Assembly (NCBI GenBank): GCA_964019335.1
Contig: OZ025681.1
Coordinates: forward strand, 248,001 to 312,000
Origin: Diplonema japonicum
Lineage: Eukaryota > Protista > Euglenozoa: Diplonemea
Length of the DNA: 64,000 nt
Direction: 5' to 3'
A model generated the notes under the pieces. The model was not told the DNA's origin. It saw only the letters and a program-made list of their open reading frames with translations, and did no database searches. Positions within the stretch are counted from its first letter, which is position 1; every line of letters starts with the position of its first letter. Made by a program: the position numbers and the translations under genes. Positions 1-64,000 of the stretch are shown here, piece after piece.

Positions 1-2360
1 GGTACACGTCATCCGCGTACGAAAGTGACCAAGCTCCTGGTACTTCCGTCATCACGCACTTCACCATCACCGACACCAAGGCGTTCACCATGATTACCGA
101 GATGGGGCACCCTTGCAGGATACCATTCGTCACTCGGAACTCTGAGCCAACACCTGTCGGGAAACGGAATCGCCGCTTCAGGTTCGCATACATAGCTTTC
201 AAGGGGGTCAGTATCCGCTCGTGCAAACCGAGATCTTGCATCAGGCCAAAAGCTATCTGCTGTGGGACTCTGTCGAAGCACTTGACAAAATCCAACGCAA
301 TGCCGTTGAGAGGGGTGCCTGTCAACAGCGCCTCTTCGAGCTGTGTACTGAGCTCCATCAGAATGCTATCCGTGCCTCTCTTCGGTCTGAAACCATGCTG
401 AGAGTCGTCGATCCACTTCTCTTGCCACAGCGTGATGTCACGCAGCCTCGCACATGCCCACAGCCGATAGACCGCGCTCGTGACTGTGATCGGCCGATGG
501 TTCAGAGGAGTCCTCTCGCCACCCTTCGGGATCAACGTCACCAGCGCTGTCAGGAGTGCTTTCGGCCACTTCCCTGTCGTCTCGACTGCGTTGAACAGCT
601 CGGCCCAAGCATCCAGCAGTACTACCGGCATGGCACGCAGTTCCGCCATCCTCCATCCATCCACCCCTGGAGCCGTTCTCGTTGACTTCTTGGCCAACAC
701 CGCCCTCAGATCCTCTCCTGTAAGTGGTCGAAGTTCCATCTTCTGCGACACGATGTACTCCCTGTACCTCGTTCTAAAGGCGTTGTACTGCGGCTCTCCT
801 CGATCCCCACCGTACAGCTGAAAAATAGGGTCCCACTCCTTGTGCATCATCTTGTCCATCTCTTCAAGATCTGCCGTGAGAACCCCGTCGCCTTCCACTG
901 CCTGCGTTGCTGATGCCGTTGTGCCCTTCACGAAGGCGGTCACCCTCTTCCGTTCCTCCTTGAAGTGGGTGTTGATCCTCTCTTCATACTTCCTTTCACG
1001 CTCGACCCTCGCGTCCTTTGCGATCACTCGCGCCAGAGCGGACAGGTCGTCGTCTAGGCGTTGAAGTTTGATGATAATCGTTTCAAAATTGTCCTTCATC
1101 AGACCCACCTCGCATCTCGGAAGCTGCGGGAGCTTCGCTAGCACCTTTATAGCATTCGCCCAAGTCCTCAGCAGCTGCTCCGGCATGTTGCTTGCTAGTC
1201 CCCTGTCGAGCAGATCTTGGACTCCCGCAAGGATGTGCGAGACTTTCCGCTTCACCTCGGCGATGCACTTCTGCCAGCCCACTGCCGCACCTGTCGCCTC
1301 AACCACAGATTTCGCCGACAGGCACTTCTCCTTTGGTTGTCGCGCCACGCTTCTCCCGACGTAGGCCCTCCGTCTCACCGCTGGCAGGTCCCCGATGCAG
1401 CATTCCTCCGAAACGCACGCTAACGTACTATACGCATCGTCAATGTCGCCGTCGCCCAGCTTCTGCGCAAATCCCCCGACCTGTAGCAGCTCAGCAACTC
1501 GGTCATCATCAGCAGCTTCCATCGGCAACTCCCTCGGGACGAAGTATTTCCTCGTCATGCACTTGAGGGCCGGGATCCGGAGCTGGATTGAGAGGCAGCG
1601 GTGCTCGTTGGTGTAGACTGCGTCGTGTACCCACACCTTCTGTAGGCCTGCCGCCGCGATCGGGTTCAGCAGAACGTAGTCGATACGCGTCTTCGTGTTG
1701 GTGGCCTGCCTGGCAAAGGTGTGGCATGGTTCCACGCCATCCCTCTCGGCTTGCAGCATAGCAGCATCCACCCAATCGCTCCCCACCGCCTGTTGTAGCA
1801 CTCCCGACTGTGACACCGCGGTGTTGAAATCGCCTGCCACGATGATCGGTACGTCACCGAGGACGCATCTCATCTTGTTCAGGACCTTATCCAGCAGAGC
1901 CTCCCGCTGGTGCTTGCCGTGACCGCCCGAGTGACAGTAGACTACGATCAGGTAACCACATATCTCGACCATCTAGGTTGATCATCGAGTGTACCCACCT
2001 GTTGTCGTCAGCTCTTCCTGCCGTATCTTTTACCAGAGCAGGTCGGCGTCGCTGCACCAGCAGACCCACCCCGCCCCTCTTCGCCTTATCAGGAGACGCG
2101 AGTCCATCGACCACGATGCCTGGTTGCGGGCTCCCCCACAACGCGCGATACCTACCGTCGTCCTCGACGTGTCTCCCAACCATCTCCTGACCGTGCTCCG
2201 TCAGCTTCACTTCCTGCAGGCATGTCACGTCGCTCCCCATAGCCAGGACCTCGTCAACCTTGTTGCTCAGGGACCCCACATTGAGTGTGGTGATTATGAG
2301 CGAATCGGGGTCCCTGGCGCCACCCGACTGGACGTCCCTCCGGACGTCCCAGTCCGCACT
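1..2360 (-). CDS. LINE ORF2: APE endonuclease + reverse transcriptase (partial; 1-nt insertion at ~1954)
   Basis: In frame with ORF1 directly after TGA 2363-2361. After the extra T at 1954/55 the frame appears open to the window edge and contains the RT motifs including YADD. Confidence 0.92.
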
Positions 2361-4690
2361 TCAATTGAACTCGGTGTCGATGTCCTGGACAGCCAGGGGG
2401 GCGACCATCGGGGTTAGCTGCTGCTGCACAGGTGTCCCGCCAGCTGCCGCGGCACAAAGGGGGGTGCTGTTGGGCATGATCATCGGCGTCATCTCCCTGC
2501 CTATTCCAGCGGTGGGGACAAGGGCACCTGAGGCCGCTTTCTTGTTGCCCGGCTCGTCCTCGCACTTCCTCTTCCCGCCTGTCTTCCTTGCCGCTTTCGC
2601 CTGTGCCTGCATCTCCTTTTGGATTGAGCCCACCGCCTGTGCGAGGTTGTTCACCGCAGAAGCAATCACGTCCAACTGCTCCAGACGTGCAGCCATCACT
2701 CCCATCTGCTCGCTCAGCGTTTGCACGTTCTGTTGCACGGACATCAACAGGTTGGCCGTCGACGCGTTCTTCCTCTCCATGTCGACGAGCCGGGCCTCCA
2801 TGGTCTTCCTCTCCTGTTCGTTCTCCAGTTCCATCCTTCGCGCCCATTCCACGAACTGGTCGGTGGATGCGGTACCGGAGGTCGCAGATGGCGGTGCCGA
2901 CGCCGGCGCCTGCATCACCGGTGTCGTCTGCGGTTTGTAGAAATGCGTCGACTGCCCAGACTGCTGCGCTTGCCCAGGCTGCTGTGTCTCGGTCGCTTGT
3001 GGTTGAGGTTGAACTCCCGGTTGGGGTGCTGCAGTTGGATTCGGTGCTGGCCCAGCTTGTCTTCCCCACACGGCGTTCGGCGGCAAGGTGAAGACCGGCG
3101 TGTTCTTCACCTCCTTCTTCTTCTTATTCTTGCCCACCCTCAGCAGGTCCCCTTCCATCGGCTGGATGGCCCACCTCACTCCCTGGACTGTCAACACCAA
3201 GCTCCTTGGTTCGGTCGTCGCAGTCACCACCCACGTCTGTCTGCCACTATGCCTGTGCAGCTTCTTCCTCACCGTTGCTGGCCACCCGGAACGGCTCAGC
3301 TTGCCCTCGAGCTCCAGCCCGTTCATTGCTACCGGGACTCCCTGCACCTCGTAGTGGGCACCCTCCAGCAGGTCTACGGCGGTCGCTGTTGTCTTCAGAT
3401 CTGCATGGCGGTCCTTGAGGATCTGCCTTGCGGTGTTGAGTCCGTCCTTTGGCACCCGAACGCCGTACGTGACAGTCTTGCTCGATTTTTTCAGGGTCAA
3501 ACCCCATCCGCCGATGTCATTCTTCATCTTCAGGGCAACCTTCAGAGCCGTGTTCTCCAGCCAGATCACTGGCAGCAGGTCACGCGCCTCCCAAGGCTGC
3601 CTGACGAAAACGCCGTCCTTTCCGCTGCGCGTTAGGATCGCCTTAACGTCTTCCTTCTTTACCGTGATCGGTATTTCTAAAATACCGTCCTTCTTTCTGC
3701 CCCTCTTAGCGAGGTACCTCCCTGCGCGTTCTCTCAGCCATGCCAGCAGACGCGGCCGAGCTTTCTCGGCGTCCTGCGTCGTCTGCGCCAGGAGAAAAAG
3801 CTCTGCAGTGCACGTGGGCTCAGGCTCCTTCTCCTCCGTCTCCTCCATGTCCTCGACAGTCTCGCTAGTGGGCATTGCCGGGTCGCCGTGCCTTGCCGTC
3901 ACGTACAGGCGCCTGTACGTCTTGCCACGTCCCTCGTTTGTCACCAGGAGCCCTGCGGCACCAGGTACACCGCGCGCTCTTGCACCGTCTCCGGGCCCTG
4001 CCACTCCTGCACGTGGACCTGCCACTCATCTCCATCGAGGCACCCCTCGACGGGCTTGCATACTTCTTTCTTCTCGGGCTTCGAACCACCCTTGGCCACG
4101 CTGCGTAGAGGAATGGGGTATCTCGGCCTCGGCTCATACTCATCTGCGTCCGGCTTCCTCGCTCCTTCCTCCCTGCTGAGACACACGTAGTGGTCTCTCA
4201 CATACCCTAGCCACAGCTCCTGTGTGGTCACCATCCCACCCACCGGCCTGGAGGTGGTGCACACCAGGCGATCGTCCCGGACCGCGTACACACAGATCAC
4301 GCGGCCCATGGCTCGCGCCAGGGCATTCACCGCCATCCGGTCTCCCCACGTCCCCGGAAGAGCCACCAGCCGCTGGTACTCCTTCCACGCCCCCTCCGGG
4401 TCCTCTCCAATCATGAAGGACGAGAAGTCCTTCGTCGCCAGGTCTGCCGCCACTGCCTCCCTTAGGGCAGCGGCCCCGTCTCGCGCTCCGTGCACCGCGT
4501 ATGAGGCTGCCTCATACAAGCAGTCTCCCGGCCTCCTCCCCACGTCTTGGACCTTCCAGCCCATCCCCAGCCTGCCGGCTAGGTCGCCCACCGCTTCTCC
4601 TTGCCTGGTGGATTCGCCAGACCCCCCTTTTGGAGGAGCCTGCCCAGGAACCGCCCTCGTGGAGGCTCCACCTCGGCCTTTTGGTGGCAT
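2361..4690 (-). CDS. LINE ORF1 with N-terminal OTU cysteine-protease domain, Gln/Pro linker and C-terminal coiled coil (one frameshift at ~3950)
   Basis: ATG at 4690 (MPPKGRGG). OTU motifs PGDCLYEA (Cys 4522-4520), LREAVA, GTWGD, RDHY (His 4192-4190). Joins ORF 2361..4025 if one G is restored in CAG GG(G) CTC. Confidence 0.8.
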
Positions 4691-4734
4691 TTCTTCGCGA
4701 CTTTTGATGTTAAAAACCCGAAACCCAGTGTTCC

Positions 4735-4790
4735 CTGAAAAAAAAAGGAGGGGAGAGAGAGGGAGAAAAAAAAAAATAACATGTATAGAA
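4735..4790 (-). promoter_or_regulatory. Putative trans-splice acceptor (polypyrimidine tract + AG) 45 nt upstream of the LINE ORF1 ATG
   Basis: Minus strand: tctctctcccctcc(t)ncAG|ggaacac...ATG. Confidence 0.55.
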
Positions 4791-5863
4791 AATTGTTGCC
4801 CATGTAACCCAATCTCATTTAGAAAACCTTTTCCACAGATTCTTATGTTCGAAAAATACAAACAAAAGTTATTCTCCAGAGCTTACGAAAAAAAAAAAAA
4901 AAAAAAAAATGATGAACATGGACCTGTCCGGGAGATAGCGATGAACTTGAATTGAAAATAAAAAAAAAAAAAAAAAATGGGGCGAAACACATCACAGTGG
5001 CTTTTTTATTTTTTTCTATTATTTCTTCTTTTTTTTCTGTTTCTCTTTCTTTTTTTTCAAAGAAGGAGGGGGGGGAAAAAAAGAGAGAGAAAAATATGAT
5101 AAGAAGGCGCACAACGGCCGAGCTGTAGCTTCTCCTGCACTCCGACAACAGCACATCTGATGTACTTCTTTATATCTATGTTATCTTACCACCATACAAG
5201 AAAAAAAGAAAAAGGAAAAAAAGATAGTAATGGCAATCATTAGGTTATTTTATCTCGAATAAACCCAGTAAGCAGCTGTTAAGACAGTAAAAAGAAATAA
5301 AAGAGTCAGGTGGGAAATAAAACAATAATATATGAGTTAAAGGAAGTCTTTTATGAGACGCGCCCCCTTGTTCTCATCCACTACCTGCACCCTACAATAA
5401 TTAAAAAAGAAAATGGGAGGAACAATTCTTCTAATTTACTGTAAAAAAGAAAATCGTTTTTCTTTTTATTTTCTTGTAACCCTTGAATTTACTTTTCGGT
5501 TTGGAATCCCTTCGCAACTCATTTACTGACAAGTTGCTGTTTGTGCAAAGTCGGGAAAAAAAAGAATAGAGAAATCAGTCAACTGATGTGTTTCTCCTTC
5601 AAGCCGTCTTCACCTACAGGGTAGGGATAAACAGACAAGCTGCCTCTACTCTTTTGTGCACTTTTATCAAAGAAAAAAAAAAACAATTTTCCATTCCGAG
5701 ATACCGCTCTTCAGTGGGACAAGATTAAAAGAGATTCTTACAGTAATCAGTTGATAAAAGAATTCGGAGTTTCTTCTGGATTAAAAGAAAAAAAAAAATA
5801 AAAAATAAAAAAAATAGAATGTATCATAGTTCTGAAGTTTCCTTCTTCTTTTTTAAACTTTTT

Positions 5864-6241
5864 CTAAACCACATTTTGCGCGGGAGGACCACCCTGAGGG
5901 GGAGGATAAACGTAAACGGGCTCACCAGAATTCGCCTGCTGGGTAGGCTTGTTACAGCAGCACTTGACACAGCAGAAAATACAGAGGCCGATCCCAATAC
6001 ACGTCAGCACGCTGCCCACAACAATAAAAGCGATCGAGAAACCAGTCAGCTCGCAGTCGTAGAGGGGCGACACAATGTTGCTGTTCCTCTCACAGGTACT
6101 CCAAGGGCAGATGCACTTGTACTCAGTATACACCAGTCCTTCCGACGAGAGCTCCCTGTAACAGTAGTCAAGCTGCGGGTTGGTCTCATCACACCCGGAG
6201 ACAGCAAGAACAAACAGCGACAACACAGCGATAATTTTCAT
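5864..6241 (-). CDS. Small Shisa/WBP1-like single-pass membrane protein, paralog 1 (125 aa)
   Basis: Signal peptide, Cys-rich ectodomain, TM helix, juxtamembrane CCxxCCC, Pro/Tyr tail (VYVYPPP). Confidence 0.8.
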   Translation of the reverse strand: MKIIAVLSLFVLAVSGCDETNPQLDYCYRELSSEGLVYTEYKCICPWSTCERNSNIVSPLYDCELTGFSIAFIVVGSVLTCIGIGLCIFCCVKCCCNKPTQQANSGEPVYVYPPPQGGPPAQNVV

Positions 6242-6425
6242 TTTTTCTAATATTCCTGTGTTGAACTAACGGGGTAAGATTAAGGGTGAGGGGGGAGAAA
6301 ATGAGATGTATAGAAAATAGAAACCTTCCGGTTTTTACTTGTTGTGCCCATGCCCCATTGCTACGCTCATCCTGTCTAGCTGCGAGGCTCTCCTGTCGAT
6401 GCAACAGGAAAAAAAAAAAAAAAAA

Positions 6426-6570
6426 GAGTCAGTTGATTGTTGTTTGTGCACAGCTGGGATTAACCTGTAGAAGGATAAGCCCAACAATGCTACCACTACT
6501 CTTTTTAGCAATAACAATTCATTGTCAATATATTGTTTTTCTTTGTTCAAGCAAAAAAGAAACTCAAATT
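6426..6570 (-). repeat. Dispersed LINE-family-2 3'-tail module (other copies ~5303-5390, 10540-10655, 17950-17980, 23968-23995, 24105-24310, 28440-28488, 53513-53540)
   Basis: Core gtgcacagctggg..aacctgtagaaggataagcccaacaatgctaccactactc, shared with 14577-14800. Confidence 0.8.
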
Positions 6571-7104
6571 ACAGAAGTACTGATGAAATGTGGACCTTAA
6601 CGCAGTCAGTCCAGGAAGATAGCGATGAAAGTTGAAAGAAATAGAACGAAACACTTTAAACATCACAGTGGCCATTTTTTCATTTATTTTCTTTTCTTTA
6701 TTCAAAAAGATATTAAAAAAAAAAAAAAAAAAAAAAAAGAAGTTTGCGCTCCAAATCTCTAAAACCCCCGTTATGTAGGGAATTCGAACGGGAAAAAATC
6801 GGATGAAAGACTCTTTTCATTTGTACTTTTACAGGAAAATGACCAAAAACCTCAAATATTTTTTCAGTCCTCTAAACGGAGGAAACCGGGGTCAGAGATA
6901 TGATACGCATTATCATAACACGGGTTGGGGGGGGGGGGGGGTAAAGGAGAAATTTAAAGCTCGATCTATTCTCTGGCGAAAAAGTTTCTTTTTTTTTTAA
7001 TATTTTCCCAAAGCCGAAAGCGCATCGCACCAACAAGTAGCGGGGGGGGGGGGGGGGGGTAAGTTCCCTTTTTTAAAGATATTCACCTCCCCGCCCTATT
7101 CTTT

Positions 7105-7713
7105 TTACCTTTTCAGGTATTGATGTGGAGAGGGGGAATAAAATAAGAACCACTGATTTGAACTGTGAGAAAAAAAAATATCAACCATAAAAAAAAAAAA
7201 AAAAAGATACACCGCAGCAGAAATAATACAAAGGGGATCCCAAGACACTTCAGAATGCTCCCACAACTGCAACAAAGCGTTGTCATGAAAGTAGTCAGAT
7301 TGCTGCGTGCTTTCTTTTTTTCTTTTTTCTTTTTTTTTTTTTTCTTCGAAAAAAAATAGTTGAAACCCTGTCGCTGAGAAAGAAGTGAACAGGCAGGGAA
7401 AAAAGAAGAAAAAAAAAGGGGGAGGGGATTTCAAGGTGAAATAGGGAAACTGTATTTTTATTTACTACCAACAAATAATGATCTTACTGTTTACCTCGAG
7501 ATTTCGCATTTTCTGCCCATCCAGGGTCTTGAGGGATGGTCTATTCACCCGAGAGGTAAAGTCAATTCCTTTGGCAGTAGAGTAAAGTAGGTTTAAAAAA
7601 AAAAAATGGGAGAATTTCTTCTTTCTTTTTTCTTCTTTTTTTTGTTTCCCTTCTGATTACTGTAAAGTTGGGGGGTGTACATATACAAAGTCAGGTGTTT
7701 ATTTTCTGCACAG

Positions 7714-7752
<39 letters not shown>

Positions 7753-7980
7753 TCTCAATTTTTATTTTGTGGTGCTAAGCAGTATTTGACACATCGATTG
7801 TGACACTTCGCCCCGAAGCCTCCGAAATCCCCTGTGGTCCGTAGAAAGTATTCAGAACATAATCTCCTTTCCGGACTGTGCCTGGACAAGATTAAGAGAT
7901 TCTACGGTAATCAGTTGGTGAAAATAATAAAAAAAAAATAATATAAAAAAAAAAGAGAAAATAAAAAGAGTCAGCCAACG
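7105..7980. repeat. Duplicated downstream/3'UTR block of the Shisa-like genes (second copy ~9680-10545; short remnant ~5715-5760)
   Basis: Long near-identical stretches, e.g. 7240-7310 vs 9897-9970 and 7455-7590 vs 10080-10215. Confidence 0.85.
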
Positions 7981-8872
7981 CTGCCCACGATATGCTCGGG
8001 GGGGGTCTTTACGATGCTCGGGGGTCTTTTTTTTCTCCTTAACCACTAAAGGACCATGAGGACATATGTGTTCTTAAGAATTATATTTTCTATGTGACAC
8101 TTTTTTTTGTGCCCAACAGCCCCAGACCTTACAAAGACCCATTGTTTTAAATTGTTTTAAAGCTGAAATACCCTTTTGCGCGCACCGTGTTTTTCAACCA
8201 AGCTAATAACGGATAATCTCTAATTACCAGCTCTTCTGGTATGCATGCGATTGGAGGTTCGGCGCAACAGAAAATACATCCCCGTGGGCACGGTTCAACT
8301 CCGGAAGACGACAGTGGGCAGAAAACGAAAAAGGAGGCAAGCAAACAAATCTCACGTCATGACAGAGTCATGCGGCAGAGCTCGGACAGCATCCGGTTCC
8401 TCTTGTGATAACCTTGCCTTTAATTTCTTCGACTGCTGAGCAAGGTCGCTCGCAATCGTCAGTATTTTGTCGTATATTTCCTCTCCCGACCCCGTATGAA
8501 TAATAAGTAGCCCCCCTGCATGAAAAATAAACTAGACCTCCTTTATCCCCTGGGGCACGTGTTTTTTACAGGGTACAATGTGGTTAAACTCACCCATTCT
8601 TTTTTTCCAGGATCATAAATACGACCCCCGGTCCTTTAATGGTTAAGTTGTTCTTTTTTGAGGGGAGGAATAAAAATAAAAAAAATAAAAAAGAACAAAA
8701 AAAAAGAGACATTTAAGGGTACCTGCGGTATGTGACAGGACGCCTGAAGAGTCTCAATCTATCTCTTGATCGAAAAAATAGAAAATAGAAGAATGTATCA
8801 TATGTTTTCGGAGTTTTGTTCCGTCGGATCAGCCTGAAGTTACCCCTTTTTTTTTCTTTTCAACTTCTTCTC

Positions 8873-9370
8873 CTAAGCTACACTTGGCACAGGAGGAGCC
8901 TGGGTACCACCCTGAGGGGCAGGATAGGCACCACCCTGAGGGATAGTACAGGTACCATTCTGAGGGGCAGGACAGGCACCATCCTGAGGGGGAGGATAGG
9001 CCCCACCCAGAGGGGGGGGAGGATAGGTAGAAACACCACCTTGAGTGGCAGGATAGACAACAACAGCCTCAACTGGATTGACCTGCTGGGTAGGACTGTG
9101 ACAGCAGCACCTGACGCAGCAGAAAATACAGAGGCCGATCCCAACACACGTCAGCACGCTGCCCACAACAATAAAAGCGATCGAGAAACCAGTCAGCTTG
9201 CAGTCGTAGAGGGGCGACACAGTGTTGCTGTTCCTCTCACAGGTACTCCAAGGGCAGATGCACTTGTACTCAGAAAACACCTCCCTGTAACAGTAATCGT
9301 CCTGCGGGTTGGTCTCATCACACCCGGAGACAGCAAGAACAAACAGCGACAACACAGCGATAACCTTCAT
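8873..9370 (-). CDS. Shisa/WBP1-like membrane protein, paralog 2 (165 aa)
   Basis: Start MKVIAV at 9370 by homology to paralog 1. Tail extended by 8-aa GAYP(A/P)PQG-like repeats. Confidence 0.8.
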   Translation of the reverse strand: MKVIAVLSLFVLAVSGCDETNPQDDYCYREVFSEYKCICPWSTCERNSNTVSPLYDCKLTGFSIAFIVVGSVLTCVGIGLCIFCCVRCCCHSPTQQVNPVEAVVVYPATQGGVSTYPPPPLGGAYPPPQDGACPAPQNGTCTIPQGGAYPAPQGGTQAPPVPSVA

Positions 9371-10706
9371 ATTCCTTCTTTTTCTTTTGTTCTTTGTATT
9401 CCTGTGTTGAACTAACGGGGTAAGATGAAGAGGGAGGGGGGGGGGGGGGGAAATGATGCTTCTACTTGTTGTGCCCATGCCCCATTGCTACGCTCATCCT
9501 GTCTAGCTGCGATCTCCTGTCGATGCAACACAAGGGGTTGACGCGTTCCACTGGGCCCCTGCCATCAGCATGGCTGAAGTCTTGGGGAACAGGAAACCCG
9601 CAAACCCGGGTTTGAGGTGTTGGGTAACTGGAAAAAAAAAAAGAAAAGAATGATGAAATGTGGACTCCTGGAATGCAGCCTACCTTTTCAGGTTTAGATG
9701 AGAGAAGGGGGGAGGTATGTTAAAAAACTGTTCGTATTTGAAATGTGAGAAAAAGAAATATCAACCATACAACAAAAGAACAAGAATAAAAAAAAGAAAA
9801 AAGTATACATCGGGTGTGGTGGGAGTGCTTTTCTTGTGCCTCTTCTTCCCTTTCTGATGGGGAGGAAAGTGCAGTCGCTCCGTAACAGAGAACGCCCAAG
9901 ACACTTCAGAATGCTCCCACAACTGCAACAAAGCGTTGTCATGAAAGTAGTCAGATTGCTGCGTGCTTTCGATGATTCCCTTTCTTTTTTCTTTTTTTTC
10001 CTTTGAAAAAAATAGTTGAAACCCTGTAGCTTAGCAAGAAGTGAACAGACAGGGGAACAAAAAAGAGATAGAGAAAGCTGTATTTTTATTTACTGCCAAC
10101 AAATAATGATCTTACTGTTTACCTCGAGATTTCGCATTTTCTGCCCATCCAGGGTCTTGAGGGATGGTCTATTCACTCGAGAGGTAAAGTCAATTCCTTT
10201 GGCAGTAGAGTAAAGTAGGTATAAAAAAAATGGGAGAATTTCTTCTTTTTTTTTTTCTTCTTTTTTTTTGATTCCCTTCTGATTACTGTAAAGTTGGGGG
10301 GTGTGTGGTTTATACAAAGTAACAAAAAAAAAAAAAAAAAAAAAAAACTGTTTCGATTTTAGTGGTGCCAAGCAGTATGTGACACAGCGATCCTTGTGAC
10401 ACTTCGCCCCGAAGTCCCCTGTGGTCCAAGAAAGATTTGTTCAGAACATAATCTCCTTTCCGGACTGTGCCTGGACAAGATTAAGAGATTCTACGGTAAT
10501 CAGTTGGTGAAAAAAAAAAAACTTTTAAATAAAAATAAAGAGTCGGCGAATCTTTTTGTTGTTTTGTGCAAGATTGGGTTTATCCTGCACAAGGAACAAA
10601 AAAAGAAATATATGAGTTAAAGGAAGTCGTTGATAGACGCCACTTTGTTCTCATCTTCAATAAATAATAGAAATGTATCGTTTTTTTGGATGAAGTTCTT
10701 CTTCTC

Positions 10707-11123
10707 CTAAGCTACACTTGGCACAGGAGGAGCCTGGGTACCATCCTGAGGGGGAGGATAGGCCCCACCCAGAGGGGGGGGAGGATAGGTAGAAACACCA
10801 CCTTGAGTGGCAGGATAGACAACAACAGCTTCAACAGGATTCGCCTGCTGGGTTGGACTGTTACAGCAGCACTTGACACAGCAGAAAATACAGAGGCCGA
10901 TCCCAATACACGTCAGCACGCTGCCCACAACAATAAAAGCGATCGAGAAACCAGTAATCTTGCAGTCGTAAGTGCTGCCGCTCTTCTCACAGGTACTCCA
11001 AGGGCATCTGCACGTGTACTCCGAAAACAGCTCCCTGTAACAGTAGTCATTCTGCGGGCTAGTCTCATCACACCCGGAGACAGCAAGAACAAACAGCGAC
11101 AACACAGCGATAAATCGATCCAT
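10707..11123 (-). CDS. Shisa/WBP1-like membrane protein, paralog 3 (138 aa)
   Basis: Same architecture and high similarity to paralogs 1 and 2. Confidence 0.8.
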   Translation of the reverse strand: MDRFIAVLSLFVLAVSGCDETSPQNDYCYRELFSEYTCRCPWSTCEKSGSTYDCKITGFSIAFIVVGSVLTCIGIGLCIFCCVKCCCNSPTQQANPVEAVVVYPATQGGVSTYPPPPLGGAYPPPQDGTQAPPVPSVA

Positions 11124-11323
11124 TGTTTCTTTTTTTTTCTTTTTTTTTTTTCTTCCTTTCCTCGGCTTTTCCTTTATGTTGAACTAAACACGAAATGAAA
11201 GAAAAGAGAGAAGGAAAAAAAAAAAAAAAAACAGAACTTAACTTATCTTTTCCTCCCTTTTCTTTTTTATTTTCCTCCAGCCCCCCAACTGTATCAACGT
11301 TCACAATTTCTTTGACAAGGCTC

Positions 11324-12655
11324 CTATCGCGACAGGCTTCTAAGGATGGCAGCTAGCTCATATTCCACCTTGTCCTGCAGTTGCCGCATTTGGTCCTGTT
11401 GTTGTGAGAGCTTTCCGTCGAGGTCTCTGAGGAAACCCTTCAGCTGGATCAATTTATCTTCAAGCACAGGATCCATGGAGGGGAGGACAGACCCTTTCAC
11501 GTCAAACCGAGCCCTCCTGAAGCTTTTGACGGCACCATAGATGGTGTTCCCCTTGTGCCCTTTGGGAGCAATTCTCTTGCTGTACTGTATGTAAACCGCC
11601 TCGATGAGAAGAACAGCTTTCTTGCGGTAAACCTGCAAAGCATCGCGAACGGTGAGATATTCCACCACGTAACGTTGGACCTTGGTCGGAGCAAGCTTGT
11701 TGGTTAGAACACCAGAAAATATGGTGGTGATGATAACACCGCTGATACCAAGGAGGACTGTTAACACCCTGCCAGAGATAGTTTTGGGGACAAAGTCGCC
11801 GAAACCGATTGTGGTGAATGTGATGAAGGAGAACCAAAAAACGTTTTCCAACCGCCCGAACTCGTTTCGCTGTTCGTTACGCTCCACGAGGAAAATCATG
11901 AAGCTGAACACAGCGATGACCAACGCAAAAGACACAGTGAGGACAACACCTGTTCTTGAGTAGAAAAGCATCTTTAGGGTCAGTCCCATTTTAATACGAA
12001 GATTCATGGTTTGAAACTCACGATTCGACGACACAATCTCGATCCTAAGCTTGTACGGCCGGCTGAAGGTGTGCAACATCCTCACAAATAAATACAATCT
12101 CATAAACATAGCGATCTGGCACAGCGTGAAAAACGTCCGCGAGGATTCTTGAAACACAAAAAGAGGGTGGACGACATGGACGAGAACCTCCGCAATTATG
12201 GATGTCCGCAGCCACCCGGATTTCCAAAGGGAGTAAGCTGCCTTAATGTCCCGTCTTTCTTCAAGGCTAGCATCTTCGATGTCGATTTTCGACCATTCCC
12301 GGCGTTTGTTCAGCAACAGCAATCTGTAGTACTGTATTATGAGGCAGATGGTAACGACGGTTGTGAGCGTTACTACGAGTTGCAAGCATAGCATTACGGT
12401 TTTTATTGTGGGGGAGGCAGAGTCCCACGTGGTGTCTGTGCGGAACTCGCCGGTGTACCATGTTACGCTAGCGCTTATGGCCATGGCCACGACACCTCCC
12501 ATTGAGAACATGATGATGTGCATGGTCTTGTTTCTCATTAGCTTGTCGTAAGCTTTATCTTCCCTCTCGTGGCCTGCCTTGCGTCTGAGCATCTTGCCTA
12601 CCCGGCTCAGCACTGCAACCCTCTTCGACAACGCTGGGTCTGAAATATTAGCCAT
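11324..12655 (-). CDS. Potassium channel, SK/calcium-activated-like 6TM subunit (443 aa)
   Basis: Pore helix and filter FWFSFITFTTIGFGDFVPKT, S4-like MRLYLFVRMLH, C-terminal coiled coil. Confidence 0.88.
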   Translation of the reverse strand: MANISDPALSKRVAVLSRVGKMLRRKAGHEREDKAYDKLMRNKTMHIIMFSMGGVVAMAISASVTWYTGEFRTDTTWDSASPTIKTVMLCLQLVVTLTTVVTICLIIQYYRLLLLNKRREWSKIDIEDASLEERRDIKAAYSLWKSGWLRTSIIAEVLVHVVHPLFVFQESSRTFFTLCQIAMFMRLYLFVRMLHTFSRPYKLRIEIVSSNREFQTMNLRIKMGLTLKMLFYSRTGVVLTVSFALVIAVFSFMIFLVERNEQRNEFGRLENVFWFSFITFTTIGFGDFVPKTISGRVLTVLLGISGVIITTIFSGVLTNKLAPTKVQRYVVEYLTVRDALQVYRKKAVLLIEAVYIQYSKRIAPKGHKGNTIYGAVKSFRRARFDVKGSVLPSMDPVLEDKLIQLKGFLRDLDGKLSQQQDQMRQLQDKVEYELAAILRSLSR

Positions 12656-12853
12656 TTCTTTTTTTATTTTTTTTTTTTTTATTTCTTGTTACAACCCACT
12701 GGGCGAACAATATTCTTTTTTTTTTTTTCTTTTTTGTTTAGCTTGGTCATTGTGAGCCGCCGTTTTTTTCATCCACTATCCCCTACTACGCGGTTTCTCC
12801 TTCTTGCTGGTGGTCTTGTAAATTAAAAAAAGGAAAAAAAAGAAGAAGAAGAG

Positions 12854-12891
<38 letters not shown>

Positions 12892-13241
12892 GATCTAAGT
12901 GCTGAATAAAAAGAGTCTCAGATAAAACAAGAAAGACAGGTTCGGAAAAGAAATGGGGGGGGAATGAATCTCCGGGCAAACAGAAAAAAAAGAATTTTTG
13001 ATAAAATTTCGGCGTGCCTCCGTTCACTTAGAAATTCACACTTATCGGCCACCGTTCTGCTGTCTGGTGCCTGCGCCTGTTTGTCGTCGGACCCCGACCC
13101 CCCAAGATGTCGTTAACAAAAGAAAAAAAAAAATTACGTTGGCAAAAAAAAACGAAACAAAGAGACCTCGTAATACGGTTCTTTTTCAAATTTATATAAA
13201 AATCAAAACATCAAAAAAAAAAAAAAAAATCGATCACCTCT

Positions 13242-14396
13242 TTATGGGTTGATAGGTGTGGCCATAGTCCACGTCATGCCCCCATGACTTGTCGTGCCCT
13301 CCACACCATTGGTCAGAAAGATCGGCTTCCCCGTCCCATCAACGATCCACTGAGGCCTCTCACGCCTTCTGAGAGTTTCCGTGGTACCGTCAGTATAAGT
13401 GATATCGCACCAAGGGACCTGGGGGGTAGACTTCCAGTTGTACCCATCCTTGGACCACAGGTAGAGGTAGTTGCACCCGCAGTGCATAAGGATGCGGAAG
13501 GTCTTCTGTGCCTCAGAGTAGTACATCCCAGAGTCCTCGCATTCACTGGGGACCTGAAAGGGAACAGAAGGGGAAGCACGGATGTAAGGCCCAGACCAGT
13601 GCTCAGCAAAGGCCACTCCAGTCAACATAGCATTATAGTTCTCCTTGCTACGCGCCTTGTACACCATCAGGACAGAGGAGTTCGGGAATACGTGAACAGT
13701 AGGGTTGGTGACGAACTGATCATCCCACGCACCAGCGGGACCGGGGGACAAGATAGGCGTCTTAGACCTTTCCCATGGTCCATTAGGGGAGTTGGACGTT
13801 GCAAGACCTATCTGTTGGTTGCAGACAGGCTGCGAAGCAGGGTTTGAAGAGCACGTGTTGCTGCCAAGATCCTTCTCGTCGATTGTGCAGTTTTGTGACA
13901 CAGCACCTGTAGCAGTGCTTCCCATGTAGTAGAGAAGGTATGTTCCATTTGGAGCACGTGCAATGATTGGGTTGTGTTCAGTGAGCCCGTCCCATGTCGC
14001 TGTTGAAGGATGCAGCTGGCCAAGGGAGACATCATGGGGGGTGTAAGGTCCATGGACGGTGTCAGAGACAGAGTGCAGAACTTGGCTGTTTGTAAGCCAT
14101 GATTGAAGTGTGCAGTTGTTGTTCATCATGGCCCCGTACATGTGGTACTTCCCGTCGTCGCCCTTTGCCACCCCGCCGCCCCACGTTGATGTTGTGTTGA
14201 ACTGGTACGACAGGCACAGCCCGCCTTCGCCGCATTTGTAGGACGCTCCGAAGTTCACCTGCTCGCATGCTGCACCCTTGAATCCGAAATCGCATTTGCA
14301 TGTTCCTTGCACGCACAGCCCCCCACCGTTGCAATCGTCATTGGTGTTGCATCCCATGCACCACACTGCAAGGCATGCTAGAAGCAGGCACCGCAT
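13242..14396 (-). CDS. Secreted EGF-like + GH43-like (five-bladed beta-propeller) glycoside hydrolase, paralog A (384 aa)
   Basis: Signal peptide MRCLLL, EGF-like Cys pattern, WGGG..DDGKYHMY, HNP, TNP, CED, RERP motifs. Confidence 0.8.
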   Translation of the reverse strand: MRCLLLACLAVWCMGCNTNDDCNGGGLCVQGTCKCDFGFKGAACEQVNFGASYKCGEGGLCLSYQFNTTSTWGGGVAKGDDGKYHMYGAMMNNNCTLQSWLTNSQVLHSVSDTVHGPYTPHDVSLGQLHPSTATWDGLTEHNPIIARAPNGTYLLYYMGSTATGAVSQNCTIDEKDLGSNTCSSNPASQPVCNQQIGLATSNSPNGPWERSKTPILSPGPAGAWDDQFVTNPTVHVFPNSSVLMVYKARSKENYNAMLTGVAFAEHWSGPYIRASPSVPFQVPSECEDSGMYYSEAQKTFRILMHCGCNYLYLWSKDGYNWKSTPQVPWCDITYTDGTTETLRRRERPQWIVDGTGKPIFLTNGVEGTTSHGGMTWTMATPINP

Positions 14397-14576
14397 TTTA
14401 TTTGTTGGGGTTTTTAGTGACAGGTCGCTGTGGGGGTGAAGAGCGCAGCATAGCTTCACACTAAAGGGGAATGGATTAGAAGGGGCCTAAAGAGCAAGGA
14501 GTAAGGGGTAAGAAGGAAAGGGGGAAGGAATAAAGGAGGGGGAAAGATGTGCTTCCCCCCTCTAAGAAGGAAAAAT

Positions 14577-16045
14577 GAGTCGATTGATGGTTAGTTGTGC
14601 ACAGCTGGGGCTAACCTGTAGAAGGATAAGCCCAACAATGCTACCACTACTCTTTTTTTAACAATAACAATTCATTTTCAATATGTTGTTTTTCTTGTTC
14701 AAACAAAAAAAAAAAAGAGATACACTTTAAAAAAAAATATATATATGAGTTAAAGGAAGTCTTTGTGAGACGCCCCCTTGTTCTCATCCTCTACCTGCAT
14801 CCACCCCCCTTCAGCAGCGGCTTCTCCTTCTTCGGTGGTCGTGCCGGCCTCCTCCCCAGCTTGGCTACTTTTTCCCTTCTTTCCTTTGCCCATTGCTTCC
14901 CCAGCTCCTCCAGGTCGTACTTGGTCTTCGTTGATGCAAAGCTTGCTCTTCTACTCCACCCGATCACCGCCTTCGTCCCTCCGATTGATCGCAGCGTATG
15001 TACTCTCTTGCATGGTTCAGCAGGGAAAGCCTTCTTCATCACCGTGTGCAGTCTTCTGGCCTTCTGTCGCACCTCTGCCAACTCCCCTAGCTTCCCTCCA
15101 AGGGACTTCTGGGTCACGTTTTCGAAATCCAGCGCCAGCTCCACCGTCGACACTGCCGTGCTTCTGTTCCCTCCATACCAGCGCAGCTGCTTGAGCCATT
15201 TCAGCACCGGCTTCGTGTACTCCTTCAGGGTGTTGCCGGTCTGCAGCCTCGCGAACTCCTCCTCTGTTGGTGCTGGGTGTGCCTCCCCCTCCGTGATCTC
15301 CAGCCATTGGTGTGTCCGGTAGATCTGCTGCCTCTTTGCCTGCAAGGCTGCGTCGCGTTCCCCCACCACAGCCAGCAGGTAACGCTGGGTCTTCTCGAGC
15401 CTGTCCTTGTCCTCCTTGGCCGCTTCCCTAGGGAGGATGCCATGGAGCCTCATGCACGGTTCTAGGCCTGTTCGTGTCGTGCCTGCATGTGCCTCCCGTT
15501 GCCCTACTTCGACAGCCAGTTCGCACTCCCACAGTGCATGCTCCAGGATGTTGGATACCTGTTGAATCTGACCGCATATGTCGCAGCGTGCCGTTGCGGG
15601 TTCGTCCTGCTGCCTCTGCTCCGCCAGCAGCATGCGCTCCAGCTCCGCGACTTCCCCTTCTCCTCCCGCCTCTCTTTCTTCTTCGTCTTCTGAGTCGTCT
15701 CGGGAATCTTCTTCGTCCACCTCCTCCTCCGTCGGTGGGATGTGTGCCACTGCGTCCGTCCGCCATCCCCGTGGGTGGACGTAGAAAACCGCGCCTGTGA
15801 TCACCCTGCGTAGGTCCCTTGCTGCTATGGGGTCCGACGACGCCAGCTTCCCCATAGCTCGTTTGTCTCGACAGCGGCTGCCGTCGCCATTCCTTTCATG
15901 GTGCTCCGTTTTCCCATGATGGCCTCCGCTTCACCACGCCTGAGCTTGTCTCTGATGTAGTGTCGGAACGCTCCTTCTCCATGGCCATGGTGTCCTTCAG
16001 CTGGTCCCAGGCCACCACTTGGAGGTTCCCCAGCCATGATTGATT
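14577..16045 (-). mobile_element. 5'-truncated LINE (family 2): C-terminal ORF2 with CxxC..H..C finger plus ~215-nt 3' tail
   Basis: ORFs 15825..16082 and 14791..15855 joined by a frameshift at ~15860. CDIC..HALWEC. C-terminal domain shared with the fragments at 38.6 kb and 63.5 kb. The tail recurs elsewhere in the window. Confidence 0.78.
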
Positions 16046-16428
16046 GTGATTTTGTTAATTCCAACCCAATATCCAGCCCCAAAAAAGAAAAGAATAGTTC
16101 TTTTTTTTTTTATGACTAGATGTCTTTGTTGCACAAGGTATGCGTTTTTGCGCTCACCGTCCAAAAAGAAAAGAAAAAAAAAAAGAAGCTTTACTTTTAA
16201 CAGAATCATCCAAATATCATTAGGCTTGCTAAGAACTATGGGGAAGGGGGCCCTTGCTTTTCGTTGTGATATGAGCAGGGCTAAGTGCTATGCATTTCTA
16301 GGTGCAATTTCCTTTTCGGCTCAAAAGGAAACGTTCGAGAAAAAAAAACGGAAAAAAAAACAGATCTTTACGTTGGTACTACTAGAGTAAATAGGGGGGT
16401 TTACTTTAAAAACCTTTTTTTCGCACAA

Positions 16429-17466
16429 CTATGACTTCTTTTCAGCTTGTTTAAGGGCTTCCCTCAGTTTCATCATTTGCCTTGATATAGTGTTTTCCAT
16501 GTCCTCTATCTTGCCTTTTGTTTTTTTTTCCTCCTGGCTGTGATTCTGCAGCAAGTCCGTCCTTTCGGTTTTAAGTTTCTTACAGTCCTGCTCCAGGCCC
16601 TCCCTGTCCTTTCTTTCTGTTTCAAGGACGCTTTTTAATTTCTCAAGCTCAGCTTGACATGTGGTCATTTTATCAGTGCACAATTTGTACCTTTGTTGGT
16701 CGTCATCTTGCTGAGATTGTGCTACAACTGCCGCAAGTTGCAGCTGCTTGATGATAGAATCTTTCCCTTCCACTACATTTGTGTGGGATGCCATCATCTG
16801 CTTGAGCCCCTCCAGCTCATCCCCACGTGATGTGAACTTCTCAATGCCCTCTTTCACATCGATTTGCAACTGGTTGATATTTGCTTTGAGCGACTCGTTC
16901 TCTTCCTCCGCACTCGTGAGCTTGTTCTGTAGTTCCGTGTGTTCATCTGCCATCATCTGCTTGAGCCCCTCCAGCTCATCCCCACGTGATGTGAACTTCT
17001 CAATGCCCTCCTTTACATCGATTTGCAACTGGTTGATATTTGCTTTGAGCGACTCGTTCTCTTCCTCCGCACTCGTGAGCTTGTTCTGTAGTTCCGTGTG
17101 TTCATCTGCCATCTTCTGCTTGAGCTCCTTCTCTTTGAGTTCCTCCTCGATTTGCAACTGGTTGATATTTGCTTTGAGCGACTCGTTCTCTTCTTCTGCA
17201 TTCGCGAGCTTGGCGGTCATCTCCTGGACCGTTACATTCAGTGTTTCTAACTGCTTTTGCATCTCGCCATTCCTTTCTGTCAGTGCGGCGTTGTTCTTGT
17301 TCTGTTTCTCGTTCAGTTCCATCAGTGCTTCGTTCTCGGTTTGCAGCTCTTTCGCGTTTTCCTGAACAGCAGGACCTCCCATGCTCTCGCAAAGTCCTTT
17401 GACCAACTCAGCCACCTCAGCCTTGGCCTCTGCGCTCCACTCCCCAGGATCGCAATGTGTGTGCAT
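16429..17466 (-). CDS. Coiled-coil protein with 159-nt (53-aa) internal tandem repeat (345 aa)
   Basis: E/K/L-rich heptads; repeat starts at 16791 and 16950. Confidence 0.75.
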   Translation of the reverse strand: MHTHCDPGEWSAEAKAEVAELVKGLCESMGGPAVQENAKELQTENEALMELNEKQNKNNAALTERNGEMQKQLETLNVTVQEMTAKLANAEEENESLKANINQLQIEEELKEKELKQKMADEHTELQNKLTSAEEENESLKANINQLQIDVKEGIEKFTSRGDELEGLKQMMADEHTELQNKLTSAEEENESLKANINQLQIDVKEGIEKFTSRGDELEGLKQMMASHTNVVEGKDSIIKQLQLAAVVAQSQQDDDQQRYKLCTDKMTTCQAELEKLKSVLETERKDREGLEQDCKKLKTERTDLLQNHSQEEKKTKGKIEDMENTISRQMMKLREALKQAEKKS

Positions 17467-18095
17467 CTTTTTTTTTCTTTTCCCCCTCCCTTCCTGTTGC
17501 CTGATTCTTTCTTCGGGCTGGAATCAAAAGAGTTGCTTGTGCACACGGTATAGATCCTGGAATAAAACACTGCATGCAACCACTACTTCTTCTTTTTGCA
17601 CCTTCAAAGAAAGTATTTGTTAAAGCGTTATGGACAAAAAGAGAATCGCATTCACAAATCCGTTGTTGGGACGGCCGCGAAAGAACCGTCGGACGGGTTA
17701 CGGTGGCTTATGCTGGTGTAGCAAGAAAAGAAAGACAAGTGGTTAAAGCCACAGACCTTGGGGTTTTGCCCCTAAAACGATACGTTCTCCGGTGTCATTC
17801 CACAGGAGGCAGGGAGGGAGGGTGGTCTCACTTTATTCATAAAAGAAAAAAAGGAGCCGTTGGTGACACCCCGTAGAGAAAGCTTTTCTTTCTTCATAAA
17901 AAGAGAAAAAATGCATAATATTATAAAATGGAATATTACAGAATTTAAAAATGAGTTAAAGTTCTCATCTTCTACCTGCGATTTATAATATTAAAAAATA
18001 CATAGAGAGGTTAGCCCCACCAAAAGTTGAACAATAAAACGAAATCTTGGAGCTCCCACAAAATTCTTAAACGCTGCCAGTTTACTCGAACCTCT

Positions 18096-18854
18096 TCATG
18101 CGCGCCTGTTTGATGGCCTCTTCTTCGGGACTGACTTGGTGTTGTTGTTCTTTTCGCCTTTGCCTTTTCCTTTTCCGCCCTTACCACCTTTTTCGCTCTG
18201 GTGCGCTTTTTTTGTAGCAGGTGCTACGTCCTCTTCCTCATCCATCTTCTTCCTTCTCGCCTTCTTCTCCGTCCCGAATCTTTCCTCTCTTTCGTCATCA
18301 CGCTGGTGCATCACCTCACGGATCTGTGCCTTGAGAATGGCAATGCCCCGCAAGTTCTCCTCCAGCTGCTTTCTAAGGTCCCTTTCCACTGCTTGAAGCT
18401 CACCAAATTTCATCTTGTACTCACTCCCTTCGTTCATGAATTCATCACGCTGCTGCTGCAACTCACCGTTCGCAGCCAGCAAGTCAGTGTACTGTGCCTT
18501 GAGAGTGGCATACTCGGCAAGCAGCTGCTGCACATCAGTGTGCCCGTGACACATATCTGGATACGAAGCGCTCATTTGTGCTGCGATACAAAAAAGAAAA
18601 AAAAAGGAAATGCCTTTTGTAACCGACGGCCTAAAGAAAGACTGGGGGGGTGCTGCGGACATTTCAATGACCTCCTTTTGCATCTCGCCATTCCTTTCTG
18701 ACAGTTCCATCAGTGCTTCGTTCTCGGTTTGCAGCTCTTTCGCGTTTTCCTGAACAGCAGGACCTCCCATGCTCTCGCAAAGTACTTTGACCAACCCAGC
18801 CACCTCAGCCTTGGCCTCTGCGCTCCACTCCCCAGGATCGCAATGTGTGTGCAT
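18096..18854 (-). CDS. Coiled-coil protein with basic tail; first ~55 aa duplicated from the 16429 gene, with an internal acceptor/ATG at 18575
   Basis: MHTHCDPGEWSAEAK start nearly identical to the neighbouring gene. Internal (t)n..tatcgcAG|cacaaATG (MSASYP). Confidence 0.65.
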   Translation of the reverse strand: MHTHCDPGEWSAEAKAEVAGLVKVLCESMGGPAVQENAKELQTENEALMELSERNGEMQKEVIEMSAAPPQSFFRPSVTKGISFFFLFCIAAQMSASYPDMCHGHTDVQQLLAEYATLKAQYTDLLAANGELQQQRDEFMNEGSEYKMKFGELQAVERDLRKQLEENLRGIAILKAQIREVMHQRDDEREERFGTEKKARRKKMDEEEDVAPATKKAHQSEKGGKGGKGKGKGEKNNNTKSVPKKRPSNRRA

Positions 18855-20779
18855 CTTTTCTTTCCCTTAATTTTGCCTGATTCTTTCTTCGGGCTGGAAT
18901 CAAAAGAGTTGGTTTTCATTTCTTGTACGGTATAGATCCTGGGTTAAAACACTGCATGCTACCACTACCTCTTCTTTTTGCTCCTTCAAAGAAACTAAGC
19001 AGTACTTGTTAAAGCGTTCTGGACAAAAGAGAATCGCATTCACCAGGGTACCGGTTACGGCGACTAATTACATCGATAGAAAAACGAATGTGCCCACTTA
19101 GATTTCCCAGATTTTTAATCTAAGTGCATTCCTTGCGTCGCATTTCAAAAAGGACGGAATAAAATTTTGGCTTGGGTTTACAGGGGGCCCCCGGGTTACC
19201 TTATATGTATTGCGAGATCAGCGTTATTTCTATGCGGGCTAGGGAAAAAAAAGTTTCATCTTGAGCAAAGTTTTTTTTTCGGGGGGAAGTACCCAGATTT
19301 AAAATCTGCGTCGGTATTGTCTTGCACTTCACGCGGCACGCGTGTACACCACCTTTCCGTAACCATGTACCGTACTCTGCTTGCCGCGCTGCTACCGACC
19401 TGTGCCTTTCTGTACCTTTCCCACTTTGCCGCTCCACTTTACAACTTGCTGTGCTTTACTGTGCCTGCCGTACTTTTTTTATCCCCTTTAAAGATACTCC
19501 CCTTAATGGCCCCCCTTGAAAAGAATGAAGTTTAGAATGCAGCCAAAACCACTTTTTAACCCCCGCAAGACACAGCAGCACCTTTGTTTTTCCCCTTATT
19601 CCCTGCAGGCCTGGGTATATATCCCCTTTTGCCGCGGAAAGCCTGTCCCAGACTGTGCTGCGAAGATCCCAGCATATTTTTCCCCTGCACGGTTCGCCAG
19701 GCCGAAGGGGCCAGCCGTGGGCCCGCAGAGACCAATATTTGGTTTCTGTTTAACTCCGGCTTTGCGGAAAGTGCAAAAATATTTTAAAAAAGAATAAAAG
19801 AAAGACGAAGAAGCGCAAATAAAGAAAGACTTGGGGGAGGGGGGGGGGGGGGGTGAAGTTTCGTTTTTGCCATTTTATTCATTCGTGTGAAGCTCAAACG
19901 ACTTTCTTGTTCTCCGGTGTCATTCCACGGGAGGAAGGGAGGGAGGGTGGTCTCACTTTTTTGTAACATAAAAAGAGAAGAAAAAAAAAGAGAGCAACAT
20001 ATTTTCGAATCATCACCTCACGCAAGCAAATACCGCCTTTTTTCTTATCGAAACCTGTTGGTGACATATTGTAGAGAAGCTTTCTTTCTTTAGAAGAAAA
20101 GAAAGAAGAAATGCTTTCTTAGGGCCCGGAGTATAGTTCAGAATTAAGGCGTACGGCTTACTTTTTATTTTCTTTTTTTAAAGACCTTTAAATCATTTTT
20201 TCGTCGCCCAGAGGACAGATTTCTTAACGCTTTTCTTTTAGCATAGAGTACGTGAGTTTGGTAGGGTAAGAAAGGAAGGGAGTAGTAACCACCCCCCTTT
20301 TTTTTTTTGGTTCTCGCTTTTGAAAGATAAGAAGGAAAAAAGGGATAAAATCTCGTTTTCACGCACTGTTCCCTTTTTGTTGAGTAGTTTCACAGCGCAA
20401 GATGAGAATGTTTGATAAAAATGATCTCTCTCTTCGTCATTTTCTTCACTCACTAGGGAACTCATTATTTAATGCGAAATGACCACTACTTAACTAGTTA
20501 AATAATGAGATTTTGGAGTCAAATAATGGCGCTTCAGAGTGAAAAAAATGCACCCAGCCCCTTGAAAAATCTTTTTGGGGGTGGGGGTATTTTGACTATT
20601 TTTAGCCATCTGAGGCCATTCCGGCCCTTAAAAGTGGCAATAAGTGCTTTACTTCCCCTTAAAATGCCACGGCGAAATAGCTACCCCGTATTACCTTGGG
20701 GAAATCCCCTAAAAAGCTGACCTGTGTGAAAAAAACAGCAGTGAAAGCAGTGAAGACTCGAATGACGAAGAGTGAAAAT

Positions 20780-20950
20780 AAAAACGACTTATTTGCCGCC
20801 AAATGAGCCATTATTTAACACTCGATACTGTTTTTTTTTTCTTTTTTTTTTTTTTTTTTTTTTTTTTGCACGAGGGCCCGCAAGGTGCAAAAAATTCGGG
20901 AACTCGAGTTAAATAATGGCTCATTATTTGTTGGCAATAAATAGCTATTT
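20780..20950. mobile_element. MITE/foldback-like element (related copies ~7452-7590, 10078-10215, remnant 20455-20530)
   Basis: ~35-bp imperfect inverted repeats (gagccattatttaa..ctcga / tcgagttaaataatggctc); shared cattatttgttggca.taaata. Confidence 0.6.
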
Positions 20951-21097
20951 CTGTCAAGCGTTCAGTCTATCAACCAGACAGAATTGGAAAAAAAAAAGAA
21001 AAGAAGAAGAAGAAGTCTTGCCGCTCTTTTTTTTGTCGAGGGAAGACGGTAAGACCTTTCAAAGGAGAACTTTTTATTATTATTTCTTTTTAGATTT

Positions 21098-22246
21098 TTA
21101 CAGAATCTCTGTAAGCATAGTCCAGGTCCGCCCGCCATGGCTGGGACCCTGCACACCATTGGTCAGAAAGATCGGCTTCCCCGTCCCATCAACGATCCAC
21201 TGAGGCCTCTCACGCCTTCCGAGAGTTTCCGTGGTACCGTCAGTATAAGTGATATCGCACCAAGGGACCTGGGGGGTAGACTTCCAGTTGTACCCATCCT
21301 TGGACCACAGGTAGAGGTAGTTGCACCCGCAGTGCATAAGGATGCGGAAGGTCTTCTGTGCCTCAGAGTAGTACATCCCAGAGTCCTCACAGTTGTTGGC
21401 AACATTGAACGGGATAGAGGGAACCGCGCGTTCATAAGGCCCGGACCAGTGCTCAGCAAAGGCCACACCTGTAAGAACAGCTGAAAAGTTCTGCTTCCCT
21501 CTTGCCTTGTACACCATCAGGGCTGAGGAGTTCGGGAAGACGTACACAGTGGGGTTCGTTACATACAAGTCATCCCACTCACCAGCGGGACCAGGACCCA
21601 AGGCAGGTTTAGAAGAACGTTTCCAAGGCCCGTAAGGGGAGTTGGACGTTGCAAGGCCTACCCTCTGCATGCAGAGAGACTGCGACTCCGGATCATTCGT
21701 GCACTGGTTGGCAAGCTCCTCATCATCAGGCTTTGTACAGTTGGGTGACGATGCTCCCGTAGCAGTGCTTCCCATGTAGTAGATGAGGTATGTTCCGTTT
21801 GGAGCACGAATGACTGTTGGGTTGTGTTCAGTGAGTCCGTCCCAGTTAGAAGTTGGGGGATGCAGCTGGCCAAGGGAGACATCATGGGGGGTGTAAGGTC
21901 CATGGACGGTGTCAGAGACAGAGTGCAGAACTTGGCTGTTTGACAGCCATGTTCCAAGTGTGCAGTTGTTGTTCATCATGGCCCCGTACATGTGGTACTT
22001 CCCGTCGTCGCCCTTTGCCACCCCGCCGCCCCACGTTGATGTTGTGTTGAACTGGTACGACAGGCACAGCCCGCCTTCGCCGCATTTGTAGGACGCTCCG
22101 AAGTTCACCTGCTCGCATGCTGCACCCTTGAATCCGGAATCGCATTTGCATGTTCCTTGCACGCACAGCCCCCCACCGTTGCAATCGTCATTGGTGTTGC
22201 ATCCCATGCACCACACTGCAAGGCATGCTAGAAGCAGGCACCGCAT
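21098..22246 (-). CDS. Secreted EGF-like + GH43-like glycoside hydrolase, paralog B (382 aa)
   Basis: Paralog of 13242..14396 (offset 7850) with the same motifs. Confidence 0.8.
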   Translation of the reverse strand: MRCLLLACLAVWCMGCNTNDDCNGGGLCVQGTCKCDSGFKGAACEQVNFGASYKCGEGGLCLSYQFNTTSTWGGGVAKGDDGKYHMYGAMMNNNCTLGTWLSNSQVLHSVSDTVHGPYTPHDVSLGQLHPPTSNWDGLTEHNPTVIRAPNGTYLIYYMGSTATGASSPNCTKPDDEELANQCTNDPESQSLCMQRVGLATSNSPYGPWKRSSKPALGPGPAGEWDDLYVTNPTVYVFPNSSALMVYKARGKQNFSAVLTGVAFAEHWSGPYERAVPSIPFNVANNCEDSGMYYSEAQKTFRILMHCGCNYLYLWSKDGYNWKSTPQVPWCDITYTDGTTETLGRRERPQWIVDGTGKPIFLTNGVQGPSHGGRTWTMLTEIL

Positions 22247-22663
22247 TTTCTTTTGTTGGGGTTTTTCTTTTTTTTTTTCTTTCTTTTTTTTCTTTTCTTT
22301 AATGGGGTGGCGGTGTGAAATATGGGATGACAATAAACCAGGAGAAAAAGAAAAAAGAAAAAAAAACGAAGACTTTTGTTTTTTCTTTGTTGGCTAGAAG
22401 GGACTGGAATAAATTATAAGGAGGGAAAGGAATTCCTTTTTTTTTTTGCCGTTCTTATTACACTGAGACTTTGTTTGAGCGGAATTTTACCTAATAAAAT
22501 AGCTCATTACGCTGCCATCAACTAGTTTTTAGTCTCGACAATAATATTGTTAAAACAAAAAAAGGACTAAGAAGTCGAAGAAAGATTGAAATGTTCAAAA
22601 AGAAAAAGAACACCTACAAAAGAAATGGTAGAAGTTTGTAAAGAGCGCCCCAGAAAGGTAAAT

Positions 22664-23380
22664 TCAGCTTAAGGCCCTGAGCTTCATCATCTGCATTTTG
22701 GTTGTGTGCATGCACCGGTCAAGCTCTGCCGATAGATTGTTGCGGTCAGCTTTGCTTTCTTCCAATTGTGCCGTGGCCTGTGCAAGCTGTTTTTCCTTCT
22801 CCTCATTGGATGCCTTCGACTGGTCAAGCTCTGCTGATAGCTTCTTGAGGTCGGCTTTGCTATCTTCCAACTGTGCCTGCATGACGGAGACTAAAGCAGT
22901 GGCCTCTTCCATCCGTATCCTGTAAGCTTTAAGCTGTTCTTCTTTGTTGTCGTTGGATGCCTTTGACTGGTCAAGCTCTGCTGATAGATTGTTGCGGTCA
23001 GCTTTGCTTTCTTCCAATTGTGCCGTGGCCTGTGCAAGCTGTTCTTCTTTGTCCTCACTGGATGCCGACTGGTCAAGCTCTGCCGATAGCTTCTTGAGGT
23101 CGGCTTCCTTCTCTGCCAACTGTGCCTGCATGACGGAAATAAAAGCAGTGGCCTCTTCCATCTGTGTCTTGTACACTACAAGCTCTCTTTTAGATTCCGA
23201 ATTCTCCAGTGCAAGGTTTTTCTCAGCTTGCTCCGAGGCACTTAGCTGGCTCTGCACTTGTGAGTGCAAGGTTGCGAGGTCGGCCCCTTCGTTATCAGAG
23301 AGAAGCGCTGCCACTGACGCCATGACAGCAATCTCATTCTTCACATTTCCGTTGTGGGCCGACCATGCCGCAAGGGGCAT
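22664..23380 (-). CDS. Coiled-coil protein with internal repeats (238 aa)
   Basis: ATG 23380 follows T-tract..ccAG. Repeated KADLKKLSAELDQS / QLAQATAQLEESKAD units. Confidence 0.72.
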   Translation of the reverse strand: MPLAAWSAHNGNVKNEIAVMASVAALLSDNEGADLATLHSQVQSQLSASEQAEKNLALENSESKRELVVYKTQMEEATAFISVMQAQLAEKEADLKKLSAELDQSASSEDKEEQLAQATAQLEESKADRNNLSAELDQSKASNDNKEEQLKAYRIRMEEATALVSVMQAQLEDSKADLKKLSAELDQSKASNEEKEKQLAQATAQLEESKADRNNLSAELDRCMHTTKMQMMKLRALS

Positions 23381-24284
23381 TGTGCTGTTAACCTGGACGG
23401 AAATGCTTAAAAAAAAAAAGAAATGCTGGGGGAGGGGGGGGAGGGGAATAGTCCCATCATCATTTCTTCTCACTTCATGGTGGGCTTACATGGCCGGCCC
23501 CTTTAGTAACTTCAAAGAGTCGTGATATAAAACCATAAACCTTACCGCCTCTCGTTTCCGCATGTTTTACAACCGAGGGCCCAACGCCGTACTTTTTGGC
23601 GGAAATAAACTCTTTTGGTTTCTTTGTTTTCTTTTTTTTTTTTGTTTTTTGTTTTACAGTTTATTCAGAAAGATTGCAATGGGAGTCGGCGGGCTTAAGA
23701 GCGACATATTTGCCCCATCTCAATGTGCACACAGCTAGCTAGGAGAGGTGAGCCTGGACCATCACCACACTGCGCAGTTTACCTACGCAGTATTCGGCAG
23801 TGCCGTTCCGAAAAAAAGACGCGCGGGGGGGAGGGGGGGAGGAGGGGGAAAGGATAGTTTTTTTCCCCCCTCTTTTCTTCTCTCTTTTTTTATCTTTTTT
23901 TTTGGCACAATAACACCTTAAAAGGGGGACAAAAAAAAAAAAAAAAAGCTAGGCTGGGAAAAAAAAAGAGTCGATTGTTGTAGAGCACAGCCGGGGTGTG
24001 ACACTTTTCACACTCCAGTCCTCTACCGGTTGAGGCTTCTCCCGTTGAGTAGTACTCCGTTACGGCAAGAAGCTCAAGCTTCGTAAGGGATGGCAACAGA
24101 CATTTTTGTTTTGTTTGTGCATAGCCGGGGTTAACCTGTAGAGGATAAGCCCAACAATGCTACCACTACTCTTTTTTTTTTTTTTTTTTTTTTGCAAATA
24201 GCAATTTCATTTTCCTTTTTTTTCAAAATTTATTTATAAATTTTGTTCCAACAAAAAAAAAAAAAAAAAAAAAACAACACTTTT

Positions 24285-25415
24285 TTAAAAAACCTTTGTG
24301 AGACACGCCACAGTCTTCCCAACATGGCCCAAGCGGATCGCACGGAAGATGTCAGACCCCGTCGCCTTTACCAGCCCAGATGCAATCATGGCACGAAACA
24401 CCTCTGGGTATGGCATCGCATGTGACAGCGCCGACAACCCATTACAGTCCTTAGCCTGCATATCAAAGCCGGACAGCACTTCACGAGGAAGCGAAAGGAA
24501 TGCCGTCACAGCAACAAGGTTCCCTTCCATTGCGGCTATGTGCAAGGGAGTCCGTTTGTTCTTGTCCACGATGTTGACGTCAGCGTGGTGCTCGACAAGA
24601 ATGTCGTAACACGGGGTTGACAGAGACCGCCCTGTTACATGTAAAGCAGTCTTTCCTGCTATACACTGTGCGTTCAGTGAGGGTGCTGCACCAAGAGATA
24701 ACAATGTTTGAACAGCATCGCCTTTCCCGCATCGTGCTGCGTAGTGCAACGGGGTTTCGCTGTCGTCGCAGAGTGCGTTTAAATCTGCACCGTACGACGC
24801 GAGGCGGCGCAGCATTTCAGAATCGCCTTTTCGTGCAGAATAGTGAGCGGGTGTCCTTGCCCTTGACCCGTGATGGTTCACATTCGCGCCCATTTGTACA
24901 AGGGTGTCAACGACTGAGCAGGACGAGGGTGCATCACCCACCCCGAGGGTAACGTAACCCAATGCGGTTTCCTTGTCGAAATCTGTGCAATTTACGTCTT
25001 CTCCTAATCTTATGAGAATGTCAAGGACGGCAATGTTGTGGGATGCGATTAACGCGCTGGCTAATCTGACGAAAGGAATCGGGTCAGCAATGTACACGAC
25101 TTTCAGTGTGTGGATGTCACCGTTTCTAGCGTGTTCGAGAATTGCTGCGTGGCCTGTTGATAGGCGGCGGCCGAGTACCTCGCGTTCCGCCTCTTCTCGG
25201 GTGGGTTTCCATTTCGCTGTGAATTTGAACTCACCGTCCATTTCTGTCAAGAGGAGGTCCTGTACCGTGACGCCGTCTTCCAGTGCTATCTTGCCGGGGG
25301 TGTAACCGCTTGCGTCGCATATTTTTTGAAGAACTGTTTCAAGGTTGTCGTCTGTCGTGAGCTCCACGTCATATTTTTCTCCGTTTGGAGCGATTGCGTA
25401 AAGGGTAAGGCTCAT
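24285..25415 (-). CDS. Ankyrin-repeat protein with ubiquitin-like N-terminal domain (376 aa)
   Basis: TPAHYSA, TPLHYAA, TALHV and TPLHIAA ankyrin cores. N-terminus MSLTLYAIAPNGEKYDVEL is Ubl-like. Confidence 0.85.
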   Translation of the reverse strand: MSLTLYAIAPNGEKYDVELTTDDNLETVLQKICDASGYTPGKIALEDGVTVQDLLLTEMDGEFKFTAKWKPTREEAEREVLGRRLSTGHAAILEHARNGDIHTLKVVYIADPIPFVRLASALIASHNIAVLDILIRLGEDVNCTDFDKETALGYVTLGVGDAPSSCSVVDTLVQMGANVNHHGSRARTPAHYSARKGDSEMLRRLASYGADLNALCDDSETPLHYAARCGKGDAVQTLLSLGAAPSLNAQCIAGKTALHVTGRSLSTPCYDILVEHHADVNIVDKNKRTPLHIAAMEGNLVAVTAFLSLPREVLSGFDMQAKDCNGLSALSHAMPYPEVFRAMIASGLVKATGSDIFRAIRLGHVGKTVACLTKVF

Positions 25416-26393
25416 TTCTTTTTTTTTTTTTTTTTTGTGTCCCTGTATAAAGTTTTTTTTTTTTTTTCCCTGTTTTTGCGGGGAAATTATTTTAAAAAGC
25501 TTTTTAAAATAAAAGAGAAAGAAAAAAAAGAACGTCGATCGAGGGATGAAAAAAAAAAGAAAAGTGAGGGAAGGAAAAAAAAAAAAAAAAAAAAAGTGAA
25601 AACTGCAAGCTTTTGACTCCTCATGCTCGCCCCCTTGGTTCCTATCGAGATTGATAGAAACCTGGGGGCGGAATTTGAGCATAAGGGGTCAAGTTAGCAC
25701 CCCACCCAAAAGAACAGAAAGAAAAAACAGAGAGGAAAAAAAGCTACAAAAAAAACAATGGGGAACATGGAAAAAAGGGAGGAGGGGGTAACGTAAGTGG
25801 GTTGAGTTTTCTTTTTTTCGTTTTTTTTTTTTTTTTTTTTTTTTTTTTTGTGGTTTTTTTTTTTTTTCTTTTTTTTTTTTTTTTCGCTGGCACGTAGTCG
25901 AATAGATTTATAAAAGAAAAAGGAAAGGAAAGGACAGTCAACGGCCACATTGCTCCTTTTTCTTTTATAATCCATTTTTTAATTTTGGATTGTTTACATG
26001 GAGATTAAAAATACGCAAATGACATGTCATTTTACAACAAGAAAAACAGGAAAGAAAGCAAGAACCTAAAAAAAAGAAGAAGAAAAAAATAGAACTAGGC
26101 CATTTTTTTTTTTTAAATTTTCTTTTTTCTTTTAAATCTCACTTCATCTTTTTTTTTTTTCCCTCCCCCTTTTTTTTTTTGTTCCCGCTAAGAAGAACAA
26201 AAAAAAAAAAAAGAAGAAAAAAAAAAGCTTAGATTAGGAAAAACAAAAAAAAAAATTAAAAAAAAAAAAAGAAAGAAAACGTGGAAAGGGGAAATAAAAA
26301 ACAAAAAGAAACTCTTTTTTTTCGCACAAAGTATTTTTTTTTTTCTTCTTCTTTTCTTTTCTTTCAGAACTCCATCAAATCTGGCAAGTGTTT

Positions 26394-28244
26394 CTATGTG
26401 TTGATGCAGTTTCTGATGTTGTCAATATCATAATCCCACTTTTTGAAGGTTTCCCTGTTCTCCTCAAGGAGCTCCTTCAAGCGGGGGTTCATGTCACGAG
26501 CCTCATCCTTCATAATGTAGCCCCACTTCTGTGCAACGACAAACCACGACGATCTGATGAGCCAGGCAACAATCTCGGGGTCGATGGGATCCCTTGCAAC
26601 ATTCTCAGGCTTCAAAATGTTGAAATCGACACCGAAAGAGCAGAAGTCAGGCTGCCCACCGATTTCATTCTGGAGATCGTTCGTCCAACAATGCTTAACG
26701 GTAGTGTACATGAGAAGGTATTTGCACATCTGCTTCAAATTTGCCAGGTTCTCCGCCTTGTTGGCCTCAGTGATAACCTCATCCTCGGTGATAGGGGTAA
26801 GTGCCACCTTCACACCATTAACCTCAGGATGAGGGCTACTTGTCTTGTTGACCTCATTGGAATCGGTGTAGAGCCCCTCGTGCTTGTCCTCGAAGAAGGG
26901 GACAGCACGCTTGATAAGTTCGTCGGACATACGCTTGACTTCGATCCAGTTCTCAATGATGCCCTCCTCGTTCTTCTGGAAGTACTCATTCACGTACTGG
27001 TCGAGGATATCCCAGTACTTCTGCTGGATGAACGCGAAACGGTGCTCTTTGTGGAGCGGTTTTCTGGGAGACCAACCGTGCCAGTTGTTCTGCCCGAATG
27101 CCTGCCTTGTTGCCCTGGCAACTGCTTCCGGCGTCGCGGCCGATGTTGCGGGGACCAGCCCCTCAGGGTCGGTCATCAACGGGTCCGCCTCCTTGTTGAT
27201 GGACACCGTTCCGTAGAAATGCGGGAACAGAAGCTCGTACAGCGGGTTCTTCCTCACGTGCCTCATGAAGGGGAGGATGAACTGCTCCACGTTGTAATGG
27301 AAGTTTCCAATATGCCCGTATGCCTCGCCGAAGAAGAAGTAGTTGATCCTCCACAGTTTCTTCACGTTGTCCCAAAGCCCTGGGGTGTCCGCGCAGTTCG
27401 CGGCAGTGTACGTCTTGGTCGGGGCCTTCAAGGCATCGTGGGGTGCCACGTAACCAGTTCTCTCCGTCACGTCGATGGAGTGCAGCGACAGCTTGCCTTC
27501 TCCGTCCACATTGAAGTATGCCGTTGTGTCCGGTGCGTACCTCTTTCCGTTCTGCTGCAGGCCGTCCCATGAGAACTCCACGAAATACCTCCCATCGTCT
27601 GTCTTCTTGAACATGCACGGGTAGAATCCGTTTGTGGCGAGGTAGACCAAGAACTCGTCTGAGCGGGGGTTCTCGCCCCTAGCCTCCATTTCCATGGTCT
27701 CGTTGGGCGGGAAGCCGGTCAAACGGTTCTTCGTCTGCACGACTGCGCACATGTTGATCACCTGATTGCGTTCCCAACGTTGCTTCTGGGCCAAGGGGAA
27801 ACCTCGCTTGGGGTCGATCAGAAGCCTTGGGGTGTACGAGTCCTCTTCCGGACGGTATTCCCAGAACTTCACCTCGACCTCACCGAAGTCGTAATCGTAG
27901 TTGACATTGCTCTGCCGATGGGACTTGAACCCGGGGACGGCAAGTTCCTTCTCTACTACCTGGCCTTTCTTGTACACCGGGACCTTGGTGTACAGGGCGA
28001 GCTCCAGGTCGGGACGGTCGTTGTACCCTGCCTTGTCGTCGTCGTACTTGATCTCGAAGTACCCGTCAAGGTCAGTGTAGCCCACCTCAAGAAGGTCGTT
28101 CGAGGAGAGCGTGTCATGGTCATAGAGCTTCACCTTCAGGTTGTGGATGGGGATCGTCTGCCCGTTGTTCATCTCCTTGTCGAAGATGAGGCGGCCGGTC
28201 GCCGTCCTCATCACATGGCGCATTTGGCGTGATAGATTCAACAT
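26394..28244 (-). CDS. Lipoxygenase with a transthyretin-like N-terminal domain (616 aa)
   Basis: Metal-ligand motifs HIGNFHYNVEQF..NPLYELLFPHFYGTVSIN, KHCWTND, and LOX-like C-terminus IRNCINT. Confidence 0.85.
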   Translation of the reverse strand: MLNLSRQMRHVMRTATGRLIFDKEMNNGQTIPIHNLKVKLYDHDTLSSNDLLEVGYTDLDGYFEIKYDDDKAGYNDRPDLELALYTKVPVYKKGQVVEKELAVPGFKSHRQSNVNYDYDFGEVEVKFWEYRPEEDSYTPRLLIDPKRGFPLAQKQRWERNQVINMCAVVQTKNRLTGFPPNETMEMEARGENPRSDEFLVYLATNGFYPCMFKKTDDGRYFVEFSWDGLQQNGKRYAPDTTAYFNVDGEGKLSLHSIDVTERTGYVAPHDALKAPTKTYTAANCADTPGLWDNVKKLWRINYFFFGEAYGHIGNFHYNVEQFILPFMRHVRKNPLYELLFPHFYGTVSINKEADPLMTDPEGLVPATSAATPEAVARATRQAFGQNNWHGWSPRKPLHKEHRFAFIQQKYWDILDQYVNEYFQKNEEGIIENWIEVKRMSDELIKRAVPFFEDKHEGLYTDSNEVNKTSSPHPEVNGVKVALTPITEDEVITEANKAENLANLKQMCKYLLMYTTVKHCWTNDLQNEIGGQPDFCSFGVDFNILKPENVARDPIDPEIVAWLIRSSWFVVAQKWGYIMKDEARDMNPRLKELLEENRETFKKWDYDIDNIRNCINT

Positions 28245-29147
28245 CTTTTTTTTTTTCTCTCTCAGAGATTTCTCTTTTTTTTTTTTTTGTGTGTGGTGTT
28301 TTTATGCGGTCAGGAAAGAAAAAGAAGAAGAAAAAAAAGAAAGAAGAATATTGAGGGAAAAGTGGTTTTTTTTTTTTCCCCCCTTTCAAAATTTTTTTTT
28401 TCTGTTGGCGAGATTTAAAAAAAAAAAAAAAAAAAGAATGCCCAACAACCACTATTCTTTTTTAGCACTAACAATTCATTATCAATAGAGCTTCTTCTGC
28501 ATTCCACGTCGTGTCCTTATTGCGTGCGGGGGTGCAACTCAACACCGACGAGGAGGTCAACATCAACAGCGACACCACGTCTGATACTTCTATATCTATA
28601 TGTGTTATCCCACCACCATAAAAAAAAACAAAAAGGGGGAAAAAAAAAGAATGGCAGTTTTAAGTTGCACATCTCAGTTGTCTTAAAAAAAAAAAACTAA
28701 TTTGTTGGCATAGGGTAGATTCGTGCACAAAAAAAAAAAAAAAATGGGGCTTTGATTGCAACACTAGGTGGCGTTAAGCGTGCAACGAAGCACGAACTAC
28801 CTACTTGATATTGAGGGCGCTCCTCGGCCGAGCAGTAGCTTCTTCTGCGTTCCGCGTCGTGTCCTTAATGCGTGCGGTGTGCTCAACCCTAGCCGGGGCG
28901 TCCCGGGTAACCAAGATTCTGCGCTCGTGCAGTTTGCTGCCTGTTCGTCACCCTGAGCATCTGCGTTACGTTCTTCCACTCGGGTGCTACCGGTGATGAC
29001 CGACGAGGAGGTCAACAGCGAACAACACATCTGATGTACTTCTTATATTTCCATGTTATCCCCACCACCTGAAAAAAGGCCCGCACCCAAAAAAAGAAAA
29101 AGAAAAATGGAGCACCAAAAAGCTTATCTTTCTTAACCGTTTTTTCA

Positions 29148-30647
29148 TCATTGTGGTGTATTGACTCTGTCCCAATAGGCTTGCACTCCCCGAGCGGCCT
29201 CTAGTTTGTTCAAAGCGGTGATGAAGTTTTTCATATTGCTTTCGTCGTCAGACGGAACGCAGGCCTCTGCCACGGACCGCGCGGTGGCAGCGACCTTGGC
29301 CTTTAACCTCTCGGAGAACTCTTCATCAGCGGTGGAGAGGATCGCTTTTTCGAGGCTGTCAATCAGAATCTGGGCCTGTTCCATGTTTGTAGTCAAGAGA
29401 CGTTGGTCCTCTTCCTCTTCATCTTCAAAGTCGCCCGCCAAAGGGATATCGTTGGAAACATTGAGCATCTGCTGCTGTCTGAAATAATACACTGTTTGGT
29501 CAGCAAGGGTGTTGATGTACACTGTGCGAAGCACGCTCATCTCCCTTTCGACGGCTTCCTTCTCCTCTTTAATGGTGCTCATGGTGCTGGTATGCGATGC
29601 CTCATACTGCGTTTTACCCTTTTCAACGCTCTTAGTGAGCTCCTCGCGAAGCCTTTCTACCTCCTCAGTTAAAACCACTTCGTGGCTCATATCCCGCGTC
29701 CTCTTAGCAACCTCGCTGTTTGGTTCGATTTTCTGTTTGTTCTCCGCGATCTCTGCTTCGATTTGTTCCAAGCTGGCTTTCATTTTCCGTTGCTGTTCCG
29801 GCCGTTCCCGTCGAACCTCATAGGACTGTTTGTATAAATCACGTAAATACGCTGTTTTCTCGGTTATCTCCCTGACGGTGAGGGTTATTTCCGAGGCGAT
29901 TGCGTTTTGTTTAAGGTCCAGCTTCGCAAGCTTATCATTCCCGGAACGAATGTGAGCAAGCCTCGCCTCTTCGAGCCTCCGCATTGTGGTGACAATCGGT
30001 GAGTAGGCCGCAGACGTGACACGGTCATGCTTCTGTTGCGGCATTGGTGTTATCTTTTTAATATTGTCGAGAAGACAATTAAGTTTGCCCATTGTGCGGG
30101 TGAAGTGGTCGGTTTGCTCGCTTTGCTTCTCGTTGATGGTGTCGAGCAGCGATTGATGGCGTTTAGCGATCAGTTCATGTTCGGAAAGAAAGTCACACAC
30201 CACCTGCCTGGGTCCGGCATCGTCAACAACTTCTCGTTTAAGTCCTATTGTCACAGTATGCGGTATGATAGAGGTCGTCTTTCCCTGTATTTCAAGAAGA
30301 CCTTCAGCACGAACACCACCCTGGCAGACGGTGTGCAGTGTTTCTATCGCTGTCTGAACAGATGTCACAGCGTCCTTCACGGGTTGAGCTTCTTTGGTGT
30401 CAAGGTTTTCGGTTCTGTTGATCATGACGTGGGTTTCTCTGCTCACCTTTGAGATGATTTCGTCTAGAGGCACCCAACCAGTCTTGGTCTTGCCTGTGTG
30501 GTGGGTTGCGTGTTGGGTTAACCATTCTGGTGTGGTGTCCTCGATGGGCCTCATGTCATTGAGGCTGCTTGAGATGTTGCAGAGGGCGTTGTTTGCCAGC
30601 AGAATGGTCGGCCGTTGGTCTTGTGCGGTGGGCTTCGTTGTCGTCAT
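29148..30647 (-). CDS. Hypothetical coiled-coil protein (499 aa)
   Basis: Long ORF with coding-like composition, alpha-helical character, no recognised motif. Confidence 0.75.
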   Translation of the reverse strand: MTTTKPTAQDQRPTILLANNALCNISSSLNDMRPIEDTTPEWLTQHATHHTGKTKTGWVPLDEIISKVSRETHVMINRTENLDTKEAQPVKDAVTSVQTAIETLHTVCQGGVRAEGLLEIQGKTTSIIPHTVTIGLKREVVDDAGPRQVVCDFLSEHELIAKRHQSLLDTINEKQSEQTDHFTRTMGKLNCLLDNIKKITPMPQQKHDRVTSAAYSPIVTTMRRLEEARLAHIRSGNDKLAKLDLKQNAIASEITLTVREITEKTAYLRDLYKQSYEVRRERPEQQRKMKASLEQIEAEIAENKQKIEPNSEVAKRTRDMSHEVVLTEEVERLREELTKSVEKGKTQYEASHTSTMSTIKEEKEAVEREMSVLRTVYINTLADQTVYYFRQQQMLNVSNDIPLAGDFEDEEEEDQRLLTTNMEQAQILIDSLEKAILSTADEEFSERLKAKVAATARSVAEACVPSDDESNMKNFITALNKLEAARGVQAYWDRVNTPQ

Positions 30648-31698
30648 TTCTTTTTTTTTTTTTTTCTCCCTCCCCCCTTTTTTTTTTCATTGTTGTTGTT
30701 GTTTTCTTTATTCTTTTTTTGAAAATGTGCGTAAATTCGAGTCGAATGCTCTCTTTTTTCTTTTTTTTCTTTTTTTTTTTTTTGCCAAACAAACTATCTG
30801 TCGACGTCAGCTCGTCAAAGCAGGGATGTGCGACAGAAGCCTTCAGCACTAGCAGGCCCCCCACAAACCATCAGCGCACGAGGTCGGAACATGCTGTGAA
30901 GGACCGTTGCTTGAAGACATCAAAGAAAATAAAGGTACCGCAAAGTATTTTTAAATGGGGATAACTAAGTGTCTTTTTTCTTTCCGAGCTAGAAAAAAAA
31001 AAAGGGCAGAGGGGGGGAGGAAAATAAATGGTGAGGGGGTGTCATAGGGGCTTTTTGTGCAGCAGGGCTGATATTTGATTCAAACAGCAAAAAGACGGTT
31101 GGGAAAAACAAGAGAAAAAAGAGGTGTGTGGAGGGAGGAAAGGCTGTAGTTCACATGAACCGGGTAGCAACCTTGAGAAGCTGAGAACCCGTAAACACGT
31201 TTGCCAACGTCCCCTTTTTGTTTAGATGTATGTCAAAGACTCGATCTTCATTAAATGAAATAGAAAAAAACGGGGGTGGGGGGAGTACTTAGCAGTTGTT
31301 TGTATGTAATCGGGAAGTATAGAAACCTAGAGAGGTTTGAACCCGCAAACACGTTGCTAAGGTTTAAAGGACGCGGTATCAAAAAAGAAAAGAGGGGGTG
31401 TGAGGCTGTCAACGTAACTATAATTCACGTATTTTGCCAAAAGAAAACACATTTCCCCCTTTTAAAGAGGGAAGGTATACGCAATAATCCTGTATAATCA
31501 AATGGCCCTTGCTGCTGGGAGAGAGAGAGTAGTTGCTATCTAATACTAAAAAAAAAAACATAAAAGTGAAAGTGGAGCTAAAAAATCGCAAGAAAAAAAA
31601 AAAGAATAAAACCAAGAACAGCTTTTCGAAGAAAGTAGACAGCTTTTAGGAAAAACTCCTGGGTTGATAAAGTCTCTTTCTTTTTTTTTTTTTTTTTT

Positions 31699-31739
<41 letters not shown>

Positions 31740-32710
31740 AGTTCATAATGCTCCTGGAAAGCTAGGAGGAATAAGCAAAATGAGAAGAGGAACGCGGCCT
31801 GTAGTTTGTTTGAACGTTGTGTGCCGGGTAGAAACCTGGAGAAGCTTAACACCCGTAACCACGTCCCCCCTTTGTTTGTTGACAAGTCAGCCAGCCAAAG
31901 ACCTGTTCTTGCAAAAAGATCGTATCTCTCGGCATGTTTCGAATTCAGTTTTCTTTCTCTTAAAATTGTGTCTTTGTTTTTCTTTTTTTCTTTTTTCCCC
32001 TTTTTTTTTTCTCTTGCAAATGAAAAAAAAAAAATCTTTTTAAAAAAAAAAAAAATATATAGACATTTTTTCAGTTTTGTTGCGTGATCCTTCCTTTTTT
32101 TTTGGATGGGGGAAAAAAAAAACAAACAAAAAAAAATTAAAAAAATATGTTTAGACTCCACTTTTTCTTATCATTCTTTTTTCTTCTCTTTTTTTCTTGT
32201 TCGTTTGGGCATACCTGGGTTCAGGAGCCAAATAAAAAAAGGGGGGGAAATATACGGATGACTGAAAATAAAAAAGATTTCTTTTTCTTTTTTTCTTTTT
32301 TTCTTTTTGCGATGGTGGATAAACAACCATGAGATTTCTACTATTTGACTCCTGCATTCTTCATCAGCACTCTGAAAGTAAATTCTTACAAACAGGCAAT
32401 AGAACGTCAGTGAGATTCAGAGTGGAAAAATGACAACAACCCTTTTATCGACCAACTACGTCATCACTAGGAAGGTGGGGGTGAAGGGAGGAATTTACAG
32501 AAGGGTCACCAAAGAGATCCTTGAAGAAAACACCAAGAACAATTCTTTTTTTAAAAGGTTCATCAGTGTGCAGAGTACCCTCGCCGTGTACATTTTAGAT
32601 ATCCAAAGACACTAGCAATATAATAATCGAAACCCTATCGAAAGGGGACTCTTTGCGACAATGCAAAGAAAACTAAAAACATGAAATACCACTCAAAAGA
32701 TAACGCATAC

Positions 32711-35700
32711 TCACACCCGCGCAAACTCCTGCGGAGCCTGCATCTCGTTCCCCTCCAGGGCGTGGATGAACTCATTCACGTTGATCTCCTCCTTCTGCTT
32801 GCTGCATGCGAAGAAGGCGCACGCCCCGCCAAGGCCCAACACGCCCAAGGCAACGAGGAGCCAGACCCACCAAGGGATCCCGCTGCTGCCGTCGTCGTCC
32901 TCTTCCTCCGGCTCCAGCGCGGTGCCCCCCTTCACGCACACCCCTTTCCTGTCGCACGCCCCTTCCACTCCGTCCAGCACGCAGCGTGCCCCTTCCCCCA
33001 ACCCGTCGCACCCAACATCCGGTGCCGGTGTCATCGCGTTCCCCACCCCGGGTTCCGCCGTCTCAGGGGCCCGTGTCGCGGTAGGGGACGCAGTCGGAGT
33101 CGAGGTGGGGACAGCTGTTGTCCCAGGGACAAGGGTGGCCGGTGCTCCTGTTTCGGGTGCCTGTGTCGGGGTCGCTGTAGGGACAGCCGTCGTCCCAGGG
33201 ACAAGGGTGGCGGGTGCCCCTGTGTTCGGTGCCGAGGTCGGAGTCGAGGTGGGGACAGCCGTTGTCCCGGGTACAAGGGTGGCCGGTGCCCCCGTTTCGG
33301 GTGCCTGTGTCGGGGTCGCTGTGGGAACGGCTGACTGTCCAGGGACAAGGGTCGCAGGAGCCCCCGTGGGCCCAGCGGTGGGGGTCGCTGTGGATGGGGC
33401 CTGCGTGGGAGCCGCTGTCGGCGATGCCGTGTCCCCGGGAGACAGTGTCGTCGGTGTCTTCGTGACAGGTGATCCGCTCGGGACACCCGTCGGGCCTGCC
33501 GTGTCGGGGGAGGTTGTGGGCGTCGCGGTCGGGACCGCCGTGTCCCCAGGTGACAGGGTGGCCGGGACCTCTGTCTTTGGTGCGCCCGTCGGCTCTGCTG
33601 TGGGTGTCAAGGTTGGCGTCCCGGTCGGGATCGCCGTGTCAGGGGCCGTCGTGGGGACAGCCGTCGGCTCCGCCGTCTTCCCGGGAACCAAGGTGGTTGG
33701 CGCATCGGTCACAGGTGCCCCCGTCGGCTCTGCTGTCGGTGTTGCGGTCGGAACTGCCGTGCTTGGCGCCGAGGTGGGGGTTGCTGTCGGGACCGCCGTG
33801 TCGGGTGCTGTTGTGGGGACAGCCGTCGGCTCCGCCGTCTTCCCGGGAACCAAGGTGGTTGGCGCATCGGTCGCAGGTGCCCCCGTCGGCTCTGCTGTCG
33901 GTGTTGCGGTCGGTACTGCCGTGCTTGGCGCCGAGGTGGGGGTCGCTGTCGGGACCGCCGTGCTTGGTGCTGAGGTGGGGGTCGCTGTCGGGACTGCCGT
34001 GTTGGGTGCTGTTGTGGGGACAGCCGTCGGGGCTGTCGTGTCAGGTGCTGTTGTAGGGACAGCTGTTGGCTCCGCCGTGTCAGGTGCCGTTGTGGGGACA
34101 GCGGTCGGTTCTGCCGTCTTTCCAGGGGACAGGGTGTCGGGTGCCGTTGTGGAAGGCGCACCTGTCGGGACAGCGGTTGCAGGTGCCGTGGTCGCAGGTA
34201 CCCCGGTGTCAGGTGCCGTCGTTGGGACAGCCGTTGGCCCCGCAGTGTCGGGAGCGTTCGTCGGGGATGCGGTGGGGACCGTCGTGTCGGGGGAGCTGGT
34301 GGGGATGGCCGTGGGAGCAGCTGTGCTTGGAGCGCCGGTAGGCATGGCCGTGGGAGCAACGGTGTCTGGGGCACCTGTTGGCATGGCAGTGGGGACAGCT
34401 GTGACTGGAGAACCAGTGGGAATGCCTGTCGGAGCAGCTGTGTCCGGAGCGTTGGTGGGAACAGCTGTTGGTACAGTAGTATCAGGAGCGGGTGTTTCAG
34501 GTGCAGGCGTGTCAGGGGCTGGCGATGTTGGGCAGCCATCGGTCCACGCAGGAATCTTGTGTGTGACAGAACAGAAGCCATCACCGTTAGCCGTGCACGA
34601 GGCTTGAACGGTAATCGTCCAATCACGATCCACGTCATAAACCCACGTGTTGCTCCTTTCGTACCTTTCCATGTCCGACATGCTGGCACTCTTCTTCAGC
34701 ATCATATAAAAGTTTTCCCCGTCAAAGAAGTACTTCGTGTGAGGGTTCGCCCACAGGTCCGCAAGGTCAGTCGCCAGAGTATACGTCATGGCAAGTGGGG
34801 TGTTCCACCTGTGTGCGCCAGTCACTGTGAACGTGGTCCCGCTGGGATAAGTGGCCGCGAATCGCAGTGGTGCTCCATTCGGGACTTGCGAAGGATTCAA
34901 GGTGAGGTGCTTTGCGGCACCACCGTCGAGAGCAAGGAACCAACCGGTCCCTGTGATTCCTGTGATGCCCGCATTCTGTGTGATTGGAGTCGAGCGCAGG
35001 GCGTCACCATGGTCAGGACCGTGGCCCCACAGAGCGATGTACCCAACATCGCACGCGCTCCAATCTGGGTTCGTTTTGGGGTTGCACACACCAGCTTCTT
35101 TGATTCCACCTTTCGATGCCGCGATGTCAGGAGTGAGGAGCTTGATAAAGGCGACCTCTCTCTCCGGGAAGCCAGCAGGCTTCTTCGGGCACAGCCACGT
35201 CATCCACAAAGACTCAAAGCGGCAGTCGTCGCACACATTCCACCAGTCCTTGTTCGAACCGAGGATGGTAGGGCGGCCCTCTCCAGTCGCAGATCCGTCG
35301 AAGTCGATGAAGTTGAAGAAGCGAGAAGCACCGTTTTCAGCAACCTTGAAGCTCACGTACTGGCTGGGGTCCACGTTCGTGTACTTTATGTTGTTCACTG
35401 CACTGATCTGCTGCGGTTTGAACTCGTCGGAGTGGAACGGCCCAGACCAGATAATATTGTTATGTGCTGAGTTGCTGGCGCCGTCGGAAGTGTTGTATGA
35501 ACAAAGCTTGTCGTCTTGCTTCCAATTAGTCTTTCCGGGAATAACAGTGTATCTGCAGATCCCTTTTTGGTAGTTGCGGAACTCTGTGTCCGTGATGACA
35601 GATTTGACAGAGATGTCGTAGAACTGGAAGCCGTCGTGGTGCAGGTCCGCCATCCCGATCTCGTCGTTCCCACTCACTCCGTTCACGATCGCATTCCCTA

Positions 35701-37990
35701 GCCACGCCTCGCCGAAGAGTGTAACAGACCTCGAGATGTCGTGGAACTCGATGGTGTCAATGTCTACCCTGTTCCCCCAATGGAGCAGTCCTTTGTTGCA
35801 GGCGTACACCAAGGTGTTCTCAAATTTCATCCACATATTTGTACTCTTCCAGTCAACAAGACCAGGCTCCTTCTCCAAGCGCGTGCTCCTGGCTGCCCTT
35901 CCGGACATGTACTTCAGATTCGGTCCATCATACGAAAGCTCACCACCGACATAAATGCACCCACCAGCACTCCAGTAGGCCCCAGACGAGTGTGCTGTAT
36001 TGCCGTAGAAACGTTTGAAGGGTCGGCTTTGTGGTTCGATCGTTGTGTCAGACTGGAACTCTCCAATGGGTTTCTTAAGGCCGGGGAAGCCAAAGCCAGA
36101 CCAACCACCAGAGGCCACGTTGCCAATAATTTCGTTGTGGGCGTTGGAAAAGTAGAATCCAGCTGCGGATGCGTCTGCCGGCTGGATGCGCTGACCAGAG
36201 GTGAGACCCCCAGCCCCAACATCCTGGTTCACAACCTCACCACTTTGCCCACCGCCAGCGGCAGCCGCACCAATTGGCTTCACATAAGCAGCAAGGTTGT
36301 AGCTCACAGTGTTGTTCTCCTCGACCCCGTCCTCCACGTAGAAGCAGTTGCCTGTGGCGTTGAAGGCTACGTTCTCTGTCTCCAGGACCTCGTGGGTCCC
36401 GTGGATCACGAAGCACCTGAAGTACGTGTCCCTCGCCACGTTGTCAGAGAAGAAGGACCCCGACCCTGCCCCGAGGAGATGGAAGTGGAACGGGTAGCGT
36501 GCCATCGTGTTGGTCTGCCCCATGTAGCGGGTCGCCACACCGGCGAAGCGCCCACGAGACCCTGCGACGATGGTGTGGCCCCCGTACCCCTCTGCGTCGG
36601 GAACCCCCTCCATCATCACGTGCCTGCTGAGGAGCCCGACCTCCCCTTGGTACTCGGTCCCTGCGTAGTGGGCGTACTGCAGCGGTGACTCGAACTGAAT
36701 CAGCATCCCGTCGGGGCTCACAGCCTTGATCGTCATCACCTCGTTCTGGTTGGGCTGCCCGACATCTGTGTCGTCCCAGATCGTCGTCGTCAGCACCACC
36801 TCCTGCCCAGGGTACCAGTTCACCGACTGCTGCAGGTAGGCCCTGTCATCCCCTGCCCGCGCCTTCCTCGCAAGCCGTGCCCACGTCGGGTAGAAGCGCC
36901 TCCCGAACATGTCGATCTCCCCGCTCCCCACAGCAGCCATCCCCTTGCTCCCGTAGGTCTCCAGGTGAGATGCGGGGTCCCCCTTCGTCCCCCAGAAGGT
37001 GATCTTCACGGGGCCCTCCACCCTGCAGGTCGGGGCGCCGATCCGAAGCTTTCCCTTCACCAAGAGGGCCCGTACCTGCAGCGAGATCTCCTCGTCCTTG
37101 AAGATGAGCTCAGAGGTGTCGGGGATCTCAATCTTGTCGTACTGCCCCACGAAGGAATCCTTCCCGACCACCACCTTCGTGTTTCCAGGGATTGTCAGGG
37201 ACCCGGTGGCCGCCCCGAACTGTGCCTCCCAGGTCACGAGCCCAGGCTCCGTCCAAGGGCAGGCCGTTTGCGAGGTGAGCTCTGCAGCAGGCGGCGCAGG
37301 TGGCTGCACCATCACGAACTTCTCGCTGAAGGAAGGGAGCGTGGGGGGAGCGGCCTTCGACTCAGCGTTCCTGTTCAAGCAAAAGTCCGTGAACGAGAAG
37401 TGCGTCTCCTTTGTCGGGCGCGCTGAGAGGTAGAACCGCACCCAGATCGACGAGGCCGCATTGTCGAAGTTCACCTGCGACGTCCATGTCTGCTCGTAGC
37501 GGAACCACCCACTCCCGATGTCTGTCTTGGTGAAGGGTGTCTCCACCCCGCCGATCACGTTCTCCGGCTTATCCTGTGTGTAGTTCGTCGGCCAGATTGT
37601 GTCCTTCGTGTAGGTGGTCTCCATCCCCTGCTTGAAGAGGACAAGCTGCGGCTCGAATGCGAGGTTCGGGTCCTCCTCCCCGGACAGCTTCATGTCGAAG
37701 GTGATGGAGTACGACATGCCCTTCTTGAAAGTGGGGACGGTCGCCGTGTACTTCAGGTACATGTACCAGTCCCCCCAGGCACGGATGGTGAAGGTGCTCA
37801 TCGTGGAGTTGACCTCCTGCTTGTTCCCCCCTGCAACCCATTCGCTCCCTCCTTGAATGGGGGTGTACTCACGGCCGCATGTGGACTCTGCAGCGATGGC
37901 GATCGTCGCTGGGATCGCGGGGCTTGGGGGTGTGGGGAACTGTGCAGCCGCGGAGGCAGCAAGCAGCACCGCCGCAAGAAGGCGGAACAT
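32711..37990 (-). CDS. G8-domain / parallel beta-helix surface protein (fibrocystin-L/TMEM2-like) with Thr/Pro stalk and C-terminal TM, paralog A (~1759 aa)
   Basis: Signal peptide MFRLLAA, G8 (LLVKGKLRIGAPTC..ITFWG), ARYPFHFH, CFVIHGT, mucin repeats, TM WWVWLLVALGVL. Confidence 0.88.
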   Translation of the reverse strand: MFRLLAAVLLAASAAAQFPTPPSPAIPATIAIAAESTCGREYTPIQGGSEWVAGGNKQEVNSTMSTFTIRAWGDWYMYLKYTATVPTFKKGMSYSITFDMKLSGEEDPNLAFEPQLVLFKQGMETTYTKDTIWPTNYTQDKPENVIGGVETPFTKTDIGSGWFRYEQTWTSQVNFDNAASSIWVRFYLSARPTKETHFSFTDFCLNRNAESKAAPPTLPSFSEKFVMVQPPAPPAAELTSQTACPWTEPGLVTWEAQFGAATGSLTIPGNTKVVVGKDSFVGQYDKIEIPDTSELIFKDEEISLQVRALLVKGKLRIGAPTCRVEGPVKITFWGTKGDPASHLETYGSKGMAAVGSGEIDMFGRRFYPTWARLARKARAGDDRAYLQQSVNWYPGQEVVLTTTIWDDTDVGQPNQNEVMTIKAVSPDGMLIQFESPLQYAHYAGTEYQGEVGLLSRHVMMEGVPDAEGYGGHTIVAGSRGRFAGVATRYMGQTNTMARYPFHFHLLGAGSGSFFSDNVARDTYFRCFVIHGTHEVLETENVAFNATGNCFYVEDGVEENNTVSYNLAAYVKPIGAAAAGGGQSGEVVNQDVGAGGLTSGQRIQPADASAAGFYFSNAHNEIIGNVASGGWSGFGFPGLKKPIGEFQSDTTIEPQSRPFKRFYGNTAHSSGAYWSAGGCIYVGGELSYDGPNLKYMSGRAARSTRLEKEPGLVDWKSTNMWMKFENTLVYACNKGLLHWGNRVDIDTIEFHDISRSVTLFGEAWLGNAIVNGVSGNDEIGMADLHHDGFQFYDISVKSVITDTEFRNYQKGICRYTVIPGKTNWKQDDKLCSYNTSDGASNSAHNNIIWSGPFHSDEFKPQQISAVNNIKYTNVDPSQYVSFKVAENGASRFFNFIDFDGSATGEGRPTILGSNKDWWNVCDDCRFESLWMTWLCPKKPAGFPEREVAFIKLLTPDIAASKGGIKEAGVCNPKTNPDWSACDVGYIALWGHGPDHGDALRSTPITQNAGITGITGTGWFLALDGGAAKHLTLNPSQVPNGAPLRFAATYPSGTTFTVTGAHRWNTPLAMTYTLATDLADLWANPHTKYFFDGENFYMMLKKSASMSDMERYERSNTWVYDVDRDWTITVQASCTANGDGFCSVTHKIPAWTDGCPTSPAPDTPAPETPAPDTTVPTAVPTNAPDTAAPTGIPTGSPVTAVPTAMPTGAPDTVAPTAMPTGAPSTAAPTAIPTSSPDTTVPTASPTNAPDTAGPTAVPTTAPDTGVPATTAPATAVPTGAPSTTAPDTLSPGKTAEPTAVPTTAPDTAEPTAVPTTAPDTTAPTAVPTTAPNTAVPTATPTSAPSTAVPTATPTSAPSTAVPTATPTAEPTGAPATDAPTTLVPGKTAEPTAVPTTAPDTAVPTATPTSAPSTAVPTATPTAEPTGAPVTDAPTTLVPGKTAEPTAVPTTAPDTAIPTGTPTLTPTAEPTGAPKTEVPATLSPGDTAVPTATPTTSPDTAGPTGVPSGSPVTKTPTTLSPGDTASPTAAPTQAPSTATPTAGPTGAPATLVPGQSAVPTATPTQAPETGAPATLVPGTTAVPTSTPTSAPNTGAPATLVPGTTAVPTATPTQAPETGAPATLVPGTTAVPTSTPTASPTATRAPETAEPGVGNAMTPAPDVGCDGLGEGARCVLDGVEGACDRKGVCVKGGTALEPEEEDDDGSSGIPWWVWLLVALGVLGLGGACAFFACSKQKEEINVNEFIHALEGNEMQAPQEFARV

Positions 37991-38554
37991 TAAGGAAGTA
38001 CTTTGTAACTGTGAATAATTAATTTGAGGAGACATGCATATTGAAAAAAAAAAAAAAAGAAAGGTGGTATGAAGAAGTTTGAGATATAGGCATACAAGAG
38101 TGCCACACACAGACTATAAGATATAGAGACTGTTTTTTTTTTCCAGGAAAAAAATGAAAAGGATTTATCCTCCTGTCTTTTCCTTTTTTTTCCCCTTTTA
38201 TTGTGGGCCATATTTCGGTGTCGCTGAAGACTTGCAACCAATATTCTTCGTTTCTTTTTGTTTGTTGCAAGATACAATAGCATAAATTATTAACCCCCCC
38301 CTTTTTTTTTTAAAAAGCTCATCGGGAGTGCGGCAACACACAAAAAACGAGAGAAAAACGAAAAAGAAAGGAGAGACATTGTCTTAAGCTTTATTTCTTT
38401 CATTCTTTTTTTTCTTTTTTTTTTTCTTTTCCTTTCTTTTTTTATTTATTTATTTTTTTTTCTTCTTCTGTTCTATTTCTTTTCACTGCTGTACATTCTC
38501 AATGAGAAAGGAAAAACAACAAAAAGAGAAACACGAAAAAAAAAAAAAAAAAGG

Positions 38555-39443
38555 TGTCTTTGAAGGGAACCTGCAGTATGTGACAGGATCGCCTAACGAC
38601 AATCAACTCATCTAGTGTTTGATCCCTTCTGTCGTGGTAGTGCCTTAGGCCCGTCGTAGTATCTCATCAGCAGCTTGGGCGTGAAACCAACTAGCGAGTT
38701 GTTGAGGATGCAATGCGTTCGCATTTGTTCCTCTAGGATCGAGTGGGTGACCTTCGGGGACGCGAAGATCGGACGAGTGGAGTATCCAGTGACGGCACGG
38801 CTGTGGAGCCCTAGGGTGCGTAGTGAGTGTACTGACTTCATAGTTTTTGCCGGAATCAGATGATTCCCCGTCCCTTTTAGATGGATCCTTTCTAAGACGC
38901 TGAGAATTCTGCCGAGCTTTCTCGCCCAGCATGCTATGTCTTCACCACCCATGTGGAGCCTTTCCGTTGCAATGAGGTCGACCGCCAGTTCCGCCTTAGA
39001 AACTTGCCCGCCGTCCTCGCCCCATTTTAGGGCCTTTAGCCAGTTGAGACAAATGGGATTAGGCCTGGGAAGTATTTCTTCTGCAGCCCATGCTCGTGGT
39101 ACCAAGGGAGAGGTTTCGGGGTTAAGAGGTTCCCCGGTCGGAATGGTCTATTCCAGAAATGCTGTTTGGAGTACCTGACCTGCTTGTCGGCGTGCAAGTT
39201 CTCGAGCTTGCCTGCCACTTCTGCTAGCATCAGGTGGAGCTCCTTGACCCTCGATAGGCTGATGTCCAAGTCCGAGGTAATGATGCCGTGTACGCGGGTG
39301 CAGATTGGCCAGTTGATGTGCTCTTGCACCAGCCATTCGCGGTCGGCGTTGGCCGTTCTAAAACCGGTGTGTGCCGGGCAGTGCCAAATTGTATGCTGCA
39401 GGAGGTCGCTGGTCCCGCCCCTAATGTCGAAGGCATCCAAGGC
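38555..39443 (-). mobile_element. 5'-truncated LINE (family 3) 3' fragment
   Basis: Frameshifted ORFs 39036..39500 and 38608..39105: HTIWHCPAH, WLKALKW..VSKAELAVD..VHSLRTLG..GYSTRPIF. 3' tail recurs at 8706 and 40520. Confidence 0.75.
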
Positions 39444-41017
39444 AAAAAAAAAAAAAAACGGAGAGAGGGAAAAAAGAAAAGAAAGGAAAATACCGTTCAA
39501 GAAATGGGTTCATGAATATAGAAAAAAGAGAGTTTGTGAGAGCCGAGGAGGAACCCCAGCGTTGGCTTACCCTATAAAGTCTTGATCAAAATACCCCATC
39601 TTGACAAAAATAAAATAAAAAGAAGTGACGACAATGAAGAGCTAGGGGAAAAAGGACCTTTTTCCTTTTTTTTTTGGGAAAAAGTATTTTTTTTAGAGAC
39701 GATAAAAAGTTTTAAAGTGTAACAAAATATCATTTGCATCTGACCACATAAGGCAAGAGTGCAAGCGGCGAGGCACATCAGCGCTGCCGCTCCCAGCTGC
39801 AACTTCTTTCATGCTGGCTTGCTGAGGCACCAATTTTTATTTTTTTCTCGTTTGCTACGCCTCAGCAAAGTCTTTGGTCGCCAGAAGTACTTTTCTCCGT
39901 TTTTCTTTTCTTTTTTTTAAAACATTGAAAAACAAACTATCAAGTTCACGGGAAAAAAAAAAGAAAAAAAAAGAGAAAGGTAGAACGCAGAGAGAGTTAT
40001 TAGCTATAAGTTATTTTTAATTTTCTTCATTTTATGGTAGTTTATGTCACTTTTCAGAATAGAAAACTGCCTCGATTGCCCTGATGAAACTGCAATTCGA
40101 CTGTGAAAATGGGGCTTCGGAGAGTGACGGAAAAAAAAAAAAAAAAAGAAAAACCTCCGGAAATGTGGCATTTAAAAAAAAAGGGGGGGGGGAGGCGAGA
40201 GGGGTAGAAATATATAAAAAAATTAGAAAAAACGTCCTCTAAAAAAAAAAAAAAAGAAAAAAAGAAAAGAAATAACACCTATTTGTGTTTCAATCCGTAT
40301 ATCGCTTGCCCTATTATTCTGCGAGAAGGGGGAAAAAAAAAAAAAAAAGCTTCTCACATAAAGGGCCTTAATAAAAACACATGAGAAATCTGAGGCGTAG
40401 CAATAGTAAAAGAAAATCTTATTTTCCATCATTTTTTTTTTTGCAAAAGCAGGTATCTTCAGAACTATTAAACGAAGATGGTTTGCGTGGAAAACAAAAT
40501 TAAAAAAAAAAAAAAAAAAGAGACATTTAAGGGTACCTGCGGTATGTGGCAGGACGCCTAAAAAAGAAACAGGTGAGGCATTGAAAGAAAAAAAAAAAAG
40601 AAAAAGAAAGTAAATATACTCCAACTACAGTGATTTAAAAAAAGAAAACAAAGGGCCCTTGATAGGTATTAAGAATAATAATACCAAACAGGGCTTACCC
40701 TCTCCCTGGTTCACCCCCTTTCTTGAGCGCAAAACGAATGCTGTTAACAACAGTGTTAGTTAGGCGGCCTTTAGCAAACGCGTTACGGGCAGAAACTTCC
40801 AGGTTTCTGCCTACGGCGCAAAAACAACGACCAGCGCTTCTTTTGATTACTCAGGCTTACTTCGCTTTAATAGCTCAAAGAGAACAAAAAAAAAACAATA
40901 GAAACAAGGAATTTGATCCAACAAACCTCGGAGAGAACTGGCCTGCATTCAAAGAGAACGAAGCGTCAAGTAAAACGTAAAAAGTATTTTAAAAAAGACA
41001 AAGGAGGGGTCTTCACT

Positions 41018-44000
41018 TCAGACCCTGACTAGCTCGTTAGGTCCGGTCTTCCCCATAGCAGCCATCTCCGGTCCCTCCAGCACGCTTAGGAACTGGCCTA
41101 GATCGATCTCGGTGTCGCGCTTCCTCTTCTTCATAGCCGCCAAGGCACCGACCATGCACATGCACAACACGCCCAAGGCAACGAGGAGCCAGACCCACCA
41201 AGGGATCCCGCTGCTGCCGTCGTCGTCCTCTTCCTCCGGCTCCAGCGCGGTGCCCCCCTTCACGCACACCCCTTTCCTGTCGCACGCCCCTTCCACTCCG
41301 TCCAGCACGCAGCGTGCCCCTTCCCCCAACCCGTCGCACCCAACATCCGGTGCCGGTGTCATCGCGTTCCCCACCCCGGGTTCCGCCGTCTCAGGGGCCC
41401 GTGTCGCGGTAGGGGACGCAGTCGGAGTCGAGGTGGGGACAGCTGTTGTCCCAGGGACAAGGGTGGCCGGTGCTCCTGTTTCGGGTGCCTGTGTCGGGGT
41501 CGCTGTAGGGACAGCCGTCGTCCCAGGGACAAGGGTGGCGGGTGCCCCTGTGTTCGGTGCCGAGGTCGGAGTCGAGGTGGGGACAGCCGTTGTCCCGGGT
41601 ACAAGGGTGGCCGGTGCCCCCGTTTCGGGTGCCTGTGTCGGGGTCGCTGTGGGAACGGCTGACTGTCCAGGGACAAGGGTCGCAGGAGCCCCCGTGGGCC
41701 CAGCGGTGGGGGTCGCTGTGGATGGGGCCTGCGTGGGAGCCGCTGTCGGCGATGCCGTGTCCCCGGGAGACAGTGTCGTCGGTGTCTTCGTGACAGGTGA
41801 TCCGCTCGGGACACCCGTCGGGCCTGCCGTGTCGGGGGAGGTTGTGGGCGTCGCGGTCGGGACCGCCGTGTCCCCAGGTGACAGGGTGGCCGGGACCTCT
41901 GTCTTTGGTGCGCCCGTCGGCTCTGCTGTGGGTGTCAAGGTTGGCGTCCCGGTCGGGATCGCCGTGTCAGGGGCCGTCGTGGGGACAGCCGTCGGCTCCG
42001 CCGTCTTCCCGGGAACCAAGGTGGTTGGCGCATCGGTCACAGGTGCCCCCGTCGGCTCTGCTGTCGGTGTTGCGGTCGGAACTGCCGTGCTTGGCGCCGA
42101 GGTGGGGGTTGCTGTCGGGACCGCCGTGTCGGGTGCTGTTGTGGGGACAGCCGTCGGCTCCGCCGTCTTCCCGGGAACCAAGGTGGTTGGCGCATTGGTC
42201 GCAGGTGCCTCCGTCGGCTCTGCTGTCGGAACTGCCGTGCTTGGTGCCGAGGTGGGGGTTGCTGTGGGCACTGCCGTGTTGGGTGCTGTTGTGGGGACAG
42301 CCGTCGGGGCTGCTGTGTTAGGTGCCGTCGTTGGGACTGCCGTTGGCCCCGCCGTGTCGGGAGCGTTCGTCGGAGATGCGGTGGGGACCGTCGTATCGGG
42401 GGAGCTGGTGGGGATGGCCGTGGGAACAGCCGTGTCTGGAGCACCAGTTGGCATGGCAGTGGGAACAGCTGTTACAGGAGCACTGGTGGGCATTGCTGTG
42501 GGAGTGACTGTTTCCGGAGCGCTGGTGGGCACTGCCGTCACAGGCGACTGGGTGACAGGAGAAGTTGTAGCTGGTGATCCCGTCGGCTCTGCTGTAGGGA
42601 TGGCCGTTGGCTCCGCCGTGTCAGGAGCCGTTGTGGGGACAGCGGTCGGTTCTGCCGTCTTTCCAGGGGACAGGGTGTCGGGTGCCGTTGTGGAAGGCGC
42701 ACCTGTCGGGACAGCGGTTGCAGGTGCCGTGGTCGCAGGTACCCCGGTGTCAGGTGCCGTAGTTGGGACAGCCGTTGGCTCTGCAGTGTCGGGAGCGTTC
42801 GTCGGGGATGCGGTGGGGACCGTCGTGTCGGGGGAGCTGGTGGGGATGGCCGTAGGAACAGCTGTGCTTGGAGCGCTGGTGGGCACTGCAGTTGGCATGG
42901 CAGTGGGCACTGCCGTCACAGGCGGCTGGGTGACAGGAGAAGTTGTAACTGGTGCTCCTGTCGGCTCTGCTGTTGGCTCCGCCGTGTCAGGTGCCGTTGT
43001 GGGGACAGCGGTCGGTTCTGCCGTCTTTCCAGGGGACAGGGTATCGGGTGCCGTTGTGGAAGGCGCACCTGTCGGGACAGCGGTTGCAGGTGCCGTGGTC
43101 GCAGGTGCCCCGGTGTCAGGTGCCGTAGTTGGGACTGCCGTTGGCCCCGCAGTGTCGGGAGCGTTCGTCGGGGATGCGGTGGGGGTCGTTGTGTCAGGAG
43201 CGTTGGAAGGCATGGCTGTAGGTACAGTCGTGACAGGAGAAGTAGTGGGGATAGCCGTAGGGACAGATGTGTCTGGAGCGCCGGTGGGCGTGGACGTGGG
43301 AATAACCGTGTCTGGGGCGCCAGTTGGCACTGCTGTGGGGGTGACTGTGTCTGGTGCGTTGGTAGGAACAGCTGTAGGGACAGTAGTATCAGGTGCATTC
43401 GTTGGCACTGCTGTGGGGGTGACTGTGTCAGGACTAGTAGTTGGAACAGCTGGTGCCAATGTGTCAGGGGCTGGCGATGTTGGGCATCCCTCGGTCCACG
43501 CAGGAATCTTATGCGTGACAGAACAGAAGCCATCACCGTTGGCCGTGCACGAGGCTTGAATAGTGATCGTCCAGTCTTTATCAACGTCGTACACCCACGT
43601 GTTGTCTCGCTCAAACTTCGAAGAGTCCGCCATGCCTGTGCTCTTCTTCAGCATCAAGATGAGGTTTTCCCCGTCAAAGAAGTACTTCGTGTGAGGGTTC
43701 GCCCACAGGTCCGCAAGGTCAGTCGCCAGAGTATACGTCATGTCAAGTGGGGTGTTCCACCTGTGGGACCCCTTCACTGTGAACGTGGTCCCGCTGGGAT
43801 AAGTGGCCGCGAATCGCAGTGGTGCTCCATTCGGGACTTGCGCAGGGCTGATGGTGAGGTGCTTTGCGGCACCTCCGTCGAGAGCAAGGAACCAGCCAGT
43901 CCCCGCGATACCTGTGATCCCCGCATTCTGTGTGATAGGAGACGATCGCAGGGCGTCACCATGATCAGGACCGTGGCCCCACAGAGCGATGTACCCAACG

Positions 44001-46930
44001 TCACAGTCACCCCAATCTGCTTCCTTACCAGGACGGCACACGCCAGGCACTCTGACCCCGCCTTTCGACCCTGCAATGTCTGGGGTCATGATTATAATGT
44101 TCGCAACCTCTCTCTCCGGGAAACCTGCCGGCTTCTTCGGGCACAGCCACGTTTGCCACAGTGGTTCAAGACGACAGTCGTCGCACACATTCCACCAGTC
44201 CTTGTTCGAACCAACTATGGTAGGGCGGCCCTCTCCAGTCGCAGATCCGTCGAAGTCGATGAAGTTGAAGAAGCGAGAAGCACCGTTGTTCGCGATCTTC
44301 AGGCTGATGTACTGGCTGGGGTCCACATTTGTGTACTTTATGTTGTTCACTGCACTGATCTGCTGCGGTTTGAACTCGTCGGAATGAAAGAGCGCTGACC
44401 AGATGATGTTGTTGTGCGCATAGGCGTTGCCACCGGCGGCGCAGTAAGAGTCGTCAAATAAGTAGTTCGTCTTCCCTGGGATGGTCACCTTGCGGCATGT
44501 CCCCTGTTCGTAGTTTCGGAATTCCGTGTTCGTGATGACAGACTTGACGTTGACGTCGTAGAACTGGAAGCCGTCGTGGTGCAGGTCCGCCATCCCGATC
44601 TCGTCGTTCCCACTCACCCCGTTCACGATCGCATTCCCAAGCCACGCCTCGCCGAATATGGTCACAGCACGAGCAATGTCATGGAACTCGGCTTGTTCCA
44701 CCTCTACGCGTTGCCCCCAATGAAGCACCCCCACGTTGCAAGCGTACATCAAGGTGTTCTCCAGCTTTGTCCACACCTGCGTTCCTTCCCACCTCTGATA
44801 GCCAGGCTCCTTCTCAAGACGTGTGTTTCTGTTGATCATCCCTGATTCATAGCGCAGCTTCGTCCCCTCATACATCAACTCACCGCCGACATAAATGCAC
44901 CCACCAGCACTCCAGTAGGCCCCAGAAGAGTGTGCTGTGTTGCCGTAGAAACGTTTGAAGGGTCGGCTGCGTGGTTCGATCGTTGTGTCAGACTGGAACT
45001 CTCCAATGGGTTTTCCCAGGCCAGGGAAGCCGAAACCAGACCAACCACCAGAGGCCACGTTGCCAATAATATCGTTGTATGAGTTGGAGAAATAAAACCC
45101 AGCTGCGGATGAGTCCACTGGCTGGATGCGCTGACCAGAGGTGAGACCCCCAGCCCCAACATCCTCCATGACAACCTCACCACTTTGCCCACCGCCAGCG
45201 GCAGCCGCACCAATTGGCTTCACATAAGCAGCAAGGTTGTAGCTCACAGTGTTGTTCTCCTCGACCCCGTCCTCCACGTAGAAGCAGTTGCCTGTGGCGT
45301 TGAAGGCTACGTTCTCTGTCTCCAGGACCTCGTGGGTCCCGTGGATCACGAAGCACCTGAAGTACGTGTCCCTCGCCACGTTGTCAGAGAAGAAGGACCC
45401 CGACCCTGCCCCGAGGAGATGGAAGTGGAACGGGTAGCGTGCCATCGTGTTGGTCTGCCCCATGTAGCGGGTCGCCACACCGGCGAAGCGCCCACGAGAC
45501 CCTGCGACGATGGTGTGGCCCCCGTACCCCTCTGCGTCGGGAACCCCCTCCATCATCACGTGCCTGCTGAGGAGCCCGACCTCCCCTTGGTACTCGGTCC
45601 CTGCGTAGTGGGCGTACTGCAGCGGTGACTCGAACTGAATCAGCATCCCGTCGGGGCTCACAGCCTTGATCGTCATCACCTCGTTCTGGTTGGGCTGCCC
45701 GACATCTGTGTCGTCCCAGATCGTCGTCGTCAGCACCACCTCCTGCCCAGGGTACCAGTTCACCGACTGCTGCAGGTAGGCCCTGTCATCCCCTGCCCGC
45801 GCCTTCCTCGCAAGCCGTGCCCACGTCGGGTAGAAGCGCCTCCCGAACATGTCGATCTCCCCGCTCCCCACAGCAGCCATCCCCTTGCTCCCGTAGGTCT
45901 CCAGGTGAGATGCGGGGTCCCCCTTCGTCCCCCAGAAGGTGATCTTCACGGGGCCCTCCACCCTGCAGGTCGGGGCGCCGATCCGAAGCTTTCCCTTCAC
46001 CAAGAGGGCCCGTACCTGCAGCGAGATCTCCTCGTCCTTGAAGATGAGCTCAGAGGTGTCGGGGATCTCAATCTTGTCGTACTGCCCCACGAAGGAATCC
46101 TTCCCGACCACCACCTTCGTGTTTCCAGGGATTGTCAGGGACCCGGTGGCCGCCCCGAACTGTGCCTCCCAGGTCACGAGCCCAGGCTCCGTCCAAGGGC
46201 AGGCCGTTTGCGAGGTGAGCTCTGCAGCAGGCGGCGCAGGTGGCTGCACCATCACGAACTTCTCGCTGAAGGAAGGGAGCGTGGGGGGAGCGGCCTTCGA
46301 CTCAGCGTTCCTGTTCAAGCAAAAGTCCGTGAACGAGAAGTGCGTCTCCTTTGTCGGGCGCGCTGAGAGGTAGAACCGCACCCAGATCGACGAGGCCGCA
46401 TTGTCGAAGTTCACCTGCGACGTCCATGTCTGCTCGTAGCGGAACCACCCACTCCCGATGTCTGTCTTGGTGAAGGGTGTCTCCACCCCGCCGATCACGT
46501 TCTCCGGCTTATCCTGTGTGTAGTTCTTCGGCCAGATGACGTCCTTCGTGTAGGTGGTCTCCATCCCCTGCTTGAAGAGGACAAGCTGCGGCTCGAATGC
46601 GAGGTTCGGGTCCTCCTCCCCGGACAGCTTCATGTCGAAGGTGATGGAGTACGACATGCCCTTCTTGAAAGTGGGGATGGTCGCCGTGTACTTCAGGTAC
46701 ATGTACCAGTCCCCCCAGGCACGGATGGTGAAGGTGCTCATCGTGGAGTTGACTTCTTGCTTGTGCCCCCCTGCAGCCCAGTCGCTCCCCCCTTGAATGG
46801 GGGTGTACTCACGGCCGCATGTGGACTCACCTTCAATCTCGATGCTGGCAGGGATCGCGGGGCTTGGGGGTGTGGGGAACTGTGCAGCCGCGGAGGTAGC
46901 AAGCAGCACCGCCGCAAGAGGGCGGAACAT
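41018..46930 (-). CDS. G8-domain surface protein, paralog B (1970 aa)
   Basis: Paralog of 32711..37990 with a longer stalk and a different cytoplasmic tail. Confidence 0.88.
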   Translation of the reverse strand: MFRPLAAVLLATSAAAQFPTPPSPAIPASIEIEGESTCGREYTPIQGGSDWAAGGHKQEVNSTMSTFTIRAWGDWYMYLKYTATIPTFKKGMSYSITFDMKLSGEEDPNLAFEPQLVLFKQGMETTYTKDVIWPKNYTQDKPENVIGGVETPFTKTDIGSGWFRYEQTWTSQVNFDNAASSIWVRFYLSARPTKETHFSFTDFCLNRNAESKAAPPTLPSFSEKFVMVQPPAPPAAELTSQTACPWTEPGLVTWEAQFGAATGSLTIPGNTKVVVGKDSFVGQYDKIEIPDTSELIFKDEEISLQVRALLVKGKLRIGAPTCRVEGPVKITFWGTKGDPASHLETYGSKGMAAVGSGEIDMFGRRFYPTWARLARKARAGDDRAYLQQSVNWYPGQEVVLTTTIWDDTDVGQPNQNEVMTIKAVSPDGMLIQFESPLQYAHYAGTEYQGEVGLLSRHVMMEGVPDAEGYGGHTIVAGSRGRFAGVATRYMGQTNTMARYPFHFHLLGAGSGSFFSDNVARDTYFRCFVIHGTHEVLETENVAFNATGNCFYVEDGVEENNTVSYNLAAYVKPIGAAAAGGGQSGEVVMEDVGAGGLTSGQRIQPVDSSAAGFYFSNSYNDIIGNVASGGWSGFGFPGLGKPIGEFQSDTTIEPRSRPFKRFYGNTAHSSGAYWSAGGCIYVGGELMYEGTKLRYESGMINRNTRLEKEPGYQRWEGTQVWTKLENTLMYACNVGVLHWGQRVEVEQAEFHDIARAVTIFGEAWLGNAIVNGVSGNDEIGMADLHHDGFQFYDVNVKSVITNTEFRNYEQGTCRKVTIPGKTNYLFDDSYCAAGGNAYAHNNIIWSALFHSDEFKPQQISAVNNIKYTNVDPSQYISLKIANNGASRFFNFIDFDGSATGEGRPTIVGSNKDWWNVCDDCRLEPLWQTWLCPKKPAGFPEREVANIIIMTPDIAGSKGGVRVPGVCRPGKEADWGDCDVGYIALWGHGPDHGDALRSSPITQNAGITGIAGTGWFLALDGGAAKHLTISPAQVPNGAPLRFAATYPSGTTFTVKGSHRWNTPLDMTYTLATDLADLWANPHTKYFFDGENLILMLKKSTGMADSSKFERDNTWVYDVDKDWTITIQASCTANGDGFCSVTHKIPAWTEGCPTSPAPDTLAPAVPTTSPDTVTPTAVPTNAPDTTVPTAVPTNAPDTVTPTAVPTGAPDTVIPTSTPTGAPDTSVPTAIPTTSPVTTVPTAMPSNAPDTTTPTASPTNAPDTAGPTAVPTTAPDTGAPATTAPATAVPTGAPSTTAPDTLSPGKTAEPTAVPTTAPDTAEPTAEPTGAPVTTSPVTQPPVTAVPTAMPTAVPTSAPSTAVPTAIPTSSPDTTVPTASPTNAPDTAEPTAVPTTAPDTGVPATTAPATAVPTGAPSTTAPDTLSPGKTAEPTAVPTTAPDTAEPTAIPTAEPTGSPATTSPVTQSPVTAVPTSAPETVTPTAMPTSAPVTAVPTAMPTGAPDTAVPTAIPTSSPDTTVPTASPTNAPDTAGPTAVPTTAPNTAAPTAVPTTAPNTAVPTATPTSAPSTAVPTAEPTEAPATNAPTTLVPGKTAEPTAVPTTAPDTAVPTATPTSAPSTAVPTATPTAEPTGAPVTDAPTTLVPGKTAEPTAVPTTAPDTAIPTGTPTLTPTAEPTGAPKTEVPATLSPGDTAVPTATPTTSPDTAGPTGVPSGSPVTKTPTTLSPGDTASPTAAPTQAPSTATPTAGPTGAPATLVPGQSAVPTATPTQAPETGAPATLVPGTTAVPTSTPTSAPNTGAPATLVPGTTAVPTATPTQAPETGAPATLVPGTTAVPTSTPTASPTATRAPETAEPGVGNAMTPAPDVGCDGLGEGARCVLDGVEGACDRKGVCVKGGTALEPEEEDDDGSSGIPWWVWLLVALGVLCMCMVGALAAMKKRKRDTEIDLGQFLSVLEGPEMAAMGKTGPNELVRV

Positions 46931-47048
46931 GTGTGTGCAACGGTGGAATCTGTGAGGAGTGAAGTAAACAGGAAGAAGGGAAAAAAAGAATATGCAGACG
47001 ACGTATGACGAATGGGTTGATATGATGGTTTAAATATGACCACTATGA

Positions 47049-47216
47049 CTATGCCTCTTCTTCTTCTTCTTCCTCCTCTTCTTCGTCGTCCCCACCGTCC
47101 TCCATCTCTTCACCTTCTTCCATCTCCTCTCCTTCTTCCATCTCTTCATCTTCTTCTTCTTCGTCTTCTTCCTCAGCCTCTGGACCCACTCCGTCCTTGT
47201 CTTGTACTCTGTGCAT
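47049..47216 (-). CDS. Possible ~55-aa hyper-acidic mini-ORF or gene remnant (MHRVQDKDGVGPEAEEED...EEEA)
   Basis: GAA/GAG/GAT-rich open frame, also open ~20 codons further upstream. Below the ORF-track length cutoff. Confidence 0.3.
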   Translation of the reverse strand: MHRVQDKDGVGPEAEEEDEEEEDEEMEEGEEMEEGEEMEDGGDDEEEEEEEEEEA

Positions 47217-47506
47217 GAGTTCCGCCACTGCGCTGTCTAGTGCAATGAAAAGGGCCTCAGTGAATGTGCCATAGCTATTTTTTTTTTATATTAATATTAT
47301 GAAATACTGTAAAACCGATCAAGTCCGAACGGAAAAAAAAAAACAATTCAGGTCCGGAGAGGGAAGGATTAAGGGTTCGGGTCTTTATGCGGTTCGGTAC
47401 TTTTCGCCTTAAAAGCCATCGTCTTCCCAGTTCTAGGCAGAGAAGTCGTGGGTAGGGGGCAGGGCGGTAGGGGGTAGGGTAGGTGCCAACGAATGATACG
47501 AAAATG

Positions 47507-48346
47507 TTAAAGGACAGGAACAGTATCCCTCACATCGACGCCTGCCACTTCAGGGGGAGTGGAGACCTTGGTGTTCGATGTGTAAGCGAACCTATAACCG
47601 ATAAGTCCTTCCTGGGTTGTACTTGCCATGTCGACCGGGTACATGTTCTTATCTGTCATAAGGCGTGGTGTGGCATAAAAGGAAAAGAGATCACGGACGT
47701 AGCAAGCAACGGCGTCCCCCCCCAAAGAAGTTCCGGTCCACGGAGCTCTCCGGAGCTTTCCGGTAATTCTTCCTTTCGGAATTAATTGTTTTACAGTATT
47801 GGAATTATTCGGACCCCCCCTTTTTATATTTTTCTTCTTTCTTTTCTCGTTTGTTCTTTGTTCATACCCAAGACCTACTGCGTCGGTTGGTTTTCTCCCC
47901 CAGATGAAGATCTCCCATTTCTGCCCCTTCACCCCCATGCTCCCGTACCTCGCCTTTCTTCCCGTGACCAGGGGCTCTCTGCCCAAGGCGTCCTTCATCA
48001 GCTTCCAGAGGTCCTCGGTCTTTTTGTAAAGCTCAGCCTTTCCAGTAGGGTTCTCCTTTGTTATTCTGGGTAGGGTCTTCGCTAGCCACTTCTTACGAAG
48101 CTTGGCCATGGCGGAGCCCTGGAGAGGCTCGGTGGGGTGCGGCTTTGCGGAAATGTCGACGGCGGCGCCTCCAGAGCTACCCTTCTGCTTGACGACCTTC
48201 TTTTCCTGCGATACCTTGTATTTCTTAGCTCCCAGCTGCATGGGAGTGAGCCCTTCCTCATGGCCCCTCACTCTCTTTAAGCTTGGTGCCGCCACAGATA
48301 CAGGCACCTTGGCCTTCAAACGGAATCGCTTAGCGGTCGCTGACAT
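47507..48346 (-). CDS. Hypothetical basic protein (279 aa)
   Basis: Lys/Arg-rich ORF, no recognised domain; may contain cis introns. Confidence 0.55.
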   Translation of the reverse strand: MSATAKRFRLKAKVPVSVAAPSLKRVRGHEEGLTPMQLGAKKYKVSQEKKVVKQKGSSGGAAVDISAKPHPTEPLQGSAMAKLRKKWLAKTLPRITKENPTGKAELYKKTEDLWKLMKDALGREPLVTGRKARYGSMGVKGQKWEIFIWGRKPTDAVGLGYEQRTNEKRKKKNIKRGGPNNSNTVKQLIPKGRITGKLRRAPWTGTSLGGDAVACYVRDLFSFYATPRLMTDKNMYPVDMASTTQEGLIGYRFAYTSNTKVSTPPEVAGVDVRDTVPVL

Positions 48347-48566
48347 GTTAACTGAAAACCTTTAAGAAATAATCTTCTTTTGTAAAGAATACAGCCAACC
48401 ATTGCAATAATAACAATAAACTAGGGGGGGGGGGGGCGTAAGTAATATAAAACAGATTCTTTTTTTTCTCTTTTTTTTGTTTCTTTTTCTTTTTTCTTCT
48501 TTTTGCACTTACTAAAAAGGGCAGGCCTCGCCTGTTTTCTCTTTTTTTCTTGCTAAGATGCTTTTG

Positions 48567-48606
<40 letters not shown>

Positions 48607-48705
48607 CACGTTATATGAATGCACTCAGGATTGGAAAAAAAAAGAAGAGAAAAAAAAAAAAAAAAAAAAAAAGAGAATTTCTTTGTCCCTTATAGGCCGA
48701 AAGTC

Positions 48706-49158
48706 TCAGTAGCGAACAACATTGTACTGAGGCTGGTGGGGATAAAGCGGATTTCCCGTGGGGGGCTGATAGTACATTGCCTGAGTCCCCATGTTAGGAG
48801 GCATCGGCTGGTAGACAGGAACAGTACTCAGTGGGTAAGCGGTGTTGGCGGTGTCTTGGTTCTGCCGTTTCCGAGCCTGTCGGGCTGCAATGTACATACA
48901 GGTTCCGAAGGCTACAAGCCCCCCTGTCACCCAAAACACAATACTGTAAACATATCTATCGTTCTCCCTAGAAGGAGCACGGGTAGGCGGAGAGGAGGTA
49001 GAAGGAGATGGAGTAGCTGGCGAAGCTGTGTCATCGCCCCCTACTGGGGCTGTGATCGTTGAGGTGCTGTTGTCGTCATCCCCGAGCACCGAAACCCCCC
49101 TTGCTACCTGAGCACTGAAGGAGATGAGAAGGAAAACGGCAGTTGTTGATTTCAACAT
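48706..49158 (-). CDS. Small single-pass membrane protein with S/T/P ectodomain and Tyr/Pro-rich tail (150 aa)
   Basis: Signal peptide MLKSTTAVFLL, TM YVYSIVFWVTGGLVAFGTCMYIAA, basic stop-transfer, YQP/YYQPP tail. Confidence 0.7.
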   Translation of the reverse strand: MLKSTTAVFLLISFSAQVARGVSVLGDDDNSTSTITAPVGGDDTASPATPSPSTSSPPTRAPSRENDRYVYSIVFWVTGGLVAFGTCMYIAARQARKRQNQDTANTAYPLSTVPVYQPMPPNMGTQAMYYQPPTGNPLYPHQPQYNVVRY

Positions 49159-50180
49159 ATGTTTTTTGGTGCCACCTCTCCCCCCTCCCCCCACCCCCTT
49201 CCTTTTTTCTTTTTTTTATCCACTGTATTAAGTGTAAAGCGAAAAATCCCGAAAGGAAACGGCTATGTAAAGGTAAACACTGCCAGAGGGACCGAACGAA
49301 AGGTGCCTCGCGAAGATGCGGGGAGGCGGCAACGATCATGGCGGAGGACGACGGCCTCGCCAAGGATGATGTCATGCACCGGACAAACGCCTCTGGAATG
49401 CCCGTGCACGTGCTCGGCTGAAGGCTGGGGCTCCTCAAGAACTTGAACCCCCTATTTATTTGGGGTTTTTGAAGATACTTACTCTTTTGGGGCTTTAGAA
49501 GGAAAGCGATGCTCGTCACTGAAATTAGACAGCTGGAACTCAGCCCTATTCTCACAGCAGAGCGCAGAGCGAAGGAGCGTTAGATCTACGCAGAACGACA
49601 ACAGCTGTTTACGCAGATGTCATGGGGAAAAAAAGATTCAGCCTTAACGAAGACAGGTCTGTTTCCCACCCCGAGAAAAAAAACGCGGGTGCTTTTCTCT
49701 TCCGGATTTCTTCGTTTTACGTGTTGGTTTAATATGACATTCAAAAGAACAATAAATAGACAAGAGAAGGCAGGGAACAATGGGTTTCAAAAAAAAAAAA
49801 AGAAAAAAACACATGGTCGCCGTAAAAAAGATAAATTGCCGTTGGAGAAAAACACAAAAAAGAAAAAAAAAAAACCTCACCTCATTCTCATTTTGCATAA
49901 ATCATACAATCTTTTCTTTTTTTTTTTATTTCTTTCTTTTCTTTTTCATTCAAGAAAGAATCGGTAAATGGGGGGGGGACGGTGGGGAGAGAAGAAGAAA
50001 AGAGGAACGAGGAGAAGAAGAGGAAAAAAAAAAAAGAGTTATAACCAACGGCTTCTCAGGCAAAAAAAAAAAAAAAAAGAACGGGGACTGGAAAAAAAAA
50101 AAAGAAATCTAAAGGTCACTCCAAACATAGGAGGAGGGGGACATTGGGGGGATTCATTACACTTTCTTTCTTTTTCCCTC

Positions 50181-50969
50181 CTACTCGTCCGTGAACTTAA
50201 CCGAGTACCTCTTCTGCATATCGGGCACCTTAGCAAGTACCTTCGAAAAGTCCGCAGCCGTAAGCTCCAACTTATTCTCAACATTAACAGACGCGAAGAT
50301 CCTAGTCGCCATTGAATTACACGCTTCCCGTAGATTGGGGATTTCCTCGTTGGTGATGTCTGGACGGGCAAATTTCGGTGTAGGAAACGACCCTTTAGGC
50401 CAACCAGGACGGACCTTGGGACCCACAGGGTCCTGGAACAATGTAGCTTCGGCAGCTAAACACCATAAATCACGAAGCCCTGTGGTGACTTCCAACAGAG
50501 CGCGAATGTCTTCCTCACGAATATTTCCACTGCCATCGAAATCGAATAGCCGGTAGGCGACCTCGGATTTTATTTGAGGTGGGGCGTCTTGGTTTAAACA
50601 AGATGCCATGGTGACGAATGCGTCAAAACTCATGCCTTCTTCGTTGTCCCTGAAGATCTCGTACACGCGCGGGGCGAATGGATTGCAGTTGAACCACGGC
50701 ATCAACAGAAACTGTTGCAGCCGGAGCAGTTTGGTTCCTCTGTCCCCTTCGTCTCCGTACCATACCTTAGGATCGCTGGTACAGTCCTCCTTCGGGAGCT
50801 CCGCGTCTTCAAGAACCTCTGGAATACCCAACGGATCCGTCGCAAGAGTAAACCTCACAAACTCCCTGTACAGAACCTTCAGCTCCGTCTCGCTCACATA
50901 CAACGCAGACGTTTTAATGTCAAGCGTGTCCTGCTTCAAGGGGAACCGCTTTGAAAAACAATCGCCCAT
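50181..50969 (-). CDS. CIB/calcineurin-B-like EF-hand protein, probably N-myristoylated (262 aa)
   Basis: MGDCFSK; NPFAPRVYEIF; KSEVAYRLFDFDGSGNIREEDI EF-hand. Confidence 0.82.
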   Translation of the reverse strand: MGDCFSKRFPLKQDTLDIKTSALYVSETELKVLYREFVRFTLATDPLGIPEVLEDAELPKEDCTSDPKVWYGDEGDRGTKLLRLQQFLLMPWFNCNPFAPRVYEIFRDNEEGMSFDAFVTMASCLNQDAPPQIKSEVAYRLFDFDGSGNIREEDIRALLEVTTGLRDLWCLAAEATLFQDPVGPKVRPGWPKGSFPTPKFARPDITNEEIPNLREACNSMATRIFASVNVENKLELTAADFSKVLAKVPDMQKRYSVKFTDE

Positions 50970-51053
50970 TTTTTTTTTTTCTCTTTTTTTTTCCCCCCCT
51001 TCTTTCTTGGTGTTGGGGAATTAAAAAAACGAAAAAAATAAAAATAAACGACA

Positions 51054-53216
51054 CTAGTAATACCGATACACGGCGGGGTCATATTCAGTGGGCTCGTATC
51101 GTGTGTAAGGATAGACGGCATACTCCTCTTCAGAATACACGTTCTGCTTCTCGCTTTGAAGGTGATAGTAATCAATTTCATCAGGAGCGTCGTAACCTTG
51201 ATAGTAAGGGTGTGTACTTTTGAGGGGTTCTGTGGGGCCGTATTCGGCAGGCCAGTCATATGAGGGGGGTTTTTGGTGGTGCGGAGTGGCTTCACGCTGC
51301 AAAGCACGCTGGAGACGTTCTTCATGTGAGAGAGTGGTGTCGTCGAAGGAGTTTTGATTGGGTTTGTTAACGTCCCAGTGGGTGTCCTCGATGGTTTCAA
51401 GCACACCCTCAACGGAGGAACGCGAACCTGCGTTTTTGAAACACGGCAGGACGATGCTGTCCCACATCTCCTGAGGGCAGTGTTCCGGGCGGTCGAGTAT
51501 CCCGCCGTTTTGAACGAAACCCCACACTTCTTTTTGCGTTTTGTTCAGGTAGTAATAAGGATGCCTCCCTCCCGAGAACAATTCCCACATCAAAACTCCA
51601 AACGACCACACATCGTAACCAGTTGTTGCCTTCCGTGTGTCAGGTTTCACAGCCAACGCTTCAGGCGGTGCCCAGAGAATCGCGATTTTAGGACGGATTT
51701 CATCAACACGACAGGCTAGACCGAAATCGCCTAGCTTCCATGACCCATCACGGGACACAAGGACATTACGAGCAGCAATATCGTAATGGCACCGCTCATT
51801 GGCGTGGAGGTACAGAAGGGCCTTCCCGATTTGCGTTGTCACACCAAGGAATACCTTGGGGGTCGCGGGGCCAGATTTTCGGAGAACCTTGTCCAAGGAT
51901 CCCACGCACAGTTCGGTGATCATGTACAGTGCGTTGGTCACGCTGTTGACGCCGAACCCGAAGAACGTAAGAACCGCATTGCAGCGTGCTGTGTGCAACT
52001 CGGCGATCTCCCTTTGAAACTCTGCTCTTTGGAATCTGTACAATACTGTCTCGGAAGGCTTCAGTTCCTTCACCGCGACGTCCGCACGAATGGCTTCATA
52101 CCTGGCGCAGTACACCCTCCCGAAGGATCCGATTCCTATCTCCTTCCACGACGACGGGTCCAAAACCTCAAGTTCGATTTTTGAAGATCCTATCAACGGT
52201 GGTGCGGCAAACGGGCGGAGATACGACGCGGCGTGCTGTGCGCCGGGGATGTTCTTCTTCGCGCAATCCAGCGCGAGGTGGTACGGGGTTTGGTTGGCGG
52301 CGTTGGTGAGGTTCGGGTCGCAGTTGTGCTCGAGAAGCACCTTTAACAGCCTCGGGGAATGCCCGTACGTCCTCACCGCGATGTGGAAAGGCGTGTTCTC
52401 ATAGTCATCTACCTTCGTTATCCCTGCCGGGTACGCTTTGATCCACGGAAGCAAAATAGCCATCAATGTATCATCATCCGTTGTTTTTCGAAACCGGTGT
52501 GGTGCGGCGGCATTGAACAACGCGTGGAAAAGATTCCCTCCTAAGTCTTCTCCAACATCAACGCGTGCACCATGTGACAAAAGGAAATCCGAGAGTTCGG
52601 GTAAGAACCCCAGCCCGCTGATGGCCCAGTACAGAGTTGAGAATGAAGTGGGGCCGTATCCGAGATTGACGTCTGCTCCGCAAGCGATAAGCTCTTCCAT
52701 GAACCGGAAAGGTCGCTGCCAGTCCTTTATCGAAGGGTAACGCTGGCAGAGGACGTCTAAGGCAGTCATCTTGGAGGTGTTTCTTAGATTTACATCCGCG
52801 CCAACTTCTGATAGATATCTTATTACAGCAACTACGCCTTCAACGGACATTGTCGACCATGCGTGTTGTTGGATGTACTCGAGTAGTATGGTGCTGCCGT
52901 TCGCGTTGAGGAGGTCGTTGGGGCCTACCTCGCTTGGGCATATTGCTTTTATTGCGGTTGCATTGCCTTGGCGGACTGCCTCCATGGTCTTCATGTAGGT
53001 TTTTGTGTTTGTTTTTATGAGGGACTTCGGGTGGTCCATCTTCCCGCCTATTGCAGTCTCCATCAGCATGTTGTTTTGATCGATGCAGTTCTGCTCCTGG
53101 ATGTCGGACACTGTTTTCATGAGCTTCTCACTGATCTTGTCCTTGAGCCTTTCGATCTCGTCCGGTGTTGTCCCTGGAACGGGGTTTCCATCCGCTGCAC
53201 CTTCTTCCTCACTCAT
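51054..53216 (-). CDS. Ankyrin-repeat protein kinase with tyrosine-kinase signature and Tyr-rich tail (720 aa)
   Basis: GIGSFGRV, VAVKEL, HYDIAARN, DFG, ILWAPPE, DVWSFGVLMWELFSGGRHPY, RPEHCP; ankyrin cores TALDV, TPFHIAV, TPYHLA. Confidence 0.88.
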   Translation of the reverse strand: MSEEEGAADGNPVPGTTPDEIERLKDKISEKLMKTVSDIQEQNCIDQNNMLMETAIGGKMDHPKSLIKTNTKTYMKTMEAVRQGNATAIKAICPSEVGPNDLLNANGSTILLEYIQQHAWSTMSVEGVVAVIRYLSEVGADVNLRNTSKMTALDVLCQRYPSIKDWQRPFRFMEELIACGADVNLGYGPTSFSTLYWAISGLGFLPELSDFLLSHGARVDVGEDLGGNLFHALFNAAAPHRFRKTTDDDTLMAILLPWIKAYPAGITKVDDYENTPFHIAVRTYGHSPRLLKVLLEHNCDPNLTNAANQTPYHLALDCAKKNIPGAQHAASYLRPFAAPPLIGSSKIELEVLDPSSWKEIGIGSFGRVYCARYEAIRADVAVKELKPSETVLYRFQRAEFQREIAELHTARCNAVLTFFGFGVNSVTNALYMITELCVGSLDKVLRKSGPATPKVFLGVTTQIGKALLYLHANERCHYDIAARNVLVSRDGSWKLGDFGLACRVDEIRPKIAILWAPPEALAVKPDTRKATTGYDVWSFGVLMWELFSGGRHPYYYLNKTQKEVWGFVQNGGILDRPEHCPQEMWDSIVLPCFKNAGSRSSVEGVLETIEDTHWDVNKPNQNSFDDTTLSHEERLQRALQREATPHHQKPPSYDWPAEYGPTEPLKSTHPYYQGYDAPDEIDYYHLQSEKQNVYSEEEYAVYPYTRYEPTEYDPAVYRYY

Positions 53217-54078
53217 ATTGTTTTTTTTTTTTTTTTTTTTTTAATGCTGTAAAGGAGGTGACAAAATGTCCAGATTGGTAAACTCCCCTGATAGACACGT
53301 TTGCCCAGACCCTTGAAACTATATATATGATATGAAGTGCCACCGATGTCATTGAGTTCTCTCTTCTGAAACGAGCACTGTATCTGCTGCTTCTTCGTTT
53401 GGAATGAGCTTTCTGCCATCAACCTCCTCTGTTCAGATGTTCCCACCTAGCAAAAGCTGGATACCGTTGCCCGTAAGCCAAGGCCTTTCAAGATTCCCGG
53501 ACTCGAAAAAAAGAGTCGGCTGATTGTTTGTGCAAGCCGGAACAATTCTTTTCAAAATTTGTTTACTTGCAAAAAAGTTTTTGAAGTAAAAAAAAAAAGT
53601 AAATAAAAAAATAAAAAATAAATAAAGAAAAATAAAATATAGGGGTAAAGGAGGCCCCCCGTATCCTAGAAAAAAAAAAAAAGAAAGGTGTCGTTCGGAA
53701 AGTGCGTGCAACTCTACCCGACAAAAAGGTAAGAGAGAGAAAACAAATTAACAGTAACAGGGGGAGGGAGCCTTGAAAAGAGATTGTTAGGAGCTACGTC
53801 CTATTCATCCTTTCTTAGAACTCGGTTTAAAGAAGAAGAAAAAAAAGAGCTAAAACAGTCTATATATTTGTTGTTGCATAGGATACTATGTATCATATGT
53901 CTTTTTCATTTGGGGAAAGCAAAACCGTCCAGTTTCGGGTTGAGAGGTTTTTTTTTGGGGGGGTATTTCTCTTTTTCTTCTTCTTTCGTTTGTTTTCATT
54001 CATCTGGATAACATGGTGATGAGGAAGGCTTTGGGCTGTTGAGCTACCCCAAATGGGATAGGGTCATCTTCCCTTCAC

Positions 54079-55855
54079 CGAAGGTGATGAGCACAGACAT
54101 GATGTCGCTGTCACCGCCACCCCCAGTTGTATCTTATGAAATGAATTAAAAAGAAAGAAATAGACAAGAGCTTAAGAGCAGAAGGGGAGAGAAAGAAGCT
54201 TTCAAACTCAGCAAAAAAGGGCGGTTGCCTGAAAACTAATGAATTAAAAAGAAATAAAATTGTAATCTTTTCTTTTTTTTAATGGTGAGATAGGAGGCTC
54301 CTGTCTTGGAACGTCCCCCCTTGTCTCTACTTATCTACCCCCTTTAAATAAAAGAAGAAGAAAAAAAAAAGAGATAAACAAAAAATGTTGTAGATCGATT
54401 CATTCTTTTCTTGTTATTTGCATTTTTGTTGCAATTCCTATTTTTTTTGAAGAAAAAAAAGAAGCATTACGATTAACAGTGGTCTCTGAGCCTGCACAAC
54501 AAGAAAGCGAGTAAAAGGAAGACAGGTCGTGTCAGCATAACCATGCCAGCACAACCCGCCATCACTCTTCCGTCACAAGCCTAAAGGGAGGAAAAGATAA
54601 AAAGAGGAACCGGGAAGTTCAAGGAAGTGAATTTTTGCAAGAAGGAAAAAAAGAAAACGATACTAGAGAAAAAAAGAGACATTGACGCCTACTTTAGAAT
54701 ACTAGTAAAATTTAAAAAAAATGCAGACAAAAAAGGCTGCCAAGACACCGAAAAAAAACACATCTTGAAACTTTTTAAGTGCGCCACTGGGGGAGGTCTG
54801 TTTCTAAAGCGGTGATTTTAAATAGAAGTATGAAAGGCCGCTCTTTTGACACACATTTTAATTCAAAATAGGTGCAAATTGAAATAGCGTGTCTTCAATT
54901 CCTCCTTATCCACCGCAGAAAGCACGCCCTCCACACAAAATAAAAGAATTAATCAAAGATGGAATAATAGGATAATAGGTTGTGTTTCCCCCTCTCACTC
55001 ACAGGAGGAGTGCCATGTCCGAAGGTGATGAGCACAGACATGATGTCGCTGTCACCGCCACCCCCAGTTGTATCTTATGAAATGAATTAAAAAGAAAGAA
55101 ATAGACAAGAGCTTAAGAGCAGAAGGGGAGAGAAAGAAGCTTTCAAACTCAGCAAAAAAGGGCGGTTGCCTGAAAACTAATGAATTAAAAAGAAATAAAA
55201 TTGTAATCTTTTCTTTTTTTTAATGGTGAGATAGGAGGCTCCTGTCTTGGAACGTCCCCCCTTGTCTCTACTTATCTACCCCCTTTAAATAAAAGAAGAA
55301 GAAAAAAAAAAGAGATAAACAAAAAATGTTGTAGATCGATTCATTCTTTTCTTGTTATTTGCATTTTTGTTGCAATTCCTATTTTTTTTGAAGAAAAAAA
55401 AGAAGCATTACGATTAACAGTGGTCTCTGAGCCTGCACAACAAGAAAGCGAGTAAAAGGAAGACAGGTCGTGTCAGCATAACCATGCCAGCACAACCCGC
55501 CATCACTCTTCCGTCACAAGCCTAAAGGGAGGAAAAGATAAAAAAGAGCAACCAGGAAGTTCAAGGAGGTGAGTTTTTGCAAGAAAGAAAAAAAAGAAAA
55601 CGATGTTAGAGGTATTCATTTTTAAGTGCGCCACTGGGGGAGGTCTGGCTCTAAAGCGATGGATTGAAATAGAAGAAGTATGAAAGGCCGCTCTTTAATT
55701 GCATACATGCCAACCGAATAGCGACCCCTTATCCACCGCAGAAAGCACGCCCTCCGCGAGCACGTCACAAAAAAATAAAAGAATTAATCAAAGATGGAAT
55801 ATAATAGGATAATAGGTTGTGTTTCCCCTCTCATGCACAGGAGGAGTGCCATGTC
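54079..55855. repeat. Tandem ~941-bp non-coding duplication downstream of the CAP-PLAT gene
   Basis: 54080 corresponds to 55021. The first ~520 bp are essentially identical and the remainder is diverged. Confidence 0.9.
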
Positions 55856-58662
55856 TCGACCATGTCATCCCCGCAGCAGAGGAGCTCCTTCGGGTCGTGG
55901 ACGTAGAGCTGCCTCCAGTAGCCCGAAGGGGCATGCTGCAGCCATATCCCCTCCACCAGCAGGTTGTCTGTGCTCGACGTGAAAGCGATCAGGATGGCGC
56001 TCTCCACCTCTGCGAACGAGTACGGGCTCCCGCGTACAGGAAGGGTCTGCTCCTCCCCTGCCCCGAGGCCCCACAGTGTTGTCCAGTACCACGAGGGCTC
56101 CCCTTTCTTCTCCAGGTGCACCGCGACTGCCCCCGAAGATCCTGCACCCGTTCTGTTTCCTGAGCCGTCCTTCACCTTGATTCGGAAGTTGATTTCCCCC
56201 TCCCCGCTGTCAGGGGCAGCAGTTACGTCGGGTTCAGGTGTGTTAGGTTGAGGAGTTGAAGTGGGGACGGGTGTCGGTTGCATAGTTACCCCGGGAGCAG
56301 TAGTAGGAATTGCGGTGTCAGGTGCTGGTGTGTCAGGGGCTGGTGTGTCAGGGGCTGGTGTGTCAGGTGCTGTTGTGTCAGGTGCTGGTGTGCCAGGTGC
56401 TGGTGTGTCAGGGGCTGGTGTGTCAGGTGCTGTTGTGCCAGGTGCTGGTGTGTCAGGGGCTGGTGTGTCAGGTGCTGGTGTGTCAGGTGCTGGTGTGTCA
56501 GGGGCTGGTGTGTCAGGGGCTGGTGTGTCAGGGGCTGGTGTGTCAGGTGCTGGTGTGTCAGGTGCTGTTGTGCCAGGTGCTGGTGTGCCAGGTGCTGGTG
56601 TGTCAGGGGCTGGTGTGTCAGGGGCTGGTGTGTCAGGGGCTGGTGTGTCAGGGGCTGGTGTGTCAGGTGCTGTTGTGCCAGGGGCTGGTGTGTCAGGTGC
56701 TGTTGTGCCAGGTGCTGGTGTGTCAGGGGCTGGTGTGTCAGGTGCTGGTGTGTCAGGGGCTGGTGTGTCAGGCGCTGGTGTGTCAGGGGCTGGTGTGTCA
56801 GGTGCTGTTGTGCCAGGGGCTGGTGTGTCAGGGGCTGGTGTGTCAGGTGCTGGTGTGTCAGGGGCTGGTGTGTCAGGCGCTGGTGTGTCAGGGGCTGGTG
56901 TGTCAGGTGCTGTTGTGCCAGGTGCTGGTGTGCCAGGTGCTGGTGTGTCAGGGGCTGGTGTGCCAGGTGCTGGTGTGTCAGGGGCTGGTGTGTCAGGGGC
57001 TGGTGTGTCAGGTGCTGTTGTGCCAGGGGCTGGTGTGTCAGGTGCTGTTGTGCCAGGTGCTGGTGTGTCAGGGGCTGGTGTGTCAGGTGCTGGTGTGTCA
57101 GGGGCTGGTGTGTCAGGTGCTGGTGTGTCAGGTGCTGGTGTGTCAGGGGCTGGTGTGTCAGGGGCTGGTGTGTCAGGGGCTGGTGTGTCAGGTGCTGGTG
57201 TGTCAGGTGCTGTTGTGCCAGGTGCTGGTGTGCCAGGTGCTGGTGTGTCAGGGGCTGGTGTGTCAGGGGCTGGTGTGTCAGGGGCTGGTGTGTCAGGGGC
57301 TGGTGTGTCAGGTGCTGTTGTGCCAGGGGCTGGTGTGTCAGGTGCTGTTGTGCCAGGGGCTGGTGTGTCAGGTGCTGTTGTGCCAGGTGCTGGTGTGTCA
57401 GGGGCTGGTGTGTCAGGTGCTGGTGTGTCAGGGGCTGGTGTGTCAGGCGCTGGTGTGTCAGGGGCTGGTGTGTCAGGTGCTGTTGTGCCAGGGGCTGGTG
57501 TGTCAGGGGCTGGTGTGTCAGGTGCTGGTGTGTCAGGGGCTGGTGTGTCAGGCGCTGGTGTGTCAGGGGCTGGTGTGTCAGGTGCTGTTGTGCCAGGTGC
57601 TGGTGTGCCAGGTGCTGGTGTGTCAGGGGCTGGTGTGTCAGGGGCTGGTGTGTCAGGGGCTGGTGTGTCAGGTGCTGTTGTGCCAGGTGCTGGTGTGTCA
57701 GGGGCTGGTGTGTCAGGGGCTGGTGTGTCAGGCGCTGGTGTGTCAGGGGCTGGTGTGTCAGGTGCTGTTGTGCCAGGTGCTGGTGTGTCAGGAGCTGGTG
57801 TTGGATCGTCGATGGAGCAGCCGTCAGGGACAGTGTTGGGGCTCAGCACGTTGTTTTTGTACGCCCCTTTCCGGTTCCCAGCTGTGTAGTAGTTGCACAT
57901 CAGGTAGACGCTGATGAGGTTTGACTCTTTTGCGTGGCAGAGAGCACAGCCAATCTCAGTGCTGTCCTTCCACAAGACTTGTGTCATGTGTCCTGTGGTA
58001 CCGTTATTGGTGGCGGTGTTGTAATCCCAGCAGCCCTCTTCCCCGCAGTACCAAGCCTGTGCGGCGTGGGCAGGGTCGTAGTCGTCGAGCTCCCCGTTGC
58101 CCGAAAGCTTCACAATGTTCTCCCCGTAGGACACGCCGTTGTTAAGCGGGGGAGCGTTGTGGGTGAGGGACCCTGTGCTGCAGGTGGTGGTGAATCCCGC
58201 GCTGCCGATGGTGTACTCGGCGATGTCGTCGCTGTAGGTGAGGTTGCAGGCACCGTGCTTGGCACGGTATGCGTTGTGCTTAGCGAGGACGCTGTCCTTC
58301 TGCCACTGTCCGAGAGCGGAGTAACAAGGCTTGCTCGTCTTCCCAGTGCAGGAACCGGTCTTCACCTCGTCGTAGGTTCCAGGGGCACAAGTGCATTCCG
58401 TGCACCCGCCCATCTTAACAAGAGCAGGGCAACCGTGGCCCGGCAGCAGGTCAACGCACTTAAAACCACTGAATGTGTCGGTGCAGGTGTTGGTCGGCTG
58501 CTCGCACCACGTGAGGTGCGAATCACAAGCCCACTGCGCGCCTGCCGTGCGTGCACCGCTGTTCAGGTTTGACACAGCTGATGTCCCCAACACCAGATTG
58601 TGTGGGTTCTCAACCACCGCAAGAACACTGCCCATGAAAACAGCCGCTATGACTGTCGCCAT
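55831..58662 (-). CDS. Secreted CAP/SCP (PR-1-like) protein with DTPAP mucin array and C-terminal PLAT/LH2-like domain (943 aa)
   Basis: HNAYRAKH, YGENI, GHMTQVLWK, CNY CAP motifs. C-terminus FRIKVKDG..GAGSSGAVAVHL..DNLLVEGIWL is PLAT-like. Confidence 0.85.
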   Translation of the reverse strand: MATVIAAVFMGSVLAVVENPHNLVLGTSAVSNLNSGARTAGAQWACDSHLTWCEQPTNTCTDTFSGFKCVDLLPGHGCPALVKMGGCTECTCAPGTYDEVKTGSCTGKTSKPCYSALGQWQKDSVLAKHNAYRAKHGACNLTYSDDIAEYTIGSAGFTTTCSTGSLTHNAPPLNNGVSYGENIVKLSGNGELDDYDPAHAAQAWYCGEEGCWDYNTATNNGTTGHMTQVLWKDSTEIGCALCHAKESNLISVYLMCNYYTAGNRKGAYKNNVLSPNTVPDGCSIDDPTPAPDTPAPGTTAPDTPAPDTPAPDTPAPDTPAPDTPAPGTTAPDTPAPDTPAPDTPAPDTPAPGTPAPGTTAPDTPAPDTPAPDTPAPDTPAPDTPAPDTPAPGTTAPDTPAPDTPAPDTPAPDTPAPDTPAPDTPAPGTTAPDTPAPGTTAPDTPAPGTTAPDTPAPDTPAPDTPAPDTPAPDTPAPGTPAPGTTAPDTPAPDTPAPDTPAPDTPAPDTPAPDTPAPDTPAPDTPAPDTPAPDTPAPGTTAPDTPAPGTTAPDTPAPDTPAPDTPAPGTPAPDTPAPGTPAPGTTAPDTPAPDTPAPDTPAPDTPAPDTPAPDTPAPGTTAPDTPAPDTPAPDTPAPDTPAPDTPAPDTPAPGTTAPDTPAPGTTAPDTPAPDTPAPDTPAPDTPAPDTPAPGTPAPGTTAPDTPAPDTPAPDTPAPDTPAPDTPAPDTPAPDTPAPDTPAPGTTAPDTPAPDTPAPGTPAPDTTAPDTPAPDTPAPDTPAPDTAIPTTAPGVTMQPTPVPTSTPQPNTPEPDVTAAPDSGEGEINFRIKVKDGSGNRTGAGSSGAVAVHLEKKGEPSWYWTTLWGLGAGEEQTLPVRGSPYSFAEVESAILIAFTSSTDNLLVEGIWLQHAPSGYWRQLYVHDPKELLCCGDDMVETWHSSCA
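56313..57800 (-). repeat. Coding 15-nt minisatellite (~99 units of DTPAP/GTTAP/GTPAP)
   Basis: Directly visible tandem ggggctggtgtgtca-type units. Confidence 0.97.
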
Positions 58663-59127
58663 GTTGTTTTGTTGTTGTTTTTGTGCAAAGTAACCTACGG
58701 GAGGGGGATTTCTTTTTCCTCTTCTTTCGTTTGCTTTTTATTCCGGTAGTTCTGAGCGACTAGGCCTTTGTTGTCATCTGGACATGGTGATAGGCAGGCT
58801 TGGGGCCTGTTGAGTGACATCGGAGGTTCCCTATGCGTCGAAAAAGAAAGAAATAGACAAAAAGCATAAAAGCAGAAGGGGAGTGAGGAAGAAAAGGAGA
58901 TTTAAAAGAGAGTAAGAAGCTTTCAAAGTCAGCTAAAGGGCTAGCGGTTGCCTGAAAACTAATGAATTAAGAAAATTGTAACATTTTGAGAAAGAAAGAA
59001 AAACCGACAATGATATTTGTTTCAGAACAATTTCTTCTTGTTCTTCTTCCTTTTTCCCATTTGCATTTCTGTTGCAATTCTTATTCTTTTTGAGAGAACG
59101 CAAAAAGAAAAAAAGAGAAAAAAAATA

Positions 59128-60886
59128 GAAGCATTCCGATTAACAGTGGTCTCTGAGCCTGCACAACAAGAAAGCGAGTAAAAGGAAGACAGGTCGTGTC
59201 AGCATAACCATGCCAGCACAACCCGCCATCACTCTTCCGTCACAAGCCTAAAGGGAGGAAAAGATAAAAAGAGGAACCGGGAAGTTCAAGGAAGTGAATT
59301 TTTGCAAGAAGGAAAAAAAGAAAACGATACTAGAGAAAAAAAGAGACATTGACGCCTACTTTAGAATACTAGTAAAATTTAAAAAAAATGCAGACAAAAA
59401 AGGCTGCCAAGACACCGAAAAAAAACACATCTTGAAACTTTTTAAGTGCGCCACTGGGGGAGGTCTGTTTCTAAAGCGGTGATTTTAAATAGAAGTATGA
59501 AAGGCCGCTCTTTTGACACACATTTTAATTCAAAATAGGTGCAAATTGAAATAGCGTGTCTTCAATTCCTCCTTATCCACCGCAGAAAGCACGCCCTCCA
59601 CACAAAATAAAAGAATTAATCAAAGATGGAATAATAGGATAATAGGTTGTGTTTCCCCCTCTCACTCACAGGAGGAGTGCCATGTCCGAAGGTGATGAGC
59701 ACAGACATGATGTCGCTGTCACCGCCACCCCCAGTTGTATCTTATGAAATGAATTAAAAAGAAAGAAATAGACAAGAGCTTAAGAGCAGAAGGGGAGAGA
59801 AAGAAGCTTTCAAACTCAGCAAAAAAGGGCGGTTGCCTGAAAACTAATGAATTAAAAAGAAATAAAATTGTAATCTTTTCTTTTTTTTAATGGTGAGATA
59901 GGAGGCTCCTGTCTTGGAACGTCCCCCCTTGTCTCTACTTATCTACCCCCTTTAAATAAAAGAAGAAGAAAAAAAAAAGAGATAAACAAAAAATGTTGTA
60001 GATCGATTCATTCTTTTCTTGTTATTTGCATTTTTGTTGCAATTCCTATTTTTTTTGAAGAAAAAAAAGAAGCATTACGATTAACAGTGGTCTCTGAGCC
60101 TGCACAACAAGAAAGCGAGTAAAAGGAAGACAGGTCGTGTCAGCATAACCATGCCAGCACAACCCGCCATCACTCTTCCGTCACAAGCCTAAAGGGAGGA
60201 AAAGATAAAAAAGAGCAACCAGGAAGTTCAAGGAGGTGAGTTTTTGCAAGAAAGAAAAAAAAGAAAACGATGTTAGAGGTATTCATTTTTAAGTGCGCCA
60301 CTGGGGGAGGTCTGGCTCTAAAGCGATGGATTGAAATAGAAGAAGTATGAAAGGCCGCTCTTTAATTGCATACATGCCAACCGAATAGCGACCCCTTATC
60401 CACCGCAGAAAGCACGCCCTCCGCGAGCACGTCACAAAAAAATAAAAGAATTAATCAAAGATGGAATATAATAGGATAATAGGTTGTGTTTCCCCTCTCA
60501 TGCACAGGAGGAGTGCCATGTCTCGACCATGTCATCCCCGCAGCAGAGGAGCTCCTTCGGGTCGTGGACGTAGAGCTGCCTCCAGTAGCCCGAAGGGGCA
60601 TGCTGCAGCCATATCCCCTCCACCAGCAGGTTGTCTGTGCTCGACGTGAAAGCGATCAGGATGGCGCTCTCCACCTCTGCGAACGAGTACGGGCTCCCGC
60701 GTACAGGAAGGGTCTGCTCCTCCCCTGCCCCGAGGCCCCACAGTGTTGTCCAGTACCACGAGGGCTCCCCTTTCTTCTCCAGGTGCACCGCGACTGCCCC
60801 CGAAGATCCTGCACCCGTTCTGTTTCCTGAGCCGTCCTTCACCTTGATGCGGAAGTTGATTTCCCCCTCCCCGCTGTCAGGGGCAG
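59128..60886. repeat. Near-perfect 1.76-kb segmental duplicate of 54461-56219 (PLAT domain + 3' region)
   Basis: Constant offset of 4667; matching ORF-track entries. Confidence 0.95.
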
Positions 60887-61655
60887 AAGTGGGGACGGGC
60901 GTCTGTGGCACAGTTGTTGGCAACGGGGTGGGTGCTGCAGTGCCTATCGGGACAACGGTTTCTGGTGTGTAGGTTTTACCGTGAGTGGGGACTGGTGTGG
61001 GGGAAGAGGTAGGAGGAACGGTGGGGACTGCAGTGTCGGGGGAGGGACTCCTTGTGGGCGGTGTGTCGGTCCTACCGTGCGGAGTGGGGCTAGACGGAGA
61101 TGTGTCAAAACACTTGCTTATGATTTCGACCCAAACACATATTTCGGGTCCCGACAGACAGTCATTCTCGGTGTACTTGTTGCTACACTCCACGGTAGGA
61201 GTAGGTGTGTCAGGAGGTGTGGTGGGTACTGCCGTGTCGGGAACACCGGGTGAAGAAGGCCATTCAGCACATTCCTCTAAGATGTTGTTCCAAACGCACA
61301 TATGGGGGCCCGACAAGCAGTCCTGCTCGTTGTTGTGGCCACACTTCCTCATGGTGCACACCCCCTGTTCCAGAACACACAGGGGGTCGGCCTCACAAGC
61401 AGCCGGGTCCCCTGGGTAGTAGCAATCGTGCTTCCTTGTGCATGACCCGCCCCCCCACACGCAGTTGCCCGCCCTGCACTCCGCCTCCCACTGGTGAGCC
61501 ACGCATGGTGATACCTCGCAAGACAACGTCGCACTGGACCACTCACATACGTTGCGCCTGTTGCACGCGTACATATCTGTGCTCACGTTGCAAGCCACCT
61601 CTGCAGGCGCAGCAGCAGCGACAAGAAAGCCCGAGGCAAGTACACAGAGAGTCAT
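60498..61655 (-). CDS. Secreted Cys-rich repeat protein with T/P linker and the same PLAT-like C-terminus (385 aa)
   Basis: Signal peptide, repeated C-x-W / E..C modules, C-terminal ~128 aa identical to the 55831 gene. Confidence 0.82.
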   Translation of the reverse strand: MTLCVLASGFLVAAAAPAEVACNVSTDMYACNRRNVCEWSSATLSCEVSPCVAHQWEAECRAGNCVWGGGSCTRKHDCYYPGDPAACEADPLCVLEQGVCTMRKCGHNNEQDCLSGPHMCVWNNILEECAEWPSSPGVPDTAVPTTPPDTPTPTVECSNKYTENDCLSGPEICVWVEIISKCFDTSPSSPTPHGRTDTPPTRSPSPDTAVPTVPPTSSPTPVPTHGKTYTPETVVPIGTAAPTPLPTTVPQTPVPTSAPDSGEGEINFRIKVKDGSGNRTGAGSSGAVAVHLEKKGEPSWYWTTLWGLGAGEEQTLPVRGSPYSFAEVESAILIAFTSSTDNLLVEGIWLQHAPSGYWRQLYVHDPKELLCCGDDMVETWHSSCA

Positions 61656-61764
61656 AATTGAAACCTATAAAAAGATCAAGGATGAAAAAAGAAAGAAAAA
61701 AAGAGAGAGGGGAAAAAGGCCACCAGAATAATGCCTGTAAAGACACAGCGGTCACTGGCCAAGC

Positions 61765-63213
61765 TCAAAGAAGGCACGTCTTCTCGTTCGCTGGGGTTCT
61801 GTCATCAAGGCCGCCAAAGGCGGCGAGGGTGGCAACGTCTCGAGAGGAGAGGAAGGGCATCCGCACGTTGAGAAGGAGGAGCAACGAACACCTGAACGAC
61901 GCAATCTGAACCGGCACCTTGGGGACGATGCTAAGAAGTGGAAACTTGCAAAAGGTGGAAACGAGATGAAAACCCGACGTGACAAGAAACGCCAGCTGAT
62001 AAGTGTGACTCGATATAATATAGCCCCCCAACGCAGCTGATCCGGACCACCCTAACGACGTCACTCTCCGCAAAGACGACCATCTTCCACGAGTTTCCTT
62101 AGTAGCAAAGTCCATCATAATGGACCGTCTTACAGCTCCAGTCGAGTTCAGCACAACACATCGGAGTAGGTACAAGACTATAATAACGCACCTGTTGAGA
62201 GGCTCGTGGTTGTACCTGTTGGCGTAGCCCATTGCTACGATACCCGCGGAGGAGGCGATGCCGATGTACCAGTAAAATAGTTCGGCTTGAACCCTCCCAA
62301 GCTTCCCGGAAAGATGTCTGAGCAGCGTGGTGGAAGGGATCCCTAACAAAGGTCGGATAGTGATGATCGACATTACTGTAAACGGGGATAACACCAGCTT
62401 GGATTGTAGAAATATCGGAAAGAACTTCACCGTCATCCCGCTTCCGATCGACCAGAAGAAGTTCGAAACAGTGATGCATGCGGGTACAAAATGATGGACA
62501 GACCGCTTCCTACCTTCTGTGGCGTTCGGGGCACAACTGACTGCAGAGCTCACAGCGCCCAAGGACTTTTCGTCTCTAAAGCGAAAGCAAGCTGCAACCA
62601 TGAAAACTCTCATGAAGCATCCCAACACTATGATAGGCACAATGTGGCTTTCAGTCCATGTGTCGCCGTAGGTTAGAAACACAACGGAGCAGATTGCAGG
62701 GCCCACACACCTGCATCCCATGTTCCATTTTTGCAAAGAAGAGTAAAACGGCAGGCGAAGCCCCGTTTTGAGAGAGTCTGCTAGGATTGCCTCAGAAGCG
62801 GCGTCCCCTACAGATTCAAACAACAGCACAATACCTACAGAGGCGGTCACATAGTAGAATATGAGTTCTTTTCTCTGTTCATCGGAGCACAGGGTGACAG
62901 ACACCAGCAACAGAGATATTCCCAACAAACCCCCTGTTCCGGAGTACCGAATCACCTTCTCCCGTCCTGTTTTCCCGTCCGCCATGAAGCCGCCGGCTAT
63001 GCCCGGAAGCAGAGTTACCAATCCTAGTGCACCTTCGGAAATGCCAACCATGGTGGTATCGCTGTCTGTCAGCAGAAACAGGTAGCAGGCGGTGAGGCCT
63101 GAGAACAACATACTGTTCGAGATAGAAAGGAAGGTGCTGTACACGACATATGTAAGGGAGTTGGGGCTGGAACTGAGGTCGCCGAAGTGCCAATTTATGA
63201 GCTTTTGCAACAT
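61765..63213 (-). CDS. Major facilitator superfamily transporter (482 aa)
   Basis: ~12 TM helices; GFMADGKTGRE and LSGKLGR motif-A loops; MDFATKETRGRW. Confidence 0.85.
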   Translation of the reverse strand: MLQKLINWHFGDLSSSPNSLTYVVYSTFLSISNSMLFSGLTACYLFLLTDSDTTMVGISEGALGLVTLLPGIAGGFMADGKTGREKVIRYSGTGGLLGISLLLVSVTLCSDEQRKELIFYYVTASVGIVLLFESVGDAASEAILADSLKTGLRLPFYSSLQKWNMGCRCVGPAICSVVFLTYGDTWTESHIVPIIVLGCFMRVFMVAACFRFRDEKSLGAVSSAVSCAPNATEGRKRSVHHFVPACITVSNFFWSIGSGMTVKFFPIFLQSKLVLSPFTVMSIITIRPLLGIPSTTLLRHLSGKLGRVQAELFYWYIGIASSAGIVAMGYANRYNHEPLNRCVIIVLYLLRCVVLNSTGAVRRSIMMDFATKETRGRWSSLRRVTSLGWSGSAALGGYIISSHTYQLAFLVTSGFHLVSTFCKFPLLSIVPKVPVQIASFRCSLLLLLNVRMPFLSSRDVATLAAFGGLDDRTPANEKTCLL

Positions 63214-63324
63214 TTATGTTCTTTTTCTTTTTTATCTTTTGTAACATGGCGGGTGGGGGAGAACAGCTAAAAAGAAAGAAGAAGAAAAAAGATTCACTAC
63301 GAAAGGAAACGAAGTAGCTAGCAT

Positions 63325-64000
63325 GAAAAAAAAACTCAAAGTGCAGGACAAACCCCCTCATGGAGGGCCGCCCTTGGGTGGGTTGGGGGGGGCTATCTAT
63401 TTATACTCCTCCTGGAGCATTGCTTTCGTTCCAATCGAGGCCCTGAGCGTCTTGCGGAGTCATGTGATGCGGTCTCGCTTGTAAGCGGCTTTCAGTTCCA
63501 TCAGCTTGTCGTGCGTGGAGTGGAAGATGGGCCTCCTGGCGAAACCCATAGCCGTCTTCCCACCTATTGCGACGAGGGACTTCACTCTCTTCTGTTCATC
63601 AGCTGGGAAGGGGCGTGGCTTCTTCCGTGCCCTGCATGCCGCGTTCAGCTTTTCTCATCAGTGCTTTGATCTTGCGAGCCCTATCTTCCAGCAGACCTCC
63701 CAGTAACTTGCCTGTCGTCCATTCGAAGTCGATGGCCAATTCCACCGCTGACACTTCAGAGCTGGTGTCCTCCTTCACCCATCGTAGCTGTGACAACCAC
63801 TGCAGCAGCGGGTTCAAGAATTCTGCGACGATTCCTCCCACTCCTTCGAGCTCCCCCGCCGTTGGCACGAGGCATCTCCTTCCCTCCACATTGCGTACCC
63901 ACGGCAGCGGCTGTGTGCTGGCGTTGTCTATTTGCATGAGCTCCACATCCCGTTTCCCGACCACAGCCATGTATCGCTGCAGCTTCTCCAGGTGTGCGAA
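63325..64000 (-). mobile_element. LINE (family 4) 3' end, continuing beyond the window
   Basis: WLSQLRW..VSAVELAIDF..RAR; after a frameshift at ~63600, VKSLVAIGG..GFARRPIF. Tail ends in a T-run. Confidence 0.75.

Follow-up and report, generated by a model that had tools for sequence, protein, structure and literature searches.

A young multi-copy diplonemid LINE that likely makes its enzyme through stop-codon readthrough, with AUG-independent restart nearly as likely

Introduction

How ORF2 of LINEs is translated is a long-open question, and the characterised cases involve either reinitiation, as in L1 and SART1, or 2A skipping. Translation of human LINE-1 ORF2 was reportedly studied by Alisch et al. 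in 2006, and Kojima et al. are said to have described termination-reinitiation in SART1 in 2005.

For the Group 3 LINEs of Paramecium tetraurelia, readthrough of the ORF1 stop has been proposed from consensus sequences (Guerin et al. 2017, PMC5405496; this and the other papers are cited from the accessible portions of their text). These elements resemble the LINE described here in encoding APE-RT and in holding ORF1 and ORF2 in one frame, and in both cases readthrough is inferred from sequence. They differ in their host and in their ORF1, which carries a zinc finger where the present LINE has an OTU domain, RRM-like domains and a coiled coil, and neither a hairpin nor an AUG-bearing sister is described in the accessible part of that paper. 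An earlier note on this DNA implied that readthrough would be new for LINEs, a novelty lowered by the Paramecium proposal, which precedes it (PMC5405496). Our literature search, with most subscription journals outside its coverage, returned no experimental LINE readthrough and no account of this diplonemid family.

Human LINE-1 has a bicistronic RNA, as does the diplonemid LINE, and production of its ORF2 need not depend on the AUG (PMC5972666, PMC11485995, PMC5009743); L1 nevertheless keeps an AUG behind a 63-nt spacer, whereas the diplonemid LINE has none and a hairpin occupies most of the corresponding 36 nt. A downstream RNA hairpin is also present in SART1, where it controls ORF2 output (PMC5902531, PMC3708506, PMC5972666), but there the stop and start overlap as UAAUG and the hairpin lies 34 nt downstream, while the junction studied here has no overlapping stop-start codon of this type and its hairpin follows 6 nt after the stop. 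L1Tc/Ingi are 2A-bearing LINEs (PMC3708506), in contrast to the present element, which lacks such a motif. MoMLV gag-pol, VEEV/SINV, CTFV, the SELENON SRE and Tca2 gag-UGA-pol share with it an in-frame stop, a short spacer and a 3′ structure, and in readthrough systems, as here, a structural protein stands upstream and an enzyme downstream. The known stimulated cases, however, use UGA-C or UAG-G and a spacer of at least 8 nt, whereas the LINE has UGA-A, a 6-nt spacer and a simple 29-nt hairpin. Pararetrovirus shunts have a spacing similar to these 6 nt but involve a short upstream ORF, which the 809 codons of ORF1 are not (PMC5902531).

Organization of the element

The element lies on the minus strand of the window, the whole 64,000-nt stretch of DNA that was analysed, in which no second copy of it was found. 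Its features are as follows.

4691..4735, minus strand: short 5′ leader; the element appears to begin near 4735, where majority contigs end (runs X1 and X2)
3951..4690, minus strand: 5′ part of ORF1; PF02338 places an OTU cysteine-protease domain at about 4528-4196 (E 1.6e-07, above cut-off)
3950..3951, minus strand: private 100-nt loss that shifts the frame of ORF1 after its OTU part (joint with 100 letters between, four of four runs)
3159..3815, minus strand: predicted tandem RRM-like domains of ORF1 (AlphaFold model, Foldseek matches)
2580..2867, minus strand: predicted coiled-coil helix of ORF1 (model helix 362-457; 47% identity to P0068)
2361..2363, minus strand: TGA, the end of ORF1, in the context AAT-TGA-AGT (from the sequence; the P0068 ORF1 also ends in EFN)
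2355..2360, minus strand: 6-nt spacer AGTGCG (from the sequence)
2326..2354, minus strand: hairpin of 12 bp with one bulge and a GGAG loop, from +10, with the stop's first base as +1 (folding)
2325..2327, minus strand: TCG (Ser) at the place of the closest sister family's ATG; the T and C form the last pairs of the stem
2316..2324, minus strand: Gly-Gly-Ala, common to all three families and, speculatively, a possible protease site (alignment)
1953..2315, minus strand: N-terminal part of the APE endonuclease (TLNV, LQEVK; PF03372, E 0.0018, below cut-off)
1951..1952, minus strand: private 2-nt loss, a frameshift inside APE (four of four runs)
1..1950, minus strand: remaining ORF2 with the C-terminal part of APE, a linker and reverse transcriptase (about 532-5; PF00078; 74% identity to P0001)

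The reverse transcriptase domain is recognized above the cut-off (PF00078, E 8.9e-13), and APE lies N-terminal to it, with PF03372 found on both halves, each below the cut-off; the closest homologues of ORF2 carry both PF03372 and PF00078. ORF2 runs off the window, with YADD at its edge, and the 3′ half of the element lies beyond. ORF1 measures 809 codons once the missing 100 nt are restored, and its OTU domain contains both expected motifs, GDCL and DHY, which we take to be those of the Cys and the His. The AlphaFold model of ORF1 is of low confidence (mean pLDDT 55.9), reaching 70-85 in most blocks of the RRM-like part, and its top Foldseek matches, Raver1 and Prp24, are proteins with three RRMs (E about 6e-5, low TM). 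A word-based search with ORF1 as query gave no match, and none of the six ORF1 matches is a natural fusion of ORF1 with ORF2.

Copies of the element are dispersed, as the allele depths of window-private and majority forms differ widely (15.4 versus 181.1 at 2676 in X1; 79 versus 700 at 3620 in X2), and the family to which the window copy belongs would comprise roughly 7-12 copies, a figure drawn from allele depth, depth itself being no copy number. Relative to the majority form, the window copy bears two private lesions in all four runs, the 2-nt loss near 1951 and the 100-nt loss at 3950, both overlooked in the earlier note, and translation of this copy itself would halt at 3943.

The ORF1 stop and its hairpin

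ORF1 closes at the TGA at 2363-2361 and ORF2 continues in the same frame (EFN*SADWDVRRDVQSGGARDPDSLIITTLNVGSL), as first described, so that a single in-frame stop separates two constrained ORFs. The majority contigs carry the TGA and the hairpin unchanged, and no variant is listed at either in the seven of eight runs whose contigs reach the junction, those of X12 stopping short of it. Because the related ORF1 P0068 likewise terminates in EFN, a conservation seen at the protein level, and no variant is listed, the TGA appears to be the genuine ORF1 end of the family. In diverged, decaying copies from X13, contig overlaps point to at least two gap-free differences within 2353-2360, and with a divergence of 3-8% the absence of change at the stop and hairpin there carries no significance. 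The eight runs list no joint that would skip the stop, a weak negative, the data being contigs.

A private nonsense mutation at the TGA is ruled out by the majority contigs, the other copies and the EFN end of P0068. Global reassignment of UGA, which the earlier note had also rejected, is likewise ruled out, since TGA terminates several long host ORFs (e.g. at 41020, 32713, 61767, 55833 and 29150).

The spacer AGTGCG is followed by the stem described in the earlier note, GACTGGGACGTCC-GGAG-GGACGTCCAGTC (2354-2326, minus strand), whose 12 bp include 8 G-C pairs, with one bulged G, a 4-nt loop and a folding energy of -20 kcal/mol. It is the lowest in energy of the 4705 30-nt segments of the element (-21.7 kcal/mol; mean -5.6, sd 3.0; next -18.9), and among the element's 124 stop triplets only the ORF1 TGA has a hairpin of -17 or lower starting at +4 to +15; downstream of 16 other long-ORF stops in the window, hairpins range from 0 to -8.7. 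Its z-score is -3.74 on the 38-nt stretch originally chosen, but only -0.7 to -2.4 on wider ones. In the SRE, the spacer is 6 nt long.

The context AAU-UGA-AGU contains none of the leaky readthrough motifs (UAG-CAAUYA, UGA-CUA/CGG, UAG-G plus pseudoknot), and UGA-A is a weak readthrough context. Viral readthrough motifs fall into three types, none of which U-UGA-A matches, and U at -1 is associated with low readthrough (PMC4615788). The 6-nt spacer is shorter than the at least 8 nt of MoMLV, VEEV, SINV and CTFV, and viral stimulators mostly begin at +12 or later (PMC13517186). In Tca2, where a UGA is also followed by a 3′ structure, a reporter showed no readthrough (PMC2194720), in a study that also shows why such reporters require promoter and splicing controls.

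Sister families and the start of ORF2

Two further families of LINE transcripts in the marine protist Diplonema japonicum are related to the element, with ORF2 identities of 74% (P0001) and 61% (P0002/P0013). In an RT tree built solely from the matches of this analysis, the window family groups with P0001 (support 89/78), and P0002/P0013 form the outgroup. The P0001 family has a hairpin at the same place, with an identical loop and 10 of the 12 pairs, the other two being C-A mismatches. All five outer pairs have changed and all are still Watson-Crick, a pairing expected by chance in 0.3% of cases, in 1.4% when G-U is counted and in 1-4% when judged by energy. The expectation that the stem would be conserved with compensatory changes was thus borne out for the outer stem, in this one sister family. 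The comparison covers the 30 letters of sister DNA that are visible, which reach only 2 nt upstream of the stem, the sister's stop, frame and spacer lying a few bases beyond. At -20.0 versus -11.0 kcal/mol, the window hairpin has about twice the stability of its sister counterpart.

In both sister families, a Met of ORF2 stands at or one codon before the UCG of the window family (MGGARDP in P0001, MSGGAEC in P0002/P0013), so that both differ from the window family in having a Met before APE; in the P0001 family the AUG coincides with the 3′ base of the hairpin. From their sequences, both sister families appear to start ORF2 by an AUG at the hairpin foot. The hairpin therefore also fits initiation by stop, hairpin and restart, and because a Met lies near this spot in both families, one branching as sister and the other as outgroup, initiation was probably the original role of the shared hairpin.

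In the window family, the UCG at the position of the sister's AUG is two mismatches away from it. There is no ATG in any frame from 2407 to 2282, the first AUG after the junction (2281) is out of frame, and the first in-frame ATG, at 2240-2238, is the 41st codon past the stop and lies inside the APE domain, downstream of the TLNV strand, in agreement with the initial description. The hairpin fills most of the 36 nt that lie between the stop and the first codon also present in the sisters.

This AUG-less start is under purifying selection, the differences between window and sister being mostly synonymous: all seven listed base differences in the pre-ATG stretch 2241-2291, and 15 of the 18 changed codons among those listed for 2131-2291. 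Two amino-acid changes near the ORF2 start, D/N and I/T, are visible in the protein alignment only. Relative to the outgroup P0013, 45 replacements are confined to the window family and 42 to the sister, and the RT end branches measure 0.057 versus 0.085. By these comparisons ORF2 is not decaying and evolves like a working gene, its pre-ATG part included. Variants among copies are mostly non-synonymous (8 of 8 in X13, one of them nonsense, leaving out the entry at 2289, which is a contig of a different family; 8 of 11 in X6; 3 of 4 window-private), so these copies date the junction only and show no selection on it.

Other relatives carry an OTU domain or a 2A-like motif in frame directly before APE, so an N-terminal extension of APE is evidently tolerated; the OTU domain occurs within the relatives' group, and a DxExNPGP-like motif is found in P0006, P0007, L002 and L012 and is degenerate in others. 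The window family differs from these OTU-APE-RT and 2A-APE-RT elements in having neither directly before APE, where no DxExNPGP-like motif was found.

Translation of ORF2

We favour, with a probability of about 0.45, the reading already put forward in the earlier note, in which the LINE would make an ORF1-ORF2 polyprotein through hairpin-stimulated UGA readthrough. The conserved stop, the compensated stem and the constrained AUG-less start sustain it, while the architecture fits termination-reinitiation too, the context is weak and the spacer is short. Readthrough appears likely because the window family lacks the AUG start that its sisters have at this place. The hairpin 6 nt beyond the stop would slow the ribosomes, a few of which would read the UGA and continue into ORF2. 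The ancestor may have begun ORF2 with an AUG at the hairpin foot, like both sisters, and the window lineage would have lost it, its hairpin being about twice as stable. Speculatively, the element's own OTU protease may release the enzyme at the conserved Gly-Gly-Ala. That the lineage exchanged AUG restart for gag-pol expression of the retroviral kind inside a single host genus, with the ancestral hairpin reused to stimulate readthrough and an OTU-ORF1-APE-RT polyprotein cleaved by its own OTU at Gly-Gly-Ala, is a scenario we consider unlikely.

Restart after termination at the UGA, independent of AUG, deserves nearly as much credence. The hairpin would loop out the spacer and ORF2 would begin at its foot, with AUG in the sisters and with UCG or the near-cognate AGG (2315), AUA (2297) or AUC (2294) here, so that ORF1p and ORF2p would be made separately, as in L1. 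One mechanism would then cover all three families, consistent with the position of the P0001 AUG, right on the 3′ base of the hairpin, and with the weak readthrough context. There are also precedents: AUG-independent translation has been reported for L1 ORF2 (PMC11485995, PMC5009743), looping has been named as possible for L1 (PMC5972666), coupling in SART1 requires a downstream hairpin, and in plant-virus shunts a stem is preceded at 7-8 nt by a stop and followed by a non-AUG start (PMC5902531). Shunting as described, however, depends on a short upstream ORF, unlike ORF1 with its 809 codons; UCG is not near-cognate, a stop-start overlap is absent, and the in-frame, stop-free link between the ORFs would be left to chance, which we estimate at about 1 in 4-5. 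A stronger stem in the AUG-less family would, moreover, be unexpected if scanning must cross it.

It is improbable that full ORF2 is no longer made, the AUG having been lost and the family either relying on the sister's enzyme for copying in trans or producing a shortened protein from the ATG at 2240. The missing AUG, the abundance in the same runs of a sister family whose ORF2 is led by an AUG, the neutral appearance of copy-level variants and, weakly, the lack of a full-length protein of the window family among the 12 long matches listed would suit such a loss, but protein rates are equal on both branches and the pre-ATG differences are mostly synonymous. The two bases at which AUG and UCG differ, furthermore, both form pairs of the stem, a diverged X13 contig covering the UCG lists no change there, and a start at 2240 would forfeit the first strand of APE together with the conserved Asn on it. 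Diplonemid mRNAs are trans-spliced, which lends something to the idea that the stop is bypassed by RNA processing (cis- or trans-splicing, or editing), as do 17 in-frame GT-AG pairs that could excise the TGA; yet none of the four best-looking donors has the GTRAGT consensus, and a trans-spliced ORF2 message would still be AUG-less, its first AUG (2281) being out of frame. SRE-type hairpins help selenocysteine insertion (PMC8704476), although the 3′ UTR needed for a SECIS falls outside the window; selenocysteine at the UGA and bypass by RNA processing are, even taken together, very improbable.

If the favoured readthrough is true, this is a LINE with structure-stimulated readthrough; if restart is true, it is a natural case of hairpin-guided reinitiation free of a start codon. 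The short junction hairpin is common to two sister families that live in the same host and both seem active, with an AUG in one and none in the other, and their junctions, about 60 nt each, form a natural pair for comparing the two mechanisms.

Database scans

Scans of metagenomes and genomes returned 15 loci with 30-59% identity, a distance too large for the junction to be aligned. With the sister's first 263 residues as query for partial junction ORFs, none of 433 candidates was retained, and none of 169 stretches from the viral scan was confirmed. Rfam gave no match at the ORF1-ORF2 junction; its 20 weak matches all lie in the low-complexity flank at 4915-5158.

Layout of the element and its relatives

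The junction between ORF1 and ORF2 is real, conserved and non-canonical, and lies in an apparently active diplonemid LINE, for whose family a literature search found no account. The element comprises the following features.

Window 4735-1, minus strand: 5′ two thirds of the LINE
5′ end of the LINE, minus strand: leader of 45 nt
ORF1, minus strand: OTU protease domain (PF02338, E 1.6e-07)
ORF1, minus strand: predicted tandem RRM-like domains and coiled coil (low-confidence structure model)
2363-2361, minus strand: TGA closing ORF1
ORF2, minus strand: APE-RT frame shared with ORF1, leaving the window at YADD

The proteins closest to the window ORF2 (74% and 61% identity) are labelled Diplonema japonicum. 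A sister family is present in the same sequencing runs, and the three amino-acid differences observed all agree with P0001, one of two sister ORF2 proteins considered here (the other being P0002/P0013). The sequence directly 5′ of the apparent 5′ end of the LINE (window 4735-4775, minus strand) resembles a host trans-splice acceptor, being a long tract of pyrimidines closed by CAG; insertion behind acceptors of this kind, or carriage of one by the LINE itself, may supply the element with a capped leader. A 289-codon open frame in another frame (window 2254-3123, minus strand) overlaps the end of ORF1 and spans the junction, and is probably a by-product of codon bias.

Copies of the element and the ORF1 stop

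The window copy is damaged, as four of four runs carry 2 extra bases near 1951 and 100 at 3950. Restoring the 100 bases joins the OTU domain to the ORF1 frame (809 codons), and with the 2 bases restored ORF2 remains open there. Alleles private to the window are in the minority (15.4 versus 181.1 in run X1 at 2676; 79 versus 700 in X2 at 3620), suggesting about 7-12 near-identical copies, although depth is a poor copy count.

The TGA, the hairpin behind it and the TCG show no variant among the rows listed for X1, X2, X3 and X6, nor in X7, X11 and X13 (all 11 rows); contigs of X12 end at 2310, short of the junction. Across these seven covering runs the stop is common to the copies listed and not, as the earlier note had allowed, a sense codon in most. 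Independently, the related ORF1 P0068 (~50% identical) also has the EFN terminus; by sequence comparison, the TGA is a conserved end of ORF1. Two one-difference contigs over the junction in X7 (depth 11.7 and 24.5 versus 7300 and 8350) are at error level. Diverged copies in X13 differ 5 and 10 times over 127 nt, and contig overlap leads us to infer that at least two of these differences, unlisted, fall in 2353-2360; all eight listed changes are non-synonymous, one of them nonsense, and these decaying copies therefore date the junction and are no evidence of selection on it.

The hairpin and the start of ORF2

The 6-nt spacer, 12-bp bulged stem and GGAG loop described earlier past the TGA are all present in the window. 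This hairpin ranks top of the 4705 30-nt windows in the element (-21.7 versus a mean of -5.6; next -18.9) and, among 124 stop triplets, only the ORF1 TGA has such a structure behind it, so it is not a GC artefact. Downstream folding at 16 other long-ORF stops in the window reaches only 0 to -8.7. On wider windows the z-score drops to -0.7 to -2.4, and the signal is therefore local.

The sister junction, read as the 30 letters of the sister contig past 2325 (identical in X1, X2, X3 and X11), also folds into a hairpin; its position and its GGAG loop match those of the window, 10 of the 12 base pairs form, and its energy is -11.0 kcal/mol (z-score -2.9). Every base of its five outer pairs differs from the window and pairing is kept, whereas random letters there pair in 0.3% of 5000 trials (1.4% allowing G-U) and attain the sister's energy in 1.3-4.4%. 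The compensatory changes expected of a conserved stem are thus found in these outer pairs and are suggestive, short of formal covariation since this is a single comparison.

As noted before, no in-frame ATG precedes the first APE strand of the window ORF2; the first, at 2240, lies past it, and an out-of-frame ATG occurs at 2281. The window equivalent of the P0001 N-terminus MGGARDP is SGGARDP, and P0002/P0013 begins MSGGAEC. Both sister proteins are labelled complete ORFs, which we take to mean an in-frame stop upstream. The AT of the sister's ATG forms the final two bases of its stem, and the nine visible codons ahead of it are open (HEDIRRDIF versus DWDVRRDVQ in the window).

Gly-Gly-Ala at the start of ORF2 is common to all three families, and a D. 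papillatum OTU-APE-RT family has Gly-Gly immediately ahead of APE. Viral proteases of the OTU type cut after Gly-Gly, and these residues could be a candidate OTU cleavage site.

Readthrough and its rivals

Between the window and its sister, 15 of the 18 changed codons listed are synonymous, as are all seven listed differences upstream of the first ATG, where the protein alignment adds two replacements, one on each branch. Private replacements against the outgroup P0013 number 45 in the window and 42 in P0001, and the RT end branches measure 0.057 and 0.085. Because differences are mostly synonymous and replacement counts nearly equal, the AUG-less APE start appears to have been translated along most of the window-family branch; that ORF2 is untranslated or truncated is unlikely, and splicing or selenocysteine would be a very improbable route.

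Synthesis of an ORF1-ORF2 polyprotein by UGA readthrough, as first proposed, fits the shared frame, the stop and the hairpin; it would explain why the frame is open, why the non-cognate codon UCG is there, and why the stem, at +10, is stronger than that of the sister. Counting against it are the apparent AUGs of both sister families, the U-UGA-A context, which lies outside the three viral motif types (PMC4615788), and a spacer that is short by comparison with most viral stimulators, where it is at least 8 nt (PMC13517186). By analogy, so does Tca2, for which a reporter detected no readthrough of a UGA backed by a structure (PMC2194720). Readthrough of an ORF1 stop was proposed earlier for Paramecium Group 3 LINEs from consensus sequences (PMC5405496), and a literature search found no experimental demonstration in a LINE. 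Termination at the UGA followed by AUG-independent restart across the hairpin would cover all three families in one account, with precedents in L1 (PMC11485995, PMC5009743 and PMC5972666) and, for the geometry, in plant-virus shunts (PMC5902531); it requires a start codon with two mismatches and leaves the in-frame link to chance, and is a tentative second choice. We place readthrough, at a probability of roughly 0.45, slightly ahead of this close competitor.

Distant relatives and the rest of the window

2A motifs and OTU domains ahead of LINE APE have been described (PMC3708506 and PMC13405545), and several relatives here bear one or the other. 2A-like motifs (e.g. DVEQNPGP, GEASNPGP, DVHPHPGP) precede APE in P0006, P0007 and the distant loci L002, L006, L007, L008, L011 and L012, adjoining it directly except in L007 and L008, where they lie further upstream; L011 and L012, filed under bacterial or archaeal MAGs, are probably eukaryotic contamination. 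A distant relative at L005:1091-1160 (35% identity; one copy) likewise has an upstream ORF in frame with ORF2 and one TGA between them; CTG and a GC-rich structure come next, and the first Met is ~51 codons downstream. The representative of the P0003 cluster (37 members) begins inside the APE domain, past the catalytic Glu, and this family may also be without an AUG ahead of APE.

The 3′ part of another LINE ORF2 (window 14791-15930, minus strand) resembles the P0004/P0033 C-terminus by eye (AARDLRR..GAVFY motif, CxxC..H..W.C finger). Host genes or segments are duplicated as follows.

32711-38113 and 41018-47029: 89% identical
13242-14486 and 21098-22393: 88% identical
54449-56223 and 59117-60890: 99.7% identical

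These pairs include long Pro/Thr-rich repeat proteins and a protein with DTPAP repeats, presumably CAP/SCP-like from its motifs.

Follow-up and report, generated by a model that had tools for sequence, protein, structure and literature searches.

A predicted OTU cysteine-protease domain at the head of ORF1 in a non-LTR retrotransposon family of Diplonema japonicum

An OTU cysteine-protease domain, recognized from its sequence, heads the ORF1 protein of a non-LTR retrotransposon family in Diplonema japonicum, though not in the very copy in which it was noticed. That copy lies at the start of a stretch of 64,000 nucleotides (hereafter, the window) and is best explained as a deletion-damaged member of a multi-copy family of the APE-RT type. 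We propose that the domain is probably a deubiquitinase, which keeps the element's own proteins from ubiquitin-driven turnover. The element consists of the following parts:

4735..4760, minus strand: polypyrimidine tract ending in AG (4736-4735), 44 bases upstream of the ORF1 ATG (from sequence)
3951..4690, minus strand: N-terminal part of ORF1, 246 codons, with the OTU domain between a G/P-rich leader and the first part of a linker
4187..4528, minus strand: OTU cysteine-protease domain (Pfam PF02338, motif coordinates, conservation, PDB profile matches)
3950..3951, minus strand: site of a 100-base deletion (contigs of runs X1, X3 and X6, loose ends, alignment of protein P0007)
3144..3950, minus strand: ORF1 core, predicted tandem RRM-like (ferredoxin-fold) domains (AlphaFold2, Foldseek, VIA)
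2364..3143, minus strand: C-terminal part of ORF1, with a Q/P/A-rich linker, a likely coiled coil and a basic low-complexity tail
2361..2363, minus strand: single TGA between ORF1 and the in-frame ORF2 (sequence; other copies)
2326..2354, minus strand: predicted 12-pair hairpin, a candidate recoding signal (three folds)
1..2360, minus strand: ORF2, apurinic-type endonuclease and reverse transcriptase (RT), running off the window edge (Pfam)

The OTU assignment itself is secure. The GDC, WG and DHY motifs reported in the first-pass annotation are present on the minus strand where it had placed them, and the Pfam OTU model (PF02338) matches the frame with an E-value of 1.6e-7 and 32.3 bits against a cut-off of 23.3. 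Numbered from the ATG at 4690, the motifs are G55-D56-C57 (4528-4520), W115-G116-D117 (4348-4340) and D166-H167-Y168 (4195-4187), the Cys57 codon being 4522-4520 and the His167 codon 4192-4190. Twenty PDB sequences are matched at E<=0.01 by a profile of eight sequences (the window OTU, six ORF1-type relatives and the unclassified P0021). Human proteins take the first four places, OTUD5 twice along with OTUD1 and OTUD3, with E-values from 1.9e-18 for OTUD5 at the top to 3.7e-9. All 20 are named as an OTU protein, a ubiquitin thioesterase or a viral RNA polymerase construct of 170-219 residues; the last, presumably the OTU domains of those polymerases, reach 2.9e-5 at best. Membership of the domain in the OTU family, as read from its sequence, is thus well beyond chance. 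Among its relatives, P0006, P0008, P0026, P0043 and P0044 also exceed the Pfam cut-off, and P0007 (17.9) and P0053 (21.4) fall below it. A single-sequence AlphaFold2 model of the domain (mean pLDDT 43.9) was too poor to use.

The active site presents a mixed picture. G55, C57, R77, Y105, G116 and H167 are invariant in all eight aligned sequences, which are 26-35% identical to the window OTU, and the persistence of the catalytic Cys and His at such low identity points to selection for catalysis. The usual OTU pattern, which is not universal, also has Asp or Asn two residues after the His and Asp three residues before the Cys. In the window OTU these positions are Val and Pro; Asp or Asn at the former was found in none of the nine ORF1-type rows, and the usual Asp at the latter is missing as well. 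Since the active OTU of TYMV PRO also lacks the third catalytic residue, that residue is not needed for family membership. One might nevertheless suppose that the domain has little or no catalytic activity and is a passenger, captured at some point and retained for binding ubiquitin or for a structural role. The loss of these two acidic positions would fit, as would the absence of part of the Trp-Gly-Asp segment from P0007, a protein that scores under the Pfam cut-off, and a contig of run X13, by eye a seeming derivative of the element that has shed the OTU along with most of ORF1. Against these stands the invariance of Cys and His in eight of eight sequences, and we regard an idle module as very improbable.

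In the window, the minus-strand ATG at 4690 opens a frame of 249 codons closed by the TGA at 3943-3941. The remainder of ORF1 forms a second long, TGA-terminated frame (4025-2361) in another phase, so that the OTU lies outside the main ORF1 frame of this copy. We compared the element with contigs from seven distinct runs (X1, X3, X6, X10, X11, X12 and X13). Contigs of X1, X3 and X6 carry 100 extra letters between 3950 and 3951, and in X1 and X3 the contig with the insert accounts for essentially all the depth of its bin. Loose ends at 3950 occur in X6, X12 and X13; their 30 letters are, by eye, open in the joined frame, which makes 30 of the 100 insert bases read for the D. japonicum family. 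X11 has no coverage of the OTU or the deletion site, and X10 is fragmented, the site being absent among its rows listed. The 740 bases from the ATG plus the 100 of the insert give 280 whole codons, and the insert therefore puts the OTU into the frame of the ORF1 core. Because the contigs of three runs are longer by exactly such a frame-joining length, the window copy has a deletion, which shifts the OTU frame into the stop at 3943-3941 and parts the OTU from the core. Protein P0007 of D. japonicum agrees, aligning to both window pieces with a gap of 36 residues exactly at 3950. The ORF2 of the window copy is frameshifted too: two extra bases at 1951, present in all four runs compared there, reunite both halves. 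The window allele is either a rare defective copy or an assembly error; contigs drop rare variants. In X1 the element contigs have a depth of about 180 against 15-18 in the shallow records listed, depth being no copy number.

Two further observations concern the edges of the element. The polypyrimidine tract at 4735..4760, which from its sequence we infer to resemble a spliced-leader trans-splice acceptor, lies close to the apparent 5' edge: the deep X1 contig stops at 4735, and one X6 contig matches the window up to 4746 and then departs. The X13 contig mentioned above has its loose end at 2592.

Word-indexed homolog searches with the OTU frame returned no match at near or longer lengths, and 42 proteins came from an exhaustive HMMER search (E<=0.001). 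Its three best matches were P0006 and P0007, both from the Diplonema japonicum transcriptome, and P0008, one of 11 clustered proteins of D. papillatum. The ORF1 core is matched as well by P0007 (E 1e-28) and P0008 (1e-10); P0043 and P0044 combine an OTU with the core, and P0026 an OTU with part of it. From the shared core and the multicopy cluster we infer that P0007, P0008, P0026, P0043 and P0044 are LINE ORF1 proteins. That core is also present, in frame with an endonuclease and RT, in the D. papillatum models P0094, P0096 and P0097, which show no OTU match in the modelled part. None of 12 metagenome loci, most of them 5'-truncated contigs, revealed an OTU in a second scan, a first scan having yielded no relative. 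An RNase H-like domain ahead of the OTU in P0053 and P0044 was not confirmed by Pfam (best pairwise score E 0.0017).

These data bear directly on whether the OTU frame could be a host gene, or a fragment of one, lying by chance beside a 5'-truncated LINE. Within the window the idea has some appeal, as the frame possesses its own ATG, its own stop and an upstream signal resembling a trans-splice acceptor. However, deep contigs of three runs link the OTU to the ORF1 core across the 100-base insert, and proteins of both D. japonicum and D. papillatum hold the two in one chain. Barring an identical misassembly of the contigs, the joined contigs and the P0007 alignment refute chance adjacency, to which we give next to no credence. 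Hence, the proposal that the OTU belongs to the element is borne out, and the proposal that it leads ORF1 holds for the family, judging by the contigs and P0007/P0008, but not for the window copy, where its frame ends at 3943-3941.

What follows the OTU in ORF1 differs from expectation. The first-pass annotation envisaged a capsid-like ORF1 and, with it, a retrovirus-like design. An AlphaFold2 model of the core (3950-3144), built from an 11-row alignment with a mean pLDDT of 74.2, is of the alpha/beta type with 12 strands, whereas a capsid would show the all-helical CA fold. The RRM-like units are predicted at about 3821-3591 and 3374-3147 and flank a smaller alpha/beta unit. All ten Foldseek matches at E<=0.001 are to the multi-RRM proteins Prp24 or Raver1, at low whole-chain TM-scores of about 0.2. 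The top two VIA matches are RRM domains (Z 8.2 and 8.1, rmsd 2.4, 75 and 71 residues), although the first unit fits other ferredoxin-like folds about equally well. No capsid proteins are among the listed Foldseek and VIA fold matches. We therefore discard the capsid assignment for the modelled core, a verdict that covers 3950-3144, and the retrovirus-like design falls with it, because its middle term is predicted to be RRM-like. The core is predicted to consist of tandem RRM-like domains and likely binds RNA. A likely coiled coil at about 2978-2604, seen in the sequence of the C-terminal part, is accompanied there by a Pfam ATG16 match below the cut-off, which we read only as coiled-coil likeness; matches of the ORF1 remainder in the ESM Atlas score at most 0.83 and are a lead at most. 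Taken as modelled, ORF1 is a variant of the LINE ORF1 made of RRM and coiled coil.

Downstream of the TGA, Pfam recognizes RVT_1 (8.7e-13) in the window ORF2, with Exo_endo_phos below the cut-off in each of the frame-split halves; both domains are above the cut-off in P0058, which is 74-82% identical to the window ORF2. The nearest ORF2s, which also come from D. japonicum, are 85% and 77% identical over the RT region. The in-frame TGA between the ORFs, the site of the readthrough junction of the first-pass annotation, recurs in other copies: it is kept in X1 record 4 (2162-2892), which differs in a single letter, at 2676, and in X12 record 10 (2243-2519), which has no differing letter, the two contigs in which it could be scored, since other crossing contigs have unlisted differences. 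ORF2 offers no in-frame ATG until codon 41 (2240), already past the first motif of the endonuclease. Readthrough is plausible because the TGA is kept in other copies and no ORF2 ATG precedes that motif, and we consider it slightly the better bet for how ORF2 is made, ahead of non-AUG reinitiation. AUG-independent or otherwise unconventional reinitiation is a plausible alternative fitting the same junction; unconventional reinitiation is known for SART1, where it involves a downstream structure, and for L1 (PMC5972666). The predicted hairpin (2326..2354) begins six bases past the TGA and appears in all three folds, with z-scores of -1.05, -1.42 and -2.44. Its 3' arm includes a TCG codon (2327-2325) that is kept in contigs of X1, X10 and X12. 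The nearest ORF2 proteins begin with their own Met; that of P0058, the nearest relative, aligns at this TCG (residue 2 at 2324) and that of P0125 one codon earlier.

To place the OTU in a broader context, we considered 67 long proteins related to the window RT. In six of these the OTU, or part of it, directly precedes the endonuclease at the start of the protein. Of the five scanned with Pfam, three exceed the cut-off, one is just under it and the partial P0084 has no match. P0084 and P0085 have identical RT regions, and the Cys segment is missing from both gene models; the six proteins thus represent five families. The OTU is absent from that ORF in the other 61. A 2A-like NPGP/HPGP motif occurs within the first 900 residues of 15 of the 67 RT relatives and in none of the six OTU-endonuclease-RT proteins, which suggests that the latter either remain in one piece or are self-cleaving.

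In a quick RT tree (the window and 65 of the 67 search hits, two short matches dropped, SH-aLRT support only), the rows with an OTU are scattered over four positions, all outside the group of three to which the window belongs. An OTU tree of 45 rows unites the ORF1-type domains with P0092 and P0021 (support 87) and the other four RT-type domains with each other (95). P0092, itself an OTU-endonuclease-RT protein, groups with ORF1-type OTUs at SH-aLRT values of 84-87. The free OTU tree splits the element OTUs in two; a tree holding all 11 together was not rejected (p-AU 0.32, 5 of the 45 rows dropped). These trees, weak as they are, show the OTU to be a recurring accessory of the clade and not a one-off capture. 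The predicted domain shifts its position within the clade between ORF1 and the endonuclease-RT protein.

What, then, might the OTU do? We favor protection of the element's own proteins, the first-pass suggestion that stands as the best reading of the predicted domain. Many copies of ORF1p would coat the element RNA by way of their RRM-like domains and oligomerize through the coiled coil, bringing many OTU domains beside the scarce endonuclease-RT. There these domains would remove ubiquitin from ORF1p, from ORF2p or from the nascent chain on the ribosome. ORF2p may be made at a low level by TGA readthrough or non-AUG reinitiation, as the lack of an ATG before the first endonuclease motif implies, and its endonuclease-RT above all would be shielded in the way in which the TYMV OTU saves its polymerase from degradation (PMC5695851). 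A related role, the disruption of protein degradation, has been proposed for the Josephin domain of Dualen (PMC8557442).

The first-pass annotation also offered polyprotein processing. As we would spell this out, the OTU, alone or doubling as a deubiquitinase in the manner of tymovirus PRO and arterivirus PLP2, would free itself from ORF1p or the endonuclease-RT from a readthrough product. Readthrough would indeed yield a long fused chain, which a protease might have to divide. The active site is pared down like that of TYMV PRO, which has no third catalytic residue and yet combines deubiquitination with polyprotein processing (PMC3968130); this shared feature leans towards processing and speaks against a purely protective role. 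In addition, the distribution of 2A-like motifs, found in 15 other RT relatives and in none of the six with an OTU, looks as if protease and 2A were alternatives, and a Gly-Gly lies just before the endonuclease in both the window element and P0084/P0085. However, we found no positive evidence of processing. A conserved Gly-Gly cleavage site after the OTU, the candidate we considered, occurs in 5 of the 12 element domains against 3.8 expected, and was rejected. P0058 has the same pre-endonuclease Gly-Gly right behind the initial Met, a place that calls for no cleavage, and P0094, P0096 and P0097 join core, endonuclease and RT with no OTU match in the modelled part. The best solved relatives of the domain are cellular deubiquitinases, and, to our knowledge, LINE ORF1p and ORF2p are not normally processed. 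Even a viral OTU linked to replication proteins need not cut its own chain, the CCHFV OTU performing no autoprocessing (PMC3968130). The clade, moreover, appears to split its proteins by other means, given the 2A-like motif in 15 of 67 relatives and the nearest ORF2s with their own Met. An accessory deubiquitinase is likelier than a processing protease because the OTU heads the endonuclease-RT in 6 of the 67 proteins and 2A-like motifs occur in 15 others; a module able to sit on either protein of the ribonucleoprotein fits a protective role better than it fits a site-specific cutter. Processing is accordingly a reading we consider unlikely.

An active deubiquitinase could also be aimed at the host, acting on chromatin that bears ubiquitin, on silencing factors or on DNA-repair factors where the element inserts, and not on the element's proteins. 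A role in DNA-repair signalling has been proposed for the OTU and Ulp1 domains of Ginger1 (Bao et al., PMC2836005), the OTU of six relatives directly precedes the endonuclease, which acts on target DNA, and D. papillatum has genes for RNAi and DNA methylation (PMC10161547). On the other hand, the ORF1 OTU is tied to a predicted RNA-coating protein and not to the endonuclease, and no targeting motif was found. The chance that host proteins are the principal targets seems to us small, though not negligible. Present data do not separate this role from protection of the element's own proteins, and both could hold.

A bolder version of self-protection would have the OTU disarm ubiquitin-dependent ribosome quality control at recoding sites. 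An ORF1-borne OTU, finished before the ribosome meets the TGA and the hairpin, could rescue the paused ribosome or its nascent chain, thereby licensing an AUG-less RT, and the module would move between ORF1 and ORF2 as lineages switch among readthrough, 2A skipping and ordinary initiation. A recent preprint cites a viral OTU that rescues protein loss linked to 2A stalling, and its authors tie such domains to ribosome stalling and protein loss (bioRxiv 10.64898/2026.06.17.732966). We offer this as a speculation with rather long odds against it.

If self-protection is the role of the OTU, an ORF1 protein that coats RNA would also edit ubiquitin, and one could test whether LINEs are held in check by ubiquitin-mediated turnover. 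A single protist clade supplies the natural comparison, with the OTU on ORF1, with the OTU on the RT protein, or with an RT protein free of it. A further yield of the analysis is that a number of D. papillatum 'hypothetical proteins' can be named as likely retrotransposon ORF1s. About 2500 models of retroelement genes are counted in the genome paper of that species, which leaves their curation for later (PMC10161547), and a term search of a trypanosomatid mobilome survey returned no mention of OTU or protease (PMC12278014). Deubiquitinase-type domains recur in unrelated transposons (Ginger1, Helitrons and Dualen), for which roles have been proposed.

Ulp1 is a cysteine protease found as an accessory domain in NeSL elements, and Dualen has one long ORF with two endonucleases. 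Dualen/RandI elements resemble the Diplonema element in being non-LTR elements with a deubiquitinase-type cysteine protease (PMC8557442), but theirs is a Josephin, whereas ours is an OTU combined with a separate RRM-type ORF1. A PF02338 OTU of putative function is likewise an accessory domain of Ginger1 transposases (PMC2836005) and of the RepHel proteins of Helitrons/Helentrons (PMC6431247); these, however, are DNA transposons, with the OTU fused to the transposase or RepHel. The idea of an OTU in a LINE is less new than the first-pass annotation had implied, because one sentence of the 2026 preprint mentions a LINE ORF2p of Symbiodinium necroappetens that carries an OTU N-terminally (bioRxiv 10.64898/2026.06.17.732966). 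In both cases the OTU is carried by a protein of an endonuclease-RT non-LTR element, and the Symbiodinium example was found among proteins bearing 2A-like motifs. There, however, it sits on ORF2p, whereas the Diplonema OTU heads a TGA-ended, RRM-type ORF1 and recurs across diplonemid families.

Parasite-encoded OTUs linked to replication proteins are also known from nairovirus L and TYMV PRO/DUB (PMC3968130, PMC3744425, PMC5695851). The element OTU shares with TYMV PRO, which protects its own polymerase, the missing third catalytic residue. It differs from viral OTUs in being nearer to cellular OTUD5, OTUD1 and OTUD3 (1.9e-18 to 3.7e-9) than to any viral match (2.9e-5), and from TYMV PRO in that no processing site was found in the element. 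A literature search reaching few subscription papers and no Repbase found no description of an OTU on a LINE ORF1, which is weak evidence that an accessory domain of a familiar kind here occupies a place not described before. The rest of ORF1 is more familiar. Like other LINE ORF1s of the RRM type, it has RRM-like domains and a likely coiled coil upstream of an endonuclease-RT ORF. L1 ORF1p consists of a coiled coil, an RRM and a C-terminal domain (bioRxiv 10.64898/2026.06.17.732966); the Diplonema protein, by contrast, is predicted to place at least two RRM-like units before the coiled coil and to be led by a protease domain.

Besides the deletion-damaged LINE copy, the window carries the following LINE remains and other genes:

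5864-6265, minus strand: small cysteine-rich protein, tandem paralogue 1 of 3
8873-9487, minus strand: small cysteine-rich protein, tandem paralogue 2 of 3
10707-11183, minus strand: small cysteine-rich protein, tandem paralogue 3 of 3
11324-12688, minus strand: potassium-channel-like protein (Ion_trans_2), host gene
13242-14486 and 21101-22393, minus strand: EGF-domain protein, duplicated host gene
14791-15930, minus strand: 3' fragment of a related LINE family, matched at 36% by residues 1046-1330 of P0058, the nearest ORF2 relative
32714-38113 and 41021-47029, minus strand: two large paralogues with low-complexity repeats, host genes
38719-39416, minus strand: 3' fragment of a related LINE family
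63475-63997, minus strand: 3' fragment of a related LINE family

Within the window, both OTU and RT are absent from all three LINE 3' fragments. The cysteine-rich paralogues share a signal-like start and a hydrophobic segment, and their proline-rich tails differ in length.

In several relatives, OTU is preceded by additional sequence. The N-terminal extensions of P0053 (an OTU protein, residues about 1-190) and P0044 (OTU plus ORF1 core, about 1-215) appear by eye to be degenerate and RNase H-like, with weak similarity to the RNase H of P0111 (pairwise E 0.0017 at best); a Pfam scan of the two proteins returned no match for these extensions. P0043, likewise OTU plus ORF1 core, has a weak ubiquitin-like domain ahead of OTU (residues 9-66, E 8.6e-4, under the cut-off); here the gene model may have fused part of a host gene to the protein.

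One contig joint leaves out window 4392-4636, in the OTU region (within 4391-4700). A contig of run X13 has a loose end at window 2592, where the letters, compared by eye, resemble window 4560-4590; its sequence suggests that it may be an internally deleted derivative without OTU and most of ORF1. Sister-subfamily contigs, from the runs that also contain the main element, match its endonuclease no further than window 2325, where the start codon of the relatives lies, and align with the window again after 682 letters (window 2200-2325 and 3050-3092).

Two metagenome copies, L011 and L001, belong to one family, distinct from that of the main element, and both lack 5' ends. In each, the reading frame continues beyond a TGA (685-687 in L011, 97-99 in L001) with a stretch that has no ATG, then a 2A-like motif and then the endonuclease. 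This family is a second instance of AUG-less ORF2 within the wider clade.
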